Made by a program: the position numbers and the translations under genes
Part shown: piece after piece, positions 1-64,000 of the stretch
How the letters are laid out: each line of letters opens with the position of its first letter
How positions within the stretch are numbered: the stretch's first letter is position 1
From: Escherichia coli
GTDB taxonomy: Bacteria; Pseudomonadota; Gammaproteobacteria; Enterobacterales; Enterobacteriaceae
Strand: one strand, 5' to 3'
DNA: 64,000 nt
NCBI RefSeq assembly: GCF_001677475.2
Contig: NZ_CP015229.1
Notes under the pieces: generated by a model
The model's input: only the letters and a program-made list of their open reading frames with translations
What the model was told of the DNA's origin: nothing
The model's database searches: none

Positions 1-595
<595 letters not shown>

Positions 596-612
<17 letters not shown>

Positions 613-1735
613 CCAGTTTAAGCACCTCTTTGGGAATGGAAATATGTCTGTTCAGGGCCGGGCGCGGCTGTGCGCCCTCGCGCCAGTGTTTCATTTGCAG
701 GACGTAGGTCAGAACGTGGGCGATAGCCCGGTAAAGCTGAAACGGAATTTGCTGGTTCACCTGGGTGGTGTAGTAAACCGAGCGCGCCAGTCGCGGGAAC
801 TCGACCACTTCCACCTGATTCTCAGTGGCGACCTGGCGAATATAGAGGGCGATTTCATCGGTGCCTTTCGCCACCACAAACGGCGCGGCGGCGCGCGACT
901 GGTCATACTGCAACGCCACGGCGTAGTGGGTCGGGTTGGTGATCACCACGTTGGCTTTCGGCACCACTTTGCGAATCTGCCCCATCGCCAGTTGCCGTTG
1001 CAGCCGCCGCACGCGTGCCTTCACTTCCGGCTTGCCTTCCTGATTTTTGTACTCTTCTTTCAGCTCTTGTTTGGTCATTTTTAGCCCTTTGGTGAACAGG
1101 GCTTTCGCCAGCGGCACGTCGATAAGTGCAAAGAAAATAAACAGGATTACAAAGTTGCGCATCACGCTGGCGTAGAGCGATAAACCATCGTTAATTGCCA
1201 GTTTGAACGGCAGCGCCTGCAGGCCGAGAAAGGCGGTAAAGTTATTGCGTAGGCTAATCCACAACATCACCAGCACCACCACCGACTTCACCGTCATCTT
1301 CCCCGTTTCCGCCAGATGTTCACTGGAGAACAGCCGCCCAATGCCTTTTAACGGGCTGATTTTGCTGAAATCCGGGAGGATTTTTTTCGGCAGAAACAGC
1401 CAGCCACCAGGCACCAGCGAAGAGAGCAGCGCGGCGGCGGGCATCGGCAGCAACGTAAGAATAAACTTGCCGAGAATTAACAGGTGATGGCGCAGAAACT
1501 GGCCGATAACGTCCGGGTTATTAATCTCCTGCGCGTACTGATGCACGCTGATAAAACTCTCGCGCACAAAATCGGCATACCATGGGAAGCTGCTGGAGAT
1601 CACCACAAACGCCGCAAACAGGCTCGCCGCCAGCCCCATATCCTTCGAGCGCGGCAGTTGCCCCTCTTCACGCGCTTTACGCAGCTTTTGCGCCGAGGGT
1701 TTCTCTGTTTTTTCTTCGCTGCTGCTATCCGCCAT
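596..1735 (-). CDS. lfhB: Lateral flagellar export apparatus protein FlhB homolog
   Basis: 379 aa; NPTHYAVAL autocleavage motif; N-terminal TM domain. Confidence 0.9.
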
Positions 1736-2507
1736 AGTGACCTTTCAGCGCGTCGAGCTGTTGCAGGACAAAATTCGCCAGATGCAGATAGTGATCCGGC
1801 AGGTTGTAGAGCAGGGTGGCAAAGCAGACCAGCCCCGCCAGCATGTTGATGGGAAAGCCGAGCGAAAAGAGGTTCAGCGGCGGTGCAATACGGTTAAGCA
1901 GGCCAAAGCAGCCCTGCACAATCAGCATGATAAAAGTGGTCGGCAGCGCCAGTAGCGATGCGGATGCCAGCACCCAGCTAAAGGCCAGCGCGATGGTGCG
2001 CAGGGTTTGCGGATGCAGCGCGTTGCCGATCGGCCAGTAGGTGAAACCCTTATACAGCACGCTCACCAGCAGCAGATGCCCGTCCATGGCAAAAAACAGC
2101 AGGATCGTGTAGACGTTGATTAACTCCGCCAGCACGGTGGTCGATGCGCCGCTGCTCGGGTCGTTCATCACCGCCATGCTCATCCCCATATTGAACGAGA
2201 GAATTTGCCCGGCCAGTTGCAGCGCCAGAAACAGAAACTGAAACATCAGCCCGAATAACATGCCCCATAAAATTTGCTCCACCGTCAGGATCAGGCTGTT
2301 GAGCGATAACAGGTCGTGGGGAATGGGATGGGGGATCAACGGCGTGATGATAATTGCCAGCGCCAGCGACAAAATAATCCGCACGCGCACGGTCAGGGCG
2401 CTGTTATCCAGCACTGGCACATAGCGCAGAAACGCCATAATGCGCACGAAGGGAAACCACAGCCCCAGCGCCAGATCCATCAGTTGCGTAACGTCGCTTG
2501 TGCGCAT
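1725..2507 (-). CDS. lfiR: Flagellar export apparatus FliR homolog
   Basis: Polytopic membrane protein; start set to ATG 2505-2507 immediately after lfiQ stop (ORF track extends to 2558). Confidence 0.8.
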   Translation of the reverse strand: MRTSDVTQLMDLALGLWFPFVRIMAFLRYVPVLDNSALTVRVRIILSLALAIIITPLIPHPIPHDLLSLNSLILTVEQILWGMLFGLMFQFLFLALQLAGQILSFNMGMSMAVMNDPSSGASTTVLAELINVYTILLFFAMDGHLLLVSVLYKGFTYWPIGNALHPQTLRTIALAFSWVLASASLLALPTTFIMLIVQGCFGLLNRIAPPLNLFSLGFPINMLAGLVCFATLLYNLPDHYLHLANFVLQQLDALKGHYGG

Positions 2508-2508
2508 C

Positions 2509-2781
2509 TTAATGAACCAGCAGGGCGGCCTGGGTAAACAGGTGAATGCACAGGTCATGCAACTGGATAATCATCCATTTGCCGCACACGCCCAGCACCA
2601 CCAGCGTGACAATCAGCCTCGGTAAAAAGCTCAGAGTCTGTTCGTTAATCTGCGTCACCGCCTGGAACACGCTCACCAGCAGGCCGACCAGTAAACTCGG
2701 TACCACCAGCACAGAAACCAGTAAAATCACCACTTTTATGCCGCTGGCGACAATGTCGGCGGCTACGTCTACGGTCAACAT
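2509..2781 (-). CDS. lfiQ: Flagellar export apparatus FliQ homolog
   Basis: 90 aa, two TM helices, position between fliP and fliR homologs. Confidence 0.85.
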   Translation of the reverse strand: MLTVDVAADIVASGIKVVILLVSVLVVPSLLVGLLVSVFQAVTQINEQTLSFLPRLIVTLVVLGVCGKWMIIQLHDLCIHLFTQAALLVH

Positions 2782-2783
2782 AA

Positions 2784-3536
2784 TCAGCCCAGCCCCAGCC
2801 CGCGAATGCTGGTGGTGAGCGTACCGATGGTCAGCGACCAGCCGTCGATCAGCACAAACAGCATCAACTTAAAGGGCAGCGAAACAATCAGCGGCGACAG
2901 CATCATCATCCCCATCGCCATCAGTACGCTGGCGACAATCAGGTCGATAACCAGAAACGGGATGTAAATCATAAAGCCAATCTGGAAAGCGGTTTTCAGC
3001 TCGCTCAACACATAGGCGGGCACCACGATCGAGAGATCCTGATCGGCAGCATTGCCCTTCGCGCCGCCGATGGTCATGATTTGCGCCATCGCTTTTTTGT
3101 CAGTCTGCGCCAGCATAAAGCGTTTCAGCGGCGTAGCGGCGGTGCTCAACGCATCGGTCAGGGTAATCCGATCGTTTTCGAACGGCACCACAGCGTGGTC
3201 GTAAATATTGAGCCAGATGGGGCGCATCACCAGCATGGTGAGGGAGAGCGCAATGCCAATCAGAATGCGGTTCGGCGGCGTTTGTTGCAGCCCCAGCGCC
3301 TGGCGCAGCAGCGACAGCACGATAATAAAGCGCGTAAAGCAGGTCATCATCAGCACCATCGTCGGCAACAAACCGACGAGAGTCATCAGAATCAACACCT
3401 GAATTTTGACGCTGTATTCCTGAGTGTTGCCGTGGGTCACCACGTTAAGCAGCGCAATATCTCCGCCCTGGGCGAATGCCAGCGGGGCGAGCGCCAGCAG
3501 CCCAAGGCCCAGCGTCAGTTGAGTGCGGCGTTTCAT
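2784..3536 (-). CDS. lfiP: Flagellar export apparatus FliP homolog
   Basis: 250 aa with signal peptide and FliP-like TM core. Confidence 0.85.
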   Translation of the reverse strand: MKRRTQLTLGLGLLALAPLAFAQGGDIALLNVVTHGNTQEYSVKIQVLILMTLVGLLPTMVLMMTCFTRFIIVLSLLRQALGLQQTPPNRILIGIALSLTMLVMRPIWLNIYDHAVVPFENDRITLTDALSTAATPLKRFMLAQTDKKAMAQIMTIGGAKGNAADQDLSIVVPAYVLSELKTAFQIGFMIYIPFLVIDLIVASVLMAMGMMMLSPLIVSLPFKLMLFVLIDGWSLTIGTLTTSIRGLGLG

Positions 3537-3904
3537 GGTGCCAGGTCGTTGATATCGCGGGTGTTAAATTCCAGCACGCGCAGGCCGTACTTCTCGTTGA
3601 CCACCACCACTTCCGCTTTGCCCAGCAGGATATTGTTCACTTTAATATCCAGCGGCTCTCCGGCAAGTTTATCCAGCTCAATCACCGTGTCGTCGTCGAT
3701 GTTAAGCAGGTCGGCTAACATGATTTCCACCGACGACACTTCCAGCGTTAAGGTCACCGGAATGCGTTTCAGCAGCGTCATCGAGTCGGAAAAGCGGTCT
3801 TCCAGGCGGGTGACCAGCGTTTCGGCGTCGGCGGATTTCGTGACAGGCGCAACTTCATCGGCGAGGCCAAAATCCCCGGCTAAAATATCGTCTTGTTTAC
3901 TCAT
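3533..3904 (-). CDS. lfiN: Flagellar motor switch protein FliN homolog
   Basis: C-terminal SpoA/FliN domain (DIKVNNILLGKAEVVVVNEKYGLRV); start set to ATG 3902-3904 just after lfiM stop. Confidence 0.8.
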   Translation of the reverse strand: MSKQDDILAGDFGLADEVAPVTKSADAETLVTRLEDRFSDSMTLLKRIPVTLTLEVSSVEIMLADLLNIDDDTVIELDKLAGEPLDIKVNNILLGKAEVVVVNEKYGLRVLEFNTRDINDLAP

Positions 3905-4748
3905 GGCTATTCTCATTTTTGCCCGCCAGCTCCGACAAAAACAGTTTGTCTTTGTCTTCCACAATCAGGGCGCTAAATAATTCAGATTGCCCAATCGCCA
4001 CCGGGAACGTGTCTCCCAGCGAAATGGGTAAAATATCCCCGGCTTTTATCTGCGCCAGATCGGCGACATTCATCGATAGCTCGGCGATTTTGACGTTCAG
4101 GGTCAACGGCAGGGAGCGGATGATTTCTTTAATCAGGGCCGGTTTATTAACCGATTTCGCCACCTGCTGCGGTTTACTGTGCTCGCTGTGGCGGATCAGA
4201 TTTAAAATAAAATCGGTGTGGGCGTCGTCGAGCAAAATACGAAAGCTGCTCTCTTCATCACCCGCGAGGGTAAAGGTTAATTGATACGCCCAGTGGGTAA
4301 TCACTGTGCTGCTGTCCAGCTTTAACTTCAGCGCAATACCGGAGGTTTGCAGATTAAATATCAGCGTGCAGATATCCAGCGCCAGTCGGTTCTTTAATCG
4401 TGTTTCGGTTTTGGTCGGCAGCCCGTTATGCGCTTTCGCCTCTTCAAGAGATGACTCCAGACCATAAAAATTGCCCAGCAGCATTAACAGCAAGGAGCGA
4501 TCAATATCAAACGCCAGATGCCCGACCTGGGAAACCATCAGTTCGGCGTTTTTATTAATAATATCCATTTCGCAGCCAATCTTTTTTAGGGTGATATTGC
4601 TGCGATGCTTTTTGAGAAAGTAGCTGCCAAGATGCGAATCAATCACGTCAAAATTCCCCGTAAACAGGGTCGGCAGGCGATGGTAGGGGCGTCCGAGCCG
4701 ATTACCTTCTAATTTAAAGATGCCTGGCGTTTTACTGTACTTCAGCAT
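3897..4748 (-). CDS. lfiM: Flagellar motor switch protein FliM homolog
   Basis: FliM-like sequence with C-terminal SpoA-like region; alternative upstream start at 4793. Confidence 0.75.
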   Translation of the reverse strand: MLKYSKTPGIFKLEGNRLGRPYHRLPTLFTGNFDVIDSHLGSYFLKKHRSNITLKKIGCEMDIINKNAELMVSQVGHLAFDIDRSLLLMLLGNFYGLESSLEEAKAHNGLPTKTETRLKNRLALDICTLIFNLQTSGIALKLKLDSSTVITHWAYQLTFTLAGDEESSFRILLDDAHTDFILNLIRHSEHSKPQQVAKSVNKPALIKEIIRSLPLTLNVKIAELSMNVADLAQIKAGDILPISLGDTFPVAIGQSELFSALIVEDKDKLFLSELAGKNENSHE

Positions 4749-4925
4749 GGCGTACTTTCTCTGCTGTAATGGTATGGGCGTTTTTGTGCACACAAATCCG
4801 GCAGTGACACAAGGTGAACTATTAAATAGAGGGGGCGTGAAAGGGGCAAATTATTAATAGGGTGAAAAAATAATTAAATTATTAAAGGGTGAGGTATCAG
4901 GCATCGTCATAAAACATTGCACGAA

Positions 4926-5013
<88 letters not shown>

Positions 5014-5134
5014 TCTAACTCATTGTTTAAACTAAAATAATATTTTTATTATCGTTTAATTCAAACTTATTAAGCCTGCCGGTGATACGCTTCAGAACAT
5101 CCTGATTATTGTCGCTACTTATATCGTTCACCCT

Positions 5135-6121
5135 ATGTCTGAACTTATTGCAACTGCCGCTTCCAGCATTAACGCTTTTACTCTGGCAAAGCGTGTCGCC
5201 GCATTTAACGTGCCGGTGCTCATTCAGGGCGAAACCGGCGCGGGCAAAGAATGCGTGGCGAAATATATTCACACCGTAGCCTTTGGTGAAAATGATAACG
5301 CGCCCTATATCGGCGTGAACTGCGCGGCGATCCCGGAAAACATGCTGGAAGCTACATTATTTGGCTACGACAAAGGCGCATTTACCGGCGCAATTGCCAG
5401 CGTGCCAGGCAAAATGGAACTGGCAAATAACGGCACCTTATTGCTCGATGAAATTGGCGATATGCCGCTGGCATTACAGGCCAAAATATTACGCGTATTG
5501 CAGGAACAGCAGGTTGAGCGATTAGGCAGCAACCGACAAATTAAACTCAATTTTCGCCTGATTGCCTGCACCAATAAAAACCTTGAACAGGAAGTCGCTG
5601 CCGGGCGTTTTCGTGAAGATCTCTATTATCGTCTGGCGGTTATTCCTATTACCATGCCGCCGCTGCGTGAACGTTTGAACGATATTATTCCGCTGGCAGA
5701 GTCATTTATAAAAAAATACTCCACGGTGCTGGTGAAAAATATCACCCTTTCGGAATCTACCCGCCGTGCGCTGCTGAATTACCGCTGGCCGGGTAATGTG
5801 CGCCAGCTGGAAAACGCCATTCAGCGGGGAATGATTTTAAATCGCGACGGCGTGATTTACCCGGACGCGTTAGGCCTGCCGGAAAATGACATTGCCGACC
5901 ACAGCGAACTGCAATGGCCCATTCAGCCCTCCGTATCTGTTGCGGAAACCAGCGATTTAGGCCAGGCCGGACGTAGCGCCCAGTATCAATATATCGCCGA
6001 CCTGATGCGTAAATATCAGGGCAACCGCAGCAAAATTGCCGACCTGTTAGGCATTACCCCGCGCGCACTGCGCTATCGACTGGCCTCCATGCGCAAGCAC
6101 GGTATTGAAGTTTTCTCCTGA
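5135..6121 (+). CDS. lafK: Sigma-54-dependent transcriptional activator LafK (AAA+ domain plus C-terminal HTH, no N-terminal receiver domain)
   Basis: Walker A GETGAGKE, GAFTGA motif (KGAFTGA), C-terminal Fis-type HTH. Confidence 0.85.
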   Translation: MSELIATAASSINAFTLAKRVAAFNVPVLIQGETGAGKECVAKYIHTVAFGENDNAPYIGVNCAAIPENMLEATLFGYDKGAFTGAIASVPGKMELANNGTLLLDEIGDMPLALQAKILRVLQEQQVERLGSNRQIKLNFRLIACTNKNLEQEVAAGRFREDLYYRLAVIPITMPPLRERLNDIIPLAESFIKKYSTVLVKNITLSESTRRALLNYRWPGNVRQLENAIQRGMILNRDGVIYPDALGLPENDIADHSELQWPIQPSVSVAETSDLGQAGRSAQYQYIADLMRKYQGNRSKIADLLGITPRALRYRLASMRKHGIEVFS

Positions 6122-6135
6122 CCCGGAAGTTAAAA

Positions 6136-6477
6136 ATGAGCATTACTACAATCAACAGCACCATGCAGGCGCAAATCATGCAGGACGTGCAGCGGATGCA
6201 GGCCAACGCCCAGGCGCCGGTGCTTCCCGCCATGACCTTCAGTTCCACCGACCCGGACGTTTCGTTTAACCGCATTATGAGCGGCGCGTTCAGTCACGTT
6301 GACCAGTTCCAGCAGGTGGCGGAGCAGCAGCAAACGGCTATCGACACGGGCAAAAGTGATGACCTCGCCGGGGCGATGATCGCCAGCCAGCAGGCGTCGC
6401 TCTCGTTCTCCGCGCTGGTGCAGGTGCGCAACAAAATCGCCACCGGATTTAACGATCTGATGAGTATGTCGATCTAA
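6136..6477 (+). CDS. lfiE: Flagellar hook-basal body protein FliE homolog
   Basis: 113 aa, FliE-like C-terminus, precedes fliF homolog. Confidence 0.75.
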   Translation: MSITTINSTMQAQIMQDVQRMQANAQAPVLPAMTFSSTDPDVSFNRIMSGAFSHVDQFQQVAEQQQTAIDTGKSDDLAGAMIASQQASLSFSALVQVRNKIATGFNDLMSMSI

Positions 6478-6481
6478 CCCT

Positions 6482-8128
6482 ATGAATGCACAAATAAAGA
6501 AGTTAACCCAGGCGTTTCCGGCGTTTCGACTGCGTCTCGCAGATAACAAACGCTGGGCGCTGATGGCGGTAGTGGGGCTTGCCGTGGCGGCAACGGCGAT
6601 TATCGTCAGCGTGCTGTGGACCGGTAATCGCGGCTACGTCTCGCTCTACGGACGCCAGGAAAATCTGCCCGTGTCGCAGATTGTCACCGTGCTGGATGGC
6701 GAAAAGCTCAGCTACCGCATCGACCCGCAAAGCGGGCAGATTCTGGTGCCGGAAGATGAACTGTCGAAAACGCGCATGACCCTTGCTGCCAAAGGCGTGC
6801 AGGCGATATTGCCCAGCGGCTACGAGCTGATGGACAAAGACGAAGTGCTCGGCAGCAGCCAGTTCGTGCAGAACGTGCGCTACAAACGCAGCCTCGAAGG
6901 GGAGCTGGCGCAGAGCATCATGTCGCTGGACGCGGTGGAGAGCGCGCGGGTGCATCTGGCGCTCAACGAAGAAAGCTCGTTTGTGGTCAGCGATGAGCCG
7001 CAAAACAGTGCCTCGGTGGTGGTGCGTCTGCACTACGGCGCGAAGCTGAATATGGACCAGGTGAACGCCATTGTGCATCTGGTTTCCGGCAGCATTCCGG
7101 GGCTGCACGCCAGCAAAGTTAGCGTCGTCGATCAGGCGGGAAATCTGCTAACCGACGGCATTGGCGCGGGCGAGGCGGTTTCTGCCGCTACCCGTAAACG
7201 CGATCAGATTCTCAAAGACATCCAGGACAAAACCCGCGCCAGCGTGGCAAACGTGCTGGATTCGCTGGTCGGCAGCGGGAATTACCGCGTCAGCGTGATG
7301 CCGGATCTCGACCTCAGCACCATCGACGAAACCCAGGAACACTACGGCGACGCGCCGAAAATCAACCGCGAAGAGAGCGTGCTGGACAGCGACACTAACC
7401 AGGTGGCGATGGGCGTGCCCGGTTCGCTCAGTAACCGTCCGCCGGTTGCGGCGAATCAGATGACCAACGGTACGGAAGAAAACCGCTCGCCGGAAGCGTT
7501 ATCCAAACACAGCGAAAGCAAGCGCGATTACTCTTACGACCGCAGCGTCCAGCATATTCAGCATCCCGGGTTTGCGGTGAAACGCCTCAACGTGGCGGTG
7601 GTGCTCAATCAAAACGCCCCGGCGCTGAAAAACTGGAAGCCGGAGCAGACTGCGCAACTGACCGCGTTGCTGAACAATGCCGCCGGGATCGACGTCCAGC
7701 GCGGTGACAATCTCACCTTATCGCTGCTTAACTTTGTGCCGCAGGCGGTGCCGGTCGAACCAATTATTCCGCTGTGGAAAGACGACAGCGTGCTGGCCTG
7801 GGTGCGGCTGATTGGCTGCGGCCTGCTGGCGCTGTTGTTGCTGTTCTTTGTGGTGCGCCCGGTAATGAAACGCCTGACGGCGGTACGTGCGCCGGTTATC
7901 CCGCCAGAACCGGAAGCCGTCAGCGAACCGTGGATCGCCATGCCGGAAGAGGAGCGCAAAAACGTCGATCTGCCGTCGCTACCCGGCGATGACAGCCTGC
8001 CGTCCCAGAGTTCCGGCCTCGAAGTAAAACTCGAGTTCCTGCAAAAACTGGCCATGAGCGACACCGATCGCGTAGCCGAAGTTCTCAGACAATGGATCAC
8101 CAGCAATGAGCGAATTGACAACAAATAA
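6482..8128 (+). CDS. lfiF: Flagellar MS-ring protein FliF homolog
   Basis: 548 aa, N-terminal TM, large periplasmic domain, C-terminal TM. Confidence 0.85.
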   Translation: MNAQIKKLTQAFPAFRLRLADNKRWALMAVVGLAVAATAIIVSVLWTGNRGYVSLYGRQENLPVSQIVTVLDGEKLSYRIDPQSGQILVPEDELSKTRMTLAAKGVQAILPSGYELMDKDEVLGSSQFVQNVRYKRSLEGELAQSIMSLDAVESARVHLALNEESSFVVSDEPQNSASVVVRLHYGAKLNMDQVNAIVHLVSGSIPGLHASKVSVVDQAGNLLTDGIGAGEAVSAATRKRDQILKDIQDKTRASVANVLDSLVGSGNYRVSVMPDLDLSTIDETQEHYGDAPKINREESVLDSDTNQVAMGVPGSLSNRPPVAANQMTNGTEENRSPEALSKHSESKRDYSYDRSVQHIQHPGFAVKRLNVAVVLNQNAPALKNWKPEQTAQLTALLNNAAGIDVQRGDNLTLSLLNFVPQAVPVEPIIPLWKDDSVLAWVRLIGCGLLALLLLFFVVRPVMKRLTAVRAPVIPPEPEAVSEPWIAMPEEERKNVDLPSLPGDDSLPSQSSGLEVKLEFLQKLAMSDTDRVAEVLRQWITSNERIDNK

Positions 8129-9116
8129 AAGCAACAGCTACCTGGAACAGGCGGCGATCCTGCTGCTGTGTCTGGGCGAAGAGGCGGCGGCGACGGTGAT
8201 GCAAAAACTCAGCCGCGAAGAAGTGGTGCGCCTGAGCGAAAACATGGCGCGGCTTTCCGGCGTCAAAACCAGCATGGCGCGCAAAGTGATCAATAACTTC
8301 TTTGATGAGTTCCGCGAACAGAGCGGCATCAACGGCGCATCGCGATCCATGTTGCAGGGCATTCTCAACAAAGCCCTCGGCACCGAGATCGCCAGCAGCG
8401 TGATCAACGGCATCTACGGCGATGAGATCCGCTCACGGATGGCGCGTCTGCAATGGGTGGAACCACGCCAGCTGGCGATGCTGATCTCCGAAGAGCATCT
8501 GCAATTGCAGGCAGTGTTCCTCGCGTTTCTGACACCGGAAATCTCGGCGGCGGTGCTTTCATATCTCAACGAATCGGTACAAAACGAAATTCTCTATCGG
8601 GTGGCGAAACTCAACGACGTCAACCGCGACGTGGTGGATGAACTGGACAGGCTGATCGAACGCGGTCTGTCAGTACTTTCGGAGCACGGCTCGAAGGTGA
8701 AAGGCATCAAACAGGCGGCGGATATCGTCAACCGCTTTCAGGGCAACCAGCAGGTGATCCTCGACCAGATGCGCGAGCGTGACGAAAACGTGCTGGAGCA
8801 GCTCCAGGATGAGATGTATGACTTCTTTATCCTCAGCCGCCAGAACGAAGAGGTGCGCCGACGTCTGCTCGACGAAGTGCCGATGGAAGACTGGGCGGTG
8901 GCGCTGAAAGGTACTGAAGCTCTGCTGCGCCGTTCCATTTACGCGGTAATGCCAAAACGTCAGGCTCAGCAACTGGAAGCGATCACCGCGCGCCTGGGGC
9001 CGGTGCCGGTCAGCCGTATCGAACAGATCCGCCGCGAAATCATGGGCATTGCCCGTGAGCTGGAAGAGGCGGGCGAAATTCAGCTACAGCTTTTTGCGGA
9101 ACAGACGGCGGAGTAA
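8106..9116 (+). CDS. lfiG: Flagellar motor switch protein FliG homolog
   Basis: 336 aa FliG-like; overlaps fliF homolog end. Confidence 0.85.
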   Translation: MSELTTNKSNSYLEQAAILLLCLGEEAAATVMQKLSREEVVRLSENMARLSGVKTSMARKVINNFFDEFREQSGINGASRSMLQGILNKALGTEIASSVINGIYGDEIRSRMARLQWVEPRQLAMLISEEHLQLQAVFLAFLTPEISAAVLSYLNESVQNEILYRVAKLNDVNRDVVDELDRLIERGLSVLSEHGSKVKGIKQAADIVNRFQGNQQVILDQMRERDENVLEQLQDEMYDFFILSRQNEEVRRRLLDEVPMEDWAVALKGTEALLRRSIYAVMPKRQAQQLEAITARLGPVPVSRIEQIRREIMGIARELEEAGEIQLQLFAEQTAE

Positions 9117-9119
9117 CCC

Positions 9120-9830
9120 ATGACCATTGAAACACTGCGCGGGCGTTATCGTCTGCACCGTTTTCCGCCGCGCCAGCGAGCTATGGCGAGTGAACCACTG
9201 ACCGCAGGGATCAGCGCCGCCGACTACCAGCGCCAGTTAAAAGACGGTTTTCAGGAAGGGCTGCAAAAAGGCTTTGAGCAGGGGATGACCGAAGGGATCG
9301 ACCAGGGATTTCTTGAAGGTCATCAAAAAGGGTTTGAAGATGGGCGACGCCAGGGCTACACCGAAGGCAGCCTCTCTGGGCAGCAGGAAGGGCGCAAGCA
9401 GTTTGTGGAGGCGGCGCAGCCGCTGGAAGCCATCAGCGGAAAAGTGAACGACTTCCTCGCCCATATCGAACGTAAACAGCGGGAAGATTTGCTGCAACTG
9501 GTGGAAAAAGTCACCCGCCAGGTGATCCGCTGCGAACTGGCGCTGCAACCGACGCAATTGCTGGCGCTGGTGGAAGAGGCGCTGGCGGCGTTCCCTTCCA
9601 TGCCGGAAACCCTGCAAGTGATGATGAGTGCGGAAGAATTTAACCGCATCCGTGACGCGGTGCCGGAAAAAGTCAACGAATGGGGGCTGATGCCGTCACT
9701 CGACTTAGCGCCGGGTGAATGCCGGGTGATTACCGATAAATCCGAACTGGATATCGGCTGCGAGCACCGCCTTGAACAGTGCATGACAGCACTAAAAGAG
9801 ACCCTAACGCCGGAGTCGCAAAGTGAGTGA
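9120..9830 (+). CDS. lfiH: Flagellar assembly protein FliH homolog
   Basis: Position between FliG and FliI homologs; repeated QxGFxxG motifs. Confidence 0.75.
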   Translation: MTIETLRGRYRLHRFPPRQRAMASEPLTAGISAADYQRQLKDGFQEGLQKGFEQGMTEGIDQGFLEGHQKGFEDGRRQGYTEGSLSGQQEGRKQFVEAAQPLEAISGKVNDFLAHIERKQREDLLQLVEKVTRQVIRCELALQPTQLLALVEEALAAFPSMPETLQVMMSAEEFNRIRDAVPEKVNEWGLMPSLDLAPGECRVITDKSELDIGCEHRLEQCMTALKETLTPESQSE

Positions 9831-11160
9831 TTTTTCCGCTTTCGATAACGCCCTGCGCTCGCTGGAGTCGATCCCATTAGCCCGCGTCGCCGGGCGACTG
9901 GTGCGCCTTAACGGCATCCTGCTGGAGAGCGTCGGTTGCCCGCTAATGACCGGACAACTGTGCCGCATCGAAAGCGCCAACCACACGCTGATCGACGCGC
10001 AGGCCGTGGGATTTAATCGCGACATCACCTACTTAATGCCGTTTAAACAGCCGGTCGGCTTGATGGCGGGCGCGCGCGTCTTCCCGGAGGAAAAAGCCCA
10101 CGACATCCTGATTGGCGAAAGCTGGCTAGGCCGCGTGGTGAATGGCCTCGGCGAGCCGCTGGATGGCAAAGGGCGCTTAAATGGCAGCGATCTTTTGCCG
10201 CCGCTGCCACCGTCGGTCAATCCCTTAACCCGGCGTTCAGTGGACGAACCGCTGGACGTGGGCGTGAAAGCGATCAACGGCCTGCTGACCATCGGCAAAG
10301 GCCAGCGCGTTGGGCTGATGGCGGGTAGCGGGGTGGGGAAAAGCGTACTGCTGGGGATGATCACCCGCCAGACCAAAGCCGACATCGTGGTGGTTGGGCT
10401 GATTGGCGAACGCGGGCGCGAAGTGAAAGAGTTTATCGACCATTCACTGGGCGAGGACGGGCTGGCGAAGTCCATCGTCGTTGTCGCGCCTGCCGATGAA
10501 TCGCCGCTGATGCGCCTGAAAGCCACCGAACTGTGCCACTCCATCGCCGCCTGGTTTCGCGACCGTGGGCATCACGTTTTACTGCTGGTGGATTCCCTGA
10601 CCCGCTACGCGATGGCGCAGCGTGAAATTGCCCTCTCGCTCGGCGAGCCGCCTGCCACCAAAGGCTATCCGCCATCGGCATTCGGTATGATCCCCAAACT
10701 GGTCGAAAGTGCAGGCAACAGCGAAAGCGCAGGATCGATGACCGCCATCTACACCGTGCTGGCGGAAGGCGACGACCAGCAAGATCCGATTGTAGACTGC
10801 GCCCGCGCGGTGCTGGACGGGCATATCGTATTAACCCGCAAACTGGCGGAAGCGGGGCATTATCCGGCCATTGATATCGGCCAGTCGATCAGCCGCTGTA
10901 TGAACCAGGTTACCAGCCTGGAACATCAGCAATCCGCCCGCGCGTTAAAGCAAAACTACGCCGCCTATATGGAGATCAAACCGCTGATCCCACTCGGCGG
11001 CTACGTGGCAGGCGCGGACGCCAGCGTCGATAAAGCGGTAAAAATGTACCCGACCATCGAGCGATTTTTGCGCCAGGAGATGCGCGAACCCGCCTCCCTC
11101 GAACTGGTGCAAAGCCGCCTGCAAATCCTCTTTCCTGGTGCCAAAAAGGCAGAACAGTAA
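9823..11160 (+). CDS. lfiI: Flagellum-specific ATPase FliI homolog
   Basis: Walker A GSGVGKSVLLGMI; F1/T3SS ATPase family. Confidence 0.9.
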   Translation: MSDFSAFDNALRSLESIPLARVAGRLVRLNGILLESVGCPLMTGQLCRIESANHTLIDAQAVGFNRDITYLMPFKQPVGLMAGARVFPEEKAHDILIGESWLGRVVNGLGEPLDGKGRLNGSDLLPPLPPSVNPLTRRSVDEPLDVGVKAINGLLTIGKGQRVGLMAGSGVGKSVLLGMITRQTKADIVVVGLIGERGREVKEFIDHSLGEDGLAKSIVVVAPADESPLMRLKATELCHSIAAWFRDRGHHVLLLVDSLTRYAMAQREIALSLGEPPATKGYPPSAFGMIPKLVESAGNSESAGSMTAIYTVLAEGDDQQDPIVDCARAVLDGHIVLTRKLAEAGHYPAIDIGQSISRCMNQVTSLEHQQSARALKQNYAAYMEIKPLIPLGGYVAGADASVDKAVKMYPTIERFLRQEMREPASLELVQSRLQILFPGAKKAEQ

Positions 11161-11162
11161 CT

Positions 11163-11597
11163 ATGCGACAAATCATCGACACCCTCGCGCAGTTACAGCG
11201 CCTGCGGGATAAATCGGTCAAGGACAAAACCGTCGAGCTGGCAAAACAGAAACAGATTTGCGCGGGCTATGACAACAATATCAAAGCATTAGGTTACCTG
11301 GTGGAGAAAACCTCTGCGGGCGCGGCGGCATCGGTGGAATCGCTGAAAAACGTCAGCGGCTACAAAGGCACCCTGCGCAAGGTGATCGCCTGGCAAGAGC
11401 AGGAAAAAACGCTGGCTAACATCAAAGCCACGCGAATGCAGAAAAACCTGACGGCGGCGGCCTGCGAAGAGAAAGTGGTGGCTTTGACGCTGGACGACAA
11501 ACGCCGCGAGCAACAAGAAAGCGCCACGGCGAAAGCGCAGAAAGCGGTGGACGATATCGCCGTGCAGTGCTGGTTGCGGCACAAATTAGCGGAGTAG
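11163..11597 (+). CDS. lfiJ: Flagellar export chaperone FliJ homolog
   Basis: 144 aa coiled-coil protein after fliI homolog. Confidence 0.7.
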   Translation: MRQIIDTLAQLQRLRDKSVKDKTVELAKQKQICAGYDNNIKALGYLVEKTSAGAAASVESLKNVSGYKGTLRKVIAWQEQEKTLANIKATRMQKNLTAAACEEKVVALTLDDKRREQQESATAKAQKAVDDIAVQCWLRHKLAE

Positions 11598-11599
11598 CC

Positions 11600-11995
11600 A
11601 TGAAAACGGTCATCACCTTCGGCACCTTCGATGTGTTTCATGTCGGTCATCTGCGCCTTTTACAACGCGCCCGCGCATTGGGCGAGCGGCTGCTGGTCGG
11701 CGTGTCGTCAGACGCCCTGAACATCGCCAAAAAGGGCAGAGCGCCGGTTTACCATCAGGATGAACGCATGGCGATTATCGCCGGGCTGGCGTGTGTGGAT
11801 GGCGTATTTCTTGAGGAATCGCTGGAGCAAAAAGCAGAGTATTTGCGGGGGTACAGTGCGGATATTTTGGTGATGGGTGATGACTGGGCAGGGAAGTTTG
11901 ACAGCTTTGCGTATATTTGTGAGGTGGTGTATTTCCCCCGCACGCCATCGGTGTCGACGACGGGGATTATTGATGTGATTAGGGCGCTTTTATAA
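11600..11995 (+). CDS. Cytidylyltransferase-like protein (glycerol-3-phosphate cytidylyltransferase TagD-like)
   Basis: GTFDVFHVGH (HxGH nucleotidyltransferase motif); ~131 aa; RBS ggag before ATG at 11600. Confidence 0.7.
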   Translation: MKTVITFGTFDVFHVGHLRLLQRARALGERLLVGVSSDALNIAKKGRAPVYHQDERMAIIAGLACVDGVFLEESLEQKAEYLRGYSADILVMGDDWAGKFDSFAYICEVVYFPRTPSVSTTGIIDVIRALL

Positions 11996-12022
11996 AGTGC
12001 TAACACCCAGATGTTTGTTTCT

Positions 12023-12103
12023 TGCCGGATGCGGCGTAAACGCCTTATCCAGCCTACAAGACGTGATCGATCCGTAGGCCTGATAAGCGAAGCGCATCAG
12101 GCA
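12023..12103. repeat. REP/BIME palindromic units
   Basis: gccggatgcggcgtaaacgccttatcc and inverted partner. Confidence 0.8.
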
Positions 12104-12113
12104 CTTCTGTGGT

Positions 12114-14558
12114 TTACCCCAACGCCTCCACAATCACCATTGCCGCCCGTTCCCCCGCCTTGCCATCCATAAACGCGTCGCAATAGTGATGGCGAATCTC
12201 CGCCAGCTTCGCCTGCAACGCCTTCCAGTCAAACGCCTCTGACAGCAGATAACGCAGTTCCGCCATATCGTGAGCGACGGGTAATATCGCGCGGATTCGC
12301 TGATCGGCGCTTTCAGGCGTGGAGTAGCTTTGCTCGCCATCGAGCAGTTCCGTCATGCCCGAAAAGTCGAGCAGGATCACCCGCTTATCAACGTGGATAG
12401 CATCGAAAATAAAGCCGCTGTTATCGGTGAGCACGTAATCGGCCTTTGCCAGTAGCGCCAGCGTGTGACGGGCGGAGTCGGTGCGCTGTTTTAAATGTCT
12501 GCGCGCCAGGGCCAGCGACGCCGCTTCTTCCGGGCGCGCGCAGGTGCCGTGGTGCAGTTTGCAAATCAGGTTCACATCACCGCTTAAGCGCCCCAATTTT
12601 TCTGCCCAGTGGGGCAGGGAGCTTAATGTGCCAAACGTGGGGGCGTAGAGCACCGTAGTTTTACGAAAATCGGGTTGGATATTTTCCGGCAACGAACGAT
12701 CGAAAGTGCCGTTATGCCAGGTGTCGAAGCGCGGGTTGCCAACCACTTTTGCATTGCCGAAATGTTCCAGCGCCTGCTGGCTGTAGTGGCTGTAACACAA
12801 AATGCGCTGATAAAAACGGTTCCAGTCGGCATGGTTCCACGTCTCTTTGGCTAAGCCGTACATGGCGCGGATGTTCACGGGGGAAAGGCCATTGAGCGCA
12901 GGCGTGTGGTAGGGGCTGACCAGGCATTTCACCCGCTGACCGTGTGCCTGCATTTCAGATAAGCGCATACCTTTAAGCTGCGGATCGACGATACTTTTTA
13001 GCGTCGCCAGCATTTCATCAAGAAACGGTTTAAACACGCGGTCGTTGATCACCAGCGTGCAACTCTGCCCCTGCGCCTGTAGGGATGTGATGATGGGGCG
13101 GTACAGCGCGTAGTGAAAGGAGGTTTCCATAAAAAAGCCGATGGTGTCGGCGATGGGTAACGCGGATGGCGTTGTGGCTACGGGCAATTTATTGAAAAAG
13201 TGACTAATATTATCAGTCACTTTTTGCTCGATATCACTAAAGCCCGGTCGCTGGTAACAAAGGCTCGGATAACAGGCCAGCCATTTGTCGGCGCGTAGCA
13301 GCGACTGCCAACACTCTTCAAGTGAGTGCTCATCGTTGCTCATCTGCTGCGCCAGTTGCGGGTAGTAGCGGCTGTTCACCAGATAAGCGCACACTTTGCG
13401 GCAGTCCCGCGCGTGCACCAGCCCCGGCAAACTTTTTAGCATCGTTCCCTGCGAAATTTCGCCGCCAAGGATCATCACCTGCCAGGGAATTTTCGCCAGG
13501 CTGGCCAGCAGAGTGTTCAGCACCTGAATATGTTTCTCCTGCTTGAGAATGACCGCGTCATCTTCCAGTAAAAGGTAGTTTTGCCAGCCCTGCCGTTGCG
13601 CCAGGCGCAGCGCCTGCAAGTGTGACTGCTGGCGGCCCCGTTGACCGTTTTCATCTTCGCAGGCGGCAAGGCGGGTGATCTTCTCAGGCGGAATATGCAG
13701 CAAAGCCAGTTCTTCACGGATCTGTTGTAAGCGATCCGGGCGTTTATCCAGATTCAGCAGAACGATCTGATCGATCACCTGATGGTTGATCGCCTGATGA
13801 TGAGTGGCGTTATGCAGACTCAGATAAGCATTGCGGAGCAGCGGATCGCGGACGATATCCGTAAGCGTCGCGTTTACTGGCGTGCTGGCCCCGAGAATAA
13901 AGTCTTTATCAAAGGTGTTGTGGCTGTGCGAGATACACAGAATCGTGCGCTCACCGGGCAGTTGTAGCGGGTTAACGCTGAAGTTATCGGTGAAACTTTT
14001 CTCTTCACCTAAATTGCAATCGTCATCGTAGCGGTGCTTTTTCAGGTAGTTACGGTGATAGCAAAAGGTGCCGTTGAGGATGTTATGCGAGCCAAAGCAG
14101 CGGCTTTTGAAAATGCGGTTGATATGGCTGTACCAGATGGGGATCTGGTCGGAACCGGAGATGAGCGCCCGGTGTTTTTGCATCATGGCGATGGTGTACG
14201 AGATTTTATCTGCCGGGTAGTAGTCGTCATCGTCCATGCAGAGGATGTATTCGCCGCGCGCCAGTTCGTTGAGCATATTACGTTTTTTGCCCAGCGGCAG
14301 TTTTTCCGGGTGATGGATGTAGCGGATATTGAAGGACTCCGGCTTGCCATTGGTCAGGCGGTCGATGATGTGTTGATGGCTTTGCGGGGAGTCGTCGAGG
14401 ATGACCAGTTCGCGGCGGTCTGCCGGGTAGTCCTGATAGCGGTACATATAGAGCAGGTACAGCAGGAATGCGCCGCGATTCCAGGTTGGCGTGACGACGC
14501 TGACAAATGGTTTTTCGCGGTGGGTGGCGAGTGTTTTGATGATGGTTGGTGTTGGCAT
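12114..14558 (-). CDS. Multidomain glycosyltransferase (GT2-like N-term, GT25-like middle, CDP-glycerol glycerophosphotransferase TagF-like C-term)
   Basis: DDDDYY (DxD) near N-term; LLEDDAV middle; VLYAPTFG (TagF-family LYAPTWR-like) C-term; start set to internal ATG 14556-14558 because upstream extension reads into a GC-rich repeat. Confidence 0.7.
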   Translation of the reverse strand: MPTPTIIKTLATHREKPFVSVVTPTWNRGAFLLYLLYMYRYQDYPADRRELVILDDSPQSHQHIIDRLTNGKPESFNIRYIHHPEKLPLGKKRNMLNELARGEYILCMDDDDYYPADKISYTIAMMQKHRALISGSDQIPIWYSHINRIFKSRCFGSHNILNGTFCYHRNYLKKHRYDDDCNLGEEKSFTDNFSVNPLQLPGERTILCISHSHNTFDKDFILGASTPVNATLTDIVRDPLLRNAYLSLHNATHHQAINHQVIDQIVLLNLDKRPDRLQQIREELALLHIPPEKITRLAACEDENGQRGRQQSHLQALRLAQRQGWQNYLLLEDDAVILKQEKHIQVLNTLLASLAKIPWQVMILGGEISQGTMLKSLPGLVHARDCRKVCAYLVNSRYYPQLAQQMSNDEHSLEECWQSLLRADKWLACYPSLCYQRPGFSDIEQKVTDNISHFFNKLPVATTPSALPIADTIGFFMETSFHYALYRPIITSLQAQGQSCTLVINDRVFKPFLDEMLATLKSIVDPQLKGMRLSEMQAHGQRVKCLVSPYHTPALNGLSPVNIRAMYGLAKETWNHADWNRFYQRILCYSHYSQQALEHFGNAKVVGNPRFDTWHNGTFDRSLPENIQPDFRKTTVLYAPTFGTLSSLPHWAEKLGRLSGDVNLICKLHHGTCARPEEAASLALARRHLKQRTDSARHTLALLAKADYVLTDNSGFIFDAIHVDKRVILLDFSGMTELLDGEQSYSTPESADQRIRAILPVAHDMAELRYLLSEAFDWKALQAKLAEIRHHYCDAFMDGKAGERAAMVIVEALG

Positions 14559-14596
14559 GGTGTTTGGGTGAGTTAAGGGGTGAATGTGATGAATGT

Positions 14597-14725
14597 GCGC
14601 GCTGATGCCCTCACCCCGACCCTCTCCCACAGGGAGAGGGAGAGAACCAGCGCCGATTTTAATACCGTGCTCGATCGGTTCCCTCGCCCCTTTGGGGAGA
14701 GGGTTAGGGTGAGGGGCAAAGCGCG
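14597..14725. repeat. GC-rich ~130-bp nested-palindrome intergenic repeat, copy 1 (boxC/RSA-type)
   Basis: ccctcaccc...ccctctcccacagggagaggg...cccctcgcccctttggggagagggttagggtgaggg; near-identical copies at ~21948 and ~24236. Confidence 0.8.
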
Positions 14726-14736
14726 CACAGAGCGAC

Positions 14737-15705
14737 TCACGTCAGCAGCGAAAACGCTGAAAGCAGCGGCTCTGCCGCACATAACGACTGAATTTGCTGG
14801 CGAATAAACAGCGCATTTTCACTGGTCCGCCAGCGTTCAAACATGGCGAAGAGGGCGAAAATATCCTCCTTCCGCAGCGGAGAACCATCCAGCGTCCATA
14901 AACTGATTAACGTGCGGATAAGATAAAAATCGCACACCAGCGGGAAATAATCCGCCCCGTCTGCCTGCCCGATCGCATCGTGGTAAACGCGGTAGATCAG
15001 GTAATTACGCAAAATCCAGGGTGAAGTGGTGAAATGCTGCTGCCAGGTAGTTTGCCACTGCGCCTGAAGCTGCTGATGTAACAGGGCTTCGCTGTTGGCG
15101 TCATGCAATGTCAGTAAAGAAACCTGCAACGGCAGCGAGGCTTTGCGCGGGCTTTCCGGCAGAATCGACCAGTCAAACGCAAAACTTCCGAGCAGCGTCA
15201 CCAGCTGGCGTGCCAGCTGTGGCACAGGTGGCAACTGGGCGAACTGTGCCTGTAGCGTACCTTTTCGCGCATGGTCGGCCAGCGCCTGCGGCAGCGTCGT
15301 CAAACGGGCCAGAGTATCGCCATTCTTGCCCGGCATTTTACTGGCGCGGGAGAGCAGGATACCGACGGCATACAGTGACAATTCCGGGGTTAAATCGGCG
15401 AGCGTAAGGGTGCTCAAAATGACCTGGTTTAATATCACATCGCGTGCGGAAAGCTCACTGGCACTCTCTTCCATAGACCGATAGGTGAGCTGTAATTCAA
15501 ACGCACTGGCGTCGTTGAGCACCGCTTCGCAGCTTTCTGGCTCTGTAAGCATCAGACTCAGGCGAATTTCATTTTTCCATACCTTGCGGACATACAAAGG
15601 CGAACCAGGATGTTGTGCAATAAATTTGCGCACAAATTCAGGTTCGTAACATTCAATAAAACTCATAGGAGGCTTCCAGTCTTTAATGCTGAACAGGAAT
15701 TGCAA
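14737..15705 (-). CDS. Hypothetical protein, Flag-2-associated
   Basis: 322-aa ORF co-oriented downstream of lfgN; no motif recognised by eye. Confidence 0.5.
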   Translation of the reverse strand: MQFLFSIKDWKPPMSFIECYEPEFVRKFIAQHPGSPLYVRKVWKNEIRLSLMLTEPESCEAVLNDASAFELQLTYRSMEESASELSARDVILNQVILSTLTLADLTPELSLYAVGILLSRASKMPGKNGDTLARLTTLPQALADHARKGTLQAQFAQLPPVPQLARQLVTLLGSFAFDWSILPESPRKASLPLQVSLLTLHDANSEALLHQQLQAQWQTTWQQHFTTSPWILRNYLIYRVYHDAIGQADGADYFPLVCDFYLIRTLISLWTLDGSPLRKEDIFALFAMFERWRTSENALFIRQQIQSLCAAEPLLSAFSLLT

Positions 15706-15793
15706 TTACCGTGCCGGAAAATTTTTTAATATAAAACAAAGAATTGTTTTTCAGGCGGAAAATCCATTTCCGCTATGGGGGAAGGAATGGTCA

Positions 15794-16222
15794 TTATTCC
15801 TGATAAATAAAATCCGCTTCGCTGCCTAAAAAAGACTGAATAAATTCATACTGACGAATCAACAATTCACCGTTTTTATCGTTATACGCCTTACAGCGTT
15901 CGGCTTTTTGTTCAAGTCGTTGCCACAAGCGTTGTGCCGCCTCTTTTTGTACGGCGGGTAACCAGTTAAAAATCTGCTCTAAACCTTCCCGATTGACACT
16001 GACGCCGAGAAATTTCAGCAGGCTGTGGCGTTGTTGGCTGTGGCTGTTTAACTGATCGTAGTGATGCATTATCTCATCATTCACCGCCAGTAATTCCTCA
16101 CTCGCGCGGCGAATCATGCAGATCCGCTGACGATGGAGAAGTTCGCGCAGGGAATCGTAAAGCGCGTCATCGTCACGAATTCCCTGCAACAACGCCTTCA
16201 CCTGTTGTAACCGGATACTCAC
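15794..16222 (-). CDS. lfgN: Flagellar chaperone FlgN-like protein
   Basis: 142 aa, position after flgM homolog. Confidence 0.65.
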   Translation of the reverse strand: MSIRLQQVKALLQGIRDDDALYDSLRELLHRQRICMIRRASEELLAVNDEIMHHYDQLNSHSQQRHSLLKFLGVSVNREGLEQIFNWLPAVQKEAAQRLWQRLEQKAERCKAYNDKNGELLIRQYEFIQSFLGSEADFIYQE

Positions 16223-16234
16223 TTCATCGGCCTC

Positions 16235-16513
16235 TTAGTTCTGGAAAAAACTCAGCATGTCGCTGGCTAACTGTTCGGTGTCCACTTGCAGGCTGCCGGA
16301 GGCCAGCATCGCCTGCATTTGCTCCACTTTGTCGCTGTCGATATCGCTCTCTTGCTGGTCGTTCAGCGTTTGCTGGGCAGACTGCAATCCCGCCTGGGTA
16401 ATGTCGTCGGCGCTTAGCGTCGTGGTGGTGGTCGCTGTGCTTTTACGCGGCTGGCTGGAGCCTGCCGTTGTGGCTGTCGGGCGATTGCCTGGCATAGTCG
16501 GGGTGATTTTCAT
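16235..16513 (-). CDS. lfgM: Anti-sigma-28 factor FlgM homolog
   Basis: 92 aa, Ser/Thr-rich N-term, FlgM-like C-terminal helices. Confidence 0.7.
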   Translation of the reverse strand: MKITPTMPGNRPTATTAGSSQPRKSTATTTTTLSADDITQAGLQSAQQTLNDQQESDIDSDKVEQMQAMLASGSLQVDTEQLASDMLSFFQN

Positions 16514-16593
16514 CGCAACCTCGTCTCGGTATTTAGGTGGGTTACTCCGGTAAAGCGGTTAACAGGCGGCAAAACTTTAATCGCCTGCGCAAA

Positions 16594-17331
16594 TTACTCC
16601 GCGCCTACCGTCGTCACCACGCCGCTTTCCGCCACCATCGCGCTGATGACCCGCTGGCTGCTGGCGTTACGTACTTTCACCATCTCGCCTTTGCGACCAT
16701 TTTTCAGCGCCACGCCGGGCATCGAGGCGGTGATCCCCGCGTTCTGGAAAACAATCATCACCGGCTGATCGCGCTCGACCAGCACCGGAGACACCAGTTC
16801 TTCTTTGGTAAGCGGCCTGCCTGGTTGCAGCGCGTGCTTACTGCTTAAACCAATCGCGTCATCGAGCTCCATCAACACATCGCGACGCTGGGCGCTGACG
16901 TTGTAGGGCTTCAGCTCCACATCATTCGCGGTGAGAGGCGTATCGCGGGCAATCAGTGACTTCGCCATCACCACCGGCACCAGAACATCCGGGCGCACCG
17001 CCACGTTCATCTGCCAGCTTTGCGGGCAACTGACGGTGAAGTTCATGCGGTTGAGGGCGATTTCCGCAGGCGATGTCAGCGTGACGCCGGGTGTTGTAAT
17101 ACAGGGCGCGGCGGTCGCAATCTGCGACGGAATATAGACCTTAAAGGTGTAGCGATAGTCATGCCATTGCCGCTGTTGCGCCAGCGATTCAATTTCCTGG
17201 CTCGCGGCATTCAGCACCTGGGCGTTGACTTGTTCCCGCGCGCTGTGTTGCACGGGGTGGACGGCGGCGTAGCCCGGTAAGGCCAGCACCAGGAGGAAGA
17301 ACAACTTCCGCCTGCAAAATTGAAAACTCAT
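16594..17331 (-). CDS. lfgA: Flagellar basal-body P-ring formation protein FlgA homolog
   Basis: 245 aa with signal peptide; divergent from flgB homolog. Confidence 0.75.
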   Translation of the reverse strand: MSFQFCRRKLFFLLVLALPGYAAVHPVQHSAREQVNAQVLNAASQEIESLAQQRQWHDYRYTFKVYIPSQIATAAPCITTPGVTLTSPAEIALNRMNFTVSCPQSWQMNVAVRPDVLVPVVMAKSLIARDTPLTANDVELKPYNVSAQRRDVLMELDDAIGLSSKHALQPGRPLTKEELVSPVLVERDQPVMIVFQNAGITASMPGVALKNGRKGEMVKVRNASSQRVISAMVAESGVVTTVGAE

Positions 17332-17360
17332 AAACCCTTTCTCATCAGTGACTTAAAAAA

Positions 17361-17377
17361 TGGCACGGCGATTGCTT
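17361..17377 (+). promoter_or_regulatory. Candidate sigma-54 promoter (TGGCAC-N5-TTGCT) for lfgBCDEFG
   Basis: tggcacggcgattgctt ~35 bp upstream of lfgB start; LafK is a sigma-54 activator. Confidence 0.6.
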
Positions 17378-17412
17378 AGCGTATGCGTATTGAAGCAGGA
17401 GTGACGCAGGAA

Positions 17413-17748
17413 ATGGGGATCAGTTTTCAACAGGCATTGGGAGTGCATCCGCAGGCAGTGAAGTTACGTCTTGAGAGGACCGAGCTACTGACTGCGAATC
17501 TGGCGAATGTCGATACGCCAAATTTCAAGGCTAAAGATATTGATTTTGCCAGGGAGATGCAACGGGCAAATAACGTGGCGGTGGATGTCCAGTACCGCGT
17601 GCCGATGCAGCCGTCGGAAGATGGCAACACCGTGGAACTGAACAGCGAACAGGCGCGGTTTTCACAAAATAGTATGGATTATCAAAGCAGTTTGACCTTT
17701 CTGAATCTGCAAATTAGCGGCATCAGAGAGGCCATTGAAGGGAAATAA
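17413..17748 (+). CDS. lfgB: Flagellar basal-body rod protein FlgB homolog
   Basis: ANLANVDTPNFKAKDIDF rod-protein N-terminal motif; start set to ATG 17413. Confidence 0.85.
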   Translation: MGISFQQALGVHPQAVKLRLERTELLTANLANVDTPNFKAKDIDFAREMQRANNVAVDVQYRVPMQPSEDGNTVELNSEQARFSQNSMDYQSSLTFLNLQISGIREAIEGK

Positions 17749-17750
17749 GC

Positions 17751-18182
17751 ATGTCATTTACTGATATCTATCAGATTTCCGGCTCGGCGATGACGGCGCA
17801 AACGCTACGTCTGAATACCGTCGCCAGTAACCTGGCGAATGCTAATGCGCCCGCCAGCAGCGAGGCGCAGGCGTATAAAGCGCGCAGCCCGGTGTTTGCG
17901 GCGGTGTATCACCACAGCTTGCTGGCGGGTACACATCGTCATGCCATTGACGGTGCCAGCGTGCAGGTGCAGGACGTGCTGCAAACCGGCGGGGCGGTGA
18001 AACGCTATGAACCGCATTCACCTCTGGCGGATGCTAACGGGGATGTCTGGTATCCCGACGTCAACGTGGTGGAACAGATGGCGGACATGATGTCGGCTTC
18101 GCGCGATTTTGAAACCAACGTCGATGTGCTCAACAACGTGAAAAGTATGCAGCAAAGTTTGCTGAAACTGGGAGAAGCCTGA
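17751..18182 (+). CDS. lfgC: Flagellar basal-body rod protein FlgC homolog
   Basis: 143 aa; SNLANANA motif. Confidence 0.85.
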   Translation: MSFTDIYQISGSAMTAQTLRLNTVASNLANANAPASSEAQAYKARSPVFAAVYHHSLLAGTHRHAIDGASVQVQDVLQTGGAVKRYEPHSPLADANGDVWYPDVNVVEQMADMMSASRDFETNVDVLNNVKSMQQSLLKLGEA

Positions 18183-18895
18183 TGAATACCCTGGCGCTGA
18201 ATGCGCAATCGCCGCAGCCGACCGCCACGGCGGAAAGCAATAATGTGGCGGCCAGCGACACGACAAGCAGCAGCGATAGCTCGCCCGTCGATACCTTCCT
18301 GACGCTGTTTGTCGCCGAGATCCAAAACCAGGACCCGACCGACCCAACCGACGCCACCGAATATATCGACCAGCTTTCGTCGATGGCGCAGGTGGCGATG
18401 ATGGAAGAGATGAGCGTGCAGGCCAACACCAACGCGGTGCTGATGAGCAACATTCAGGTGATGGCGCTCGGCAACCTGGTGGGCGACGACATTATGGTAC
18501 AGACCTCCGCCTTGCAGGTAAGCGACCAGACTATTAACGGTCGCGCCACGCTGGACGATGCCTGTACCACTGCCGATCTCCACTTTACCGATGCCGCAGG
18601 CGATGACTACACCGTTTCTCTGATCCCGCAGGGCAGTTCGTCTGTCGGGCCAGGCCAGGTCGATTTCTCGATTAATCCGGCGGATTACGGTATCCCGCCG
18701 GGCGATTACGACGTCTCGGTAGTCACCAACACCGGGGAAGAAGAGGTGCCGATTGAAGTCTCCGGCGAAGTGGAAGATGTGCGCATCCCGCTCGACGGCA
18801 GCTCTCCGGTGCTCAACGTTGCAGGCGTCGGCGAAGTGCCGTTCACCATGATTAGCCAGTTTGGCGTACCCGATGCCGACAGTGATGTGGCGTGA
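18182..18895 (+). CDS. lfgD: Flagellar hook assembly protein FlgD homolog
   Basis: FLTLFVAEIQNQDPTDP FlgD N-terminal motif. Confidence 0.8.
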   Translation: MNTLALNAQSPQPTATAESNNVAASDTTSSSDSSPVDTFLTLFVAEIQNQDPTDPTDATEYIDQLSSMAQVAMMEEMSVQANTNAVLMSNIQVMALGNLVGDDIMVQTSALQVSDQTINGRATLDDACTTADLHFTDAAGDDYTVSLIPQGSSSVGPGQVDFSINPADYGIPPGDYDVSVVTNTGEEEVPIEVSGEVEDVRIPLDGSSPVLNVAGVGEVPFTMISQFGVPDADSDVA

Positions 18896-18911
18896 TGTCC
18901 GGTGCCAAATT

Positions 18912-18993
18912 GCCTGATGCGCTTCGCTTATCAGGCCTACATGAATCTGCATGGTTTTGTAGGCCGGATAAGGTGTTCACGCCGCATCCGGCA
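18912..18993. repeat. REP/BIME palindromic units
   Basis: cctgatgcgcttcgcttatcaggcctac ... ggccggataaggtgttcacgccgcatccggc. Confidence 0.8.
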
Positions 18994-19038
18994 AAACAAC
19001 GGGCACGCTGTCAAAATTTGAATTAACAGGAAGACACA

Positions 19039-20241
19039 ATGAGTTATGAAATTGCCGCAACGGGGCTGAATGCCGTTAACGAACAGCTGGACGGGATCAG
19101 TAACAACATCGCCAACGCCGGAACGGTGGGCTATAAGTCGATGACCACCCAGTTTTCCGCCATGTATGCCGGAAGTCAGGCGATGGGCGTCAGCGTGGCG
19201 GGCACCGCGCAAAGCATTTCGCGCGGCGGTTCGCTGGTCTCCACCGGTAACGCGCTCGATTTAGCGATTAACAACGATGGCTTTTTTGTTACCTGCGACA
19301 GCGCGGGCAACATTTCCTACACCCGCGCCGGATCGTTTGAAACCGACAAAAACGGCTATATCGTCAACGCCTCAGGCGCTTATTTGCAGGGCTACCCGGT
19401 CGATGACAGCGGCACTTTGCAAACCGGTACAGTCACAGATATCCAGATCAAAACCGGTAATATTCCGGCGCAGGCCAGCAGCAGCCTGACTTTTACCGCT
19501 AACTTCAACGCCAGCGATGAAGCTATCGACCGCACCACCGTACCGTTCGACCCGACCAACAGCAGCTCGTACACCGACAGCTACACCACCACGGTGTATG
19601 ACTCATTAGGCAACGAACATTCGGTATGCCAGTACTTCACCAAAACCAGCGATAACACCTGGGAAGTACAGTACACCTTCGACGGTCAGCAGCAGACCGG
19701 CGTTCCGGCGACGACGTTAACCTTCGACCCGAACACCGGGAAGCTGACTTCGCCAACCACGCCGCAGACCATTGAGTTTCAGACCGACGCAGCCGCACCC
19801 ATCGACTTAACCGTCGATTACTCGACCTGTACGCAATACGGCTCGGACTTCTCGGTCACCACCAACTCTGCCAACGGCTACGCTTCCGCGACTCAAAACG
19901 GTGTGCAGGTCGATGACGATGGCAAAGTTTACGCTACCTACAGCAACGGCGAGCGCATGTTGCAGGGGCAGGTGGTGCTGGCGACCTTCCCGAATGAAAA
20001 CGGCCTGGAGGCAGTGAGCGGCACCGCGTGGGTACAAACGGGCGAATCCGGCACCCCGCTGATTGGCGTTCCCGGCTCCGGCACCTGCGGCACGCTGTCG
20101 TCGGGCGTGCTCGAAAGCTCTAACGTCGATATCACCAGCGAACTGGTCAACCTGATGACCGCCCAGCGTAACTATCAGGCCAACACCAAAGTTATCGCTA
20201 CCAGCACGCAGCTCGATGACGCGCTGTTCCAGGCAATGTAA
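19039..20241 (+). CDS. lfgE: Flagellar hook protein FlgE homolog
   Basis: 400 aa; conserved flg N- and C-terminal helices. Confidence 0.85.
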   Translation: MSYEIAATGLNAVNEQLDGISNNIANAGTVGYKSMTTQFSAMYAGSQAMGVSVAGTAQSISRGGSLVSTGNALDLAINNDGFFVTCDSAGNISYTRAGSFETDKNGYIVNASGAYLQGYPVDDSGTLQTGTVTDIQIKTGNIPAQASSSLTFTANFNASDEAIDRTTVPFDPTNSSSYTDSYTTTVYDSLGNEHSVCQYFTKTSDNTWEVQYTFDGQQQTGVPATTLTFDPNTGKLTSPTTPQTIEFQTDAAAPIDLTVDYSTCTQYGSDFSVTTNSANGYASATQNGVQVDDDGKVYATYSNGERMLQGQVVLATFPNENGLEAVSGTAWVQTGESGTPLIGVPGSGTCGTLSSGVLESSNVDITSELVNLMTAQRNYQANTKVIATSTQLDDALFQAM

Positions 20242-20978
20242 TGGATCGCTTGATTTATACCGCCCTGAGCGGTGCTTCTCAGACCCTGTACGAGCAGCAG
20301 ATTAGCGCAAACAACCTGGCGAACGTCAACACCAATGGTTTTCGCGCCGATATGGCAATGGCAACCAACGACAAGGTGAAAGGCGGCGGCTTCGACACGC
20401 GCTATATGGCGCAGGAAGGGGCCAGCGGCGTGAACGACAGCACGGGTGTAGCGGAGAAAACCGAACGCCCGCTGGACGTGGCGATTCAGGGCGCGGGTTA
20501 CATTGCGGTGCAGGATAAAAACGGCAACGAAGTTTATACCCGCAACGGCAACATTCAGCAGGACGACCAGGGTCAACTGACTATCGACGGCAATCTGGTG
20601 CTGGGGGATAACGGGCCGATCATTCTGCCGCCGAACGCCATTGCTTCGTTTGGCAGCGACGGCACGTTGTCGGTGACGCCCGATGACGGCGACGTGACCG
20701 CGACGATGGATATCGACCGCCTGAAGCTGGTGGATATTCCGGTCGCTAACCTGGCGAAAAACGGCGAAGGGATGCTGGTAACTGCCGACGGCGTACCGGC
20801 TCAGCGCGATGAAAACATCAAAGTTAGCGGTGGTTTTCTGGAGGGCAGTAACGTCTCGGCGGTGAGTGAGATGATGTCGTCCATCGCCATGAACCGCCAG
20901 TTCGAAGCGCAGATCAAGATGATGAAAACCGCCGAAGATATCAGCGACGCGGGCAACCGCTTATTGCGCGGCTCGTAA
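20241..20978 (+). CDS. lfgF: Flagellar basal-body rod protein FlgF homolog
   Basis: 245 aa rod protein. Confidence 0.8.
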   Translation: MDRLIYTALSGASQTLYEQQISANNLANVNTNGFRADMAMATNDKVKGGGFDTRYMAQEGASGVNDSTGVAEKTERPLDVAIQGAGYIAVQDKNGNEVYTRNGNIQQDDQGQLTIDGNLVLGDNGPIILPPNAIASFGSDGTLSVTPDDGDVTATMDIDRLKLVDIPVANLAKNGEGMLVTADGVPAQRDENIKVSGGFLEGSNVSAVSEMMSSIAMNRQFEAQIKMMKTAEDISDAGNRLLRGS

Positions 20979-20985
20979 CCGCACA

Positions 20986-21122
20986 TCGTAGGCCGGATAA
21001 GGCGTTCACGCCGCATCCGGCAGTTATGCGGTGGCGCCTGATGCGACGCTTTGCGTCTTATCAGGCCTACAAGCCTGTGCCCAAACCGTAGGCCGGATAA
21101 GGCGTTCACGCCGCATCCGGCA
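20986..21122. repeat. Cluster of REP/BIME palindromic units (at least three)
   Basis: Repeated ggccggataaggcgttcacgccgcatccggca and gcctgatgcgacgctttgcgtcttatcaggcctac. Confidence 0.85.
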
Positions 21123-21156
21123 ATCGGCGGCAAAAAACAACACGGAATTTACCACC

Positions 21157-21942
21157 ATGAACGCAGCACTATGGAGCAGCAAAACCGGCCTCTCAGCGCA
21201 GGATGCTGAAATGAGCGCGATTGCCAACAACATCGCCAACGTTAACACCACCGGCTTCAAGCGTGACCGGGTGATGTTTCAGGATCTGTTCTACCAGACC
21301 CAGGAAGCGCCGGGCGCGATGCTCGACCAGAACAACATCATGCCGACCGGGCTGCAATTCGGTAGCGGCGTGCGCATTGTCGGCACCCAAAAAACCTTCA
21401 CCGAAGGCAACGTCGAAACCACCGACAACGCGATGAATGTCGCCATTATGGGGCAGGGGTTTTTGCAGGTGCAAAAGGCTAATGGCGATATCGCCTATAC
21501 CCGCGACGGCAATTTGCAGGTGAACGCCGACGGCGTACTGACCAACTCGCAGGGCTTGCCGTTGCAGCCGGAAATCGATGTTCCGGCGGGGGCGACCAAT
21601 GTTGCGTTTGGCGAAGATGGTACGGTGACGGCGATTCTTCCTGGCGACAGCGACGTGACCGAGTTAGGGCAACTGACGCTGGTTAACTTCGCTAACCCGG
21701 CGGGGCTTTCCGCTGAGGGTGACAACCTCTATCTGGAAACCGCCGCCAGCGGTCAGCCGACCGAAGGTGTGCCGGGCGAAGATGGGCTTGGCACTTTGCA
21801 GGACAATGCACTGGAAGGCTCGAACGTGGATATCGTCAACGAAATGGTGGCGATGATTACGGTGCAACGCGCGTACGAGATGAACGCCAAAATGGTGTCG
21901 GCAGCGGACGATATGTTGCAGTACATCAGCCAGACGCTGTAA
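21157..21942 (+). CDS. lfgG: Flagellar basal-body rod protein FlgG homolog
   Basis: Start set to internal ATG (MNAALWSSKTGLSAQ...); upstream extension in ORF track reads through REP cluster. Confidence 0.85.
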   Translation: MNAALWSSKTGLSAQDAEMSAIANNIANVNTTGFKRDRVMFQDLFYQTQEAPGAMLDQNNIMPTGLQFGSGVRIVGTQKTFTEGNVETTDNAMNVAIMGQGFLQVQKANGDIAYTRDGNLQVNADGVLTNSQGLPLQPEIDVPAGATNVAFGEDGTVTAILPGDSDVTELGQLTLVNFANPAGLSAEGDNLYLETAASGQPTEGVPGEDGLGTLQDNALEGSNVDIVNEMVAMITVQRAYEMNAKMVSAADDMLQYISQTL

Positions 21943-21947
21943 GGGCG

Positions 21948-22082
21948 TGGGGGCAATGTGTGGCCTGATGCCCTCACCCCGGCCCTCTCCCACAGGGAGA
22001 GGGAGAAAAGCGGCGCACGATGTAACAACGCGCACAGGTCAGTCCCCTCGCCCCTTCGGGGAGAGGGTTAGGGTGAGGGGGA
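21948..22082. repeat. GC-rich ~130-bp nested-palindrome intergenic repeat, copy 2
   Basis: Near-identical to copies at 14597 and 24236. Confidence 0.8.
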
Positions 22083-22148
22083 ACAAACAGCTCCGCACCC
22101 ACCAAACAACCGGCCACCCCGTGGCCTGCAACACTAAACAGGCAGAAC

Positions 22149-22814
22149 GTGAAAAATTATCTCTGGCTGGTGGCACTGCTTCCCCTGCTTAGCGGGTGTG
22201 AATCGCAGGCTATTCTGGTCAAAAAAGACGACGCATACTTTGCGCCACCGAAAACCGAAGCGCCGCCTCCGGCAGACGGGCGTGCCGGAGGCGTGTTTGA
22301 AACTGGCTACAACTGGTCGCTCACCGCCGACCGACGAGCTTACCGTGTGGGCGATATCCTGACGGTGATTCTCGAAGAATCGACCCAGTCGAGCAAACAG
22401 GCGAAAACCAACTTTGGCAAAAGCAACAGTGTCGATATCACCGCGCCAACGGTATTCGGTCACACCAAAAATAAGCTTTCCGGTTCCATCGACGCCAACC
22501 GCGACTTTGACGGCAGCGCCACCTCCCAGCAGCAGAATAGCCTGCGCGGGGAGATCACCGTTTCCGTCCATGCGGTGCAGCCCAACGGCATCCTGGAAAT
22601 TCGCGGCGAGAAATGGCTCACCCTCAACCAGGGTGATGAGTACATCCGCTTGAGCGGCCTGGTACGCGCCGATGATATCCAGAACGACAACTCGGTTTCC
22701 TCCCAGCGGATCGCCGATGCCCGCATCTCCTATGCCGGACGCGGCGCGTTAAGCGACGCCAACGCCGCAGGTTGGCTGACGCGGCTGTTTAACCATCCTC
22801 TGTTCCCGATTTAA
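22149..22814 (+). CDS. lfgH: Flagellar L-ring lipoprotein FlgH homolog
   Basis: Lipobox LLSGC after signal peptide; GTG start. Confidence 0.85.
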
Positions 22815-23929
22815 TGCCGGAGAGTGCAATGCAAAACTGGATAAAGACGGTGATGATCGCCGTAAGCCTGGTGCTGCCCGGCGTGGCGCTGGCGCAATCG
22901 CTGGAGTCGCTGGTCAACGTACAGGGCGTGCGTGAAAACCAACTGGTCGGCTATAGCCTGGTGGTCGGCCTTGACGGCACTGGCGATAAAAACCAGGTCA
23001 AATTCACTAACCAGACCATCACCAATATGCTGCGCCAGTTTGGCGTGCAACTGCCGAATAAAATCGACCCGAAGGTGAAAAACGTCGCCGCGGTGGCGGT
23101 GAGCGCCACGCTGCCGCCGATGTACTCGCGCGGGCAAACCATTGACGTCACCGTCTCGTCGATTGGCGATGCCAAAAGTATTCGCGGCGGCACTTTGCTG
23201 CTGACCCAACTGCACGGCGCAGATGGCGAAGTTTATGCCCTGGCGCAGGGTAGCGTGGTGGTCGGCGGGATGAATGCCACCGGGGCCAGCGGCTCAAGCG
23301 TAACGGTTAATACGCCAACCGCCGGGTTAATTCCCAACGGCGCGACGGTGGAGCGCGAGATCCCCAGCGATTTTCAGATGGGCGATACCATCACCCTCAA
23401 CCTGAAACGTCCGTCGTTTAAAGATGCCAACCACATTGCAGCAGCGATCAACGCCTCGTTTGGCGGCATCGCCACCGCGCAGAGTTCCACCAACGTTACC
23501 GTGCGTGCCCCCACCAGCCCCGGCGCGCGGGTGGCGTTTATGTCGCAACTGGATGATGTGCAGGTGCAGGCGGAGAAAATCCGCGCCCGCGTGGTGTTTA
23601 ACTCACGCACCGGCACGGTGGTAATGGGTGACGGTATCGCGTTGCATGCGGCGGCGGTGTCGCACGGCAGTCTTACTGTCTCGATTAACGAAACCAGCAA
23701 CGTCAGCCAGCCGAATGCCTTTGCCGGTGGGCGCACGGCGGTGACGCCGCAGAGCAATATCGCGGTGAATCATGCGCGCCCTGGCGTGGTGAGCTTGCCG
23801 GAGTCGAGCAGCCTGAAAACGCTGGTGAATGCCCTGAACAGTTTAGGCGCAACGCCGGACGACATTATGTCGATTTTGCAGGCGCTGCATGAAGCGGGCG
23901 CGCTGGATGCCGACCTGGAGGTGATCTGA
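22814..23929 (+). CDS. lfgI: Flagellar P-ring protein FlgI homolog
   Basis: 371 aa with signal peptide. Confidence 0.85.
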
Positions 23930-24228
23930 TGAAAGTGAACGCCAGCGGTGGGATTGACGGCAGCGACGCGTTAATGGGGCCGAAGGTTCAGGCCAATGAT
24001 ATCAAGCAGGCCGCGGAACAGTTCGAGGCGATTTTTTTACGCAACATGTTGAAAGAGATGCGTAAAACCAACGAGTTGTTTGATTCGAAAGATAACCCAT
24101 TTAACAGCGATTCGGTGCGCATGATGCAGGGGTTTTATGACGATGAGTTGTGTAACACCCTGGCGCAGCAGCACGGGATTGGGATTGCGGCGATGATTGT
24201 AAAGCAGTTGTCGCCGAAGGGGAAATGA
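23929..24228 (+). CDS. lfgJ: Short FlgJ-like rod-binding protein (no muramidase domain)
   Basis: 99 aa, position between flgI and flgK homologs. Confidence 0.65.
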   Translation: MKVNASGGIDGSDALMGPKVQANDIKQAAEQFEAIFLRNMLKEMRKTNELFDSKDNPFNSDSVRMMQGFYDDELCNTLAQQHGIGIAAMIVKQLSPKGK

Positions 24229-24235
24229 GGGGAGG

Positions 24236-24366
24236 TGCACGCTGATGCCCTCACCCCGGCCCTCTCACTAGGAGAGGGAGCAGACTGGTGCCGTATTTAA
24301 CAATGTGCTCGATCGGTCCCCTCTCCCTTGAGGGAGAGGGTTAGGGTGAGGGGGCAATGCGCCCAC
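24236..24366. repeat. GC-rich ~130-bp nested-palindrome intergenic repeat, copy 3
   Basis: Near-identical to copies at 14597 and 21948. Confidence 0.8.
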
Positions 24367-24436
24367 CATTACCCACTTAAGAATCCACAACCTAACGCCG
24401 CTTTTAACCGGCACGATTTACCGGTAAGGATCCAAC

Positions 24437-25804
24437 ATGGACATGATTAACATCGGCTACAGCGGCGCATCAACGGCGCAGGTGGAGCTGAACGTCACGG
24501 CGCAAAACACCGCTAACGCCATGACCACGGGCTATACCCGCCAGGTGGCGGAGATCAGCACCATCGGTGCCAGCGGCGGTTCGCCGAACAGCGCCGGTAA
24601 CGGCGTACAGGTGGACAGCATTCGCCGCGTCTCCAACCAGTATCAGGTGTGGTATGCCGCCAGCGATTACGGCTATTACAGCACCCAGCAGGGGTATCTC
24701 AGCCAACTGGAAGCGGTACTAAGCGACGATAACAGCAGCCTGAGCGGCGGCTTCGATAACTTCTTCGCCGCCCTTAACGAAGCGACCACCAGCCCCGATG
24801 ATTCCGCCCTGCGCGAGCAGGTGATCAGCGAAGCCGGGGCGCTGTCGTTGCGTATCGATAACACGCTCGATTACGTCGACTCGCAAAGCACGGAAATCAT
24901 CAGCCAGCAGCAGGCGATGGTGTCGCAAATCAATACGCTCACCAGCGGCATCGCCAGCTATAACCAGCAAATCGCTCAGGCCGAAGCCAACGGCGATAAC
25001 GCCTCCGCGCTGTACGACGCCCGCGACCAGATGGTGGAAGAACTCAGCGGGATGATGGATGTGCAGGTCAATATCGACGACCAGGGCAACTACAACGTCA
25101 CCCTGCAAAACGGTCAGCCGCTGGTGAGCGGGCAGCAAAGCTCGACCATCGCGCTGGAAACCAACGCCGATGGCACGCCGACCATGTCGCTGACGTTCGC
25201 TGGCACCACCTCGACGATGACCACCGACACCGGCGGTTCATTAGGCGCACTGTTTGATTATCAAAACGATGTGCTGTCGCCGCTAACCGACACCATCAAC
25301 AGCATGGCGTCGCAGTTCGCCGATGCGGTCAACAACCAGCTGGCGCAGGGCTACGATCTCAACGGTAACCCCGGCGAGCCGCTGTTTATTTACGATGCCA
25401 GTAATGCCGATGGCCCGCTGACCGTCAACCCGGATATCACCGCCGACGAACTGGCGTTCTCCAGTTCGCCGGACGAAAGCGGCAACAGCGACAACCTGCA
25501 GGCGCTGATCAACATCTCCACCGAACCGCTGGAGATAGCCAACCTTGGCAGCGTGACGGTTGGGCAGGCGTGCTCGTCAATCATCAGCAATATCGGCATT
25601 TACAGTCAGCAAAATCAGACGGAAGTCGATGCCGCGTCCAATGTCTATTCCGCAGCGCAAAACCAGCAGAGCAGCGTCAGCGGCGTCAGCATGGACGAAG
25701 AGGCGGTGAACCTGATCACTTATCAACAAATTTATGAAGCCAATCTGAAAGTCATTTCCGCCGGGGCCGAGATTTTCGATTCGGTGCTGGAAATGTGCAG
25801 CTAA
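24437..25804 (+). CDS. lfgK: Flagellar hook-associated protein 1 FlgK homolog
   Basis: 455 aa; flg N-terminal helix motif. Confidence 0.8.
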   Translation: MDMINIGYSGASTAQVELNVTAQNTANAMTTGYTRQVAEISTIGASGGSPNSAGNGVQVDSIRRVSNQYQVWYAASDYGYYSTQQGYLSQLEAVLSDDNSSLSGGFDNFFAALNEATTSPDDSALREQVISEAGALSLRIDNTLDYVDSQSTEIISQQQAMVSQINTLTSGIASYNQQIAQAEANGDNASALYDARDQMVEELSGMMDVQVNIDDQGNYNVTLQNGQPLVSGQQSSTIALETNADGTPTMSLTFAGTTSTMTTDTGGSLGALFDYQNDVLSPLTDTINSMASQFADAVNNQLAQGYDLNGNPGEPLFIYDASNADGPLTVNPDITADELAFSSSPDESGNSDNLQALINISTEPLEIANLGSVTVGQACSSIISNIGIYSQQNQTEVDAASNVYSAAQNQQSSVSGVSMDEEAVNLITYQQIYEANLKVISAGAEIFDSVLEMCS

Positions 25805-26748
25805 GCGGGAGCGCGAAAATGCGAGTAACCACCCAACAAACCTACGTCTCGATGACGCAAAGTTTTAATAATCTCTCCGGCGATCTGGCGCATGTGGTCG
25901 AGCAGATGGCAACCGGTAAGGAAATTTTGCAGCCGTCCGATGACCCGATCGCCGCCACGCGCATCACCCAGTTAAACCGCCAGCAGTCAGCGATTGAGCA
26001 GTATCAGAGCAATATCGACTCCGCGTCGGCGGGGTTAAGTCAGCAGGAGTCGATTCTTGATGGCGTCAACAACAGCCTGCTGGCGGTGCGCGATGACCTG
26101 CTGGAAGCGGCGAACGGCACCAATACTGCCGACTCGCTCGCAAGCTTCGGGCAGGATATTGAGTCGCTCACCGAATCAATGGTCGCGGCGCTGAACTATC
26201 AGGACGAAGACGGGCATTACGTGTTTGGCGGCACCATCAACGATCAGCCGCCGATTGTTGCGGTGGACGATGACGGCGATGGTGTCACCGACAGCTACAG
26301 CTATCAGGGCAACAGCGACCACCGCCAGACCACCGTGTCGAACGGCGTGGAAGTGGACACCAACGTGGCGGCGAGCGATTTCTTTGGCAGCAATTTAGAT
26401 GTGCTCAATACGCTGAATTCCCTGTCGCAGGAGCTGCAAAACCCGGACGTTGACCCCGCCGATCCGCAGGTGCAGAGCGATATTCAGAACGCCGTTGATG
26501 TGGTGGACACCGCCTCAGACAACCTCAATGCTTCGATTGCTTCGCTTGGCGAGACGCAGAATACCATGTCGATGTTGAGCGATGCGCAGACGGATATCTC
26601 TACTTCGAATGATGAGTTGATTGGCTCTTTACAGGATCTCGATTACGGCCCGGCGTCGATCACCTTTACCGGACTGGAAGTGGCAATGGAAGCTACCCTC
26701 AAGACTTACTCGAAAGTGAGTGAGTTGAATTTGTTCAGCGTTCTCTAA
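25795..26748 (+). CDS. lfgL: Flagellar hook-associated protein 3 FlgL homolog
   Basis: 317 aa flagellin-like terminal helices; alternative start ATG 25819. Confidence 0.75.
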   Translation: MQLSGSAKMRVTTQQTYVSMTQSFNNLSGDLAHVVEQMATGKEILQPSDDPIAATRITQLNRQQSAIEQYQSNIDSASAGLSQQESILDGVNNSLLAVRDDLLEAANGTNTADSLASFGQDIESLTESMVAALNYQDEDGHYVFGGTINDQPPIVAVDDDGDGVTDSYSYQGNSDHRQTTVSNGVEVDTNVAASDFFGSNLDVLNTLNSLSQELQNPDVDPADPQVQSDIQNAVDVVDTASDNLNASIASLGETQNTMSMLSDAQTDISTSNDELIGSLQDLDYGPASITFTGLEVAMEATLKTYSKVSELNLFSVL

Positions 26749-26764
26749 CTCTTTCAGGAACAGT

Positions 26765-27742
26765 ATGCAGGTCGGACTTACATCTTCATCACTCGCCACC
26801 GGCGGGGCGCATAGCGCTGCGGTATCGTCGTCAACCGTTGCGCCCACTCAGGCGGTGCGGCAAAAGCTCCCGGCGACGGCGAGTGAATATCCGGCCTCGC
26901 CGCTGATTACCACTCGCCCGCAGCGTTACAGCGTGCAGCTTAACGATCAGCTCACCACGTTGCAGCAGGCGGATCACTATCTCGGGCAACTGGAGCAGCA
27001 GTTGCTCGATTACCGTCACAGCCAGCGTAAGGGCGGGCAGGCGCAGAGTACGGCGCTGATGCAGATGCTGGACAAACGCACCGCGCTTTCCGGCGGTGCG
27101 GTGGACCGTCAGTTGCAGCCGGTGTTGCAGGGGGAAGCGCGGGTGACCTTTCACTCGCCGGATCTGGCGAGTCTGGTGCACAACCCCACGCCGGGAACGC
27201 GGATGTTCAGTGTCTCTGACGGGCGGCAGACCCAGCTTTCGGCGGTGATGCTGTCTGAGGATGACAGCGCTGGGCAGTACCAGACGCGGCTGACCAACGC
27301 CCTGCGCCGCGTGGGCGTGCAACTGCATCAGCAAGCGGACGGCATCAGCTTCTCCACCACTGAAAAACAGTGGCCCCATATCGAGCGCACCTTAAGCGTG
27401 CGCACCGATGGTGATAAGTCGGCGTTTATGCCGCTAAAAACCTTTGCCGAACCATCACAGGCGGACCGCTTTGCGCAAAGCCTGCAACAGGGTGGGGCGG
27501 GGATTTCCCAGACGTTAGAAGGCATTAATCAGCAGCGCGCGCAGATGGCGGTGCAGCAGGAAAAAGCCCGCCAGTTGATCGACGGCATGTCACGCTTCCC
27601 GCAAACGGAAAACGCGGTGCAGGCATCGGAGAACCTTGGCGGCGTGCTGGATAGCGCCAATCATAACTATCATGTTTTATTGCAGGCGGTGAACGGTCAG
27701 GCGCGAATTTCCAGCCAGACGGTGAGGAATTTATTGGGGTAA
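26765..27742 (+). CDS. lafW: Lateral flagellar protein LafW-like, function unknown
   Basis: 325 aa, Gln-rich; position after flgL homolog. Confidence 0.5.
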   Translation: MQVGLTSSSLATGGAHSAAVSSSTVAPTQAVRQKLPATASEYPASPLITTRPQRYSVQLNDQLTTLQQADHYLGQLEQQLLDYRHSQRKGGQAQSTALMQMLDKRTALSGGAVDRQLQPVLQGEARVTFHSPDLASLVHNPTPGTRMFSVSDGRQTQLSAVMLSEDDSAGQYQTRLTNALRRVGVQLHQQADGISFSTTEKQWPHIERTLSVRTDGDKSAFMPLKTFAEPSQADRFAQSLQQGGAGISQTLEGINQQRAQMAVQQEKARQLIDGMSRFPQTENAVQASENLGGVLDSANHNYHVLLQAVNGQARISSQTVRNLLG

Positions 27743-27747
27743 TTATC

Positions 27748-27788
27748 GGTTGGCCGGATAAGACGCCTTTAGCGTCGCATCCGGCATA
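27748..27788. repeat. REP palindromic unit
   Basis: ggccggataagacgcctttagcgtcgcatccggca. Confidence 0.75.
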
Positions 27789-27800
27789 TATTGGCACTTG

Positions 27801-28643
27801 TCAGCATTTCTGCACAGTATTTAACAACTTCTCTAAATTCTGATACATCGCGCTATTAATATCGCTGTTCTGCCACTCATCCACATTAAAGGTTAATTGC
27901 CAGCTGCCGTTGCACTGGTTACGCAGAACAATATCGCTTTCCAGTCGGTTACGAACATATTTATAATAGGTTGTCATTGTCATATTATGCGCTGACAATA
28001 AATTATCGAGTTTGTCTTTTCCTGGTGCAAGGGTTTGTGAAAGTAACGGTGCGGAGTTATTTTCTTTTCCAGAACTAAGATGAAATATTTTTATTCTTGG
28101 ACTGTTAATTGACTCTTTTACCAGTTGCGGGGCGTCAGGTGTATTTTTCAAGTGTGAATATCCCACGGTCGAGCCAATAAATATAACAGCTGCGGCTAAC
28201 GCTACCCCCATTATTCCTTTATGTTTTTTTCTAACAGGCACAGGCGGTGTTGTCGAAGATATCTCTTCTGGCACAGTTCCCTGTATCTGGTCGGTAATAA
28301 TCATCGCTTCTGCAGGCGATGACTCCGGCAAAGACACATACTCTTTATTGCACAAGTAACCTTTCTTCGGAATTGTTTTAATAATGTTCTGTTGTTTGCC
28401 ATCATCGTCGATAGCAACCCGCAACGCATGGATCGCCGTCGGCAGGCTGTTTCCGCCGACAATGCGGTTCTTCCATACTTCGGCACATAAATAAGATCGC
28501 GATAAAACCACATCGGCATTTTTTGCTAATGTTTCCAGCAAAATAAAATGGTATTCGCCGAGACGACGTGTTTCACCCGTTTCGCAATGTATTAAGGCAT
28601 TAAGCGACGGGTCCATCCGCCAGTTGTTGATAATAATACTCAT
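27801..28643 (-). CDS. lafZ: ToxR/CadC-like membrane-anchored transcriptional regulator (winged-helix DNA-binding domain + single TM)
   Basis: OmpR/PhoB-type wHTH-like N-term, TM segment GVALAAAVIFIGSTVGY; start set to internal ATG (MSIIINNW...). Confidence 0.6.
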   Translation of the reverse strand: MSIIINNWRMDPSLNALIHCETGETRRLGEYHFILLETLAKNADVVLSRSYLCAEVWKNRIVGGNSLPTAIHALRVAIDDDGKQQNIIKTIPKKGYLCNKEYVSLPESSPAEAMIITDQIQGTVPEEISSTTPPVPVRKKHKGIMGVALAAAVIFIGSTVGYSHLKNTPDAPQLVKESINSPRIKIFHLSSGKENNSAPLLSQTLAPGKDKLDNLLSAHNMTMTTYYKYVRNRLESDIVLRNQCNGSWQLTFNVDEWQNSDINSAMYQNLEKLLNTVQKC

Positions 28644-29128
28644 AGTTGAGTTTACCTTAGCAAGGGATAAATGTTTCCTGATAGTGCTTTGCATAAAGCA
28701 CAGTCTTATACGTCCCTGAGAAGATGATTTTTCTGCGTGATAATTAATATTTTATGGTAATAGGATTATTCTTAATCACTATATGGCGTGGAAATGTAAC
28801 GAAATGACAGGATAGGTACAATAGCCAAATGTGTACTATTTGCAACGCAATGTAAATTTTGGCATCAGTACATTGAGAAGAAAACGCGTTAATTGATGGT
28901 AATCTTAACTATATCAAGCGTTTGATAAAGACATATTTTGATACCTGGCCATGTGGCAGATATTGCTAATAATCTTTTTATCTGAATTTAAACTCTGCTT
29001 TCTTTTAGCTAAAAGTGGCATCGGATAATACGTAGCGAATTTTTTTCATAGCGGTTTTAAGTTTGCTCCCGAGGTGTCGTTTTTACAGGGTATCGAAACG
29101 AAAACGATTAATCCCAAGGAGCAGTATC

Positions 29129-30043
29129 ATGTTATCTATTAACACCAATAACGCCTCAATGGCCGCCGTTAATGCAATCAGCAAAAGCAGCTCTTCTCTG
29201 TCTACATCTATGGAACGCCTGGCAACGGGTAACCGGATTAACTCTTCAGCAGATGATGCGGCGGGCAAACAGATTGCTAACCGTTTAACTGCACAGTCCA
29301 GCGGTATGGGCGTGGCGCTGAGCAACATTAACGATGCCACCGCGATGCTGCAAACCGCTGACAGCATGTTCGACGAAATGTCTGACGTGCTGGGGCGTAT
29401 GAAAGACCTGTCAACTCAGGCAGCGAACGGCACCTACAGCGACGACGACCTGCAGGCGATGCAGGACGAATACGACGAACTGGGTCAGCAGATGTCTGAC
29501 ATGCTGCAAAACACCACCTACGGCGGCACCAACCTGTTCGGTGTTTCCGGCACCAGCAACACCGGTACTGACGGCTTGTTCCAGAGCGCGGTAACTTTCC
29601 AGGTGGGCGCGGAATCTTCTGACACCATGACCGTGAATATTTCAAGCCAACTGAATACGCTGGTGACTGACCTTTCTGCGATCAGCAACTCCTTTAGCGC
29701 GGATCAGGCAGACACCACGGGTACTGCGGGCGTTTCTGGCGGTACTGAACTGACCGCGTCTGGCTCGGCTAACCAGATGATCACCAGCATTTCTACCGCG
29801 ATGGATGATGTTTCTCAGATCCAGTCCAAGCTGGGTGCGTCTATCAACCGTCTGAACGATACCGCCAACAACCTGACCAGTATGCAGGACAACACCGAAG
29901 TCGCTATCGGTAACATTATGGATACCGACTACGCGACGGAAGCGTCCAACATGACCAAACAGCAGGTGCTGATGCAGACCGGCATCACCATGCTGAAACA
30001 GTCCAACAGCATGTCCAGCATGGTTTCCAGCCTGCTGCAGTAA
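29129..30043 (+). CDS. lafA: Lateral flagellin LafA
   Basis: Flagellin N-term (NTNNASMAAVNAISKSSSSL) and C-term (LMQTGITMLKQSNSMSSMVSSLLQ); RBS aagga before ATG 29129. Confidence 0.9.
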   Translation: MLSINTNNASMAAVNAISKSSSSLSTSMERLATGNRINSSADDAAGKQIANRLTAQSSGMGVALSNINDATAMLQTADSMFDEMSDVLGRMKDLSTQAANGTYSDDDLQAMQDEYDELGQQMSDMLQNTTYGGTNLFGVSGTSNTGTDGLFQSAVTFQVGAESSDTMTVNISSQLNTLVTDLSAISNSFSADQADTTGTAGVSGGTELTASGSANQMITSISTAMDDVSQIQSKLGASINRLNDTANNLTSMQDNTEVAIGNIMDTDYATEASNMTKQQVLMQTGITMLKQSNSMSSMVSSLLQ

Positions 30044-30048
30044 TGGCG

Positions 30049-30088
30049 GACTTGCCGGATGCGGCGTGAACGCCTTATCCGGCCTACA
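30049..30088. repeat. REP palindromic unit
   Basis: gccggatgcggcgtgaacgccttatccggcctac. Confidence 0.8.
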
Positions 30089-30092
30089 AACA

Positions 30093-30121
30093 ACACCGCC
30101 TGTGGGCGGTGTTGTGCTTTT
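30093..30121 (+). terminator. Candidate rho-independent terminator after lafA
   Basis: Hairpin acaccgcc-tgtg-ggcggtgt followed by T-rich tract. Confidence 0.6.
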
Positions 30122-30203
30122 GGCGGCAGGCTTTTTTCCGTCGAACCGGAAACACGCTTTCCGCCTCATTTTTCAATCTCTTGATTATTCACATAAAAAT
30201 TAT

Positions 30204-30218
30204 TGGCACGCCTTTTGC
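30204..30218 (+). promoter_or_regulatory. Candidate sigma-54 promoter (TGGCAC-N5-TTGC) upstream of lafB
   Basis: tggcacgccttttgcc ~30 bp upstream of lafB start. Confidence 0.55.
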
Positions 30219-30250
30219 CAATAACCTGACATCGTTATCCGGAGTCATCA

Positions 30251-31567
30251 ATGATCAACCCAAGAACCATTGCCCAAGAAATTGCGTATGCCGATGTTGC
30301 CACTCAGGCGGCAAATTTGCAGGAGAAGCAGACCGAGCTGGATGCCGAAAGCAGCGGCCTGGACTCGCTCAGCTCGGCGTTGAGCGATTTCCAAAGTGCT
30401 GTCGATGCGCTGAACAGCGATACCGACGGCCCGGTGACCTTCGCCGCCACCAGCAATAATGACTCGGCGACCGTTTCCGCTAACTCGCAGGCGCAAGCGG
30501 GAAGCTACTCATTTTTCGTTGAGCAACTGGCGCAGGGGCAGCAGACCACATTCAGTATGGGCGACGACGCCTTTTCCGCCACCGGCACTTTTGAACTGAC
30601 GATGGGCGACAGCACCATGGATATTGATCTGTCGGCGGCGGATCAGAACGGTGACGGCGACGGTTTTATCGACGCCAGTGAACTGGTGAATGCGATTAAC
30701 GACTCCGATGACAATCCGGGGGTGTCGGCGGCGCTGGTCAAAACCGACGGCACCACCACGATTATGCTCACCTCCGATAGCACCGGGGCGCAGAGCGCGT
30801 TTTCGGTGAGCGTAACGGGGCATGATGCCAGCAACGATAGCGCCAGCGCGCCCGTTCCCACGGATGTTTCCTCCGCCCAGGACGCGATTATTCATCTTGG
30901 CAGCGCCACGGGGCCTGAGATCACCAACAGCAGCAATACATTTGATGATGTGATCCCCGGTGTCACCATGACTTTCACCGAAGTCAGCGATTCTGACAGC
31001 GATCTCACCACCTTTAACATCAGCGAAGATTCCAGCGCCAGCCAGGAGAAAGTACAGACCTTTGTCGATGCCTATAACACCTTGATTGATACGGTTGATT
31101 CGCTGACCACCCACGGTGATGACAGTACCAGCGCCGGGGTATTTGCAGGCGACGCAGGACTCAGTTCACTGGCGAACCAGCTCGATGACATCGCCCATGC
31201 CAGTTACAACGGCGTGTCGATTGTTGACTACGGCATCACTCTCGATTCTCACGGCCACTTACAGATCGACGCCGACCAGTTCAGCGACGAAATGGCGAAA
31301 AATCCTGATGGTCTGACCTCTATTTTCGTTGGTGACAACAGCATGGTGGCGCAGATGGACGACCTGATTAACACCTACACGGACTCCAGCAACGGCATCA
31401 TCACCCTGCGCCAGCAGAACATTGACGATCAGATGAGCAAAATTCAGGACGAAGGCGATCAGCTTACCGATACCTATAACGCCAACTACGACCGTTATCT
31501 GGAGGAGTACACCAACACGCTGGTTGAGGTGTACACCATGAAAGCCAGCATGGCGGCATTCGCGTAA
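30251..31567 (+). CDS. lafB: Flagellar filament cap protein FliD homolog
   Basis: 438 aa, FliD-like terminal regions. Confidence 0.75.
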   Translation: MINPRTIAQEIAYADVATQAANLQEKQTELDAESSGLDSLSSALSDFQSAVDALNSDTDGPVTFAATSNNDSATVSANSQAQAGSYSFFVEQLAQGQQTTFSMGDDAFSATGTFELTMGDSTMDIDLSAADQNGDGDGFIDASELVNAINDSDDNPGVSAALVKTDGTTTIMLTSDSTGAQSAFSVSVTGHDASNDSASAPVPTDVSSAQDAIIHLGSATGPEITNSSNTFDDVIPGVTMTFTEVSDSDSDLTTFNISEDSSASQEKVQTFVDAYNTLIDTVDSLTTHGDDSTSAGVFAGDAGLSSLANQLDDIAHASYNGVSIVDYGITLDSHGHLQIDADQFSDEMAKNPDGLTSIFVGDNSMVAQMDDLINTYTDSSNGIITLRQQNIDDQMSKIQDEGDQLTDTYNANYDRYLEEYTNTLVEVYTMKASMAAFA

Positions 31568-31589
31568 TTCATAAGGAATATCCCTAAAG

Positions 31590-31982
31590 ATGTATGAAGT
31601 ACAGGATGGTTATTCGCAATACAAAGAGGTCGATCTCGCGGCACGTACCGCGGCGGCCTCTCCGCTTGAACTGGTGCTGGTGCTGTTCGCCGGGCTTCTC
31701 GACGAACTGGAGCGCGCCAAAAGCCACATTGAAGGGCGACGTTTCGAGAAGAAAGCTCAGAGCATCAATAAATGTATCGACATTCTCAATGCGCTCACCA
31801 GTTCACTGGAGTTTGAAACCGGCGGCGAGCTGGTGGTTAACCTTTCGCGCCTCTATGACCACTGCGTGTATCGCTTGTATGAGGCCAGCGGCGAGCTGTC
31901 GGCGGAGAAAATCGATGAAGTGATGCTGATTTTAAGCAACCTGCGCGAAGGCTGGGAAGGGCTTTCGGGCAAGCTGGGTTAA
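31590..31982 (+). CDS. lafC: Flagellin chaperone FliS homolog
   Basis: 130 aa, FliS-like four-helix sequence. Confidence 0.8.
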   Translation: MYEVQDGYSQYKEVDLAARTAAASPLELVLVLFAGLLDELERAKSHIEGRRFEKKAQSINKCIDILNALTSSLEFETGGELVVNLSRLYDHCVYRLYEASGELSAEKIDEVMLILSNLREGWEGLSGKLG

Positions 31983-31986
31983 TGCC

Positions 31987-32298
31987 ATGAATCAACAACA
32001 TAAACCGCTTTTCGCGCTGATAGATGCGATGAACGAAGCTCTCGACAAGCAACGCTGGCGACGTCTTCCGGCGCTGCATCAGCAGTTGATGCGTCAGTTT
32101 CACGATTACGCGGCGGCTGAAACTGACGCGCAACAGCTTGGTGCGGTGAAATCGCAACTTCATGCCGCGTTTAGCGCATTAATTGCCCGCCGCGAGCAGC
32201 GTGCCGACGTGCTGAAAGCGCGCATGGAGCTGCATCAGCAGCGCCAGGAAGGCGTGCTGGCCTACTCAATTGTTCATTTACTTTCGGAGAAGCCATGA
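31987..32298 (+). CDS. lafD: Small lateral flagellar protein (FliT-like?)
   Basis: 103 aa helical protein after fliS homolog. Confidence 0.5.
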   Translation: MNQQHKPLFALIDAMNEALDKQRWRRLPALHQQLMRQFHDYAAAETDAQQLGAVKSQLHAAFSALIARREQRADVLKARMELHQQRQEGVLAYSIVHLLSEKP

Positions 32299-33356
32299 AT
32301 CCGGCATTGCTTGCCACGCTCGGAACGCTTGCGGAAACCGCGTCTCTGAAAACGGATATTTTACCGCCGGTGAGCGGTGAAAATGCGCCCGCGTTTACGC
32401 TGCCGAAAATGGCAGTCGCGGCGGTGGCGGAGCGCGTTCATAGCGCGAAAACCAGTCAGCAACAAGCCACGCACCCGCAGGAGAACGATCCGGCAACGAT
32501 GCAGGCCTTAATGGCGCTGTTACTGCCGCAACCTGCCGCGCCGCATCAGGACACGCCGCCGCCGCGAAACGTGGCGACATCGCCGGTTATCCAGCAACTG
32601 ACGAAAGCGGTGGTGCAAAACGCGCCGCAACGCCCGACGCAACAGCAGGAACTCACGCCGTTGCCGCCGCAGTTGCAGGCGCTGGTGAGCCAGTTGCCGC
32701 AGGTAAAACCGGATCAGCATGCCAGACTGGCGACTTACGCCAGTGAAGATTTACATGCCATTGCGCCGACGCAGCCGCGCGTCTCAACACAGCCAGCTCG
32801 CCCGAAACCTGAACTAACCCGTGTGACCTCGCGCCCGCAGGTTGAGCGTAAAACGGAAAAAGTGCCGGACAGCGAACCGGTTATTGCGCGTGCGGTGTTG
32901 CAGGATAAGACGCCGGAACTGGTCAGCGATCATCAGGAGATTGTCGCCAAACCAGCCACGCTTTCGATGGACGAACTGGGTGAAAAACTGACGACGCTTT
33001 TCAAAGATCAGATCCACTTTCAGCTCAACAAACAACAGCAGATCTCCACCATCCGTCTCGATCCACCGTCGCTTGGCAAGCTCGAGATCGCCGTACAACT
33101 CGACAACGGCAAACTGATGGTGCACATCGGCGCGAACCAAAGTGAAGTTTGCCGCGCGTTACAGCAGTTTAGCGACGATCTCCGCCAGCATCTGACGGCG
33201 CAAAATTTTATGGAGGTGAACGTACAGGTTTCCTCCGAAGGGCAGTCGCAGCAACAACAACAGTCGGGCCATCAGCAGGAAGAGGTGAGTGCCGCCTTAC
33301 AGCTTGATGATGCGCCTCAATTTCAACAGAACGAATCCGTTTTGATCAAAGTGTAA
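32295..33356 (+). CDS. lafE: Hook-length control protein FliK-like
   Basis: Pro/Gln-rich N-term; FliK-like C-terminal domain (IRLDPPSLGKLEIAVQLDNGKLMVHI). Confidence 0.7.
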   Translation: MNPALLATLGTLAETASLKTDILPPVSGENAPAFTLPKMAVAAVAERVHSAKTSQQQATHPQENDPATMQALMALLLPQPAAPHQDTPPPRNVATSPVIQQLTKAVVQNAPQRPTQQQELTPLPPQLQALVSQLPQVKPDQHARLATYASEDLHAIAPTQPRVSTQPARPKPELTRVTSRPQVERKTEKVPDSEPVIARAVLQDKTPELVSDHQEIVAKPATLSMDELGEKLTTLFKDQIHFQLNKQQQISTIRLDPPSLGKLEIAVQLDNGKLMVHIGANQSEVCRALQQFSDDLRQHLTAQNFMEVNVQVSSEGQSQQQQQSGHQQEEVSAALQLDDAPQFQQNESVLIKV

Positions 33357-33363
33357 AGGCAAT

Positions 33364-33831
33364 ATGAAGAAAATCGTGGTGGCGGGCGTGGTCAGCGCCG
33401 TTCTGGCGTTGGTGGTGGGGGCCGGAGCTGGATGGAGTGTCTGGCATCATTATGCTGGAAAAGGAAAACCGACTGCCGCCGCGCAGACGGAAACGGTGGA
33501 AACCCTGGATGAAAGTAAAAGCGTGTTTGTGACGTTGCCGGAAACCATTGTCACGCTGCATGACAACAACGGCGCGGACCATTATTTGTCGGCGGAATTA
33601 GTGATGGTAGTCGCCAGTGACAAAGAAGCGGAAAAAATAAAACATCAGGAGCCGCTGTATCAAAGTATTGCAGTTGAATGCCTGACGGAAATGAAATTTG
33701 AAGATTTGCGTGGCATGAAAATATCTGCCATCCGCAAACTGATTTCTGACGCGTTAAAGAAAGATCTTCAGCGTCGCAAAATGAGCGCACCGTATAAGGA
33801 TTTGCTGGTGAAAAAAGTGGTCTTCCAGTAA
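33364..33831 (+). CDS. lafF: Flagellar basal body-associated protein FliL homolog
   Basis: 155 aa, single N-terminal TM, FliL-like. Confidence 0.7.
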   Translation: MKKIVVAGVVSAVLALVVGAGAGWSVWHHYAGKGKPTAAAQTETVETLDESKSVFVTLPETIVTLHDNNGADHYLSAELVMVVASDKEAEKIKHQEPLYQSIAVECLTEMKFEDLRGMKISAIRKLISDALKKDLQRRKMSAPYKDLLVKKVVFQ

Positions 33832-33850
33832 TCACCAGGCGGATATAAAT

Positions 33851-34567
33851 ATGCTACAGGATGTATTCGAGTCAGAAGAATTTGCTGCCACACCGGTATT
33901 AACCCCGCAGCAGGAGAGCCACTACTTGCAGGCCTATTTACCGTTGGTGCGTAAAGTGGTGCGGCAACTTGCCCCGCAGTGTAATTGCATTATTGACCGT
34001 CAGGATATGGAACAAACGGCGTTAATGGGGCTGCTTAACGCCATTCGTCGCTATGGGCAGCCGGATGAAGGTTTTGCGGGCTATGCCGTGCACCGTATTC
34101 GCGGCGCGATCCTGGATGAGCTGCGCGCTCTCGACTGGCGACCGCGCCAGCTGCGACAGAAATATCATCAGATGAAAGACCTGATTCGCGAAACGCGTAA
34201 AAAACTGGGTCACGAACCGGAGTGGTCAGAACTGGCCGTGGAAGGGATCTCGCATGAAGATTATCTCGAATATCAGCAACTGGAAGGGGCGGAAACACTC
34301 GCCAGTCTGGACGAACTGCTGAACGGTGAAGGGGCAGGCATTCCGCTTGTTGGCAGGGAACTGGAAGATCAGTTTGTCACCCAGCAAATGTTGCAACAGG
34401 CGCTTTCACAATTAAGCGAAAAAGAGCAACTGATCCTCTCCATGTATTACCAGCATGAGATGAATCTCAAAGATATTGCGCTGGTATTAGGGCTAACCGA
34501 GGCCCGAATTTGTCAACTGAATAAACAGATCGCGCAGAAAATTCGTGATTTTGTCTATCCGAATTAA
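33851..34567 (+). CDS. lafS: Lateral flagellar sigma factor (sigma-28/FliA family)
   Basis: 238 aa; sigma-70 region 2 and region 4 HTH (LKDIALVLGLTEARICQL). Confidence 0.8.
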   Translation: MLQDVFESEEFAATPVLTPQQESHYLQAYLPLVRKVVRQLAPQCNCIIDRQDMEQTALMGLLNAIRRYGQPDEGFAGYAVHRIRGAILDELRALDWRPRQLRQKYHQMKDLIRETRKKLGHEPEWSELAVEGISHEDYLEYQQLEGAETLASLDELLNGEGAGIPLVGRELEDQFVTQQMLQQALSQLSEKEQLILSMYYQHEMNLKDIALVLGLTEARICQLNKQIAQKIRDFVYPN

Positions 34568-34579
34568 AGTGAAGAAATT

Positions 34580-35443
34580 ATGCAAAAAATATTAGGTTTA
34601 CTGGTGGTGCTCGGCTGCGTATTTGGCGGTTATTTTGAAGCGGGCGGGCAATTAGTGGCTATCTGGCAACCGGCGGAGATGATCATTATTTTGGGTGCCG
34701 GTTTCGGGGCGATGATTATTGGTAACCCGAAACATGTGCTGAAAGAGATTGCCCATCAAATTAAAGGCGTGATCAGTAAAAAACAGCTTGGGCCGGAATT
34801 TCAGCGCCAGCTATTAATGTGCCTGTATGAGTTGCTCGAAATGGTGCAAAACGGCGGCCTGCGCATGCTGGATCAGCATATCGAGCAGCCGGAGGAGAGC
34901 ACTATTTTCCAGAAATACCCGCTGGTGTTAACCCAGAAACGGCTGGTGACCTTTATTGCCGATAACTTTCGCCTGATGGCGATGGGTAAGATTGACGCTC
35001 ATGAACTGGAAGGCATTCTCGATCAGGAACTGGACACCGCTGAAGAGTCGCTGTTAACGCCGTCGCGCTCGCTGCAACGTACCGCCGAAGCGATGCCGGG
35101 ATTTGGTATTTGTGCAGCAGTGTTGGGGATCATCATCACCATGCAGTCGATTGATGGATCTATCGCCCTGATTGGCCTGAAAGTGGCGGCAGCGCTGGTA
35201 GGGACGTTTTTAGGCGTCTTTATCTGCTACTGCCTGATGGACCCGCTCGCCAACGCCATGGAACAACAGGCGCGGGCGGAGCATTCATTGTTGGAGTGCG
35301 TGCGTACCGTGCTGGTGGCGCAGGCGGGCGGTAAACCGACGCTGCTGGCGGTGGACGCCGGGCGTAAGCTGCTGCATCTGGCGTCCAAACCGACCTTCGC
35401 CAACCTCGACGCGTGGGTGAATGCGATGCTGGAGCAAGAATAA
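34580..35443 (+). CDS. lafT: Lateral flagellar motor stator protein MotA homolog
   Basis: 287 aa MotA/TolQ/ExbB-type 4-TM protein. Confidence 0.85.
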   Translation: MQKILGLLVVLGCVFGGYFEAGGQLVAIWQPAEMIIILGAGFGAMIIGNPKHVLKEIAHQIKGVISKKQLGPEFQRQLLMCLYELLEMVQNGGLRMLDQHIEQPEESTIFQKYPLVLTQKRLVTFIADNFRLMAMGKIDAHELEGILDQELDTAEESLLTPSRSLQRTAEAMPGFGICAAVLGIIITMQSIDGSIALIGLKVAAALVGTFLGVFICYCLMDPLANAMEQQARAEHSLLECVRTVLVAQAGGKPTLLAVDAGRKLLHLASKPTFANLDAWVNAMLEQE

Positions 35444-35445
35444 GC

Positions 35446-36369
35446 ATGAGAAAGACGGGCAACCGCCGCGAGCGTGGGGCAAAAACCACCATCGTCCGGC
35501 GGCAGATCAAAAAGAATCATGCCGGGCATCACGGCGGGGCGTGGAAGGTGGCGTTTGCCGACTTTACTTTGGCAATGATGGCGCTGTTTATGACCCTGTG
35601 GATTGTCAACAGCGTCAGTAAATCCGAGCGTGAAAGTATTATCGCCGCGCTGCACGGGCAGTCGATTTTTAACGGTGGCGGGCTGTCGCCGTTAAATAAA
35701 ATCAGCCCGCCTCATCCGCCGAAACCTGCCACCGTGGCGGTGCCGGAAGAGACGGAGAAGAAAGCGCGCGACGTCAACGAGAAAACGGCGCTACTGAAGA
35801 AGAAATCTGCCACCGAGCTTGGAGAGCTGGCAACCAGTATCAACACCATTGCCCGTGATGCGCATATGGAAGCGAATCTGGAGATGGAGATTGTCCCGCA
35901 GGGATTACGCGTGCTGATTAAAGACGACCAGAACCGCAATATGTTTGAACGCGGCAGCGCGAAGATTATGCCGTTCTTTAAAACGCTGCTGGTGGAGTTA
36001 GCGCCAGTGTTCGACTCGCTCGATAACAAAATTATTATTACCGGGCATACTGATGCGATGGCCTACAAAAGCAATATCTACAACAACTGGAACCTTTCGG
36101 GCGATCGCGTGCTTTCGGCCCGTCGGGTGCTGGAAGAGGCCGGAATGCCGGAAGATAAAGTGATGCAGGTGAGCGCGATGGCGGACCAGATGTTGCTGGA
36201 TGCCAAAAATCCGCAAAGCGCGGGCAACCGGCGCATTGAGATTATGGTGCTGACTAAAAGCGCGTCCGATACGCTGTATCAATACTTTGGTCAGCATGGG
36301 GATAAAGTGGTGCAGCCGCTGGTGCAAAAGCTGGATAAGCAGCAGGCGCTTTCGCAGCGAACGCGTTAA
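35446..36369 (+). CDS. lafU: Lateral flagellar motor stator protein MotB homolog (OmpA-like C-term)
   Basis: N-terminal TM, OmpA-like peptidoglycan-binding motif NRRIEI; start set to ATG 35446 after lafT stop. Confidence 0.85.
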   Translation: MRKTGNRRERGAKTTIVRRQIKKNHAGHHGGAWKVAFADFTLAMMALFMTLWIVNSVSKSERESIIAALHGQSIFNGGGLSPLNKISPPHPPKPATVAVPEETEKKARDVNEKTALLKKKSATELGELATSINTIARDAHMEANLEMEIVPQGLRVLIKDDQNRNMFERGSAKIMPFFKTLLVELAPVFDSLDNKIIITGHTDAMAYKSNIYNNWNLSGDRVLSARRVLEEAGMPEDKVMQVSAMADQMLLDAKNPQSAGNRRIEIMVLTKSASDTLYQYFGQHGDKVVQPLVQKLDKQQALSQRTR

Positions 36370-36407
36370 ATGCTGAATCTTTACGCATTTCTCAAACCCT
36401 GAAATCA

Positions 36408-36423
36408 CTGTATACTTTACCAG
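36408..36423 (+). promoter_or_regulatory. LexA (SOS) box upstream of dinB
   Basis: ctgtatactttaccag matches CTGT-N8-ACAG LexA operator. Confidence 0.8.
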
Positions 36424-36439
36424 TGTTGAGAGGTGAGCA

Positions 36440-37495
36440 ATGCGTAAAATCATTCATGTGGATATGGACTGCTTTTTCGCCGCGGTGGAGATGCGCGACA
36501 ATCCCGCCCTGCGCGATATCCCTATTGCTATTGGCGGCAGCCGCGAACGTCGGGGGGTGATCAGCACCGCCAATTATCCTGCGCGTAAATTTGGCGTACG
36601 TAGCGCTATGCCGACAGGGATGGCGCTCAAATTATGCCCACATCTCACCTTGCTTCCGGGGCGCTTTGACGCCTACAAAGAAGCCTCAAATCATATCCGT
36701 GAAATCTTCTCGCGCTACACCTCGCGCATTGAACCGTTGTCACTGGATGAAGCCTATCTCGATGTCACCGATAGCGTCCATTGCCACGGTTCTGCGACCC
36801 TCATCGCCCAGGAAATCCGCCAGACGATCTTCAACGAGCTGCAACTGACGGCGTCTGCGGGCGTGGCACCAGTAAAGTTTCTCGCCAAAATCGCCTCCGA
36901 CATGAATAAACCCAACGGCCAGTTTGTGATTACGCCGGCAGAAGTTCCGGCATTTTTACAAACCTTGCCGCTGGCAAAAATTCCCGGCGTCGGCAAAGTC
37001 TCGGCGGCAAAACTGGAAGCGATGGGGCTACGGACCTGCGGTGATGTGCAAAAGTGTGATCTGGTGATTCTGCTTAAACGCTTTGGCAAATTTGGCCGCA
37101 TTTTGTGGGAGCGTAGTCAGGGGATTGACGAGCGCGACGTTAACAGTGAACGGTTGCGAAAATCCGTCGGCGTGGAACGCACGATGGCGGAAGATATTCA
37201 TCACTGGTCTGAATGTGAAGCGATTATCGAGCGGCTGTATCCTGAACTTGAACGCCGTCTGGCAAAGGTAAAACCTGATTTACTGATTGCCCGCCAGGGG
37301 GTGAAATTAAAGTTCGATGATTTTCAGCAAACCACTCAGGAGCATGTCTGGCCGCGGCTGAATAAAGCTGACTTAATCGCCACCGCGCGTAAAACCTGGG
37401 ATGAACGCCGTGGCGGGCGCGGTGTGCGTCTGGTGGGGCTGCATGTGACGTTGCTTGACCCGCATATGGAAAGACAACTGGTGCTGGGATTATGA
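36440..37495 (+). CDS. dinB: DNA polymerase IV
   Basis: [23 protein letters not shown]-family polymerase N-terminus. Confidence 0.95.
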
Positions 37496-37546
37496 TGTAT
37501 ACTATTATGTCTATTCTGGTGTGCATTATTATGAGGGGATCACTGT

Positions 37547-37840
37547 ATGCATCGAATTCTCGCTGAAAAATCGGTCAATATCACTGAGTTACGTAAAAAC
37601 CCAGCTAAATACTTTATTGATCAACCGGTTGCGGTTCTTTCTAATAATCGCCCCGCAGGATATCTCTTAAGTGCCAGCGCATTTGAAGCGTTAATGGACA
37701 TGCTTGCTGAACAAGAGGAGAAAAAACTGGTGAAGGCGCGCTTCCGTCCGAGTGCCGCAAGATTAGAGGAAATTACACGCCGCGCTGAACAATATCTTAA
37801 TGATATGACGGATGATGATTTCAATGACTTTAAGGAATAA
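37547..37840 (+). CDS. yafN: Antitoxin YafN (Phd/YefM family)
   Basis: 97 aa, operon with yafO downstream of dinB. Confidence 0.85.
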   Translation: MHRILAEKSVNITELRKNPAKYFIDQPVAVLSNNRPAGYLLSASAFEALMDMLAEQEEKKLVKARFRPSAARLEEITRRAEQYLNDMTDDDFNDFKE

Positions 37841-37842
37841 GG

Positions 37843-38241
37843 ATGCGGGTATTCAAAACAAAACTTATTCGCCTGCAACTTACAGCAGAGGAACTTGATG
37901 CGTTAACGGCGGATTTTATTTCCTATAAGCGTGACGGTGTTTTGCCAGATATATTTGGTCGCGATGCACTCTACGACGACTCGTTTACCTGGCCATTAAT
38001 CAAATTTGAGCGAGTTGCTCATATTCATCTGGCAAATGTGAATAATCCATTTCCGTCACAGTTGCGCCAATTCAGCAGAACGAATGACGAAGCGCATTTG
38101 GTATATTGTCAGGGTGCGTTTGATGAGCAAGCATGGTTGCTCATTGCCATTCTGAAACCTGAACCTCATAAACTGGCTCGAGATAACAACCAAATGCATA
38201 AAATTGGGAAAATGGCAGAAGCGTTTCGCATGCGTTTTTGA
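37843..38241 (+). CDS. yafO: Toxin YafO (ribosome-dependent mRNA interferase)
   Basis: 132 aa immediately after yafN. Confidence 0.85.
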   Translation: MRVFKTKLIRLQLTAEELDALTADFISYKRDGVLPDIFGRDALYDDSFTWPLIKFERVAHIHLANVNNPFPSQLRQFSRTNDEAHLVYCQGAFDEQAWLLIAILKPEPHKLARDNNQMHKIGKMAEAFRMRF

Positions 38242-38250
38242 ATTTATATT

Positions 38251-38703
38251 ATGAATAACATACAAATAAGAAACTATCAGCCTGGCGATTTTCAGCAACT
38301 ATGCGCTATTTTCCTTAGAGCGGTTACGATGACCGCCAGTCAGCATTATTCACCACAACAAATTGCCGCCTGGGCGCAGATTGACGAATCTCGCTGGAAG
38401 GATAAACTCGCGAAATCACAAGTGCGGGTTGCCATCATTAATGCACAACCGGTTGGTTTTATTTCCCGCATTGAACATTATATCGATATGTTATTTGTTG
38501 ACCCTGAATACACCCGCCGTGGGGTTGCCAGCGCTTTGTTAAAACCTTTGATTAAGTCTGAATCCGAACTTACAGTGGACGCCAGCATAACCGCAAAACC
38601 ATTTTTTGAACGTTATGGTTTTCAGACAGTTAAGCAGCAGCGCGTTGAATGCCGGGGAGCGAGGTTTACTAATTTTTATATGCGTTATAAACAGCAACAT
38701 TAA
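38251..38703 (+). CDS. yafP: GNAT family N-acetyltransferase YafP
   Basis: 150 aa, acetyl-CoA binding motif (RRGVASALL). Confidence 0.85.
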   Translation: MNNIQIRNYQPGDFQQLCAIFLRAVTMTASQHYSPQQIAAWAQIDESRWKDKLAKSQVRVAIINAQPVGFISRIEHYIDMLFVDPEYTRRGVASALLKPLIKSESELTVDASITAKPFFERYGFQTVKQQRVECRGARFTNFYMRYKQQH

Positions 38704-38881
38704 ATCCAGCTTGCAATGAAAATAACGCCCGCCTAATATGTGCGCGTTTTGTTATTCCACAAACTGCAAGGAGGTAAATCATGACAAATCCTTTATCAAT
38801 GACTCTTTGCAGACCTTTCCAGGATTAATTCTTTTTTTTCTTGCCCTGGATCCGTCTGCCATTTCCTGATTTTTATATTTA

Positions 38882-39007
38882 TATACTCTAAATAATTCGA
38901 GTTGTAGGAAGGCGACAAGCGAGTGAATCCCTAGGAGCTTACGAAAGTAAGTGACTGGGGTGAACGAACGCAGTCGTAGTACATGCAACTTGAAGTATGA
39001 CGAGTAT
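38882..39007. repeat. ERIC (IRU) element
   Basis: Contains gtgaatccctaggagcttac and aagtaagtgactggggtgaacg (ERIC1R/ERIC2 primer sites); terminal inverted repeats atatactc/gagtata. Confidence 0.85.
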
Positions 39008-39009
39008 AA

Positions 39010-40161
39010 ATGGAATGGTACATGGGCAAATATATTCGTCCCTTATCCGATGCGGTATTTACCATCGCATCTGATGACCTGTGGATCGAGAGTTTAGCGA
39101 TCCAACAATTACACACCACGGCAAATTTACCCAACATGCATCGCGTAGTGGGGATGCCAGATTTACACCCCGGACGTGGCTACCCGATTGGCGCAGCGTT
39201 CTTCTCCGTAGGTCGTTTTTACCCGGCGCTGGTCGGCAATGATATCGGCTGCGGCATGGCGCTATGGCAAACAGATATTCTCGTGCGCAAGTACAACGCC
39301 GATAAGTTTGAAAAGCGATTATCAGCTTTGGATGACGTTGCTGAAGAAAGCTGGCTGGAGGAAAACCTGCCGTCAGCGTTTGCACTACATCCGTGGCGCA
39401 GCTCGCTTGGCTCCATCGGCGGTGGCAATCACTTCGCTGAACTGCAACAGATTGATCAAATTATCGACGCGGAACTGTTTGCACTGGCAGGTCTGGATGC
39501 GCAGCATCTGCAACTGCTGGTTCATAGCGGATCGCGTGGTCTGGGGCAGTCTGTTTTACAAAAACATATTTCCACATTCTCGCATCATGGTTTGCCGGAA
39601 GGCAGTGATGACGCGATGCGCTATATCGTGGAACATGACGATGCGCTGGCGTTTGCTCGCATTAATCGCCAGATGATCGCCCTGCGCATAATGCAACAGG
39701 TGAAGGCTACGGGAAGTCCGGTTCTGGATGTGGCGCATAACTTCATTACCGCGAGTAAAATTGGCGATCAACAAGGCTGGTTACACCGTAAAGGGGCTGC
39801 GCCAGATGACAGTGGCCTGGTGGTTATCCCCGGTTCACGCGGTGATTACTCATGGCTTGTACAGCCTGTCAGTAGCGAAGAAATATTGCATTCGCTGGCG
39901 CATGGGGCAGGACGTAAATGGGGGCGCACCGAGTGCAAAGGACGGCTGGCAGCGAAATACACGGCGACGCAACTTACGCGTACTGAACTTGGCAGCAGGG
40001 TAATTTGTCGCGATAAACAGCTCATCTTTGAAGAGGCGCCGCAGGCCTATAAATCGGCAGAAAGCGTGGTGCAATGTCTGGTGCAGGCCGGTTTAATTAT
40101 TCCTGTCGCGCGGCTGCGCCCGGTGCTGACACTCAAAAACAGTGGAGGGAAAAAAGGATGA
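39010..40161 (+). CDS. rtcB2: RtcB-family RNA ligase paralog coupled to prfH (RtcB2)
   Basis: 383 aa; RtcB-like metal-binding His/Cys residues ([28 protein letters not shown]); ATGA overlap with prfH. Confidence 0.8.
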
Positions 40162-40772
40162 TCTTGCTACAACTCTCCTCAGCCCAGGGACCGGAAGAAT
40201 GCTGCCTCGCAGTCAAAAAGGCGTTGGACAGGCTGATTAAAGAAGCATCCCAACAGCGTGTTGCGGTAACGGTGCTGGAGACAGAAACGGGCCGCTACTC
40301 TGATTCGCTGCGTTCAGCGCTGGTTTCTCTGGATGGCGACAACGCATGGGCATTAAGCGAAAGCTGGTGCGGCACTATTCAGTGGATTTGTCCGAGTCCG
40401 TATCGGCCTCATCATGGGCGCAAAAACTGGTTTCTGGGCATTGGGCGTTTTACCGCTGATGAGCAGGAACAATCGGATGCAATCCGTTATGAGACGCTGC
40501 GTTCGTCGGGGCCGGGCGGTCAACATGTCAATAAAACCGACTCGGCGGTACGCGCCACGCATCTGGCTACCGGAATTAGTGTGAAGGTTCAGTCAGAGCG
40601 CAGCCAGCATGCTAACAAACGGCTGGCGCGATTGCTGATCGCCTGGAAGCTGGAACAACAGCAACAGGAAAATAGCGCGGTGCTGAAATCGCAGCGGCGA
40701 ATGTTCCATCACCAGATTGAACGTGGCAACCCGCGACGGACATTTACAGGGATGGCTTTTATCGAAGGATAA
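40158..40772 (+). CDS. prfH: Peptide chain release factor homolog PrfH
   Basis: GGQ motif ([16 protein letters not shown]); ~204 aa from ATG 40158. Confidence 0.85.
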
Positions 40773-40784
40773 TGAAGGATGAAA

Positions 40785-40814
40785 CTGCCGGAAGGCGATT
40801 AAACGCCATCCGGC
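40785..40814. terminator. Candidate bidirectional terminator hairpin between prfH and pepD
   Basis: tgccgga...tccggca inverted repeat. Confidence 0.45.
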
Positions 40815-40828
40815 AGCAAATCAAATAA

Positions 40829-42286
40829 TTACTTCGCCGGAATTTCTTTCAGCAGTTCAGTCAGCAGTGTCCAGTAATGACCTACGCTTTCGATGTGAAC
40901 TTGCTCATCCGGAGAGTGTGGACCGGTGATAGTTGGCCCGATAGACACCATGTCCATTTCCGGATACGGTTTTTTGAACAGACCACATTCCAGGCCCGCG
41001 TGGATAATCTGGATGTTCGGCGTCTTGTTGAACAGGCGCTGATAGGTTTCACGTACCAGATGCATCACCGGAGAATTAGCGTCCGGCTGCCAGCCAGGAT
41101 ATGCGCCTTTCGCTTCGGTTTTCGCGCCAGCCAATTTACCCAGCGAATCCAGCATGCTCACCACGTAGTCTTTACCGCTGTCGATCAGAGAACGGATCAG
41201 ACAGTGAATTTCTACGTTATTGTCAGTCATGGTCACCACACCGACGTTCAGGGAGGTTTCGACCACACCTTTTGCCACGTCGGAGTTGCGGATCACACCG
41301 TTCGGGGTGGCGTTCAGTAGACGAATAAAGGTATCGCGAGATTTCGCAATCAGGGCAGCTTTATCGTTCGCTACAGAGTCCAGCAACAAGGCCAGATTTT
41401 TCTCTTTCTCTGCCAGCTCGTTTTTCAGGATATCCTGATAGGTATTCACCAGAGATTTCAGGGCGTCGACTTTATCAGCTGCGACAGCAATGGTCGCAAA
41501 GGCTTCACGCGGGATGGCGTTACGCAGTGTGCCGCCGTTGAAATCAATAAGACGCAGGTCCAGTTCTTCTGCATGACCCGCCAGGAAGCGCACCAGCAGT
41601 TTGTTGGCATTACCCAGGCCAACGTGGATTTCACCGCCGGAGTGACCGCCTTTCAGACCTTTTAAGGTTAACTTGAAGGTTTCAAAACCAGCTGGAACCG
41701 CTTCACGATCTAAATGCAGGTTGGAGGTGAAGTCGATACCCCCCGCACAACCCATGTAGATTTCACCTTCTTCTTCGGAGTCGGTGTTAATCAAAATATC
41801 AGCCTGCAACCAGTTGCTCTGTAAGCCGAACGCACCGTCCATACCTGCTTCTTCGGTCATGGTCAGCAGCACTTCCAGCGGGCCGTGAACCACGTTTTCG
41901 TCAGCCAGAACCGCCAGTGCAGAGGCCATACCAATGCCGTTATCCGCACCCAGCGTGGTACCGCGCGCTTTAACCCATTCGCCATCAATATAAGGCTGGA
42001 TAGGATCTTTAGTGAAGTCATGCACGGTGTCGTTATTTTTCTGCGGCACCATATCGAGGTGGGCCTGCAAGACGACCGGTTTACGATTTTCCATACCTGC
42101 GGTAGCAGGTTTACGAATCAGGATATTACCTACCTGATCGCGTTCGACATGGAAACCTTTCTCTTTTGCCCAACCAACAATGTATTCAGCGAGTTGCTCT
42201 TCATGATAGGACGGGTGAGGAATAGAACAGATTTTGGCAAAAATATCCCACAGCGGCTGTGGAGATAATTGAGACAGTTCAGACAC
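40829..42286 (-). CDS. pepD: Cytosol non-specific dipeptidase (aminoacyl-histidine dipeptidase)
   Basis: 485 aa M20 family peptidase. Confidence 0.9.
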   Translation of the reverse strand: MSELSQLSPQPLWDIFAKICSIPHPSYHEEQLAEYIVGWAKEKGFHVERDQVGNILIRKPATAGMENRKPVVLQAHLDMVPQKNNDTVHDFTKDPIQPYIDGEWVKARGTTLGADNGIGMASALAVLADENVVHGPLEVLLTMTEEAGMDGAFGLQSNWLQADILINTDSEEEGEIYMGCAGGIDFTSNLHLDREAVPAGFETFKLTLKGLKGGHSGGEIHVGLGNANKLLVRFLAGHAEELDLRLIDFNGGTLRNAIPREAFATIAVAADKVDALKSLVNTYQDILKNELAEKEKNLALLLDSVANDKAALIAKSRDTFIRLLNATPNGVIRNSDVAKGVVETSLNVGVVTMTDNNVEIHCLIRSLIDSGKDYVVSMLDSLGKLAGAKTEAKGAYPGWQPDANSPVMHLVRETYQRLFNKTPNIQIIHAGLECGLFKKPYPEMDMVSIGPTITGPHSPDEQVHIESVGHYWTLLTELLKEIPAK

Positions 42287-42546
42287 GTTAAGTCTCCTTG
42301 TCGATCACCCGCAAAACAGTATTGCAGGTCACAGGGTTAGCAGAAAATGTTGTCAACACAAGACAGGCTTGCGAGATATGTTTGAGAATACCACTTTATC
42401 CCGCGTCAGGGAGAGGCAGTGCGTAAAAAGACGCGGACTCATGTGAAATACTGGTTTTTAGTGCGCCAGATCTCTATAATCTCGCGCAACCTATTTTCCC
42501 CTCGAACACTTTTTAAGCCGTAGATAAACAGGCTGGGACACTTCAC

Positions 42547-43005
42547 ATGAGCGAAAAATACATCGTCACCTGGGACATGTTGCAGATCCATGCACGTAAA
42601 CTCGCAAGCCGACTGATGCCTTCTGAACAATGGAAAGGCATTATTGCCGTAAGCCGTGGCGGTCTGGTACCGGGTGCGTTACTGGCGCGTGAACTGGGTA
42701 TTCGTCATGTCGATACCGTTTGTATTTCCAGCTACGATCACGACAACCAGCGCGAGCTTAAAGTGCTGAAACGCGCAGAAGGCGATGGCGAAGGCTTCAT
42801 CGTTATTGATGACTTGGTGGATACCGGTGGTACTGCGGTTGCTATTCGAGAAATGTATCCAAAAGCGCACTTTGTCACCATCTTCGCAAAACCGGCCGGT
42901 CGCCCGCTGGTTGATGATTATGTTGTTGATATCCCGCAAGATACCTGGATCGAACAGCCGTGGGATATGGGCGTCGTATTCGTCCCGCCAATCTCTGGTC
43001 GCTAA
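42547..43005 (+). CDS. gpt: Xanthine-guanine phosphoribosyltransferase
   Basis: 152 aa; PRPP-binding motif [11 protein letters not shown]. Confidence 0.95.
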
Positions 43006-43096
43006 TCTTTTCAACGCCTGGCACTGCCGGGCGTTGTTCTTTTTAACTTCAGGCAGGTTACAATAGTTTCCAGTAAGTATTCTGGAGGCTGCATCC

Positions 43097-44341
43097 ATGA
43101 CACAGGCAAACCTGAGCGAAACCCTGTTCAAACCCCGCTTTAAACATCCTGAAACCTCGACGCTAGTTCGCCGCTTTAATCACGGCGCACAACCGCCTGT
43201 GCAGTCGGCCCTTGATGGTAAAACCATCCCTCACTGGTATCGCATGATTAACCGTTTGATGTGGATCTGGCGCGGCATTGACCCACGTGAAATCCTCGAC
43301 GTCCAGGCGCGTATTGTGATGAGCGATGCCGAACGTACCGACGATGATTTATACGATACGGTGATTGGCTACCGCGGCGGCAACTGGATTTATGAGTGGG
43401 CTACCCAGGCGATGGTGTGGCAACAAAAAGCCTGTGCGGAAGAAGATCCGCAACTCAGTGGTCGACACTGGCTGCATGCGGCTACGTTGTACAACATTGC
43501 TGCCTATCCTCATCTAAAAGGAGATGACCTGGCCGAGCAAGCGCAGGCTTTGTCAAACCGCGCCTATGAAGAGGCCGCTCAGCGTCTGCCGGGCACGATG
43601 CGGCAGATGGAGTTTACCGTACCCGGCGGTGCGCCCATCACCGGCTTTTTGCATATGCCGAAAGGCGATGGCCCGTTCCCGACAGTATTAATGTGTGGTG
43701 GTCTGGATGCGATGCAGACGGACTATTACAGCCTGTATGAACGTTATTTTGCGCCGCGCGGCATTGCGATGCTGACTATTGATATGCCGTCGGTGGGCTT
43801 TTCTTCAAAATGGAAGCTCACCCAGGACTCCAGCCTGTTGCATCAGCACGTCTTAAAGGCGCTGCCTAACGTACCGTGGGTAGATCACACTCGCGTCGCG
43901 GCCTTTGGTTTCCGTTTCGGCGCTAACGTTGCCGTACGTCTGGCATACCTTGAATCGCCGCGTCTGAAAGCGGTTGCCTGTCTTGGTCCGGTAGTTCATA
44001 CCCTGTTGAGTGATTTTAAGTGCCAGCAACAGGTGCCGGAAATGTATCTTGACGTTCTGGCGAGTCGTTTGGGGATGCATGATGCTTCCGACGAAGCGTT
44101 ACGCGTGGAGCTGAATCGCTATTCATTAAAAGTGCAAGGATTGCTGGGACGTCGTTGCCCAACGCCAATGTTATCAGGCTACTGGAAGAACGATCCGTTC
44201 AGCCCGGAAGAGGACTCACGCTTAATCACCTCATCATCTGCTGACGGTAAATTATTAGAGATCCCATTTAACCCGGTGTATCGGAATTTTGACAAAGGCC
44301 TTCAGGAAATCACAGACTGGATCGAAAAACGATTGTGTTAA
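43097..44341 (+). CDS. frsA: Esterase FrsA (fermentation/respiration switch protein)
   Basis: 414 aa alpha/beta hydrolase. Confidence 0.9.
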
Positions 44342-44800
<459 letters not shown>

Positions 44801-44809
44801 GTGAAATGT

Positions 44810-44830
44810 GCCGGATGCATCACATCCGGC
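44810..44830. terminator. Bidirectional terminator hairpin between crl and phoE
   Basis: gccggatg-catcac-atccggc perfect stem. Confidence 0.6.
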
Positions 44831-44838
44831 AATAATCA

Positions 44839-45894
44839 TTAAAACTGATACGTCATCCCAACCGCGACAATATCATCATTATTAATATTCAATTTGTTAT
44901 CGCTATCCAGTTGGTTGATTTTATAATCAACAAACGCTGACATATTTTTGTTGAAATAATATGTAGCACCGACGTCGATATAATTGACCAGATCTTCATC
45001 ACCGATACCTTCAATATCTTTCCCTTTCGATAAGACATAACCCAGCGATGGACGCAGACCAAAGTCAAACTGATATTGAGCGACCGCTTCAAAGTTCTGT
45101 GTCTTATTGGCAAAGCCGCCAGTTATTGGCGTCATTTTGCGTGTTTCAGAATAGAAAGTTGCCAGATAAATATTATTGGCATCGTATTTCAGACCTGTTG
45201 CCCATGCTTCTGCACGCTTGCCTGTGCCACGGCTTTGCAGATTCTGCTCGTTGGTGCGATCTGAGTTGGTATAGGCCCCACTAATGGCGAAATCGCTGCC
45301 GCCAAAGTCATATGTCAATGACGTGCCGAAGCCATCGCCGTTTTGCTTTTTAACGTCGCGGTTTTCGTTTTTCCCTTGATATTGCAGGGTTAAGTTCAGG
45401 CCATCGATAACGCCGAAGAAGTCGGTGTTCCGATACGTCGCCAGACCGCTGGCGCGTTTGGTCATGAAGTTGTCGGTCTGCGCCGAGGAGTCGCCACCAA
45501 ATTCCGGGAACATATCGGTCCAGGCCTCAACGTCATACAACGCGCCCAGGTTACGACCATAATCGAAAGAACCCAAATCTTTATATTTCAACCCGGCAAA
45601 AGCGAGACGCGTTTTTTGCTGTGCAGTATCACTCTCCGCTTTATTACCGGCAAACTCCGCTTCCCACCGACCATAACCCGTCAGTTGATCGTTAATTTGT
45701 GTTTCGCCTTTAAAACCAAAACGGATATAACTCTGGTCGCCATCTTTACTGTCGTTATCACTCATATAATGCATGGCTTTAACTTTGCCATAGACATCCA
45801 GTTTATTACCGTCTTTGTTATATATTTCTGCGGCCTGTACGGATGCAGATGCCACAATGCCCATCACCACTAATGCCAGAGTGCTCTTTTTCAT
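44839..45894 (-). CDS. phoE: Outer membrane phosphoporin PhoE
   Basis: Signal peptide [21 protein letters not shown]; porin C-terminus ...GMTYQF. Confidence 0.95.
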
Positions 45895-45966
45895 TTTCAT
45901 TCCTGATTTTAATTAACGCGCGAATATTCAGCGGGAGAGTCCCGTTGAAAACAGGAAAGTTTTTAA

Positions 45967-45993
45967 CCTGAGATTGTTAAAGATATATTACAG
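45967..45993 (-). promoter_or_regulatory. Candidate Pho box (PhoB binding site) upstream of phoE
   Basis: Minus-strand ctgtaatatatctttaacaatctcagg resembles CTGTCAT-type Pho box repeats. Confidence 0.55.
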
Positions 45994-46181
45994 ATTAATA
46001 ATATTCTTAAAATGTGGTAATTTATTAAATCTGTAATAAAAGCGTAAACAACTGCCGCTAGGCTTGCTGATCCCGCGCAACAAAACGCCATGCTTTGCTC
46101 GCAGATGGTTGGCAACCGACGACAGTCCTGCTAAAACGTTCGTTTGATATCATTTTTCCTAAAATTGAATGGCAGAGAATC

Positions 46182-47285
46182 ATGAGTGACAGCCAGACGC
46201 TGGTGGTAAAACTCGGCACCAGTGTGCTAACAGGCGGATCGCGCCGCCTGAACCGTGCCCATATCGTTGAACTTGTTCGCCAGTGCGCGCAGTTACATGC
46301 CGCCGGGCATCGGATTGTTATTGTGACGTCGGGCGCGATCGCCGCCGGACGTGAGCACCTGGGTTACCCGGAACTGCCAGCGACTATCGCCTCGAAACAA
46401 CTGCTGGCGGCGGTAGGGCAGAGTCGACTGATTCAACTGTGGGAACAGCTGTTTTCGATTTATGGCATTCATGTCGGGCAAATGCTGCTGACCCGTGCTG
46501 ATATGGAAGACCGTGAACGCTTCCTGAACGCCCGCGACACCCTGCGTGCGTTGCTCGATAACAATATCGTTCCGGTAATCAATGAGAACGATGCTGTCGC
46601 TACTGCGGAGATTAAGGTCGGCGATAACGATAACCTTTCTGCGCTGGCGGCGATTCTGGCGGGTGCCGATAAACTGTTGCTGCTGACCGATCAAAAAGGT
46701 TTGTATACCGCTGACCCGCGCAGCAATCCGCAGGCAGAACTGATTAAAGATGTTTACGGCATTGATGACGCACTGCGCGCGATTGCCGGTGACAGCGTTT
46801 CAGGCCTCGGAACTGGCGGCATGAGTACCAAATTGCAGGCCGCAGACGTGGCTTGCCGTGCGGGTATCGACACCATTATTGCCGCGGGCAGCAAACCGGG
46901 CGTTATTGGTGATGTGATGGAAGGCATTTCCGTCGGTACGCTGTTCCATGCCCAGGCCACTCCGCTTGAAAACCGTAAACGCTGGATTTTCGGTGCGCCG
47001 CCTGCGGGTGAAATCACGGTAGATGAAGGGGCAACCGCCGCCATTCTTGAACGCGGCAGCTCCCTGTTGCCGAAAGGCATTAAAAGCGTGACTGGCAATT
47101 TCTCGCGTGGTGAAGTCATCCGCATTTGCAACCTCGAAGGCCGCGATATCGCCCACGGTGTCAGTCGTTACAACAGCGATGCATTACGCCGTATTGCCGG
47201 ACACCACTCGCAAGAAATTGATGCAATACTGGGATATGAATACGGCCCGGTTGCCGTTCACCGTGATGACATGATTACCCGTTAA
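46182..47285 (+). CDS. proB: Glutamate 5-kinase
   Basis: Start set to internal ATG ([19 protein letters not shown]...), 367 aa. Confidence 0.95.
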
Positions 47286-47296
47286 GGAGCAGGCCG

Positions 47297-48550
47297 ATGC
47301 TGGAACAAATGGGCATTGCCGCGAAGCAAGCCTCGTATAAATTAGCGCAACTCTCCAGCCGCGAAAAAAATCGCGTGCTGGAAAAAATCGCCGATGAACT
47401 GGAAGCACAAAGCGAAATCATCCTCAACGCTAACGCCCAGGATGTTGCAGACGCGCGTGCCAATGGCCTTAGCGAAGCGATGCTTGACCGTCTGGCACTG
47501 ACGCCCGCACGGTTGAAAGGCATTGCCGACGATGTGCGCCAGGTGTGCAACCTCGCCGATCCGGTGGGGCAGGTGATTGATGGTGGTGTGCTGGACAGCG
47601 GTCTGCGTCTGGAGCGTCGTCGCGTACCGCTGGGGGTGATTGGCGTGATTTATGAAGCTCGCCCGAACGTGACAGTTGATGTCGCTTCGCTGTGCCTGAA
47701 AACCGGTAACGCAGTGATCCTGCGCGGTGGCAAAGAAACCTGTCGCACTAACGCTGCAACGGTGGCGGTGATTCAGGACGCCCTGAAATCCTGCGATTTA
47801 CCGGCGGGTGCCGTGCAGGCGATTGATAATCCTGACCGTGCGCTGGTCAGTGAAATGCTGCGTATGGATAAATACATCGACATGTTGATCCCGCGCGGCG
47901 GGGCTGGTTTGCATAAACTGTGCCGCGAACAGTCGACGATCCCGGTGATCACTGGTGGTATAGGCGTATGCCATATTTACGTTGATGAAAGTGCAGAGAT
48001 CGCTGAAGCCCTGAAAGTCATCGTCAACGCGAAAACCCAGCGTCCGAGCACATGTAATACGGTTGAAACGTTGCTGGTAAATAAAAACATAGCAGATAGC
48101 TTCCTGCCCGCATTAAGCAAACAAATGGCGGAAAGCGGCGTGACATTACACGCAGATGCAGCTGCGCTGGCGCAGTTGCAGACAGGCCCCGCGAAGGTGG
48201 TGGCGGTTAAAGCCGAAGAGTATGACGATGAGTTTCTGTCATTAGATTTGAACGTCAAAATCGTCAGCGATCTTGACGATGCCATCGCCCATATTCGTGA
48301 ACACGGCACGCAACACTCCGATGCGATCCTGACCCGCGATATGCGCAACGCCCAGCGTTTTGTTAACGAAGTGGATTCGTCCGCTGTTTACGTTAACGCC
48401 TCTACGCGTTTTACCGACGGCGGCCAGTTTGGACTGGGTGCGGAAGTGGCGGTAAGCACACAAAAACTCCACGCGCGTGGCCCAATGGGGCTGGAAGCGC
48501 TGACCACTTACAAGTGGATCGGCATTGGTGATTACACCATTCGTGCGTAA
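47297..48550 (+). CDS. proA: Gamma-glutamyl phosphate reductase
   Basis: 417 aa aldehyde dehydrogenase-type. Confidence 0.95.
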
Positions 48551-48664
48551 ATAAAACCGGGTGATGCAAAACTAGCCATTTGATTCACAAGGCCATTGAC
48601 GCATCGCCCGGTTAGTTTTAACCTTGTCCACCGTGATTCACGTTCGTGAACATGTCCTTTCAGG

Positions 48665-48740
48665 GCCGATATAGCTCAGTTGGTAGAGCAGCGCATTCGT
48701 AATGCGAAGGTCGTAGGTTCGACTCCTATTATCGGCACCA
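48665..48740 (+). tRNA. thrW: tRNA-Thr (anticodon CGU)
   Basis: gccgatatagctcagttggtagagcagcgcattcgtaatgcgaaggtcgtaggttcgactcctattatcggcacca; cloverleaf with CGT anticodon and CCA end. Confidence 0.95.
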
Positions 48741-48754
48741 TTTAAATCAATAAG

Positions 48755-48960
48755 TTACACATCATTAGTACCTTCCTTATTTCTTGACTGGGACAAATTT
48801 GGGACCGATGGGTTCAGAATCGAGTCTATTTGCCGTGCGTGTTCGGTAAGGTGATTAGGTGCGAGGTGAGCATATCGACGAACCATTTCAAGAGTTTCCC
48901 ATCCTCCCATTTCTGTAAGTGCAAGAAGAGAAACACTGGACTGAACCAGCCTGCTTGCCT
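48755..48960 (-). pseudogene. Tyrosine recombinase/integrase remnant (C-terminal fragment only)
   Basis: ORF encodes ...[36 protein letters not shown] (integrase C-terminus with catalytic Tyr) but lacks upstream catalytic domain; abuts thrW 3' end. Confidence 0.7.
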
Positions 48961-49103
48961 TTGCTATCAAAGTACCTTGAGGACCAGATGATTTCTGGCG
49001 ATATTTACAGCGCGTCCGCAATGAGTTTTTCTCCGTGCCGCCAGTGACGTTCCCCGCTTTTTCAGTGCGGCGATAATATCAGCGGGATGCCAGTCCTGTT
49101 GTG

Positions 49104-49574
49104 TCATACAACCACCTCGCTGATAAATTTTACGCCGTCGGCGGTGCGCAGCCAGCGCGGGGCTTTGAGTCCTTCCATGAAATACCAGACCAGTTCACAC
49201 AACAGCCCGGTCAGGGTTTGTTCCGTTTTTGGTTCCGCCGGGCGTTCCAGCAGAAGCTGGAGTAGTGCGAGGCAGTATTCGCACAAGGAATCTGGTTCGG
49301 AAATAAAGTGCTCTGGTGTGGCGGGAAGGGTATCAACGGTCAGGCTTTCAATCAGATGCGGCGGGATGGGGTCGTGCAGCGTGGGGTGCAATAGCGCAAG
49401 AGCCGCGTGAAGCCGTCCGCAGAGCGCTAGCCGTAGCGCGGGATCGTCGGTTTCGATCAGGGTTTCGGCGAAGCGGGCGCAGTAATCGGCAAGGACAGTA
49501 AAATCCGTGGTGGCATTGAAGGGGGCGGACAGCAGATCGAGTAAATCGCAGTCAGGGGTGAGGGTTGTAGCCAT
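49104..49574 (-). CDS. Hypothetical protein (island-encoded, unknown function)
   Basis: 156 aa from ATG 49572-49574 with upstream aggag RBS; no recognisable motif. Confidence 0.5.
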   Translation of the reverse strand: MATTLTPDCDLLDLLSAPFNATTDFTVLADYCARFAETLIETDDPALRLALCGRLHAALALLHPTLHDPIPPHLIESLTVDTLPATPEHFISEPDSLCEYCLALLQLLLERPAEPKTEQTLTGLLCELVWYFMEGLKAPRWLRTADGVKFISEVVV

Positions 49575-49917
49575 AGGGCGTCTCCTGTAACGGTTTATTA
49601 TGTCCGCCACTAGAGAGGCTAATCTCATGGGGGGCGGAACCGGACGGGGTTAGCCTTACCGGCGTTACAGGAAACCGGCGCGTCTTGCGACGCCCCCGCC
49701 CGGCCCGCCATTGAGGTGTAGCCGAACGCACGACACAAAAAAGACGCTGGTGCGTCAAGTGTCGCCTGTAACGGTTTTCAGGAGGCTAATCCCGACGCCT
49801 GATTTTGCAGGCGCGGGAGAAAGATACTGCGATTGGTCATGAGTGGCAAGGGCTACATCCTGTTTACCGACATCTCACGCAAAAATACCCTGATTATTAA
49901 TAGCGAAAATCAGTTTC

Positions 49918-52900
49918 TTATTTTGGCGGTAGCTTTTTGCGGTTCTTTGCCAATTGGAATCCTTCAGGTAACGGTTTGAATTTATCGCCGCCTTTAGGCC
50001 AGCGTTTTGCCCTGCTCTGAAATGCCCTTAACGAGTCGATATCCAGTGTTGCAGCGATCACAAAGTCATTATCGCCGCCCTTCACACGAGCAATATCACG
50101 CATAAAGGGTTCTTTTGCCGGGGAACGTACGCGACTATCGCCGTATTTTCGGTTATTCACTAAAATGGTATAGGCATGAATATCCAGCGCTGCTGATTCA
50201 ATCAACGATGCAAACGTATCCAGATCTTTATTCCAGCTCAATACCATTAATGCATCGAGCGCGCCCTGAAAACGGATCCTCGCTTTACTATTCTGGAGTT
50301 CAGAGCAAATCATAACGCCAAAATTGACGCCGTGATGAATATATACCGGCTTACGTTGTTTAACATTAAGTGTCGAGTCCCAAGACTTACCATAAGTTGA
50401 AAATAATGCCTCATCTTCACCTACGGCGGGTTCCAGCTTGGGTTGCCATATTTTGACACTCGCTGGATAGCCGAGTCTGTTATCTGAAAGGACAAGTACG
50501 GCCTCACTCTTCAGTTGATTATCGCCTAAGTGGCGGTATTCTGTTCCCGCAATTAGACTGATACCCGCCGAACTCAAACGATCAGCAATACTGTTAACCC
50601 AGCGTAACGGGATTGAAAGCTCGGGGAATAAAACATAATCAGGTTTAGGAGATAGTTTCAATGTTGCATTAACCAGTTCAGAAATCCGCTGGTACCTTGA
50701 ACGGGACAAGTTAGATTTATTGCAGGCCATTTTAGCCCAGTCGTCTTCCTCTGTTTTAATGCTGGTTAGCGCAACGACAATTTTATGTTTCCTGTCAGTG
50801 CCAATATGAATGAATTTCTTAGGCCGAGCTTTTTTTGTCGCTTCATCTGAGTCCTGCTCCGATGCTAGTAACGTCGGTTTGATCCATACACCGCGTAATG
50901 CTTGAGTATATTTTGCCCAAACGGTGGACGGTCTCTCATCTGGTTTTTTGTCGGATGTAGAGGGTAATCCAACACATTCGGGGGCCAGTTCTGATATTTC
51001 AGCGGGAGTTAAAGGACGTGTAGGGAAAATGTAAGGTAGGTAACTTTCGTTCTTACGATTTCCTTTAGCCACTTTTTCCAGTCGGGTATTCTTGGTTGAT
51101 TTCAAAAATAGCTTAATAACGTCAATATCAATAAGCGATGAGTCCCTCATTAATTTCAGTATTTTAACTTCTTTTTTACGATCACGCTGATTAACAAGTT
51201 TTTCTGCCGACTGACTCTTTACGATCTGTTTATAAGGTTCCTTTGCTAAATCAGCTCGAGCTACCAATGGCGCTTTTAAATAAAAATCTGCTGAATCAAA
51301 GCGAAGATCCAGTAAATCCTTTAGATTTGTCAGACTTTGTGAAATATGATTAAAAAATGTATCCGCAAGGCACTCTTCTTTCTTTGAACGTTTATCAAGA
51401 AATAATCTGTCAGGACTGTAATATCGTGTCGCTGCATCAACAAATAGCCAGCTTAATGTGCCTTTTATACAGCGCCAAAGATCATTTACTGCTCGAGTTT
51501 TGCAACCATTTATAGTCACTTCCTTACCTGAAGTAATCACCGATGCCAACAGGTTGATGGACTCGTAAGCTTTAAGTACAATTTTTTCCGCGTGCTGCCA
51601 TTCATTCATACTGATAGCAAAGCCAAGCAGCCTTGGCAGATAACTAAAATGTGCAAATAGATTATCAGCCCTAAGAATATGGTTGTAGGCAAACTGATAA
51701 AACTCTTCCCGCTGTTCTTTCCATTCACTTGGAGACAGATCTCGTGCCAGTGTTTCAACGTAGCGTAATTGCAGTGACCAGCCCAAACGACGAATGGTTA
51801 ATCCATCCGCACGGCGCAGAGTATCGGCATTTTCACCTACACTACCGGCAGCGGAAAGGACTTTAGCTGCGGTGGAGTGTTCCAGTTGATCCGGTGAAGG
51901 CATCAAGCGGTGTTCACTAGAAAGCTCGTAGATCTCCTTTTCGATACTGTCGAGCAGATCTATTCCTGCCCTCCCTTGAAGCACGAAAAGTTTTTGCTTA
52001 TCGGATTGTAACTGGATGGTGGTCTTACCCTGGAAATGCTCGCCCTGCTGTATTTGCCATATTTGTTTTTTCTCGTTTTTCAGATAAACGCAATCATTGC
52101 CAAGCCTATCTTGCAGCAATAACATAAATTCGTGATTATTAGTAATTTTACCTGTATCGCGTATTACAAGGAACATATCATCGACATAACGACCGTAGTG
52201 AATTGGCGACAGTTTTTCAATGACTAATTTATCCCAATGGTGTAGCAATATATTGGAAATGATCCGACTGGCTGTTAATCCAATGACCAGACCACCATTA
52301 ATAACAGGTGTTTTGTACGCTATTTTTTTTCCAAATGCCGCTGCGCCGTCAGACCAGTGCTTTAAGAATACAGCTAACTGTGCAGTAAACGCTTTTTCAT
52401 GCTCAGTCAGTTTTATGTTTAGTGTGTTATAGAGATCATCAGAGGTTATAGCCAGTGGATCAATAAAATGATAGTAACTTTTTAAATCCAGTGAGGCGGC
52501 GATAATGTCACGATCTTTTTCCAACTCGTCACGTATAGCTTTTAAGCCATCACCACGCCATTTTTGGTAGGGCTGGAAATAGGGGCTAAAAGAACCCACG
52601 GCACTGATATGGAATGGATTATCCTGCTCATTGCTAAATAATTCATCATTACGAATACGTTTTAGCCGCGCGCCATAACAACAGTTGTCTAAGCTGGCAT
52701 CAAATTTATGCCCGACCATATTAATCCATAGTGCAGAGATAATGTGACTATCAACCGGGAAGTCACCAATAATACGAAACTCTGGTATCAGATCAAAATT
52801 ATTAAATAAATGGTCGGCTGCTCGTTTAGGATTAGAAAAGTGGACGTGTCCATTTTGGAATTCATGTTTTTTCTTTGTGGTTAATTTTTTCGGTAACAAA

Positions 52901-53127
52901 CGAAATTTGCCAATCAACTTCTTATTGCTACTGAATCCATCTTCGCTCTGCAAAATATCTAAGAGTTCTTGCAGGTTTTCAATTAATTCCTGCTCATACT
53001 CGGCAAATTTGATAGCAACAGGAAATGTATTCTCAAAGAAGCTATCGGCTTTGGCTTTCCGGTAAGCGACCAGAAGGTCTTCAATCGTCAGATCATCCCA
53101 GCCAGTGAAAGTTGCCTGATATGTCAT
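49918..53127 (-). CDS. Reverse transcriptase-nitrilase fusion protein (UG/Abi-type defence-associated RT architecture)
   Basis: 1069 aa; RT motifs LDLKSYYHFIDP, GGLVIGLTASRIISNILL, YGRYVDDMF; C-terminal CN-hydrolase signatures FPELSIP and GVMICSELQN; low-GC gene. Confidence 0.75.
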   Translation of the reverse strand: MTYQATFTGWDDLTIEDLLVAYRKAKADSFFENTFPVAIKFAEYEQELIENLQELLDILQSEDGFSSNKKLIGKFRLLPKKLTTKKKHEFQNGHVHFSNPKRAADHLFNNFDLIPEFRIIGDFPVDSHIISALWINMVGHKFDASLDNCCYGARLKRIRNDELFSNEQDNPFHISAVGSFSPYFQPYQKWRGDGLKAIRDELEKDRDIIAASLDLKSYYHFIDPLAITSDDLYNTLNIKLTEHEKAFTAQLAVFLKHWSDGAAAFGKKIAYKTPVINGGLVIGLTASRIISNILLHHWDKLVIEKLSPIHYGRYVDDMFLVIRDTGKITNNHEFMLLLQDRLGNDCVYLKNEKKQIWQIQQGEHFQGKTTIQLQSDKQKLFVLQGRAGIDLLDSIEKEIYELSSEHRLMPSPDQLEHSTAAKVLSAAGSVGENADTLRRADGLTIRRLGWSLQLRYVETLARDLSPSEWKEQREEFYQFAYNHILRADNLFAHFSYLPRLLGFAISMNEWQHAEKIVLKAYESINLLASVITSGKEVTINGCKTRAVNDLWRCIKGTLSWLFVDAATRYYSPDRLFLDKRSKKEECLADTFFNHISQSLTNLKDLLDLRFDSADFYLKAPLVARADLAKEPYKQIVKSQSAEKLVNQRDRKKEVKILKLMRDSSLIDIDVIKLFLKSTKNTRLEKVAKGNRKNESYLPYIFPTRPLTPAEISELAPECVGLPSTSDKKPDERPSTVWAKYTQALRGVWIKPTLLASEQDSDEATKKARPKKFIHIGTDRKHKIVVALTSIKTEEDDWAKMACNKSNLSRSRYQRISELVNATLKLSPKPDYVLFPELSIPLRWVNSIADRLSSAGISLIAGTEYRHLGDNQLKSEAVLVLSDNRLGYPASVKIWQPKLEPAVGEDEALFSTYGKSWDSTLNVKQRKPVYIHHGVNFGVMICSELQNSKARIRFQGALDALMVLSWNKDLDTFASLIESAALDIHAYTILVNNRKYGDSRVRSPAKEPFMRDIARVKGGDNDFVIAATLDIDSLRAFQSRAKRWPKGGDKFKPLPEGFQLAKNRKKLPPK

Positions 53128-53330
53128 GCGTTATCGTCCTTAGATTAAAGTCTGTACAGAATTAGCCAGCCGTTTCATGCCCGAAGGAGGTGCTCTTGAC
53201 ACCAGTAATCCATCAGTGAGGCTGGCAATAATTTTGATTTGTATCCATGTTACACGCTCCCCGCAACCAGTCCGAGCATATATTTGTCACATTTTTCCCG
53301 AAAGTGATTAAGTTTGAATTTTTTGTTTAA

Positions 53331-53349
53331 TGTCGATTTTTAGTCGACA
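53331..53349. promoter_or_regulatory. Inverted repeat tgtcga-N7-tcgaca in divergent promoter region (candidate operator)
   Basis: Palindrome ~75 bp upstream of AbiEi-like gene; AbiEi antitoxins autoregulate via promoter inverted repeats. Confidence 0.35.
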
Positions 53350-53422
53350 AAATGAGGAATAAGTAAATTATTTCTTGCTGTGGCGTATCCCTGAACCTAC
53401 ACTGGTTTAAATATTTGTACTA

Positions 53423-54226
53423 ATGTCTATTCAGGGGCGACATTTGCCAAATTATCTAAACTGGCTGATGCAGAATACGCTACCCGGTCAGGTGCTGCTC
53501 CAGTCATGGCTTACCCGCAACGGCGTAGATCGTAAGCTCTCTTACCTCTATGTCCAGAATGGCTGGCTCAGGCGGATCGCTCACGGCGTATACTGCCGGA
53601 CGGGTCGTGAACCGGACTGGGTGGACGCGGTTTACTGCCTGCAAACACAGTGGGAAAAGCCAGTACGGGTGGCGGGGCTAACCAGCCTTGCGCTTCAGGG
53701 CCATGCGCACTATACCGAACCGGGTAAGCCGCAAATCTGGCTCGCGCTTCCGGCTTACGTCAAACTGCCGGGATGGTTTGCTGCCTTCGAACAATCTGCA
53801 ACATTTATCACGCTGTATACATCGGGCCTTACCGTTGATGTCACGTCATTTACTACGGAACTGAAAATTGGCGACCGGCAGTTAGCAGGCAGTGCCCCGG
53901 AACTGGCCGCGTATGAGATCGCCTGCGGCGTTCCTTCGTTGATATCGTTCGAACATGCCGATGCTCTGTTTCAGGGGATGAATCTTCTCAGCCCGCGTAA
54001 ATTGCAGGCGTTACTCTGCGCCAGTCATTCGGTTAAAACCAACCGGGTGATGCTTTACCTTGCCCGGCGTAATGGACACCCTTATTTTCAGTATATTGAT
54101 CAAAGCGGTATAGAAACAGGTACGGGAAAGCGGCAAATCATACCCGGCGGCTGGCTGGAGCCGGATTATCAAATTACTGTTCCACGCGAATTTAAACCGG
54201 AAGGAGTCGAAGATGGATCTGCGTGA
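53423..54226 (+). CDS. AbiEi-like antitoxin / transcriptional regulator (type IV TA)
   Basis: 267 aa; N-terminal AbiEi-type wHTH-like region (LTRNGVDRKLSYLYVQNGWLRRIAHGVYCRTG); overlaps downstream NTase gene by 14 bp. Confidence 0.6.
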   Translation: MSIQGRHLPNYLNWLMQNTLPGQVLLQSWLTRNGVDRKLSYLYVQNGWLRRIAHGVYCRTGREPDWVDAVYCLQTQWEKPVRVAGLTSLALQGHAHYTEPGKPQIWLALPAYVKLPGWFAAFEQSATFITLYTSGLTVDVTSFTTELKIGDRQLAGSAPELAAYEIACGVPSLISFEHADALFQGMNLLSPRKLQALLCASHSVKTNRVMLYLARRNGHPYFQYIDQSGIETGTGKRQIIPGGWLEPDYQITVPREFKPEGVEDGSA

Positions 54227-55133
54227 TAGCTATACCCGGCAGGTCAAACTGTTGATGGCCGCTCTGCCGCATGTGGCGAAGGAGTCCTGTTTCGCGTTGA
54301 AAGGCGGCACGGCAATCAATTTGTTTGTGCAGGATTTTCCCCGTCTGTCGGTGGATATCGATCTGGCGTATAAGACTTTTGCGGATCGCGATACCGATTT
54401 GACGGCGATCAACGACGCTTTGAAGAGAATTACTGCATCGCTGAACAGTAAACCGGGGATTACCGCGATTCGGCAGGAAAATAAAACGGATGAAAAGCGC
54501 ATCATTGTGAATACGGCTGATGCCCAGATTAAGATCGAGGTTAGTCCGGTCTGGCGTGGGCTGTTGTTGCCTCCGGCAGAAATGTCGGTGTGCGAACGTG
54601 TGGAAATGGAGTATGGCTTCACCACTATGAGTGTCGTTTCGCTGGCGGATCTTTATGGCGGTAAAATCTGCGCAGCGCTTGATCGTCAGCACCCGCGCGA
54701 TCTGTTTGATGTGCTGAATATGCTGGAGAAACCGGGACTGATGCGGGAGATCTTTGACGGTTTTCTTTGTTATCTGGCAGGCCATCCCCGCCCCATTGCC
54801 GAGTTGCTGGCCCCAAACTGGGATACAGAGCGGATCACGACGCTGTATGCCCAGGAATTTTCGGGGATGACTCAGCAGGAAACGTCGCTGGAATCGCTGC
54901 TGTCAGTAACGACTTTGCTGCCGCAGGCGTTGAAGTCACATCTTACGGATCTGGATCGCGAGTTCTTGCTCAGTTTTAAGCAAAACAGCCCTGACTGGTC
55001 GCGGTATCGCTATCCTGAAATTCAGCATCTTCCGGCTATTCGCTGGAAGCAACGCAATCTGGCGGTGCTTAAAGATAAAAATCCGGCGAAGTATGTGGCG
55101 GCGGTGAATAAGCTAGAGAGGGTGCTGGAGTAA
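54213..55133 (+). CDS. AbiEii-like nucleotidyltransferase toxin (DUF1814-type)
   Basis: 306 aa; NTase motif LKGGTAINLF ... RLSVDIDLAY (hGG...DhD). Confidence 0.65.
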   Translation: MDLRDSYTRQVKLLMAALPHVAKESCFALKGGTAINLFVQDFPRLSVDIDLAYKTFADRDTDLTAINDALKRITASLNSKPGITAIRQENKTDEKRIIVNTADAQIKIEVSPVWRGLLLPPAEMSVCERVEMEYGFTTMSVVSLADLYGGKICAALDRQHPRDLFDVLNMLEKPGLMREIFDGFLCYLAGHPRPIAELLAPNWDTERITTLYAQEFSGMTQQETSLESLLSVTTLLPQALKSHLTDLDREFLLSFKQNSPDWSRYRYPEIQHLPAIRWKQRNLAVLKDKNPAKYVAAVNKLERVLE

Positions 55134-55538
55134 TATTCTTAGCGCTGTTCAGGGACTCTGAATTGGGCCATGATGCTTTGGTTATATGAATAACTTCGTG
55201 GCCATAACTCAAACATATTCATTTAATTCAATACATAGCACCATCGAGTAAGAGATCGCTGAGTCATTAGACGATCTCTGCTCGTGGAAATACGAAACTA
55301 TCTCTTTCCAAAGCTGATCTGAATAACATTATCTGGAGCATCATTATTAGACCTGATGATCTCATGCTCAATAAAATCCCCCCATTTCAAAAAAAGATCC
55401 CGTAATTTTTCCGCCTGCTGCCCGACCTGATAAGTTCTGATTAATCTGTCTTTCGGAACATGATTCAACAGAAGTTCTATAAGCCGTTCTGGCGCATCCA
55501 GATACTCAGCACAGCCTGTAGAGTGCAGGTGCAGACAT

Positions 55539-56438
55539 TTAAGCCAATTGCTGCCGCCATTCCTTGACGTGGTCAATCAGGGCGCGGAGCTTTGGTGCAA
55601 TATTGCGACGCTGTGGGAAATACAGATAGAAGCCCGGAAATTGTGGAAGAAAGTCATCAAGCAGCGATACAAGCTTACCGCTTTCAATATATGGCCTGAA
55701 CGTTTCCTGAGTGGCAATTGTTATTCCTCCGCCGGCAAGAGCCAGCCTCAACATCAGACGCAGATCATTCGTCGTAATCTGCGGTTCAATCGCAAGGTCG
55801 AAAGCTCTACCGTTTTCTTCAAATGGCCAGCGATAAGGAGCAACCTCCGGGGACTGACGCCAGCCGATACACTTATGATTCACAAGTTCACGCGGGTGAA
55901 CAGGTGTGCTGTTGGCTGCGAGATAGGAGGGAGAGGCAACGACCATTTCACGCTGCCTGGCGGTAAGGGGAACAGCAATCATGTCTTTTTCAATGACCTC
56001 TCCGAGCCTTACGCCAGCATCGTAACCTGCGGCAACGATATCGAATTCCTCATCCGTGACAACAATATCAAGCGTAACGGCTGGATTGGCAGCTGCAAAC
56101 GAAGCGATTAGCGGACCTGAAAGAAATTCTTCTGCTATCGACGTCACCGCGATTCTGAGATGTCCACGTGGTACATGGTCAGAAACCATCTCTTCGAACG
56201 CTGCCTCAATACCGGATAAAGGTAATGACAACGATTTATGCAGCCGTTCTCCCGCTTCCGTCAAATTAACTGAGCGCGTGGTCCGCATTACAAGCATTGT
56301 CCCGAATGCATCTTCAAGGCGTCTTATTCCCTGACTGACCGCTGAACGGGTAACGCCCAGTCGTGCGGCGGCTTTACTGAAATTACTCTCTTCTGCTACC
56401 GCGATAAAAATGGGTAAAAGATTAAGATCGATTTTCAT
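55539..56438 (-). CDS. LysR-family transcriptional regulator
   Basis: 299 aa; N-terminal HTH (FSKAAARLGVTRSAVSQGIRRLE) and LysR substrate-binding domain. Confidence 0.9.
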   Translation of the reverse strand: MKIDLNLLPIFIAVAEESNFSKAAARLGVTRSAVSQGIRRLEDAFGTMLVMRTTRSVNLTEAGERLHKSLSLPLSGIEAAFEEMVSDHVPRGHLRIAVTSIAEEFLSGPLIASFAAANPAVTLDIVVTDEEFDIVAAGYDAGVRLGEVIEKDMIAVPLTARQREMVVASPSYLAANSTPVHPRELVNHKCIGWRQSPEVAPYRWPFEENGRAFDLAIEPQITTNDLRLMLRLALAGGGITIATQETFRPYIESGKLVSLLDDFLPQFPGFYLYFPQRRNIAPKLRALIDHVKEWRQQLA

Positions 56439-56536
56439 TGTTTAATGCCGCTAACCACTGAGTACATTGAAAGCAGGATACTGGAACCAATCATAAAGTT
56501 CTATTATCTCTCCGAACACATTTGAAGGAGAACGTA

Positions 56537-57259
56537 ATGGATAAGGTCATATTAATCACCGGCGCATCAAGTGGTATTGGGGAAGGTATTGCCAGAGAAC
56601 TGGGAACGACAGGTGCGAAGGTTTTACTGGGCGCACGCAGAGTTGAGCGTATCGAAGCCATTGCAACCGAAATCTGCCTCGCAGGAGGAATTGCTAAAGC
56701 GCGGGAGTTGGATGTCACAGACCGACAGTCCATGGCCGATTTCGTGCAAGCAGCGCTGGATAACTGGGGGCGAGTTGATGTTCTTATCAATAATGCGGGC
56801 GTTATGCCGCTTTCACCGCTTGCAGCAGGAAAACAGGATGAATGGGAGCTCACTATTGACGTGAATATCAAAGGTGTACTGTGGGGAATTGGCGCTGTAC
56901 TTCCGGTGATGGAAGCACAGGGTTCCGGTCAGATAATCAATCTTGGTTCTATTGGTGCCCTTTCTGTTGTGCCCACAGGCGCAGTCTATTGTGCATCAAA
57001 ATTTGCAGTACGGGCTATTTCTGATGGCTTACGGCAGGAAAGCTCGAAAATCCGTGTGACCTGCGTAAATCCTGGCGTTGTCGAAAGTGAACTGGCTTCA
57101 ACCATTACCCATGTGGAAACCATGAAGGCAATGGACGCCTACCGTTCTGTTGCACTTCAACCCGCGGATATTGCCCGTGCTGTAAGGCATATTATTGAAT
57201 CTCCCGAAAGCGTTGATACAACCGAAATTACCATCAGACCCACTGCATCTGCAAACTGA
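56537..57259 (+). CDS. Short-chain dehydrogenase/reductase (SDR)
   Basis: TGASSGIG Rossmann motif; catalytic YxxxK (YCASK); divergent from LysR gene. Confidence 0.9.
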   Translation: MDKVILITGASSGIGEGIARELGTTGAKVLLGARRVERIEAIATEICLAGGIAKARELDVTDRQSMADFVQAALDNWGRVDVLINNAGVMPLSPLAAGKQDEWELTIDVNIKGVLWGIGAVLPVMEAQGSGQIINLGSIGALSVVPTGAVYCASKFAVRAISDGLRQESSKIRVTCVNPGVVESELASTITHVETMKAMDAYRSVALQPADIARAVRHIIESPESVDTTEITIRPTASAN

Positions 57260-57470
57260 AGAATAACTTTTACATTCACGTTTTATTAAATATGTCAGAA
57301 GGAAAATTTATATCCACCTGTTTTGCATAGCAAGATGCATTATGTATTGCTCACCCCGAAGGAGATGAAGTTTTAATTACAGAAGGAGTATTTTCTCTTG
57401 GAGTAAATATGGCTCATGTTTAATGCCTATGTATATAAAACTCATCCTCTCAATTGTCAGGAGAATTAAC

Positions 57471-57701
57471 ATGAATACTATCTGTTCTTTAATTGTTGTG
57501 GTTACACTGTCTTTATTATCATTCAGTAGCGTCGCCAAAACGATTACTGCCGTCGGTTCAACCATCGACAGCACTGAAAAAGAAATTTCTTTACAGGCAG
57601 AAAAACAAGGAAAATCATATAAAATTCTGGGCGCATTTTTCAAGAACAGAGTTTATATTATAGCAAAGTTAACACCAGTCAGTAAAAATGATGCTTCATA
57701 A
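57471..57701 (+). CDS. Small secreted protein, DUF1471 (YdgH/BhsA)-like
   Basis: 76 aa with signal peptide; RBS caggag before ATG 57471. Confidence 0.55.
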   Translation: MNTICSLIVVVTLSLLSFSSVAKTITAVGSTIDSTEKEISLQAEKQGKSYKILGAFFKNRVYIIAKLTPVSKNDAS

Positions 57702-57752
57702 GGCTCATGATATAATTTTTAAGACATGATCAAGAAGCACGTTTATTTATTC

Positions 57753-57880
57753 ATATACTCTAAATAATTCAAGTTGCAGGAAGGCGACAAGTGAGTGAAT
57801 CCCCAGGAGCTTACAAAAGTAAGTGACTGGGGTGAATGAACGCAGTCGCAGCACATGCAACTTGAAGTATGACGAGTATA
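57753..57880. repeat. ERIC (IRU) element, second copy
   Basis: gtgaatccccaggagcttac and aagtaagtgactggggtgaatg; ~90% identical to copy at 38882. Confidence 0.85.
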
Positions 57881-58527
57881 ATTATCATTATTATGGCCAT
57901 GGAATACCTGACAAATGACGCTACCCCAACCTTCTGTACCAGTCGTTCTGCTAATTCTACCGATGCTTCGGTCTGGAGTGGTAGAGTAATATTAGACACA
58001 GTTTTATTTTCTCTCTTTTTCGAGGGCTGTATATGAACAGGAAGAATACATCCCTAAGCGGTTAATGCTGGCGTAATCAATAGACCAGCATTAATCACAG
58101 ATGATTATCAATCAGACAGAAATGGTTAAATCGTCGAATTCATAATTAATACTTTTTGTAACGCCGCTGAATAGCTTGAAAAGGATGTATATTTTAAATA
58201 TCAGTGAAGTGAACAGTTTATTGCCGTTATTAATAGAAATGGAGGAATAAATACGCGTATTCTACTATTGCAACAAAAACAACGATATTGATCATTTTTC
58301 ATAATGAAGTAACCTGACAGATATAAAAATGTTGATTGAGGCTAAATGCCCGGATGAAGGTTGTCGAGGGAGCCAGGTTGTTTTTTCTTTTGGATGATCT
58401 CCATTGCTGGATAGTCCCCTTGTACAGATAAGTCTGCTCTTTCTCGCTCAAAGCAGACCCTGGAATTGAACGCAGAGTGACTACCTGACACAATATTGCA
58501 CCGTGAAGAGTCGGTCGTTGTTAACGT

Positions 58528-59412
58528 TCAGATTTTCAATGTATCAATGACCATCCGCAGAGCGGGGGAGACGTTGCGATGAGGGTAATAGAGAAACAAT
58601 CCCTCCATTCGCAGGCTGTAACGCTGCAACACTCTGATAAGCTTACCGTGTTCTAAATCATCCGCGACCAGTTCAACAGGAACATAGGCCAATCCGAGGC
58701 CCAGCCGGGCTGCTTCTGCTTCCATATAGCTGTCGGATAAGGCCCATTGCCCTTCAGGGCGATGAGTGATTTTTTTATCATCCTGATTGAGTTCCCACTG
58801 GTATACGCTGCCGTCGGCAAACTGATAGGCGATACAGGGATGCGCCTTTAAATCCGCCGGGGTTTGCGGAAAACCATAGCGACGAAAATGTTCCGGAGTC
58901 CCCACAATTGCCATCTCCATATCGGGCGTGATGCGTACCGCGACCATGCCCTGACCGACTTCAGGCCCCAGGCGGACACCTGCATCGAATCTTTCCTCGA
59001 TGATATCGACGAACCGGCTCTCATTTATCAGTTCAAGCCGGATATCAGGATATCGCTGTTTAAATACCGCCAGCTTTGGCAGCAGGCATTTATCAATCGC
59101 GTGCTGGCTGGCATTGATACGCACCGTGCCGGAGGGCGTCTCTCGATAGTGCGCCAGCGTGGCAAGCCCAAGATCTAACATTTCAAATCCAGATGCCGTC
59201 TTCTGGTAGAGCTGCTCGCCTGCTTGTGTCAGCGACAGTTTACGCGTGGTGCGCACTAGCAGCTGGACGCCCAGCCTTTCTTCAAGCTCGCGAACAGAAC
59301 GGCTGACTCCTGACTGAGCAAGACCCAGCCGCTGAGCTGCTGCGGTAAAGCTGCCTTCCCGCACCACCTGCATAAACAGGTACAGCTCGTTGTAGTTCTC
59401 CCTTTTCGCCAT
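58528..59412 (-). CDS. LysR-family transcriptional regulator
   Basis: 294 aa; HTH FTAAAQRLGLAQSGVSRSVRELE. Confidence 0.9.
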   Translation of the reverse strand: MAKRENYNELYLFMQVVREGSFTAAAQRLGLAQSGVSRSVRELEERLGVQLLVRTTRKLSLTQAGEQLYQKTASGFEMLDLGLATLAHYRETPSGTVRINASQHAIDKCLLPKLAVFKQRYPDIRLELINESRFVDIIEERFDAGVRLGPEVGQGMVAVRITPDMEMAIVGTPEHFRRYGFPQTPADLKAHPCIAYQFADGSVYQWELNQDDKKITHRPEGQWALSDSYMEAEAARLGLGLAYVPVELVADDLEHGKLIRVLQRYSLRMEGLFLYYPHRNVSPALRMVIDTLKI

Positions 59413-59598
59413 TGAAACATCCCCCCTTCATGCCGGCAATCTCCGCATTAATTTATAACAATATGGTATTAATCTTAGCATTAATCGCCCCCTAATCAGC
59501 ACTAATTCTGCTCATTATAATGACCCCATCAAAGCAAAGCACCGCAGCGTTGTCCGTCGGAAACCTGTATCTCTCTGTTGTTTTTTATGGGGATTTTT

Positions 59599-60735
59599 AT
59601 GAAAGCCTTCACCCGAACGCTAAAAACCGCGATGCCGACCATGTTGCTTTTCGCATCATTAAGTGGAGTCACGACAATGAGTTATGCTGATTCAACCAAT
59701 CCTAATGCCCCTGTGTCCATGACAGATAAATGGGATAAAACGTTCGCCGAGAGCCAGAAAGTCGATCACCGTAAAGTCTCGTTCCCGAACCGATATGGCA
59801 TCACCTTAGTGGGCGATCTTTACCTGCCTAAAGACCGTGGCGATCGCAAACTGGCGGCGATTGCGGTCAGTGGGCCATTTGGCGCGGTGAAAGAGCAATC
59901 CAGCGGCTTGTATGCGCAGACGCTGGCGGAACGAGGGTTTGTTACCCTGGCGTTCGATCCTTCTTACACCGGGGAAAGCGGCGGCTATCCGCGAAACGTC
60001 GCCTCACCGGATATCAACACTGAAGATTTCAGCGCGGCGGTGGATTTCTTAGGGCTGCAAAAAGAGGTAGATCGCAACCGTATCGGGCTGCTCGGTATTT
60101 GTGGCTGGGGCGGCATGGCGCTGAACGACGCGGCGATGGATACCCGCGTTAAAGCGGTAGCTACCAGCGTGATGTATGACATGAGCCGGGCGATGGGTCA
60201 TGGTGTGGGGGATGGCAAAGACCGTTATTCTATCGCCGACCGTCGTGCTGTTCTGCAATATCTGAATGAACAGCGCCGGAAGGATGCGCAGAGCGGAACG
60301 TTCGCTCACGGTGGTCATGATATTAATGTCGATAGCAACGGCAAGGTCAGTGCTGGCGAGCGCATTCTGCCAGAAACGCTGCCGGCAAATCCTCATCCGG
60401 TACTGAAAGAGTTCTTTGACTACTATCGCATGCCGCGCGGCTTCCACGAACGTTCCGTTAACTCTACCGGGGCGTGGACGGCAACGATGCCGCTGTCATT
60501 TATGAATATGCCGCTGTTGAGCTACGCCAGTGAAATCACCATTCCGACGCTGATTGTGACCGGTGAGAAAGCACATTCACGTTATTTTGCTGAAGATGCT
60601 TACAAGGCGGTTGGCAGTAAAGACAAAGAGCTGGTGGTGGTACCAGGGGCAAATCACGTGGACCTGTACGATAACGTGGCCGGAAAAATACCTTTCGCGA
60701 AGTTCGAACAATTTTTCCAGACCAAACTGAAATAA
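59599..60735 (+). CDS. Secreted alpha/beta hydrolase (dienelactone hydrolase-like, Cys nucleophile)
   Basis: Signal peptide; nucleophile elbow GICGWGG; divergent from LysR gene. Confidence 0.7.
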   Translation: MKAFTRTLKTAMPTMLLFASLSGVTTMSYADSTNPNAPVSMTDKWDKTFAESQKVDHRKVSFPNRYGITLVGDLYLPKDRGDRKLAAIAVSGPFGAVKEQSSGLYAQTLAERGFVTLAFDPSYTGESGGYPRNVASPDINTEDFSAAVDFLGLQKEVDRNRIGLLGICGWGGMALNDAAMDTRVKAVATSVMYDMSRAMGHGVGDGKDRYSIADRRAVLQYLNEQRRKDAQSGTFAHGGHDINVDSNGKVSAGERILPETLPANPHPVLKEFFDYYRMPRGFHERSVNSTGAWTATMPLSFMNMPLLSYASEITIPTLIVTGEKAHSRYFAEDAYKAVGSKDKELVVVPGANHVDLYDNVAGKIPFAKFEQFFQTKLK

Positions 60736-60810
60736 AACCTCTCCTGAATTGATGCAAAGCCACCGGTCTATGGCAGGTGGCTTTTATCCTGATCTTTGTG
60801 AAATTTCACT

Positions 60811-62004
60811 ATGTCGACACTAAGCCAAACACTATCACCTCATCATCAGCGCGCATACTGGGGCGGTATTTTTGCCATGACCCTGTGCGTGTTTGTGCTG
60901 ATTGCTTCTGAATTTATGCCCGTCAGCCTGCTCACGCCGATTACCCGCGATTTAGGCGTGACGGAGGGGCTTGCAGGGCAGGGGATTGCTATCTCCGGCG
61001 CGCTGGCGGTTCTGACCAGCCTGACGCTTTCAACGCTAGCTGGAAAGATGAATCGTAAGTTCCTGCTGCTGGGGATGACGGTTCTGATGGCCGTATCGGG
61101 GCTTATTATTGCGCTGGCTTCCAGTTATCTGATGTATATGGTCGGTCGTGCGATGATTGGGGTGGCCATTGGCGGTTTTTGGTCGATGTCAGCGGCAACG
61201 GCGATTCGTCTGGTGCCGCAGCATCAGGTTACGCGTGCGCTGGCGATTTTCAACGCCGGTAATGCGCTGGCGACGGTCGTGGCCGCGCCGCTGGGAAGCT
61301 ATCTGGGGGCCACGGTCGGATGGCGAGGCGCTTTCTTGTGCCTGGTGCCTATCGCGGTTGTCGCCTTTATCTGGCAGTACATCAGCCTGCCCAGTATGGA
61401 TGCGAATAAAAGCCACACGTCAGCTGGCGATGTATTCCGCATACTTAGCCGCCGCGTGATTGCGGTTGGCATGCTGGCCTGCGGCCTGTTTTTCATGGGG
61501 CAGTTTGCACTATTCACCTATGTGCGCCCGTTTCTGGAGTCGGTGACACGGGTTAATTCCTTAGGCTTGTCGTTGATTTTGCTGATTATCGGCGTGGCCG
61601 GTTTTATTGGCACGCTGGTTGTTTCGGCATTTCTCAACAGAAAATTCTACCCCACGCTGATGGCCATACCCGGACTGATGGCCGTCATTGCTATCGGTCT
61701 GATGCTTACCGGGCATCACGTCTGGACGGTCTCGCTGCTGTTAGGACTCTGGGGCATGCTGGCCACCGCCGCGCCAACCGGATGGTGGACATGGATTGCG
61801 CGTACGTTGCCTGACAACGCCGAAGCCGGAGGCGGCCTCATGGTCGCGGTGATTCAGCTCGCCATCGCCCTTGGATCAACGGCAGGAGGCATCGTGTTTG
61901 ACCGCCTTGGCTGGCAGAGTACGTTTGCCATGAGTAGCGTGCTGCTCCTTTGCGCGGGCGTACTGACCTTTGTTACCGCACGCCAGAAGGCCGGTGCGTT
62001 TTAG
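60811..62004 (+). CDS. MFS transporter
   Basis: 397 aa, 12 predicted TM segments. Confidence 0.85.
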   Translation: MSTLSQTLSPHHQRAYWGGIFAMTLCVFVLIASEFMPVSLLTPITRDLGVTEGLAGQGIAISGALAVLTSLTLSTLAGKMNRKFLLLGMTVLMAVSGLIIALASSYLMYMVGRAMIGVAIGGFWSMSAATAIRLVPQHQVTRALAIFNAGNALATVVAAPLGSYLGATVGWRGAFLCLVPIAVVAFIWQYISLPSMDANKSHTSAGDVFRILSRRVIAVGMLACGLFFMGQFALFTYVRPFLESVTRVNSLGLSLILLIIGVAGFIGTLVVSAFLNRKFYPTLMAIPGLMAVIAIGLMLTGHHVWTVSLLLGLWGMLATAAPTGWWTWIARTLPDNAEAGGGLMVAVIQLAIALGSTAGGIVFDRLGWQSTFAMSSVLLLCAGVLTFVTARQKAGAF

Positions 62005-62183
62005 TCCGGCGAGGGGGCGCGTTGCTGAATAAGTTACACACGGCGATGAGCGCCCACTATGGGTTGGGCGCTCTTTTAAACGATTTAGGTGATTTTCTAA
62101 AACGGCTACTGCAAATTTTTCTCTTAATTTATGGGTATTTCCCCCGGAGGCGAGAAAGCGCTCTCCACGCCCGGCCGCAAGGA

Positions 62184-63140
62184 TCAGGACGACGGGGGCA
62201 GGCATGAATCCTCCTCCAGATGGAGACGTACAGAGGCAACTTCTGCCAGCACAGAGAGGGCCAGTGTATGCGCATCCCGGGCTTTGGGGAATATCCCGAT
62301 GGGTGCCCGGATTTGCGCTGTCTCCTCCCTGGACCATCCCAGCTCGTGGAGCTTTTGCAGACGTAAAGTGTGGGTTCGATAGCTGCCCAATGCGCCGAGA
62401 TAAAAGGGTTTTGCCTCTCGCGCGGCCTGCAACACTGGCAGCTCCCGGTTGAGATCATGGCACAGCAAAATGACCGCCGTATCGGTATCGATCTGAGCGC
62501 TGGCTGAGGCCGGAAAAAGATCGAAGATATGGTTGTCATAGCCTGTGGCTGCTGCAAGACTCGCGGTTGCCTGCGCCTCAAGAGAACCTCCGTAAATCAA
62601 CAGCCTGACGCATGGCCTGAACCCTACCTCAAAGCCATTGAGATTCCAGCCCGTTCGGGTTTGCGTGGGCAGGCACACCAGCGATTGTGCTTGCGGATCA
62701 TAGCGCAGCCCCGCCGGTTTTCTCTGTTCCAGGCGGTTCAGCACGGCGAGCAGAGGCTGTGCCGTGCGTAGTTTATGGAGCGTCAGCGTGATCCCACCGC
62801 CGCAGGGCAGAACGATGTCAAACCACGGCGAACCTTCGCCATAGCGAATTTCGCGATCGCAGCCTGAGCCCATCATCTCCAGCGCTTCAAAAGCGGCAGC
62901 GGCCTCCACGCAGCCGCCAGAGACAAAACCGCAGTAACGACCATCTTCGCGCACCACCATCTGCGCCCCGAGCGGGCGCGCCGCGCCGCCGCGTATCTCC
63001 ACCAGCGTCACCAGCACCGCTCCTTTACCGGACATTAGCGCCTCTACGGCGAAGCGCAGAATGGTCCGGTGGTCATCGGTGAGAAACGCCTGCTCTGGCT
63101 TATGCCAGTGTTCGTCTTTGTCAAAAAGCGGGTATGACAT
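62184..63140 (-). CDS. paoD: XdhC/CoxI-family molybdenum cofactor insertion chaperone (PaoD-like)
   Basis: 318 aa; XdhC N-terminal and Rossmann-like domains (LLIYGGS). Confidence 0.75.
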   Translation of the reverse strand: MSYPLFDKDEHWHKPEQAFLTDDHRTILRFAVEALMSGKGAVLVTLVEIRGGAARPLGAQMVVREDGRYCGFVSGGCVEAAAAFEALEMMGSGCDREIRYGEGSPWFDIVLPCGGGITLTLHKLRTAQPLLAVLNRLEQRKPAGLRYDPQAQSLVCLPTQTRTGWNLNGFEVGFRPCVRLLIYGGSLEAQATASLAAATGYDNHIFDLFPASASAQIDTDTAVILLCHDLNRELPVLQAAREAKPFYLGALGSYRTHTLRLQKLHELGWSREETAQIRAPIGIFPKARDAHTLALSVLAEVASVRLHLEEDSCLPPSS

Positions 63141-63149
63141 TGTTCCTCC

Positions 63150-64000
63150 TTAAACCACATCCGGCAGCTTATCGAGCAGCTTATCCAGAGTGATGGGATA
63201 ATCCCGTACCCGAATACCGGTGGCGTTATACACCGCGTTGGCGATAGCCGCGCTCACGCCGCACAGGCCCAGCTCACCGACACCTTTGGCCTTCATCGGG
63301 GAGGATATGGGGTCGGTATCATCCAGGAAAATCACCTCCTGTTTTGGGATATCCGCATGGACCGGCACCTCATACCCCGCCATATCGTGATTAACGAAGT
63401 AGCCCAAACGGTCATCCACCGCCAGCTCCTCCATCAGTGCCGCGCCCATGCCCATAGTCATTGCGCCAATGACCTGGCTGCGTGCAGTTTTCGGATTCAG
63501 GATGCGTCCTGCAGCACACACAGCGAGCATACGCCGGACCCGAACTTCTCCCGTCGCGCTATGCACGCCGACCTCCACAAAATGCCCGGCAAAGGTCGAC
63601 TGCTGGTACTCCTTGCTCAGTGTTCCGAATTCAATGCTCTCTTCCGCTGTCAGTCTGCCGCCTGCGGTGGCCTCACGTAGCGTGGCGCTACGGGTACCGT
63701 TGGTAATCTTGCCGTCGGCAAACTGCGACTGCTCAGGATCAAACCCGACAGCCGAGGCAATCATTTCGCGAAGTTTCACGCAGGCGGCGTAAACGCCAGA
63801 GGTGGAGGTATTCGCGCCCCATTGTCCGCCAGAACCCGCAGAAACCGGGAAACTGGAATCGCCGAGGTGAACCGCAACCTGCTCCAGCGGTACGCCAAGC
63901 ATTTCCGCTGCCGTCTGGGCCAGAATGGTGTAGCTGCCGGTGCCAATGTCGGTCATGTCCGTTTCTACGGTAACGGTGCCGTTTTGTTCGAGGTGAACCC
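63150..64000 (-). CDS. paoC: Aldehyde oxidoreductase molybdopterin-binding subunit (PaoC-like), C-terminal part; 5' end beyond window
   Basis: Reading frame stays open to window end; C-terminal domain of xanthine dehydrogenase family. Confidence 0.7.
   Translation of the reverse strand, partial: VHLEQNGTVTVETDMTDIGTGSYTILAQTAAEMLGVPLEQVAVHLGDSSFPVSAGSGGQWGANTSTSGVYAACVKLREMIASAVGFDPEQSQFADGKITNGTRSATLREATAGGRLTAEESIEFGTLSKEYQQSTFAGHFVEVGVHSATGEVRVRRMLAVCAAGRILNPKTARSQVIGAMTMGMGAALMEELAVDDRLGYFVNHDMAGYEVPVHADIPKQEVIFLDDTDPISSPMKAKGVGELGLCGVSAAIANAVYNATGIRVRDYPITLDKLLDKLPDVV

Follow-up and report, generated by a model that had tools for sequence, protein, structure and literature searches.

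A FlgJ homologue consisting of the rod-binding domain alone in the Flag-2 flagellar locus of Escherichia coli

Introduction

Every flagellum has to cross the cell wall, and the cell must not lyse in the process; the textbook answer of the gammaproteobacteria is a FlgJ protein equipped with its own muramidase. The Flag-2 locus of Escherichia coli raises the question of how a flagellar rod gets through the wall when the gene at the place of flgJ encodes a product of only 99 amino acids. We studied this gene, lfgJ, in a stretch of 64,000 nucleotides from an E. coli genome (assembly GCF_001677475.2, contig NZ_CP015229.1), hereafter called the window, in which core E. coli genes come after the flagellar locus Flag-2, a secondary system of the lateral type.

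The existence of the protein is not new. LfgJ bears a correct name in RefSeq, the Flag-2 locus was reportedly described for E. coli 042 by Ren et al. in 2005, and single-domain FlgJ proteins are established in Rhodobacter and Borrelia. Experiments on any Flag-2 LfgJ were not found in the searchable literature, and in the two comparative papers of De Maayer neither FlgJ nor LfgJ is mentioned. What we add is the uniformity of the short form over 79 species, the finding that lateral-type relatives carry a glucosaminidase (GH73) or an SLT fusion at this position, and an argument against a supply of lytic activity by the primary flagellar system, Flag-1. The plasticity of FlgJ, which was known already, is thereby extended to the lateral-type lineage.

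Our preferred reading, to which we assign a probability of roughly 0.7, is that LfgJ acts as the cap or scaffold of the Flag-2 rod and that the wall would be opened in trans, most likely by housekeeping lytic transglycosylases. Flag-2 is a gammaproteobacterial system without the muramidase module in the best-studied bacterial host, and it could therefore reveal a co-opted housekeeping wall enzyme together with its targeting.

Results

[quoted passage not shown]

The locus is collinear with the Flag-2 locus of E. coli 042, and all of its visible genes look intact, lfhA being truncated by the left edge of the window. The gene lfgC, which is frameshifted in 042, is intact here. About 1272 complete E. 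coli genomes contain the region. The core genes from pepD to proA share 98.3% identity with E. coli, and the stretch from Flag-2 to prfH (1-40.8 kb) exhibits 92-95% identity to 042 and at most 94.3% to any species representative that was recovered. The Flag-2 allele of the window differs by approximately 6% at the DNA level from that of 042 and likewise from those of all species representatives recovered.

lfgJ is an intact gene under selection

The gene lfgJ resides on the plus strand at 23929..24228 (ATG to TGA, stop codon included) and encodes a single-domain FlgJ of 99 amino acids, which comprises the rod-binding scaffold only. It is preceded by lfgI (22814..23929, plus strand), the flgI of Flag-2 encoding the P-ring protein, which was identified by its open reading frame of 371 codons and by the FlgI annotation of the syntenic 042 gene (98% amino acid identity). 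The TGA of lfgI and the ATG of lfgJ have one base in common (TGATG), and a GGAGG Shine-Dalgarno sequence, read directly from the sequence, lies within the end of lfgI at 23917..23921 on the same strand, 7 nt before the lfgJ start codon. By its sequence, this overlap along with the GGAGG motif has the typical arrangement for translational coupling of the two genes. The next gene after lfgJ is lfgK (24437..25804, plus strand) for hook-associated protein 1. Given the order flgI, lfgJ, flgK, lfgJ is the positional orthologue of flgJ.

The LfgJ proteins of the window and of 042 (RefSeq WP_000867281.1, "rod-binding protein", also 99 amino acids) differ by two substitutions (98% identity) and have equal lengths and stop positions. 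The genes show 9.5 synonymous and 3.5 non-synonymous differences, and the resulting dN/dS of 0.08 indicates strong purifying selection. Since the short gene was encountered at the same position in 042 and in 79 other species-level loci (see below), its occurrence is far beyond chance. Thus, lfgJ is an intact, conserved and selected orthologue of flgJ containing the scaffold domain only, within an intact operon.

LfgJ contains a rod-binding domain and a variable N-terminus

The domain search that had been proposed in the initial annotation yielded PF10135 (Rod-binding) as the sole Pfam domain of LfgJ, with an E value of 3.1e-14 and 53.7 bits against a cut-off of 25.1. It covers residues 42-93, corresponding to 24052..24207 on the plus strand. 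TIGR02541, the model of full-length FlgJ, was matched at positions 20-90 of 294 only, with 67.9 bits compared to a cut-off of 193. No match to PF01832 (GH73 glucosaminidase) was obtained in the Pfam scan of the protein. LfgJ thus shares with canonical FlgJ the PF10135 domain and the position between flgI and flgK and lacks the C-terminal GH73 domain. The initial annotation, which had placed a FlgJ homologue of 99 amino acids consisting of the rod-binding part alone at exactly these coordinates, is borne out by PF10135 and by the partial TIGR02541 match. By its length, its single PF10135 domain, its place in a flagellar cluster and the selection acting on it, the protein has the sequence features of the single-domain class of rod-binding proteins.

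The top NCBIfam matches of LfgJ were short profiles named "peptidoglycan hydrolase", all of which scored under their cut-offs. NF009349 ("PRK12708.1-1", a profile of 97 amino acids) was matched at positions 19-97 of 97 with 87.9 bits (cut-off 141, E value 5e-25). Judged by these scores, LfgJ is a related short form and not an equivalog of NF009349. The names "lateral flagellar peptidoglycan hydrolase" and "peptidoglycan hydrolase" are wrong for these short proteins, as they contain no hydrolase domain.

The N-terminal approximately 20 residues of LfgJ (23929..23988, plus strand) are variable and predicted to be disordered: the AlphaFold2 model gave pLDDT values below 50 at residues 1-18, where column conservation was low as well. 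From general knowledge of flagellar substrates, we infer that this segment may be the region of the flagellar type III export signal. The conserved helical core spans residues ~22-94, with helices predicted at 22-51, 61-80 and 86-94 (overall pLDDT 65, i.e. moderate confidence). Among 46 homologues, the columns of F32, E33, R45, D71, G85 and Q93 were invariant. A solved structure of a rod-binding domain was not detected by PDB sequence searches, carried out with LfgJ as query and with a profile of 14 sequences.

No remnant of a lytic domain is present downstream of lfgJ

Ten dual-domain FlgJ probes matched the window at 23953-24234 via their N-terminal ~30-110 residues only. With 55 probes of C-terminal lytic domains, no match was obtained in the 64-kb window at E<0.01, and an SLT probe gave no match to any of its six-frame open reading frames. 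A palindromic REP/MITE-like element (24242..24354), which is non-coding and without any remnant of a lytic domain, fills the spacer of 208 bp between lfgJ and lfgK. As the short spacer is occupied by the repeat, there is no space for a decayed domain of ~150 amino acids. A second copy of the element resides at 21965-22081, and E. coli 042 carries another REP-type insert in its lfgJ-lfgK spacer. A sigma-28-like motif upstream of lfgK (24378-24404) was dismissed since it was at chance level, 9 of 100 shuffles being as good; scans for sigma-70 promoters and for terminators were both empty.

The short form is uniform in enterobacterial Flag-2-type loci

All 104 close homologues of LfgJ were short; those of full length comprised ~99-106 amino acids, and none contained a lytic domain. 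For most of them, PF10135 was the only precomputed Pfam domain. They originate from Escherichia, Citrobacter, Leclercia, Scandinavium, Dryocola, Pseudescherichia and other genera. When 1.84 billion cluster representatives were searched exhaustively with a profile, 5378 matches were obtained. The seven outgroup clusters that came nearest, with identities of 43-54%, had lengths of 103-132 amino acids throughout. Three outgroup loci (from Buttiauxella, Tatumella and one more) were viewed in context; all of them were of the Flag-2 type with the order flgI, short flgJ, flgK, flgL, lafW. The order flgI-flgJ-flgK was likewise common to the loci L002-L005.

To cover the diversity of species, a lateral-type FlgI alignment was scanned against one genome per GTDB species, by which 355 loci were found and 80 of them analyzed. 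In 79 of these 80 species-level loci of the lateral or Flag-2 type, the gene following flgI encoded the rod-binding domain only, with at most ~41 codons past the domain, and neither a glucosaminidase nor an SLT sequence was detected in the ~17 kb of each of the 79 loci. The HMM termed "gluco", which was used on the species loci, represents mixed C-termini, mostly GH73 and a few SLT, and is therefore really a generic model of lytic tails. Yersinia pestis, Budvicia, Pragia, Tatumella, Rosenbergiella, Kluyvera and Enterobacter are represented among the 79 loci. One locus carries the label Chryseobacterium and is probably mislabelled. Tblastn matches just 3′ of the lfgJ homologue in the loci L017, L036 and L040 turned out to be artefacts, as they contained internal stop codons; these three marginal matches trace back to probe P0165, the tail of which is out-of-frame flgK.

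Together with the missing remnant and the dN/dS value, the short form in 104 homologues and 79 species confirms that the muramidase domain is genuinely missing from LfgJ. A full-length FlgJ frame revealed by resequencing, which the initial annotation had named as the result that would speak against it, is effectively excluded by these comparative data.

Lytic domains are fused to FlgJ at the same position in two relatives

The syntenic lateral locus of Plesiomonas shigelloides, which is functional (PMC4481668), encodes a FlgJ of 328 amino acids with the architecture Rod-binding+Glucosaminidase. In Stutzerimonas nosocomialis (locus L085), FlgJ comprises up to 383 codons and is composed of Rod-binding+SLT (PF01464, E value 6.6e-24). 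This locus is also of the lateral or Flag-2 type and contains flgA, flgB-L, a lafW homologue, lafA and lafK. The FlgE, FlgK, FlgL and LafA proteins of the window are closer to those of Stutzerimonas than to those of Plesiomonas. For FlgI, the identity to the protein of the window is 62% in Plesiomonas and 59% in Stutzerimonas, while the rod-binding domains share 38% and 43% identity with LfgJ, respectively. Hence, Plesiomonas fuses a glucosaminidase and Stutzerimonas an SLT domain, whereas LfgJ possesses neither of them. Two metagenomic relatives of the Stutzerimonas type were rod-binding only (L089) and a broken Rod-binding/SLT gene (L088). In a set of 141 FlgJ sequences (the 140 nearest representatives and that of L085), 54 contained a glucosaminidase and six an SLT domain, the others neither.

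One chromosomal position thus holds three architectures, and as far as the sequences tell, the lytic module is interchangeable. By a Rosetta-stone argument, the fusions in Plesiomonas and Stutzerimonas suggest that the rod-binding domain is the carrier of a separable wall-cutting module. We had considered a single loss of the glucosaminidase at the base of the enterobacterial Flag-2 lineage and withdrew it, because the Stutzerimonas domain is SLT and L089 is rod-binding only. With three architectures at one position, the enterobacterial form may be a loss, or the fused forms may be independent gains. The word "reduced" in the initial annotation is right for the short form itself; the loss that it implies does not follow, since the lytic domains of the nearest outgroups are of two different kinds and some relatives of these outgroups are short as well.

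No lytic enzyme is apparent in the cluster or elsewhere in the window

In RefSeq, the syntenic locus of 042 is annotated without any gene for a lytic enzyme, and Pfam and NCBIfam scans of unannotated open reading frames of the cluster did not disclose one either. Ten poorly annotated or accessory open reading frames were inspected, among which Pfam recognized a glycosyltransferase, a cytidylyltransferase, a winged-helix regulator (LafZ), MotB/OmpA (LafU), FliL, FliK and flagellin. LafW and a product of 321 amino acids were the two without a Pfam match. The conserved gene lafW (26765..27742, plus strand), which lies downstream of lfgL, had no NCBIfam match as well. The AlphaFold2 model of LafW (pLDDT 71) has an alpha/beta domain in its center and long helices at the termini, and its best Foldseek matches in the PDB were flagellins and HAP3 (E value 7.5e-7). 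As the predicted fold is similar to flagellins and hook-associated proteins and no lysozyme-like or SLT folds were matched, LafW was rejected as a candidate for a hidden lytic enzyme. The open reading frame of 321 amino acids (14737-15702, minus strand) resembles the flagellin lysine methylase FliB and resides in a variable region that is missing from other loci.

In the remainder of the window (dinB to paoC), no wall hydrolase was found. The genes yafL (C40 peptidase) and dpaA, which in 042 are located just upstream of lfhA and lie outside the window, were set aside; we take them to be core genes of E. coli K-12, present also in strains devoid of Flag-2. The claim that no lytic gene is visible in the cluster was thus corroborated by the 042 annotation, the domain scans and the fold of LafW alike. 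A dedicated lytic transglycosylase encoded by the cluster, as in the FlgJ-SltF type of system, is absent from the window and from the 79 enterobacterial loci.

Discussion

How, then, may the Flag-2 rod pass the wall? The following scheme for the export of LfgJ, its role as a cap, and the nature of the lytic enzyme and the way it is recruited is inferred. The protein would be made from the lfgB-J operon by translational coupling to lfgI and exported by the Flag-2 type III apparatus via its disordered N-terminus. The helical rod-binding domain would seat it on the tip of the growing rod (LfgB/C/F/G), from which it may be displaced at the switch from rod to hook. LfgJ itself probably has no peptidoglycan-cleaving activity, and the wall would most likely be cut in trans by one or several housekeeping lytic transglycosylases that belong to the SLT type and are exported via Sec. 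Such enzymes may be recruited or exploited by LfgJ or by the rod, similar to SltF in Rhodobacter sphaeroides and BB0259 in Borrelia. We favor the co-option of an SLT-type enzyme because the single-domain FlgJ proteins studied bind SltF and BB0259, because a close lateral-type relative fuses SLT to the same carrier domain, and because the FlgJ of Flag-1 cannot be a general source. A more specific version, by which the rod-binding-only form is fixed across the enterobacterial Flag-2 lineage and LfgJ specifically recruits a free-standing host lytic transglycosylase of the SLT family, is put forward tentatively, as a possibility on which we would not bet. If it held true, E. coli, Citrobacter or Yersinia would provide a tractable gammaproteobacterial model of a type III machine that borrows a Sec-exported enzyme.

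A recruited enzyme may not be needed at all if the rod crosses random openings which arise from growth and turnover of the wall, LfgJ being a pure polymerisation cap. This seems unlikely to us, even though it has some points in its favor. According to a statement in PMC8781033, which cites Hirano et al. 2001, Salmonella without FlgJ muramidase activity swims after long incubation, suggesting that a dedicated enzyme may help and is not strictly required; moreover, not one linked lytic gene occurred across 79 enterobacterial Flag-2-type loci. On the other hand, the single-domain FlgJ systems studied so far each need a specific lytic transglycosylase that binds FlgJ (SltF, BB0259), and the retention of a fused lytic module by close lateral-type relatives points to an advantage of targeted lysis. 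The same statement on Salmonella bears on the initial annotation, which had held that the lytic activity "must" come from elsewhere: the lack of a lytic gene in the cluster agrees with it, but the necessity was a deduction that the swimming of such cells calls into question.

Somewhat less probable still is that the wall is opened in trans by the dual-domain FlgJ of Flag-1. E. coli normally also has Flag-1, whose FlgJ comprises ~313 amino acids and is encoded outside the window. The FlgJ muramidase, however, acts tethered to the tip of its own rod after export via its own apparatus, and the rod-binding domain has diverged strongly between the two systems. While most Flag-2 hosts have Flag-1 too, De Maayer et al. 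2020 (PMC6993521) reported that three species, Tatumella ptyseos ATCC 33301, Budvicia aquatica and Pragia fontium, lack Flag-1 and are nonetheless motile. The Flag-2 loci of Tatumella (L078), Budvicia (L064) and Pragia (L070) contain a short FlgJ only, so that the three species reported to be motile in this way have the rod-binding domain alone.

That the cluster conceals an unrecognized lytic gene, e.g., lafW or another unannotated open reading frame, is very improbable. Two products without Pfam match exist, and Flag-2-type loci, that of Stutzerimonas among them, have a conserved lafW right after lfgKL, but the flagellin- and HAP3-like fold of LafW, the FliB-like nature of the 321-amino-acid product from a variable region, and the flagellar annotation of all remaining cluster genes argue against it. 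Finally, a truncation or a recent pseudogene of full-length flgJ (by frameshift, nonsense mutation or assembly error) has nothing more than the short length itself on its side and is discounted by the length and stop identical to those of 042, the low dN/dS, the 104 homologues and 79 species with the short form, the lack of a lytic remnant in any frame and the downstream spacer of just 208 bp.

The reading of LfgJ as a rod scaffold whose wall-cutting activity is probably provided in trans can be set beside three known systems. Compared to the canonical dual-domain FlgJ (Rod-binding and GH73) of Salmonella and of E. coli Flag-1, which is also encoded after flgI, the homologous N-terminal domain is present in LfgJ, while the entire C-terminal glucosaminidase domain of ~160 amino acids is missing. 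In the Fla1 system of R. sphaeroides, a single-domain FlgJ binds the Sec-exported SltF (PMC7277832). Like LfgJ, the R. sphaeroides protein has no muramidase domain, and there it is a rod scaffold for which a separate enzyme opens the wall (PMC7277832). The sltF gene sits in the flgG operon, whereas neither the Flag-2 cluster nor the rest of the 64-kb window contains a gene for an SLT or another lytic enzyme. Borrelia burgdorferi is phylogenetically remote, and the spirochaete flagellum is periplasmic and needs FlgJ for hook and filament, not for the rod. Nevertheless, it resembles the case of LfgJ in that its FlgJ is a scaffold-only, single-domain protein which binds an SLT enzyme, BB0259 (PMC8517470), and in Borrelia this paired enzyme of the SLT family is unlinked (PMC8517470).

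Mosaic divergence of the window

The divergence of the window is mosaic. Positions 1-40800, which comprise the Flag-2 genes together with dinB, yafNOP and rtcB/prfH, shared 92-95% identity with Escherichia coli 042, and the best identity of this part to any species representative recovered was 94.3%, whereas from pepD onward (40826-48600) the identity to E. coli amounted to 98.3-98.4%. The low values in the first part compared with those of the second suggest that the Flag-2 allele is old, divergent or recombined and resides within an E. coli background.

Farther downstream, a small defence islet (49918-55133) adjoins tRNA-Thr. The islet encodes a reverse transcriptase with a length of 1068 aa, which PADLOC assigned to the DRT RT_UG5-nitrilase type (E=0), together with an AbiEi/AbiEii pair. 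Integrase fragments border it on both sides in a related genome of E. coli.

Putative flagellin modification genes and LafW

The region between lfiJ and lfgN is variable. In the window it contains a gene on the minus strand for a FliB-like flagellin lysine methylase (14737-15702), whose match remained below the threshold. The stretch 11567-14630 of the same region encodes a cytidylyltransferase as well as a glycosyltransferase of the GT2 type that is 837 aa long. Judging from this gene content, the lateral flagellin appears to be modified.

LafW (26765-27742) did not match any Pfam family, while the fold matches of its structural model were flagellin and HAP3. The gene is kept at the 3′ side of lfgL in enterobacterial Flag-2 loci, and a homologue with 24% identity occupies this position in Stutzerimonas. 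The lateral locus of Plesiomonas does not contain LafW. The protein may be an additional axial or junction component.

FlgJ variants and related loci

In Stutzerimonas nosocomialis (L085, 9109-10260) the lateral-type FlgJ consists of a rod-binding domain fused to an SLT lytic transglycosylase domain. Among the relatives, one version (L089) possesses the rod-binding domain only, and another (L088) is a rod-binding/SLT version that is frameshifted or partly deleted. A Citrobacter-like Flag-2 locus, whose FlgI is 79% identical to that of the window, was recovered from a record labelled Chryseobacterium sp. 18061 (L020), a genus of the Bacteroidota. Since the adjacent match was a Citrobacter isolate of the same project, this is probably due to mislabelling or contamination.

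Comparison with E. coli 042

In E. coli 042 two peptidoglycan-acting genes, dpaA (yafK) and yafL (C40 peptidase), are located less than 3 kb upstream of lfhA (L006, the 042 record, 36780-38570; outside the window). Based on E. coli K-12, we take both to be core genes that also occur in strains devoid of Flag-2, and thus their linkage to this locus is probably coincidental.

Two copies of a palindromic REP/MITE-like element of approximately 115 nt (CTGATGCCCTCACCCCGGCCCTCTC...GGGAGAGGGTTAGGGTGAGGGGG) reside in the lfgG-lfgH spacer (21965-22081) and the lfgJ-lfgK spacer (24242-24354) of the window; a REP pair lies at 20982-21022 and 21082-21122. The lfgJ-lfgK spacer of 042 contains a REP/BIME-type insert unlike this element. 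Furthermore, 042 carries a RelE/ParE-HTH toxin-antitoxin pair between lafW and lafZ, which is missing in the window (27742-27801). All Flag-2 genes inside the window appear to be intact, including lfgC (17751-18182), which is frameshifted in 042.

Follow-up and report, generated by a model that had tools for sequence, protein, structure and literature searches.

Locus organization and gene prediction

The window, i.e., the whole 64,000-nucleotide stretch of Escherichia coli DNA that was analyzed (contig NZ_CP015229.1), contains a Flag-2 (lateral-type) flagellar locus, of which cluster 3 is described here. The genes are arranged in the order lfgK-lfgL-lafW, followed by lafZ on the opposite strand, and then by lafA, lafB (fliD), lafC (fliS) and onward. 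The location of lafZ between lafW and lafA in cluster 3 places its product in the Flag-2 LafZ orthologue group, in agreement with the position given for this gene in the literature (PMC6993521). The lafA gene starts at position 29129 on the strand opposite to lafZ, and its product was recognized as the lateral flagellin LafA by NCBIfam (667 bits vs. a cut-off of 440). The interval 27801–29128, which the original prediction presented as one membrane-anchored regulator divergent from the flagellin gene, is real, but it consists of the lafZ coding sequence joined with the intergenic region.

The longest open reading frame (ORF) found mechanically for lafZ reaches position 28694 (297 aa). This form is almost certainly over-extended, as comparison with related sequences points to M18 of the 297-aa ORF, at position 28643, as the true start, leaving an 843-nt coding sequence on the minus strand (27801–28643; 280 aa plus stop codon). 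M18 was chosen because the 843-nt version is the PGAP annotation in E. coli, the equivalent of MSIIxNxW forms the N-terminus of all LafZ homologues, the upstream extension is absent from LafZ of E. whittamii, and an AAGG Shine-Dalgarno sequence at 28655–28658 is kept between genera while the upstream ATG is not.

At the nucleotide level, the segment is 97.1% identical to a gene named 'transcriptional regulator' that was detected in 1272 out of 5426 complete E. coli genomes, and at least 80% of the lafZ query was covered in 1256 of the 1272 genomes that carry lafZ. Among complete E. coli genomes, none exceeds this value for the Flag-2 segment 27801–29128, while 99.2% identity is reached for pepD (40829–42286), located 12 kb away; the top protein match of LafZ is found in Escherichia sp. 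E1V33 (98%). The Flag-2 allele of the window may be recombinant or derived from a divergent lineage. The neighboring LafW (26765–27742, 325 aa) is the other Flag-2-specific protein, and a convergent orientation of its gene relative to lafZ is conserved in most loci. LafW matched no family of Pfam or NCBIfam at E ≤ 0.1, and the label 'hook-associated' used for it in the literature gains no support from the domain searches performed here.

Domain architecture of LafZ

Residues 1–100 of LafZ (28344–28643, minus strand) form a predicted cytoplasmic winged-helix DNA-binding domain of the OmpR/ToxR type, recognized by Pfam (Trans_reg_C, PF00486, E-value 1.5e-13, residues 42–114 of the 297-aa form), by sequence matches in the PDB and by structure modelling (pLDDT ~95). 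Among solved structures, the V. cholerae ToxR (E-value 3.8e-8) and E. coli CadC (2.4e-6) DNA-binding domains come closest by sequence, and both outrank all response regulators among the PDB matches. The domain is followed by a juxtamembrane linker (residues 101–142; 28218–28343, minus strand) that ends in RKKHK, is predicted to be disordered (pLDDT < 50 at residues 117–139) and varies in both length and sequence across LafZ homologues. The only hydrophobic segment of the protein (Kyte-Doolittle peak 2.04) coincides with a single transmembrane helix in the AlphaFold model (residues 143–166; 28146–28217, minus strand), and each of the 48 homologues checked has such a segment. As RKKHK precedes this helix, the positive-inside rule suggests an N-in, C-out topology. 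The AlphaFold model of the full protein, built on a 55-sequence alignment, has a pLDDT of 86.7 and comprises the winged helix (1–100), a disordered stretch (117–139), the helix (143–166) and a folded domain (173–274).

An N-terminal OmpR/ToxR-type winged helix without a receiver domain, followed by a single predicted membrane-spanning segment with the N-terminus inside and the C-terminus outside, assigns LafZ to the ToxR-like class of membrane-bound winged-helix regulators. The architecture originally proposed from the sequence (winged helix, one transmembrane helix and a periplasmic domain, as in ToxR/CadC) is correct and stands on firmer ground than could have been known at that stage, the DNA-binding domain being closest to ToxR and CadC among solved structures and the modelled periplasmic domain having the VtrA/ToxR fold. 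Topology prediction, which had been suggested as a check together with modelling of the periplasmic domain, returned one transmembrane helix with a positively charged inside flank. An assignment to the OmpR/PhoB response regulators was rejected, as there is no receiver domain and the matches involve the C-terminal effector domain only, all of them far below the cut-off.

Periplasmic domain and conserved cysteines

The C-terminal part of LafZ (residues 167–280, ~113 aa; 27804–28145, minus strand) is a predicted periplasmic sensor domain with a beta2-alpha-beta3-alpha structure. Modelled alone, it was confidently folded as a single domain (pLDDT 91.9, pTM 0.84) with the element order beta-beta-alpha-beta-beta-beta-alpha. 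According to this model, the domain has the VtrA/ToxR fold, and the match to VtrA is specific. The periplasmic fold of VtrA/ToxR was described as beta2-alpha-beta3-alpha, with retention of a disulfide that involves a cysteine near the C-terminus (Kinch et al. 2022, PMC9214523), and LafZ fits both this fold order and the C-terminal cysteine. Two cysteines, C244 (27912–27914) and C280 (27804–27806, minus strand), occur without exception in 55 sequences whose identity is otherwise 28–40%, C280 being the last residue of the protein; a disulfide between them would stabilize the periplasmic domain.

Sequence searches with the periplasmic domain gave no PDB match using a 50-sequence profile, and the C-terminal half of LafZ has no match in Pfam. 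Neither flagella nor LafZ appear in the text of Kinch et al. 2022 (PMC9214523). Two Yersinia pairs are included in that work (BZ17_3564/3565 and BZ17_3283/3282), and one of them may contain the LafZ orthologue.

The lafZ–lafA spacer and the lafA promoter

As originally predicted, lafZ and lafA diverge from a shared AT-rich spacer of ~430 bp; it measures 434 bp from the longest ORF and 485 bp from the supported start (28644–29128), with a GC content of 0.35. The divergent arrangement was observed in 56 of the 88 loci examined. A two-block motif, TTAAGTTT-N11-GTCGTTTT, lies at 29057–29083 on the plus strand, ~45–72 nt upstream of the lafA start codon, and is unique in the window (0 expected by chance). 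In 44 of the 56 divergent loci, the same motif precedes the lafA start by 72–92 nt, and it is invariant in our alignment A4. The enteric sigma-28 consensus is TAAAGTTT-N11-GCCGATAA, and the motif agrees with it in its spacing and in its −35 half. We therefore read this sigma-28-like element as a putative LafS-type class III promoter of lafA. No further copies were found in the window with strict, PWM or loose patterns, hence a regulon-wide LafS motif is not demonstrable here.

Downstream of the promoter, the 5' leader of lafA (29084–29128, plus strand), which includes an AAGGAG Shine-Dalgarno sequence, hardly differs between Escherichia, Citrobacter and Phytobacter. Its conservation is higher than elsewhere in the spacer and it contains two GGA motifs; no significant RNA structure was predicted for it (z −0.25).

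Further upstream, Escherichia, Citrobacter and Phytobacter have three conserved non-coding blocks in common; such blocks of the spacer are shared between genera with a LafZ identity of only 50%. Two of them, at 28789–28805 and 28836–28860, delimit a candidate lafZ promoter/operator region (28789–28860), and each holds a copy of AATGTAA (28793 and 28849), forming a direct repeat 56 nt apart; a sigma-70-like match on the minus strand (TTTCCA-18-AATAAT) is located at 28794–28765. Escherichia, Pseudocitrobacter and part of Citrobacter share this repeat, which is not conserved in distant genera. The third block, CAGATATTGCTAATAATCTTTTTAT at 28957–28981, is a candidate activator site ~75–100 nt upstream of the lafA −35 element, and a plus-strand sigma-70-like match covers 28946–28973. 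A search for a general operator motif across the 56 spacers highlighted only AT-rich k-mers and the lafA promoter. A sigma-54 promoter (TGGCAG-ATA-TTGC, ~28955) was considered and rejected, as its GG/GC elements are 2 nt too close and TGGCA is not conserved in Citrobacter. Intrinsic terminators were not found in the spacer, its small ORFs were unremarkable, and Rfam gave only sub-threshold matches in 27500–29400, none of them within the spacer.

The claim that envelope or surface sensing feeds directly into flagellin expression is thus supported in part: the regulator class and the divergence from lafA hold, but the direct link is not established. The conserved sigma-28-like promoter that lafA itself has agrees with LafS governing lateral flagellin as a class III product, as is usual, and no LafZ operator could be demonstrated. 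Direct control of the flagellin gene by LafZ is therefore rated here as no more than plausible.

A partner gene and its loss in Escherichia

In distant lafZ loci, an ORF of ~155 aa overlaps the lafZ stop codon. An HMM was built from four of these partner ORFs and searched against all ORFs of the 88 loci, 80 of which are species representatives from a genome scan, all of them Enterobacterales. In 68 of the 80 species loci, the partner immediately follows lafZ; in Citrobacter youngae (L016), for example, lafZ occupies 3501–4451 and the partner 4429–4908. Its ATG lies inside the N-E codons of the C-terminal LNEMxxC motif of LafZ (AATGAAATG), its frame is one base downstream of that of lafZ, the two genes overlap by 20–29 nt, and the N-terminus of the product is a predicted signal peptide or transmembrane anchor, as in exported proteins. 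In most genera, the partner is translationally coupled to lafZ, and this operon layout is also that of co-component systems.

Two partner subfamilies were distinguished. In one of them, associated with the LafZ group nearest to that of E. coli (Citrobacter, Phytobacter), the signal peptide looks cleavable and there are two cysteines, of which one is C-terminal; the other has a longer N-terminal transmembrane anchor and no cysteines. A G-x-YDL...E-x-Y motif is common to all aligned partners (e.g., L016 4429–4905 vs. L086 4396–4857). The partner profile has no Pfam family and no PDB sequence relative, and the protein is called 'hypothetical protein' in every named source.

The partner is absent from six Escherichia/Pseudocitrobacter loci and from one MAG labelled Citrobacter sp. 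(together L009–L015), the LafZ of the latter being 95% identical to that of the window. It is also absent from L057 and from three loci with truncated LafZ, while the locus L073 ends too early to show the partner slot. No partner homologue was found in the window by tblastn (best E-value 0.042, in an unrelated place). Here, the motif LNEM is replaced by LNTV (AAT ACT GTG), there is no ATG, and the alternative frame has only 12 codons. The overlapping downstream partner, by which Kinch et al. recognize co-component pairs, is a feature of 68 of the 80 family loci and not of the window. The comparison indicates that the Escherichia/Pseudocitrobacter lineage, including the window, has lost the partner gene. 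The partner had been overlooked in the original prediction: the regulator is as described there, but its family is normally paired with a co-translated partner that is missing from this genome.

At the place of the missing partner, the window has a 58-bp gap between the convergent genes lafW and lafZ (27743–27800) with a REP-like palindrome (GCCGGATAAGACGC...GCGTCGCATCCGGC); the Rfam match of this gap to naRNA4 is sub-threshold (26.9 bits vs. a gathering score of 59.5). The slot corresponds to the variable region VR2, for which 'cargo' of on average 0.6 kb and one protein was reported in 80.7% of loci (De Maayer et al. 2020, PMC6993521). In Pseudocitrobacter L007 it holds a Gp49/HTH toxin-antitoxin pair, and in E. 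coli Santai a 90-nt HTH pseudogene fragment. The term 'putative toxin/antitoxin system' has been applied to lafWZ, reported as absent from the E. coli ST131 strain EC958 (PMC4637896); contrary to this wording, the toxin-antitoxin pair is VR2 cargo between lafW and lafZ, and not lafW/lafZ themselves. The primer tgtttcctgatagtgctttg, used in the same study to check the lafA deletion, matches the lafZ 5' region of the window.

Cassettes of lafZ and partner were also seen outside the usual context. Without a nearby lafA, they are divergent from a lafS-like sigma factor gene in four genera (L038, L042, L055, L066). In Erwinia aphidicola (L036, 3486–4818) the cassette is situated among ATP-grasp, cupin and aminotransferase genes, and in Cedecea colo (L064, 3384–4896) beside a receiver-less sigma-54 activator resembling LafK.

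Selection and nucleotide composition

The window was compared with other partnerless lineages, ~35% diverged in protein sequence. The dN/dS ratios were 0.00–0.05 for the DNA-binding domain, 0.09–0.21 for the periplasmic domain and 0.3–1.5 for the linker and transmembrane helix. These values indicate that the orphan LafZ is under purifying selection in both domains (dN/dS about 0.1), and that both are thus maintained without a neighboring partner gene.

The GC content is 0.42 in lafZ and 0.35 in the spacer vs. 0.61 in lafW and 0.54 in lafA, i.e., a trough within a locus of 0.54–0.61. In every one of 53 loci, lafZ is poorer in GC than lafW, on average by 11.5 points, and lafZ together with its partner forms a low-GC island relative to lafW in all 53, which suggests that the lafZ cassette is a separately evolving module. 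The compositional trough could reflect an anciently acquired cassette or a target of H-NS-type silencing.

Comparison with known regulators

LafZ has been regarded as a putative 'transmembrane regulator' since Ren et al. 2005, as cited by De Maayer et al. 2020 (PMC6993521), where it is treated as flag-2-specific and serves as a locus marker. Many LafZ records are named 'CadC family transcriptional regulator' at NCBI, and the searchable literature yielded no experiments on LafZ. Since LafZ is named a transmembrane regulator in the literature and a CadC family member by NCBI, the presence of a ToxR-like transmembrane regulator next to lafA is already known at the annotation level. New here are the VtrA-fold assignment, the cysteine pair, the coupled partner and its loss in Escherichia, the selection on the orphan protein, and the position of the lafA promoter. 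LafZ is a typical representative of a class already known, and the twist is that a cryptic flagellar locus carries a co-component sensor orphaned of its partner.

Among the closest known systems is VtrA/VtrC, the bile-acid receptor of V. parahaemolyticus and co-component prototype (PMC9214523): LafZ likewise has a winged helix, one transmembrane helix and a small periplasmic beta2-alpha-beta3-alpha domain, and the lafZ partner, like VtrC, overlaps in another frame (in 68 of 80 species), with a length of ~155 aa and an N-terminal signal or transmembrane segment. However, the LafZ periplasmic domain has no detectable sequence similarity to VtrA, the cysteine pair conserved in LafZ contrasts with a VtrA that lacks a disulfide (PMC9214523), the LafZ of the window is without any partner gene, and its context is flagellar instead of a T3SS.

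In the case of Vibrio ToxR/ToxS, the ToxR DNA-binding domain is the best sequence match of LafZ in the PDB, both proteins have a periplasmic cysteine pair with one cysteine at the extreme C-terminus, and a partner gene lies downstream in most LafZ relatives. Unlike the lafZ partner, toxS does not overlap toxR (PMC9214523); the cysteine spacing also differs, no sequence similarity is found beyond the DNA-binding domain, and the ToxR regulon comprises porins and virulence genes, not flagellin. CadC of E. coli has a periplasmic region of ~320 aa with two subdomains, compared with the single domain of LafZ, and senses pH and lysine via LysP. LafZ scores only 33.6 bits against the CadC equivalog (NF007540; cut-off 400), in the DNA-binding domain only, and thus the two are not orthologues. 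PsaE/PsaF and TcpP/TcpH resemble the LafZ family in having a membrane-bound winged helix, a C-terminal cysteine, a downstream gene overlapping in another frame, and a nearby target; there, the downstream ATG overlaps the cysteine codon, whereas that of the lafZ partner is 5 codons upstream, inside the N-E codons, and no sequence similarity to LafZ was detected. LafK, the sigma-54-dependent activator and lateral master regulator of V. parahaemolyticus, belongs to the same type of locus and regulates lateral flagellar genes, but its family is cytoplasmic AAA+ and unrelated to LafZ, and experimental support exists for LafK and not for LafZ.

Proposed role of LafZ and alternative explanations

On balance we favor, with considerable reservation, a model in which LafZ, encoded in Flag-2 cluster 3, belongs to the ToxR/VtrA superfamily as a bitopic transcription factor of the inner membrane, senses the periplasm and acts on the lafZ–lafA spacer. 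The periplasmic domain would report a periplasmic or envelope condition, jointly with the partner in species that have one (by analogy with VtrA/VtrC and ToxR/ToxS), and the signal would alter the stability or oligomerization of LafZ. LafZ may then bind the AT-rich spacer, with AATGTAA at 28793 and 28849 and the block 28957–28981 as candidate sites, and could in this way modulate its own promoter, support the sigma-28 (LafS)-type promoter of lafA, or both. The LafZ of Escherichia would be a one-component sensor that works alone. Relatives of LafZ often control an adjacent gene, as in CadC-cadBA and PsaE/PsaF-psaA (PMC9214523), and the adjacency of lafZ to lafA is conserved across Enterobacterales. 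Several observations weigh against this model, one being that conservation of the AATGTAA repeat does not extend to distant genera. In the V. parahaemolyticus hierarchy, LafK acts upstream of sigma-28, which drives the class III genes (PMC4481668), and as lafA has its own sigma-28-like promoter at a fixed distance, no extra activator is needed in such a scheme. EC958 showed no detectable LafA under laboratory conditions (PMC4637896), and thus the Flag-2 system may be silent. Finally, VtrA and VtrC form an obligate heterodimer, and ToxR becomes less stable when ToxS is missing (PMC9214523), a dependence on partners from which it follows that an orphan LafZ might be inactive.

Other readings were also considered. 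It is conceivable, although we regard it as rather unlikely, that LafZ acts higher up or elsewhere (on lafK, other Flag-2 operons or non-flagellar genes), with lafA driven only by LafS (sigma-28) and its adjacency to lafZ being inherited synteny. Flag-2 has no flhDC, so some entry point for environmental control is needed, which is compatible with action elsewhere. The conserved lafA promoter, the survival of lafZ–partner cassettes without lafA (L038, L042, L055, L066, L064, L036) and the module-like low-GC cassette in every one of the 53 loci point in the same direction, while the divergent lafA–lafZ pairing is the majority arrangement, conserved blocks are found upstream of the lafA promoter, and membrane-tethered factors commonly act on neighboring promoters, if the analogy with the family holds. 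The loss of the partner raises another question, namely if the orphan Escherichia LafZ is crippled, i.e., unstable or locked off, and in this way helps to keep Flag-2 silent in E. coli. The partner is missing throughout the Escherichia/Pseudocitrobacter clade, the LNEM motif with the partner start codon has become LNTV, relatives form obligate heterodimers or rely on a partner that resembles a chaperone (PMC9214523), and EC958 had no detectable LafA (PMC4637896). Nevertheless, we consider this improbable, as the DNA-binding and periplasmic domains are under strong purifying selection among partnerless lineages, the gene is covered to at least 80% in 1256 of the 1272 E. coli genomes that have it, and the CadC fold works without a lipocalin partner. 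A last reading, in which the ORF encodes no membrane regulator and the hydrophobic segment and C-terminal region are chance features, is hardly credible: the missing Pfam model for the C-terminal half, and nothing beyond it, speaks for this, and it is refuted by the conservation of the transmembrane segment and the two-cysteine domain in every homologue, by the high confidence of the model and by the specific match to VtrA.

A broader and unlikely reading concerns the VR2 slot. Its 'cargo' would in most Enterobacterales be a conserved, translationally coupled co-sensor of LafZ, and Flag-2 would accordingly possess a co-component receptor of the VtrA/VtrC type, lost through a single ancestral deletion in Escherichia that left LafZ as a stand-alone sensor or the system locked off.

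Significance for Flag-2 regulation

About a quarter of complete E. coli genomes carry Flag-2, which no condition is known to induce. LafZ is the only Flag-2 component with a periplasmic sensor domain, and therefore the obvious candidate for the entry point of an environmental signal. Its placement with the VtrA/ToxR co-component systems leads to hypotheses about what it may respond to, such as lipid or bile-like ligands, redox or pH via the putative disulfide, or stability controlled by a partner. If the reading in which LafZ is locked off were true, a Citrobacter partner or a mimic of the signal would awaken the cryptic lateral flagella of E. coli.

Follow-up and report, generated by a model that had tools for sequence, protein, structure and literature searches.

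In E. coli K-12, dinB is followed by yafN, yafO and yafP; PMC2814082 and PMC3105422, citing McKenzie 2003, describe the four genes as a cotranscribed operon under LexA control, and for dinB a dependence on RpoS has been reported too (PMC3105422). For the K-12 alleles, the toxicity of YafO, its neutralisation by YafN, an autoregulated promoter and Lon-dependent activation have been described (PMC2814082). This second promoter, defined by primer extension and lacZ fusions, lies directly upstream of yafN, is repressed by YafN and needs Lon for its activation. It is not SOS-responsive: SOS induction of yafNO comes solely from the dinB promoter, and deletion of the latter abolishes induction of yafNO by mitomycin C (PMC2814082). 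YafP is SOS-induced, and modulates the toxicity of 4-NQO and nitrofurazone (PMC3105422). E. fergusonii has been reported to possess the four-gene form of the operon, which is regarded as ancestral (PMC3105422).

We are highly confident that the window, i.e. the whole 64,000-nucleotide stretch of E. coli DNA analysed here, contains the canonical Escherichia dinB-yafN-yafO-yafP SOS operon, intact and in its four-gene form. This operon is already known and well studied, and the locus is an ordinary one, explained by the existing literature. Its open reading frames are the following:

36440-37495, + strand: dinB
37547-37840, + strand: yafN
37843-38241, + strand: yafO
38251-38703, + strand: yafP

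Intergenic gaps are 51 bp (dinB-yafN), 2 bp (yafN-yafO) and 9 bp (yafO-yafP), all four genes being on the + strand, in agreement with the tightly spaced, co-oriented arrangement that a first, sequence-only reading of this DNA had described. The operon is flanked by an intact Flag-2 cluster with a complete lafU, from which a 70-bp spacer separates dinB, and by an intact rtcB2-prfH pair, 306 bp beyond yafP. All four proteins exceed the curated NCBIfam equivalog and Pfam cut-offs, which upholds the gene identities proposed earlier, and the RefSeq annotation of the best-matching genomes gives the identical set of four genes. The closest of 5426 complete E. coli genomes is 98.0% identical at this region, and 97.6% identical in core genes.

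DinB (351 aa, DNA polymerase IV) matched NCBIfam NF002677 with 545 bits (cut-off 256). It contains the PF00817 (IMS) and PF11799 (IMS_C) domains and two HHH domains (PF11798 and PF21999), and is nearly identical to the solved E. coli Pol IV, PDB 4ir1 (E = 9e-236). Its translation includes D8, D103 and E104, the catalytic acidic residues of E. coli Pol IV, F13, its steric gate, Y79, and a C-terminal QLVLGL, its clamp-binding motif. A Shine-Dalgarno sequence, GAGAGG, precedes the gene. At the other end of the operon, YafP (150 aa, GNAT N-acetyltransferase) matched the equivalog NF007338 (319 bits, against 146) and the Pfam families Acetyltransf_10, _7 and _1 (PF13673, 69 bits against 23.6), and is related to PDB 2fiw (E = 3.6e-15). 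Its start codon lies 9 nt past the yafO stop codon, with no evident Shine-Dalgarno sequence.

The two middle genes have the layout of a type II toxin-antitoxin pair: they are small and adjacent, the antitoxin comes first, and yafO begins 2 nt past the yafN stop codon. YafN (97 aa) matched the antitoxin equivalog NF007300 (194 bits, against 99), and as it also passes the cut-off of PhdYeFM_antitox, PF02604 (32.6 bits against 29.8), its description as a Phd-type antitoxin is justified. YafO (132 aa), with an intact reading frame, matched the endoribonuclease family NF007377 (245 bits, against 153) and PF13957, YafO_toxin (E = 6.3e-39). The term mRNA interferase, used in the first reading, is appropriate for YafO, although its ribosome dependence is disputed (PMC8546651). 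A Pfam grouping cited in PMC11980606 places YafO among the RelE/ParE (BECR-fold) toxins. Searches of PDB sequences with YafN and YafO as queries found no relatives. By analogy with the K-12 alleles, from which each protein differs by 2 residues, the YafN and YafO encoded in the window probably function as a toxin-antitoxin pair.

Two features of the lafU-dinB spacer bear on SOS control:

36406-36425, strand not assigned: LexA (SOS) box CACTGTATACTTTACCAGTG, an exact match, with its CTG-N10-CAG core at 36408-36423
36389-36416, + strand: predicted dinB promoter, with -35 TTCTCA at 36389-36394, a 16-nt spacer and -10 TATACT at 36411-36416

The LexA box announced by the sequence-only reading was found as an exact 16-mer, CTGTATACTTTACCAG, unique in the window (+ strand, 36408-36423), 16 nt upstream of the dinB start codon, and present in 0 of 100 dinucleotide-preserving shuffles. 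The 20-mer, which ends 14 nt ahead of the dinB ATG at 36440, has the CTG-N10-CAG core and AT-rich centre of LexA operators, and resembles TACTG(TA)5CAGTA. The predicted promoter (score 9/12) is the sole sigma-70-like match upstream of the start codon in this spacer, and its -10 hexamer falls within the box.

We consider it next to impossible that the 16-mer is a chance match, devoid of regulatory role in the source strain, even if some of the statistics could be read that way. The loose consensus CTGT-N8-ACAG, with at most one mismatch, has 28 matches in the window against 16.8 expected, so that this consensus alone proves nothing. On an approximate weight matrix, compiled from 26 further LexA boxes of E. 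coli, the dinB box scores 15.2 bits (training boxes 13.1-28.0, median 20.2) and ranks second among the ~64,000 window positions. Of 200 shuffled windows, 16 reached a top score of at least 16.5, that of the window; taken by itself, the matrix score therefore lacks significance across 64 kb. Against a chance match, however, the site is the K-12 dinB operator, it overlaps the -10 of the sole suitable promoter, and we infer a chance of only ~1e-3 for such a site in any given 70-bp spacer. Only one other window position reaches the score of the dinB box, inside a Flag-2 coding region, and the ~1e-3 estimate follows from this. The two other high matrix matches, at 2561 (Flag-2 export gene) and 42714 (gpt), both within coding sequence, were dismissed as chance.

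Conservation argues in the same direction. Over all its 70 bp the spacer matches that of K-12 at 100% identity; the divergence of the box beyond function, for which the first reading had proposed to look by alignment, was not seen. The 20-bp box is unvaried in 10 out of 10 Escherichia sequences in which neighbouring bases vary, and 5413 of the 5426 complete E. coli genomes contain a 60-bp segment around it with at least 95% identity. A degenerate pattern of the box, CACTGTAT-N5-ACCAGTG-N2-GAGAGG, scanned over GTDB species genomes, matched two loci alone, both in non-coli Escherichia species that are among the ten sequences. Their overall identity is 93-95%, yet the box is unchanged even at its five central bases, which the pattern left free. 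A broad cross-species footprint was not obtained with this pattern among the GTDB species genomes. A literature search for a table of LexA boxes or heterology indices yielded the consensus and the concept, but not the dinB box sequence.

With DNA identical or nearly identical to that of K-12, the source strain probably resembles K-12 in LexA binding, in transcription start and in cotranscription. A LexA dimer on the box would then block RNA polymerase; upon DNA damage, active RecA would trigger LexA self-cleavage, and one transcript of the four genes would be made. The dinB box may be a weak operator, since it scores towards the low end among known boxes, and a weak box would fit the high basal Pol IV level and early induction that have been reported.

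The sequence-only reading had placed all four genes under one SOS promoter. As far as the SOS input is concerned, this stands, the dinB promoter being its source; it is incomplete for yafNO, which in K-12 also has the second, YafN-autoregulated promoter (PMC2814082). The corresponding stretch of the window is:

37489-37546, + strand: end of dinB and 51-bp dinB-yafN spacer, corresponding to the K-12 proximal yafNO promoter stretch

Within it, a 21-nt sequence is imperfectly repeated in direct orientation (37489-37509 and 37513-37533), and there is a palindrome, GTATAC. The spacer differs from K-12 at positions 37511 and 37538, both differences being common to other natural strains. A putative LexA box has been proposed at the yafNO promoter (PMC2814082); we rejected this candidate, no 20-mer in 37470-37560 scoring above -5.5 bits on the LexA matrix, nor any above -4.5 bits in the K-12 counterpart. 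Such sub-zero scores agree with the reported lack of an SOS response at the proximal promoter (PMC2814082).

Could dinB be a monocistronic SOS gene, and yafN-yafO, with or without yafP, an independent unit driven by its own promoter only and escaping SOS control? The proximal promoter known from K-12 (PMC2814082), promoter-like hexamers at 37467-37496, the 51-bp spacer and the GC content, which drops from 54% to 43% starting from the dinB stop codon, would be compatible with such a split. Yet no terminator-like site was found in the dinB-yafN spacer, the candidate LexA-like sequence of the spacer scores below zero, and in K-12 mitomycin C induction of yafNO is lost with the dinB promoter (PMC2814082). 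Moreover, the overlap of dinB and yafP at ATGA in two-gene strains requires cotranscription (PMC3105422). All this makes two independent units very unlikely, and favours a single SOS operon with a second input into yafNO. In this operon, the promoter located at the 3' end of dinB and in the spacer would be repressed by YafN and would fire when Lon removes YafN, as cells starve for amino acids or translation is arrested; YafO, once free, would cleave mRNA and slow translation. For YafP, the probable substrates are genotoxic compounds or derivatives of these, whose acetylation may alter the lesions to be bypassed by Pol IV.

A terminator search within and after the operon gave no candidate that beats shuffled sequence. 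This includes a hairpin followed by a T-run at the yafO 3' end (38216-38240), which could lower read-through into yafP. Downstream of yafP lies one further hairpin:

38724-38756, + strand: weak candidate terminator, hairpin AACGCCCGC...GCGCGUU, then UUGUUAUU

Its folding energy is -8.3 kcal/mol (z = -1.56), 13 of 200 shuffles fold as well, and a pattern scan for terminators did not report it; it is a putative terminator at most. Further downstream, the sole Rfam match was a sub-threshold hit to V_AS5 at 38881-39004, which corresponds to an ERIC repeat.

We then compared the operon among E. coli genomes. Most of the four-gene stretch is present in 2835 of the 5416 complete genomes with a match, and in the sampled genomes that lack the full stretch, dinB is joined to yafP at ATGA. 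Two short repeats frame the missing part:

37489-37495, + strand: left direct repeat ATTATGA, spanning the dinB stop codon
38248-38254, + strand: right direct repeat ATTATGA, spanning the yafP start codon

In two-gene strains the dinB-yafP junction is exactly at ...GGGATTATGAATAAC..., identical to the junction given in PMC3105422, and the window retains the 759-bp interval between the repeats. The yafN-yafO pair is thus an accessory, dispensable cassette, lost by deletion between the ATTATGA repeats. Decay of another kind was seen in CFSAN061770, where yafO has an internal stop, and in Escherichia sp. E1V33, where yafO is deleted and an orphan yafN is left. As to composition, GC content is 54% in dinB and 42.5-43.3% in yafN, yafO and yafP: these three genes are an AT-rich block attached behind dinB.

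Such observations raise the possibility that yafNO is a selfish, dispensable addiction cassette, its SOS induction being a by-product without adaptive role. Its presence in about half of the matching genomes, its natural decay in the two strains above and its AT-rich composition all point that way, and Gutierrez et al. call the role of yafNO in recovery from genotoxic stress unclear (PMC3105422). Conversely, the four-gene form of E. fergusonii is taken as ancestral (PMC3105422), and the pair is intact in the diverged lineage of the window, with two amino-acid changes in each protein relative to K-12. We regard a selfish cassette as possible, though less likely than not. It should be added that this reading concerns the purpose of the pair, and is compatible with the operon as described above.

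The sequence-only reading had also counted the operon towards the density of stress and defence genes between Flag-2 and rtcB2-prfH. The defence part of this statement is not supported, as PADLOC gives nothing meaningful for the four proteins: no PADLOC-DB model matches DinB, YafO or YafP, and YafN obtains a noise-level match to Csm4 (E = 0.0026). In favour of yafNO being an anti-phage (abortive infection) module, some toxins of the RelE/ParE superfamily are discussed as defence toxins (PMC11980606), and other stress-related genes, rtcB2-prfH, are next door. Besides the PADLOC result, however, the literature examined reports no phage phenotype for yafNO, and we deem a defence module highly improbable.

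A bolder scenario, also very unlikely, is that the AT-rich yafN-yafO-yafP block would have been acquired horizontally and would have captured the dinB SOS promoter, with a real function for damage-triggered YafO in those lineages that keep the block. If so, translation shutdown by YafO might for instance abort the induction of SOS-responsive prophages or limit phage spread, and the ATTATGA repeats would let lineages discard the cassette repeatedly.

Beyond correct annotation, the importance of the locus is small. It shows that a lineage at about 2% divergence from every complete RefSeq E. coli genome keeps the full four-gene operon, with the LexA operator unchanged. It also offers natural examples of a toxin-antitoxin pair under dual control, by SOS read-through and by an autoregulated promoter of its own, of a presence/absence polymorphism via deletion between short direct repeats, and of an AT-rich three-gene block behind dinB.

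How does the locus compare with known systems? In K-12 (b0231-b0234), the same four genes are found in the same order and on the same strand, with the same spacings of 51, 2 and 9 bp, and promoter and operator are base-for-base equal, so that this was rightly called known biology. Over 2,500 aligned bases of the operon there are 54 differences, or ~2% nucleotide divergence. At the protein level, differences amount to 2 residues in DinB (M210I and Q342H), 2 in YafN, which has L61 and V62 in the window and is identical to that of strain GMF065, 2 in YafO (E66V and P72S) and 6 in YafP; DinB Q342H, YafO P72S and YafP W138R are absent from all compared strains. The flanks differ too: lfhA, lafU, ykfJ and prfH are pseudogenes in K-12, whereas the window flanks are intact. 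A two-gene dinB-yafP operon with the same LexA box is found in CFT073 and in roughly half of E. coli strains (PMC3105422); this form is devoid of yafN-yafO, and its dinB and yafP overlap at ATGA, unlike those of the window.

Compared with pairs of the yefM-yoeB type, yafNO shares the antitoxin-first order, the short gap, the Phd/YefM N-terminal domain and an mRNA-cleaving toxin. The cleavage pattern of YafO is unlike that of the core RelE toxins (PMC8546651). YafO differs from toxins of the yefM-yoeB type by its own Pfam family, PF13957, and by its weak similarity to RelE. Other E. coli toxin loci, namely dinJ-yafQ, symE, tisB and hokE, are likewise reported to be SOS-induced or part of the SOS regulon (listed in PMC2814082, where SOS induction is the sole basis of the grouping). 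In these loci, a LexA box is present at the promoter of the locus itself; unlike them, yafNO is under SOS control by read-through from the dinB promoter alone.

The dinB-yafN-yafO-yafP operon is already known, and in the window it consists of four co-oriented, closely set genes, for which the coordinates and description of the sequence-only reading proved correct:

36440-37495, + strand, dinB, ORF of 351 aa
37547-37840, + strand, yafN, ORF of 97 aa
37843-38241, + strand, yafO, ORF of 132 aa
38251-38703, + strand, yafP, ORF of 150 aa

Intergenic gaps are, in order, 51, 2 and 9 bp. All four gene identities hold, each protein passing curated cut-offs. DinB has four Y-family domains and equivalog NF002677, matches the solved Pol IV structure with E = 9e-236, and its translation contains D8, D103, E104, F13 and Y79 as well as the C-terminal QLVLGL. 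YafN was assigned to PF02604 (Phd/YefM) and NF007300, YafO to PF13957 and NF007377, and YafP to GNAT domains and NF007338; RefSeq annotation under the best-matching genomes gives the same four genes. The product name of YafN in NF007300 and RefSeq, “type I toxin-antitoxin system antitoxin YafN”, contains a misnomer that is propagating through RefSeq: YafN is a type II protein antitoxin. Because yafO starts 2 nt past yafN, and yafP starts 9 nt past yafO without evident Shine-Dalgarno, we infer that the three genes are translationally coupled. A search for terminators within the operon found no convincing one. At the yafO 3' end (38216-38240), just ahead of the yafP start, a 9-bp hairpin stands before a T-run. 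It does not outperform shuffled sequence (z = -0.56), and if genuine it might dampen expression of yafP where all four genes are present.

The LexA box claimed before dinB is present as an exact + strand 16-mer, CTGTATACTTTACCAG (36408-36423). It lies within the 70-bp spacer that separates the lafU stop (36369) from the dinB ATG (36440), and its flanks extend it to the 20-mer CACTGTATACTTTACCAGTG (36406-36425). The 16-mer occurs once in the window and in none of 100 dinucleotide-preserving shuffles. The loose consensus CTGT-N8-ACAG with one mismatch allowed is uninformative alone (28 matches in the window, 16.8 expected). A symmetric weight matrix was built from 26 other E. coli LexA boxes (attributed to Lewis 1994 and Fernandez de Henestrosa 2000), with the dinB box left out. 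On this approximate matrix, the dinB site scores 15.2 bits, second among the ~64,000 window positions; this is in the lower part of the training range (13.1-28.0, median 20.2), so that it is a weak box. The top score of the window was matched in 16 of 200 shuffled windows, and the matrix score by itself is therefore non-significant over 64 kb. Two further comparable matches, at 2561 (Flag-2 export gene) and 42714 (gpt), both lie within coding sequence. That the dinB box is a chance match is excluded by its identity to K-12, its conservation in the Escherichia sequences compared and its position in the promoter. Upon alignment with K-12 the box is undiverged, the whole 70-bp spacer being 100% identical, and the 20-bp box is invariant in 8 E. 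coli-like sequences and 2 non-coli Escherichia species (overall identity to the window 93-95%), with variation at nearby positions. The site contains the -10 hexamer TATACT (36411-36416) of the sole suitable sigma-70-like promoter predicted in the spacer (-35 TTCTCA, 16-nt spacing). Of 5426 complete E. coli genomes, 5413 carry the 60-bp promoter segment (36386-36445, -35 hexamer through ATG), at ≥95% identity in every matching genome and without any difference in 2215 records. The segment also matches 15 plasmid places in this collection; these plasmids may be F-prime-like, carrying the chromosomal region.

The sequence-only reading placed all four genes under one SOS promoter. SOS induction of yafNO does need the dinB promoter, but K-12 has a second promoter upstream of yafN (PMC2814082). 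Its start site was mapped directly before yafN by Christensen-Dalsgaard et al., who showed that YafN represses this promoter and that chloramphenicol or starvation activates it in a Lon-dependent way (PMC2814082). When the K-12 dinB promoter was deleted, mitomycin C induction of yafNO was lost (PMC2814082), a result which, together with the lack of a terminator, contradicts the view that dinB and yafN-yafO(-yafP) are independent transcription units. The “putative LexA box” noted by the same authors in the dinB-yafN spacer (PMC2814082) scores below zero on our approximate matrix, in agreement with the deletion result. The spacer differs between K-12 and the window at two positions, 37511 and 37538, and both window variants are also present in other natural strains. 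An imperfect 21-nt direct repeat at 37489-37533, whose copies ATTATGATGTATACTATTATG and ATTCTGGTGTGCATTATTATG share 76% identity at a distance of 24 nt, and a palindrome GTATAC in the spacer are possible YafN operator elements.

The yafN-yafO pair is accessory. Most of the four-gene stretch is present in 2835 of the 5416 genomes with a match, and sampled remaining genomes have dinB fused to yafP at the junction ...GGGATTATGAATAAC..., described earlier by Gutierrez et al. (PMC3105422). This two-gene form is a deletion between two ATTATGA copies, both kept in the window (37489-37495 and 38248-38254). At the dinB stop codon there is an abrupt shift in composition, from 54% GC and 58% GC3 in dinB to 42.5-43.3% GC and 38-40% GC3 in the three downstream genes. 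This drop suggests that yafN, yafO and yafP share a foreign origin and were acquired together, rather than the toxin-antitoxin pair alone. Natural decay of the operon is also seen in other strains. Escherichia sp. E1V33 has a three-gene form, in which only the first ~25 bases of yafO remain and the part matching window 37868-38241 is deleted, leaving an orphan yafN between dinB and yafP. In CFSAN061770, the yafO frame (19039-19437 of that sequence) is interrupted by a stop at codon 66, where the window encodes Val and K-12 Glu. In isolate 323_BP0014, dinB (1641-2686 of that sequence) is frameshifted. A selfish, functionless yafN-yafO cassette is compatible with the presence/absence polymorphism and with the yafO stop and deletion seen elsewhere; such a reading bears on the purpose of the pair, and leaves the operon description untouched. 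An anti-phage role of the pair receives no support from PADLOC.

The anatomy of the operon consists of an operator placed over the -10 hexamer and of four intact, coupled genes that no convincing terminator interrupts. For the steps beyond it, we infer from K-12 that LexA would occlude the dinB promoter, and that RecA-stimulated LexA cleavage would release the four-gene transcript. Lon would degrade YafN, freeing YafO to cleave mRNA; the ribosome dependence of YafO is disputed (PMC8546651). Nitroaromatic genotoxins modified by YafP would produce lesions that become Pol IV substrates.

Other features were observed in the window. An ERIC-type repeat lies between yafP and rtcB2 (38877-39005), with 1 and 3 mismatches to the ERIC2 and ERIC1R primer sequences. 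It is sub-threshold for Rfam V_AS5 (42.6 bits versus 96), is absent from this site in CFSAN061770, and has a second, 92% identical copy at 57742-57881. The window lacks two elements of CFSAN061770, a RelE/ParE toxin and HTH antitoxin pair inside Flag-2 (27738-27801) and a metal-dependent hydrolase with a hypothetical gene after prfH (40764-40826). The rtcB2-prfH segment (39006-40764) is unusually divergent, being just 91.8% identical to CFSAN061770, against 95.2% and 98.4% for the flanking segments. At ~48665-52000 (coordinates carried over from a matching sequence), remnants of an integrase and of HTH genes come after a tRNA-Thr gene, together with a large gene on the minus strand that is annotated as RNA-directed DNA polymerase in the best-matching E. 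coli strain; the arrangement resembles a reverse transcriptase-bearing island at thrW.

The interpretation of the sequence-only reading is supported, with the refinements of two promoters, accessory yafN-yafO and a composition change. None of 5426 complete RefSeq E. coli genomes is the source of the window: the highest identity reached is 98.0% for the operon, 97.6% for the pepD-proA core genes and 95.2% for 24 kb including Flag-2, and the window lineage is probably just outside sampled E. coli. Relative to K-12, alignment over b0230-b0234 gives 54 differences in 2,500 bases; DinB, YafN and YafO differ by 2 residues each and YafP by 6, and DinB H342, YafO S72 and YafP R138 are in none of the compared strains. 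Whereas the operon is flanked by pseudogenes in K-12, lafU and rtcB2-prfH are intact in the window, which keeps in undeleted form a region eroded in K-12.

Follow-up and report, generated by a model that had tools for sequence, protein, structure and literature searches.

An intact rtcB2-prfH operon in Escherichia coli with a conserved upstream leader ORF that may act as a ribosome-stall switch

We analysed a 64,000-nucleotide stretch of Escherichia coli DNA (contig NZ_CP015229.1, assembly GCF_001677475.2), here called the window, which holds an rtcB2-prfH gene pair. The pair lies in two open frames on the plus strand, 39010-40161 (383 aa from the first ATG) and 40074/40158-40772, and is followed by a repeat:

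39022-40161, plus strand: rtcB2, 379 aa, a PrfH-coupled RtcB-family 3'-phosphate/5'-OH RNA ligase, assigned by family models and motifs
40158-40772, plus strand: prfH, 204 aa, a release-factor homologue without domain 1, GGQ at residues 120-122
40785-40816, no strand assigned: inverted repeat CTGCCGGAAGGCG-ATTAAA-CGCCATCCGGCAG between the convergent prfH and pepD, read from the sequence

Judged by its sequence, the repeat is possibly a terminator shared by prfH and pepD; the terminator scan made no call at 40785-40816.

RtcB2 matched NF007153 (629.2 bits, cut-off 407) and TIGR03073 'release_rtcB' (612.5 bits, cut-off 271.8) over its full length, and residues 2-201 of PrfH matched positions 1-200 of TIGR03072 'release_prfH' (325.5 bits, cut-off 166.65). 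As these scores far exceed the curated cut-offs, neither gene is a chance ORF. The metal-binding motifs of RtcB2 and its guanylylated-histidine motif H294-GAGRK align with RtcB of P. horikoshii and T. thermophilus, and the PrfH GGQ motif at 120-122 includes Q122, the residue of the published inactive Q122E; both residues altered in the published inactivating mutants (RtcB2 H294N and PrfH Q122E) are present here. PrfH aligns to residues ~116-310 of RF2 only, so that domain 1 is missing. Compared with three intact E. coli alleles the pair has no frameshifts or stops, and its dN/dS of 0.08-0.12 indicates purifying selection. The family scores, the catalytic His294 and GGQ, and this clean alignment bear out the original prediction that both genes are full-length.

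The alignment to the NF007153/TIGR03073 family model begins at residue 5 of the 383-aa frame, RefSeq annotates RtcB2 homologues as 379 aa, and the histidine of the published H294N mutant is residue 294 of rtcB2 solely in 379-aa numbering. On these sequence grounds the true rtcB2 start is the conserved one at 39022, which replaces 39010; the predicted size of PrfH (204 aa) stands, and that of RtcB2 is corrected from 383 to 379 aa. The prfH ATG at 40158 overlaps the rtcB2 TGA at 40159-40161, giving the ATGA overlap (40158-40161) that had been predicted. This arrangement is the same in all related loci compared, and the translation of rtcB2 and prfH would be coupled through it.

The window carries a full ERIC element in the operon's 5' UTR and a divergent rtcB2, with 90-91% nucleotide and ~93% amino-acid identity to the other intact E. 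coli alleles and a gene centre where identity drops to 77-90%. RtcB2 is identical to the ST131 B2-type allele at 352 of 379-380 positions (~93%). Roughly half of the complete E. coli genomes have an intact rtcB2-prfH locus; among 5426 of them, none of the intact copies exceeds 93.5% identity to this allele.

The module of E. coli ATCC 25922 (Tian et al. PNAS 2022, PDB 7SA4; Maviza et al. IJMS 2022; RNA Biol 2026) occupies the same genomic locus, with the same genes and ATGA overlap. Alignment to this characterised PrfH, proposed with the original prediction as a check, gave 196/204 identical residues (96%) against 7SA4, and the frameshifts that were to speak against the prediction were absent relative to the three intact alleles; H294 and Q122 are shared with the ATCC 25922 proteins. 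In that strain RtcB2-PrfH protects against colicin E3 by sequential ribosome rescue and then repair (PMC9304027, PMC9223846, PMC13166195). PrfH frees peptide from ribosomes with 16S rRNA cut at A1493/G1494 (PMC9304027), and RtcB2 ligates the E3-cleaved 16S rRNA (PMC9304027, PMC13166195). The same literature reports that E3-cleaved ribosomes pile up at start codons, that RtcB1 does not repair E3-cut ribosomes, and that wild-type ATCC 25922 is protected, with no induction step reported; it also vindicates the earlier statement that release factor-RtcB pairs rescue and repair ribotoxin-damaged ribosomes (PMC9304027, PMC9223846, PMC13166195). By analogy, the window PrfH would release peptidyl- or fMet-tRNA from ribosomes cut at A1493/G1494 by colicin E3-type toxins, and RtcB2 would re-ligate the 16S rRNA after the PrfH step, as for ATCC 25922. 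RtcB1, encoded in the RtcR/sigma-54-controlled rtcBA, shares the RNA ligase superfamily PF01139 with RtcB2 but belongs to another subfamily with other regulation, and the RtcB2 locus has no RtcR or sigma-54 context. We regard it as practically certain that the window carries an intact rtcB2-prfH operon of this identity and function.

The control of this operon in E. coli is the new point. Published E. coli studies have used heterologous promoters or referred to 'natural expression levels' only, and the literature retrieved with 'rtcB2' or 'ykfJ' did not cover regulation. In K-12, ykfJ and prfH are both flagged as pseudogenes and 1027 bp corresponding to 39227-40253 are missing, so that the predicted decay of the K-12 locus is borne out. 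K-12 retains the promoter-like motif, the leader, the ERIC and the first 68 rtcB2 codons described below, and thereby offers a ready reporter background. Its ykfJ is reported to be inducible by 4-azaleucine (PMC3516279).

Directly upstream of rtcB2-prfH, on the same strand, yafP ends at 38703, and the order dinB-(yafP)-rtcB2-prfH-pepD is kept in Enterobacteriaceae. This tight spacing on a common strand and the conserved order would suit an operon expressed mainly by read-through from the SOS-regulated dinB-yafNOP genes. Comparison across taxa, however, revealed a candidate promoter of its own:

38711-38739, plus strand: promoter-like TTGCAA (38711-38716)-17-TAATAT (38734-38739), recognised by cross-taxon conservation

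The TTGC..-17-TA..AT motif lies 69-89 nt 5' of the leader ATG in 17/18 taxa, P. aeruginosa included. A consensus promoter scan of 38500-40900 returned no site with at least 9/12 matches and missed this motif because just 8/12 positions match; it was recognised only through the comparison. Limnobaculum, Leminorella, Providencia, Proteus and Pseudomonas keep both the motif and the leader despite unrelated upstream genes, and the motif stands at a fixed distance from the leader, which makes read-through very unlikely as the main source of expression. The transcript most likely starts at ~38745-38747, as expected from the motif's position, just after yafP and not in the ERIC.

Between this motif and rtcB2 lies a short ORF:

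38781-38828, plus strand: leader ORF of 15 codons, MTNPLSMTLCRPFQD, with no RefSeq CDS and its stop codon in the H2 loop

It is preceded by a perfect Shine-Dalgarno sequence (SD), AAGGAGG at 38768-38774. Eight loci obtained by an RtcB2 search of genome contigs were widened with a protein search and 12 contigs, and a strong SD followed by an ORF of 13-15 codons was present in 24/24 loci examined (Escherichia, Klebsiella, Citrobacter, Salmonella, Phytobacter, Kosakonia, Cronobacter, Entomohabitans, Intestinirhabdus, Limnobaculum, Leminorella, Providencia, Proteus and two Pseudomonas). Identity across codons 2-8 is just 44% between taxa, but the frame stays free of stops there in 13/13; the other two frames are stop-free in 9/13 and 5/13. 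Indels in the leader occur in multiples of 3 only. Its homologue in P. aeruginosa is PA5471.1, MIQFSTLCRLRLA; the two have in common the SD context, a TLCR core and flanking RNA motifs. The P. aeruginosa copy lies at -254 and shows the Q3 and F4 of the published PA5471.1, and its locus was confirmed as armZ via a published primer; RtcB2 and its orthologue ArmZ share 59% identity, and the PrfH orthologue is PA5470. The leader is thus very probably a real translated regulatory ORF homologous to PA5471.1.

No leader CDS is annotated in the RefSeq genomes compared, and the leader peptide string had no match in the literature. A search for 'prfH' with 'leader peptide' led to Pseudomonas reviews only, with no description of the E. 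coli leader; Morita et al. 2009 lay outside that search. Rfam (E <= 10, 38600-39150) matched no known leader family, gave sub-threshold hits over the ERIC to V_AS5 (42.6 bits, gathering score 96), Ysr49 and isrH, and showed a weak antisense STnc350 match. We also considered whether the conserved LC(R/G) codons encode an arrest peptide and rejected this as the main explanation, because their nucleotides form the strand shared by H1 and H2 and because the neighbouring residues vary non-conservatively (P/H/L/R/S, F/S/T/I).

Four segments of the leader RNA can form three helices:

38764-38773, plus strand: segment 1, CUGCAAGGAG, overlapping the leader SD and pairing with segment 2 (H1)
38803-38823, plus strand: segment 2, CUCUUUGCAG, pairing with segment 1 (H1), and overlapping GCAGACCUUUCCAGG, the 5' arm of H2
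38845-38866, plus strand: segment 3, CCUGGAUCCGUCUGC, the 3' arm of H2, and overlapping GUCUGCCAUUUCC (38854-38866), the anti-RBS strand of H3
39012-39027, plus strand: segment 4, the rtcB2 ribosome-binding region GGAAUGGUACAUGGGC (weak SD, start codon, codon 2), pairing with segment 3 (H3)

The segment 1/2 pairing was detected as an inverted repeat, and H1 (1:2) and H3 (3:4) were both predicted by RNAalifold without guidance. H1 is 95% paired over 17 taxa and H3 94-96%, the H3 partners changing together: taxa with GGAAUGG have CCAU.UCC and taxa with GGAUUGG have CCA(A/C).UCC. The outer stem of H2, the 2:3 helix, is 6/6 paired in 17/17 taxa through seven arm combinations, five fully Watson-Crick and two with one G-U (GCAGAC/GUCUGC, GCAGGC/GUCUGC, GCAGGC/GCCUGC, GCGGGC/GCCCGC, GCGGAC/GUCCGC, GCAGAU/AUCUGC and GCAGGU/GCCUGC). 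Counted on the alignment, H2 is 93% paired with 5 pairs changed on both sides, a result equalled by 0-2/500 shuffles. Such counts are conservative because MAFFT misplaced the 3' arm of the Proteus leader, which an anchor-based check found to be 6/6 paired. Each of the two alternative folds is 93-94% paired and shows compensatory changes in excess of shuffled and slid controls, most helix positions being invariant and some of the conservation possibly reflecting coding or SD constraints. One column, the U/C in GUCUGC, pairs with both alternative partners throughout, and in every leader of 15 codons GCAGAC starts exactly 28 nt from the AUG.

The region between segment 3 and rtcB2 is occupied by the most conspicuous element of the locus:

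38882-39008, plus strand: full-length 127-nt ERIC (IRU) repeat, inserted in the AT-rich loop that separates segment 3 from the rtcB2 RBS

The ERIC predicted just upstream of rtcB2 is indeed there, ending 1 nt ahead of the first ATG (39010) and 13 nt ahead of the conserved start at 39022. It is an imperfect palindrome of 127 nt with terminal arms of 23 nt and a predicted fold of -52.5 kcal/mol (z = -8.7). Its core matches 21/22 bases of the ERIC2 primer sequence, with 0 matches expected by chance. The repeat has matches in 5425/5426 E. coli genomes, with a median of 9 sites per genome, and a second copy in the window (~57754-57880) is 93% identical, with similarity stopping at the element ends. 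A 69-aa minus-strand ORF (38779-38988) runs across the element. At this locus the ERIC is polymorphic: ~1650/5426 E. coli genomes have the full-length form and the rest a short form or an empty site. It is missing at the locus in E. whittamii, where the empty site reads ...TTTATATTTATAAATGG, in K. oxytoca, Citrobacter, Salmonella and others, and in most other genera, while full and short forms recur here in both Escherichia and K. spallanzanii.

The original prediction also suggested that the ERIC might supply a promoter or mRNA structure. The element adjoins the 39010 ORF, and so stable a hairpin would belong to the mRNA; folding places it probably in the 5' UTR, in the loop between the anti-RBS segment and the rtcB2 RBS, and this part of the suggestion stands. 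A role as promoter is not supported: the element is polymorphic at this site or absent, and a consensus scan found no sigma-70-like site inside the ERIC. Intact operons occur with a full, short or no ERIC, the functional PrfH of ATCC 25922 and the PrfH of the ST131 locus, which lacks the ERIC, share 203/204 residues, and other genera without the element still have the upstream promoter-like motif and leader. We therefore consider it very unlikely indeed that the operon depends on the ERIC. In the predicted fold it folds on itself and leaves the 3:4 helix unbroken; it may modulate expression, because opening the rtcB2 RBS is predicted to cost 2-4 kcal/mol more than in ERIC-less E. coli leaders. 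It is highly likely that the ERIC is a passenger in a pre-existing regulatory leader and not its source, a later polymorphic insertion into the 3:4 loop that would be dispensable for any switch. For annotation this carries a caution, as the part most conspicuous by eye is the least functional part of the region. The element itself is ordinary: like the ERIC/IRU repeats of Enterobacteriaceae, reportedly described by Sharples and Lloyd in 1990 and Hulton et al. in 1991, it is a 127-bp imperfect palindrome, multi-copy and intergenic, with short internally deleted forms, and it is notable only for its position in a regulatory leader and the recurrence of its forms at one site.

These helices allow us to propose a mechanism in which the 5' UTR is a four-segment switch around the translated 15-codon leader, an enterobacterial counterpart of PA5471.1. 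At rest, 1:2 and 3:4 would be paired, hiding the rtcB2 SD, AUG and codon 2 and blocking initiation. A ribosome running through the leader would cover segment 2 and leave 3:4 intact. A ribosome stuck at the leader start or within its first few codons would instead hold segment 1 and leave segment 2 free, since the latter begins ~+23 from the AUG. The freed segment 2 would pair with segment 3 (GCAGAC/GUCUGC), shortening the 3:4 helix and exposing the rtcB2 start. Because E3-cleaved ribosomes stall at start codons, damaged or drug-stalled ribosomes would then induce their own repair system. The model predicts that an early stop in the leader (codon 2 or 3) turns rtcB2 constitutively up, that an ATG-to-ACG change of the leader locks it off, and that mutation of GCCAUUUCC makes rtcB2 expression constitutive.

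In silico, opening the segment 4 region costs 8-16 kcal/mol. The mean opening energy of the rtcB2 RBS is 10.8-11.4 kcal/mol when a ribosome occupies leader codons 1-5 and 13.4-14.3 kcal/mol when it occupies codons 7-15, so that the predicted switch is modest (~2.5-3 kcal/mol on average) and disappears in K. oxytoca, K. spallanzanii and Citrobacter (3/19 leaders). The opening-energy trend is mostly consistent; modelled probabilities of an unpaired RBS under ribosome footprints were inconsistent. The 2:3 helix is predicted to leave the core anti-SD/SD pairing in place and to break only the extension over the AUG.

Such numbers would also fit a simpler arrangement, a constitutive promoter followed by a 5' UTR whose structure holds down rtcB2 translation, with a small ORF that, translated or not, senses nothing. 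All modelled states have a strongly sequestered RBS (8-18 kcal/mol), the switch is weak in some taxa, and low, moderate expression of the operon has been argued to be optimal (PMC13166195). This reading leaves unexplained why the frame, length and segment-2 distance of the ORF are conserved though its sequence varies, and why two mutually exclusive helices are both kept by compensatory changes; moreover, stall sensing by the homologous leader of Pseudomonas has experimental support. We regard it as improbable.

The P. aeruginosa system bears most directly on how a switch would work. There the PA5471.1 leader peptide controls armZ (PA5471)-PA5470 (Morita et al. 2009; reviewed in PMC3516279, PMC12057347), an early stop (Q3Am) activates armZ, and the published model is transcription attenuation, not translational control. 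Carried over to E. coli, full translation of the leader would let a terminator, intrinsic or Rho-dependent, halt RNA polymerase before rtcB2, and a stalled ribosome would prevent the stop. That this model was proposed for the homologous leader, with armZ mRNA up on induction, speaks for it, as do a U-rich stretch after H2 in all taxa and an untranslated structured 5' UTR of 110-240 nt that could be a Rho substrate. However, a scan of 38700-39022 found no intrinsic terminator or terminator-like site. The H2 hairpin with its downstream U-run was rejected as a terminator because its loop of 19-21 nt and a U-run ~10 nt past the stem are non-canonical, and no U-run follows the 3:4 helix. Segment 4 consists of the rtcB2 SD and AUG, which points to translational control, and the Pseudomonas review itself says that the mechanism needs confirmation. 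P. aeruginosa also has ~150-190 extra nt between segments 2 and 3 that the compact enterobacterial leaders lack; the leader stop lies 169 nt from the 3' arm there and 20-29 nt from it in Enterobacterales. Transcription attenuation at the E. coli locus is therefore unlikely, if less so than the readings set aside above.

Translational attenuation set off by start-proximal stalls remains our preferred mechanism, put forward tentatively from the modelling at slightly under even odds. More tentative still is the wider idea that the Enterobacterales leader detects ribosomes unable to leave the start codon, its bistable 5' UTR flipping from 1:2/3:4 to 2:3 and so inducing the repair enzymes. To the explanation as a whole, an intact operon with a conserved upstream promoter, a leader switch and a passenger ERIC, we assign a probability of about 60%.

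The gene pair itself is not new, its biochemistry, structure and colicin E3 phenotype having been published; the E. coli leader is new but of a known kind, and we infer its mechanism here. What is added is a concrete, testable model for the control of rtcB2-prfH, consisting of a promoter, a translated leader and three helices, which ties the E. coli operon to the P. aeruginosa stall sensor driving MexXY-mediated aminoglycoside resistance. If true, it would link E. coli RtcB2/PrfH rRNA repair with P. aeruginosa ArmZ/MexXY, two literatures between which we found no mutual citation.

Compared with PA5471.1-armZ, the window has orthologous downstream genes (RtcB2 = ArmZ, PrfH = PA5470), and both leaders are short ORFs behind an GCAAAGGAGG Shine-Dalgarno with a common ...(S/M)TLCR... 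core. The motifs CUUUGCAGRC, GUCUGCC and GGAUUGG-N-AUGGGC and the TTGC..-17-TA..AT promoter-like sequence are also common to both. They differ in leader length (15 codons in E. coli, 13 in PA5471.1) and in leader-to-gene distance (108-124 nt in Enterobacterales without insertions, 254 nt in P. aeruginosa). Unlike in the PA5471.1 model, a terminator is not evident in Enterobacterales leaders, where segment 4 is the RBS without a following U-run, and ArmZ, unlike RtcB2, is additionally a MexZ anti-repressor.

The architecture also invites comparison with ermC/cat/cmlA-type translational attenuation. These leaders and the one in the window share a short ORF, four pairing segments and a downstream SD/AUG hidden in the resting fold; in the window, the freeing of that SD/AUG by a stalled ribosome would be the modest effect predicted above. 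There is no sequence homology between them, segment 1 in the window is the leader's own SD, and the N-terminal peptide sequence of the window leader is not conserved. In place of a drug-dependent arrest peptide, the predicted trigger here would be any stall at codons 1-3.

The gene pair lies downstream of dinB in the gene order typical of E. coli, arranged as follows (window coordinates):

36440-37495, dinB
37547-38241, yafN and yafO
38251-38703, yafP, followed by the intergenic region
39022-40161 (+), rtcB2
40158-40772 (+), prfH
40829-42286 (minus), pepD, followed by gpt

The predicted ATGA overlap is real, with the prfH ATG at 40158, the rtcB2 TGA at 40159-40161 and both ORFs open. RtcB2 matches NCBIfam models for the PrfH-coupled RtcB family (629 and 612 bits against cut-offs of 407 and 272) and carries the metal-binding and His-GMP motifs of solved RtcB structures. 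PrfH matches its own family model (325 bits, cut-off 167), is identical at 196 of 204 positions to the PrfH of cryo-EM entry 7SA4, and aligns to RF1 and RF2 only across their domains 2-4. His294 of RtcB2 and Gln122 of PrfH are the positions at which mutation inactivates the published proteins. Proteins identical to both are recorded from E. coli (ANO87451.1, 53 contigs; ANO87452.1, 63 contigs); these records, the gene order and the pepD-gpt identity to O157:H7 genomes given below assign the window to E. coli. Alignment to three other intact E. coli alleles gave no indels and no stops, with dN/dS of 0.08-0.12, bearing out the expectation that both genes are full-length. The RtcB2 ORF is intact, but its length of 383 aa must be corrected to 379 aa. 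Its start is at 39022 rather than at the first ATG, since the family model begins at residue 5 of the 383-aa ORF, RefSeq gives 379 aa, and only in 379-aa numbering does the published histidine fall at position 294. Between the convergent prfH and pepD genes, a 13-bp inverted repeat with one mismatch (40785-40816) is likely a shared terminator or REP-like element; it was not called by the terminator scan.

The proposed decay of the locus in K-12 also holds. There, ykfJ and prfH are pseudogenes and the equivalent of 39227-40253 (1027 bp) is missing, in agreement with a deletion of ~1000 nt described in 2006; imperfect TACCCG(G/A)CA repeats flank the junction. Against every intact E. coli copy, the window coding region reaches an identity of only 92-93%, and none of 5426 complete genomes holds an intact copy more than 93.5% identical to it. 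Identity to all intact E. coli alleles examined falls to 77-90% in the centre of rtcB2 (39450-39950; dS 0.5-0.6, dN/dS ~0.12-0.14) and is 95-100% at the gene ends and flanks, which suggests either that the allele lineage is old and divergent or that the segment was introgressed. The retained parts of K-12/O157-type remnants are 96.6-100% identical to the window, closer than the intact alleles, and O157:H7 genomes are 99.1% identical to it across pepD-gpt. Together, the remnant identity and the divergence from intact copies indicate that the window is an intact representative of the lineage deleted in K-12 and O157. Intact window-type alleles number 0 among the 5426 complete genomes, yet are found in draft assemblies.

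The rescue and repair role ascribed to the pair is published for E. coli. The operon, its translational coupling and the K-12 deletion were predicted in 2006; work from 2022 demonstrated that it protects ATCC 25922 against colicin E3, with PrfH rescue followed by RtcB2 ligation of 16S rRNA (PMC9304027, PMC9223846); and in 2026 E3-cleaved ribosomes were found to pile up at the start codon and PrfH to accelerate their repair. An intact locus is a common feature: in 2674 of the 5426 complete genomes at least 80% of the coding region is covered. The finding as originally stated is thus a correct recognition of a known system, and what is added here is a conserved, unannotated leader of the PA5471.1 type with a bistable 5' UTR.

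The original prediction had further suggested that an ERIC element abutting rtcB2 might supply a promoter or mRNA structure. The element itself is real, a 127-nt imperfect palindrome at 38882-39008 (fold -52.5 kcal/mol, z = -8.7), and 5425 of 5426 genomes contain ERIC matches, with a median of 9 places per genome. In an alignment of the yafP-rtcB2 spacer, the window, K-12 and PEC408 carry the complete element, GF50 has a short version with an internal deletion, and the site is empty in ST131. The PrfH of this ERIC-less ST131 locus is identical to the characterised protein at 203 of 204 positions. A full ERIC is present at this locus in 1650 complete genomes; in an evenly spaced sample of the remainder, coverage was ~78% (short form) or 60% (empty site). 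K. spallanzanii has a short ERIC at the same position, and the locus has none in E. whittamii, K. oxytoca, Citrobacter, Salmonella, Phytobacter, Kosakonia, Cronobacter and more distant genera. A promoter scan found no promoter-like site within the ERIC. This polymorphic occurrence, the intact ERIC-less locus and the empty scan identify the ERIC as a polymorphic insertion and not the operon's promoter. The original reading is therefore right on the genes, once the start codon is corrected, and wrong on the ERIC as promoter.

Short ERIC-like insertions (53-64 nt excised) occupy the same AT-rich site between anti-RBS and RBS in K. spallanzanii (locus L011, upstream of 3001), GF50 and Escherichia sp. 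E1V33, reflecting either a recurrent insertion target or an old element repeatedly trimmed or lost. A second full-length ERIC in the window (~57754-57880) is 93% identical to the first; similarity stops at the element boundaries, and its left flank is similarly AT-rich.

Upstream of the ERIC, 38700-38880 is nearly invariant among E. coli strains, and its architecture was found in every related locus fetched (24 loci, Escherichia to Pseudomonas). The features of this region and of the rtcB2 start are:

38711 and 38739, promoter-like motif, TTGCAA-17-TAATAT
38764-38773, segment 1
38781-38828, leader ORF, 15 codons, MTNPLSMTLCRPFQD
38803-38823, segment 2
38845-38866, segment 3, with the anti-RBS strand at 38854-38866
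39012-39027, segment 4, the rtcB2 RBS

A TTGC..-17-TA..AT motif precedes the small ORF by 69-89 nt in 17 of 18 taxa, irrespective of the upstream gene, and a near-perfect Shine-Dalgarno sequence, GCAA(A)GGAGG, stands 5-6 nt ahead of the leader ATG. The ORF has 15 codons (14 in Providencia, 13 in Pseudomonas), and its length varies by multiples of three. Between taxa, codons 2-8 share just 44% identity, yet none of 13 taxa has an in-frame stop there, against 9 and 5 taxa with stops in the other two frames (P ~0.002 by composition-matched simulation, a significance overstated because lineages were taken as independent). The end of the ORF forms the 5' arm of a hairpin, H2 (helix 2:3), with the stop codon in its loop. 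Directly 3' of H2 is GCCAnnUCC, complementary to a GGAWUGG just before the rtcB2 ATG; the leader stop lies 60-76 nt from rtcB2 in Enterobacterales, insertions set aside. No CDS is annotated at the leader position in the RefSeq genomes inspected.

Several variations were seen around this block. In E. coli the spacer/-10 region of the promoter-like motif (38724-38760) can fold a small hairpin, AACG(C)CGC...GCGCGTT, followed by TTTTGTTATT, which could be a yafP (dinB operon) terminator overlapping the proposed rtcB2 promoter; it is not kept in Klebsiella or Citrobacter. The yafN-yafO toxin-antitoxin pair is polymorphic, being present in the window, K-12 and PEC408, while dinB directly abuts and overlaps yafP in ST131 and GF50; PEC408 yafP has an internal stop. 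Intestinirhabdus alba (locus L015) carries a ~172-nt insertion in the H2 loop (region 1220-1500) with the helix arms kept, and its prfH (2637-3312) is apparently split into 144-aa and 61-aa ORFs, suggesting operon decay in that species.

RNA structure was evaluated on 17 distinct leaders, aligned after their insertions had been cut out. Unguided, RNAalifold paired the leader SD region with CUUUGCAG (helix 1:2), and predicted a small inner hairpin and a long helix 3:4 joining GUCUGCCAnnUCC to GGAWUGGUAYAUGGGC, which holds the SD, the start codon and codon 2 of rtcB2. Pairing in this fold is kept at 94.4%, and 4 pairs have changes on both sides. For the competing helix 2:3 (GCAGAC/GUCUGC and CCAGG/CCUGG) the corresponding figures are 93% and 5 pairs, values reached by 0-2 of 500 shuffles, and all slid registers scored far lower. 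In an anchor-based check its outer stem was 6/6 paired in 17/17 taxa, through seven arm combinations, two with one G-U. Because GCAG is common to 1:2 and 2:3, and GUCUGC to 2:3 and 3:4, the helices are mutually exclusive; one column (U/C) retains its pairing in either fold, with A/G in 2:3 and with G in 3:4. Such an arrangement is that of a four-segment attenuator. The ERIC lies in the AT-rich loop of helix 3:4, where it is predicted to pair with itself and leave the helix intact, and in silico the rtcB2 RBS opening energy is 2-4 kcal/mol higher with it than in ERIC-less E. coli leaders.

These data allow a mechanism to be proposed. At rest, the predicted minimum-energy fold has 1:2 and 3:4 formed and both SDs masked. 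A ribosome that reads through to the leader stop would cover segment 2, so that 3:4 persists. If it were instead held on the start codon or within the first two or three codons, it would cover segment 1 and leave segment 2 free, since the start-codon toeprint is at +15/16 whereas the GCAGAC arm begins at +28 and the 1:2 strand a few nt before that. Helix 2:3 would then form and 3:4 would lose its extension over the AUG. E3-cleaved ribosomes, which initiate and then arrest at the start codon, would occupy exactly the inducing position. Modelling of RBS opening energy lends this switch only moderate support (in silico mean 10.8-11.4 kcal/mol with a footprint on codons 1-5 against 13.4-14.3 on codons 7-15); 3 of 19 leaders showed no footprint effect. 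With the leader AUG blocked in the model, the E. coli 5' stretch UUAUUCCAC (38750-38758) can pair with the freed GGAAUGG of the rtcB2 RBS, a pairing that is probably incidental because the stretch is not conserved outside Escherichia. Translational attenuation of the ermC type is the favoured candidate for the mechanism by which the leader would make the operon inducible in E. coli, because segment 4 is the rtcB2 RBS, the terminator scan found no terminator-like site in the leader and no U-run follows 3:4.

A leader of this kind is known from P. aeruginosa, where PA5471 (ArmZ), of the same PRK09588 cluster, forms an operon with the release-factor homologue PA5470 under a 13-residue leader, PA5471.1, ~250 bp upstream (PMC3516279). 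The same review records induction of K-12 ykfJ by 4-azaleucine. The cited E. coli RtcB2/PrfH papers make no mention of ArmZ, PA5471 or Pseudomonas, or of a promoter, a leader or an upstream element, and neither they nor the cited ArmZ papers cite the other's system. The P. aeruginosa locus fetched here is the armZ locus, as a match to a published armZ primer confirms, and it encodes an RtcB-family protein that shares 59% identity with the window RtcB2. ArmZ, the MexZ anti-repressor, keeps the RtcB catalytic motifs in this alignment, including the histidine equivalent to H294, and so may also be an active rRNA ligase. In the PA5471.1 system, armZ is switched on when ribosomes stall on the leader, and also by an early amber codon (Q3Am); transcription attenuation has been proposed to explain this, a mechanism that a 2025 review calls still unconfirmed (PMC12057347). 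At -254 the locus reads MIQFSTLCRLRLA, with Q3 and F4 agreeing with published PA5471.1, and it has the SD context, CCCUUUGCAGGC, GGUCUGCC and AUGGAUUGGAUUAUGGGC in common with the E. coli leader. Given these shared elements and the orthologous gene, the enterobacterial ORF is the counterpart of PA5471.1, and the comparative case for a conserved leader of this type with a bistable 5' UTR is strong.
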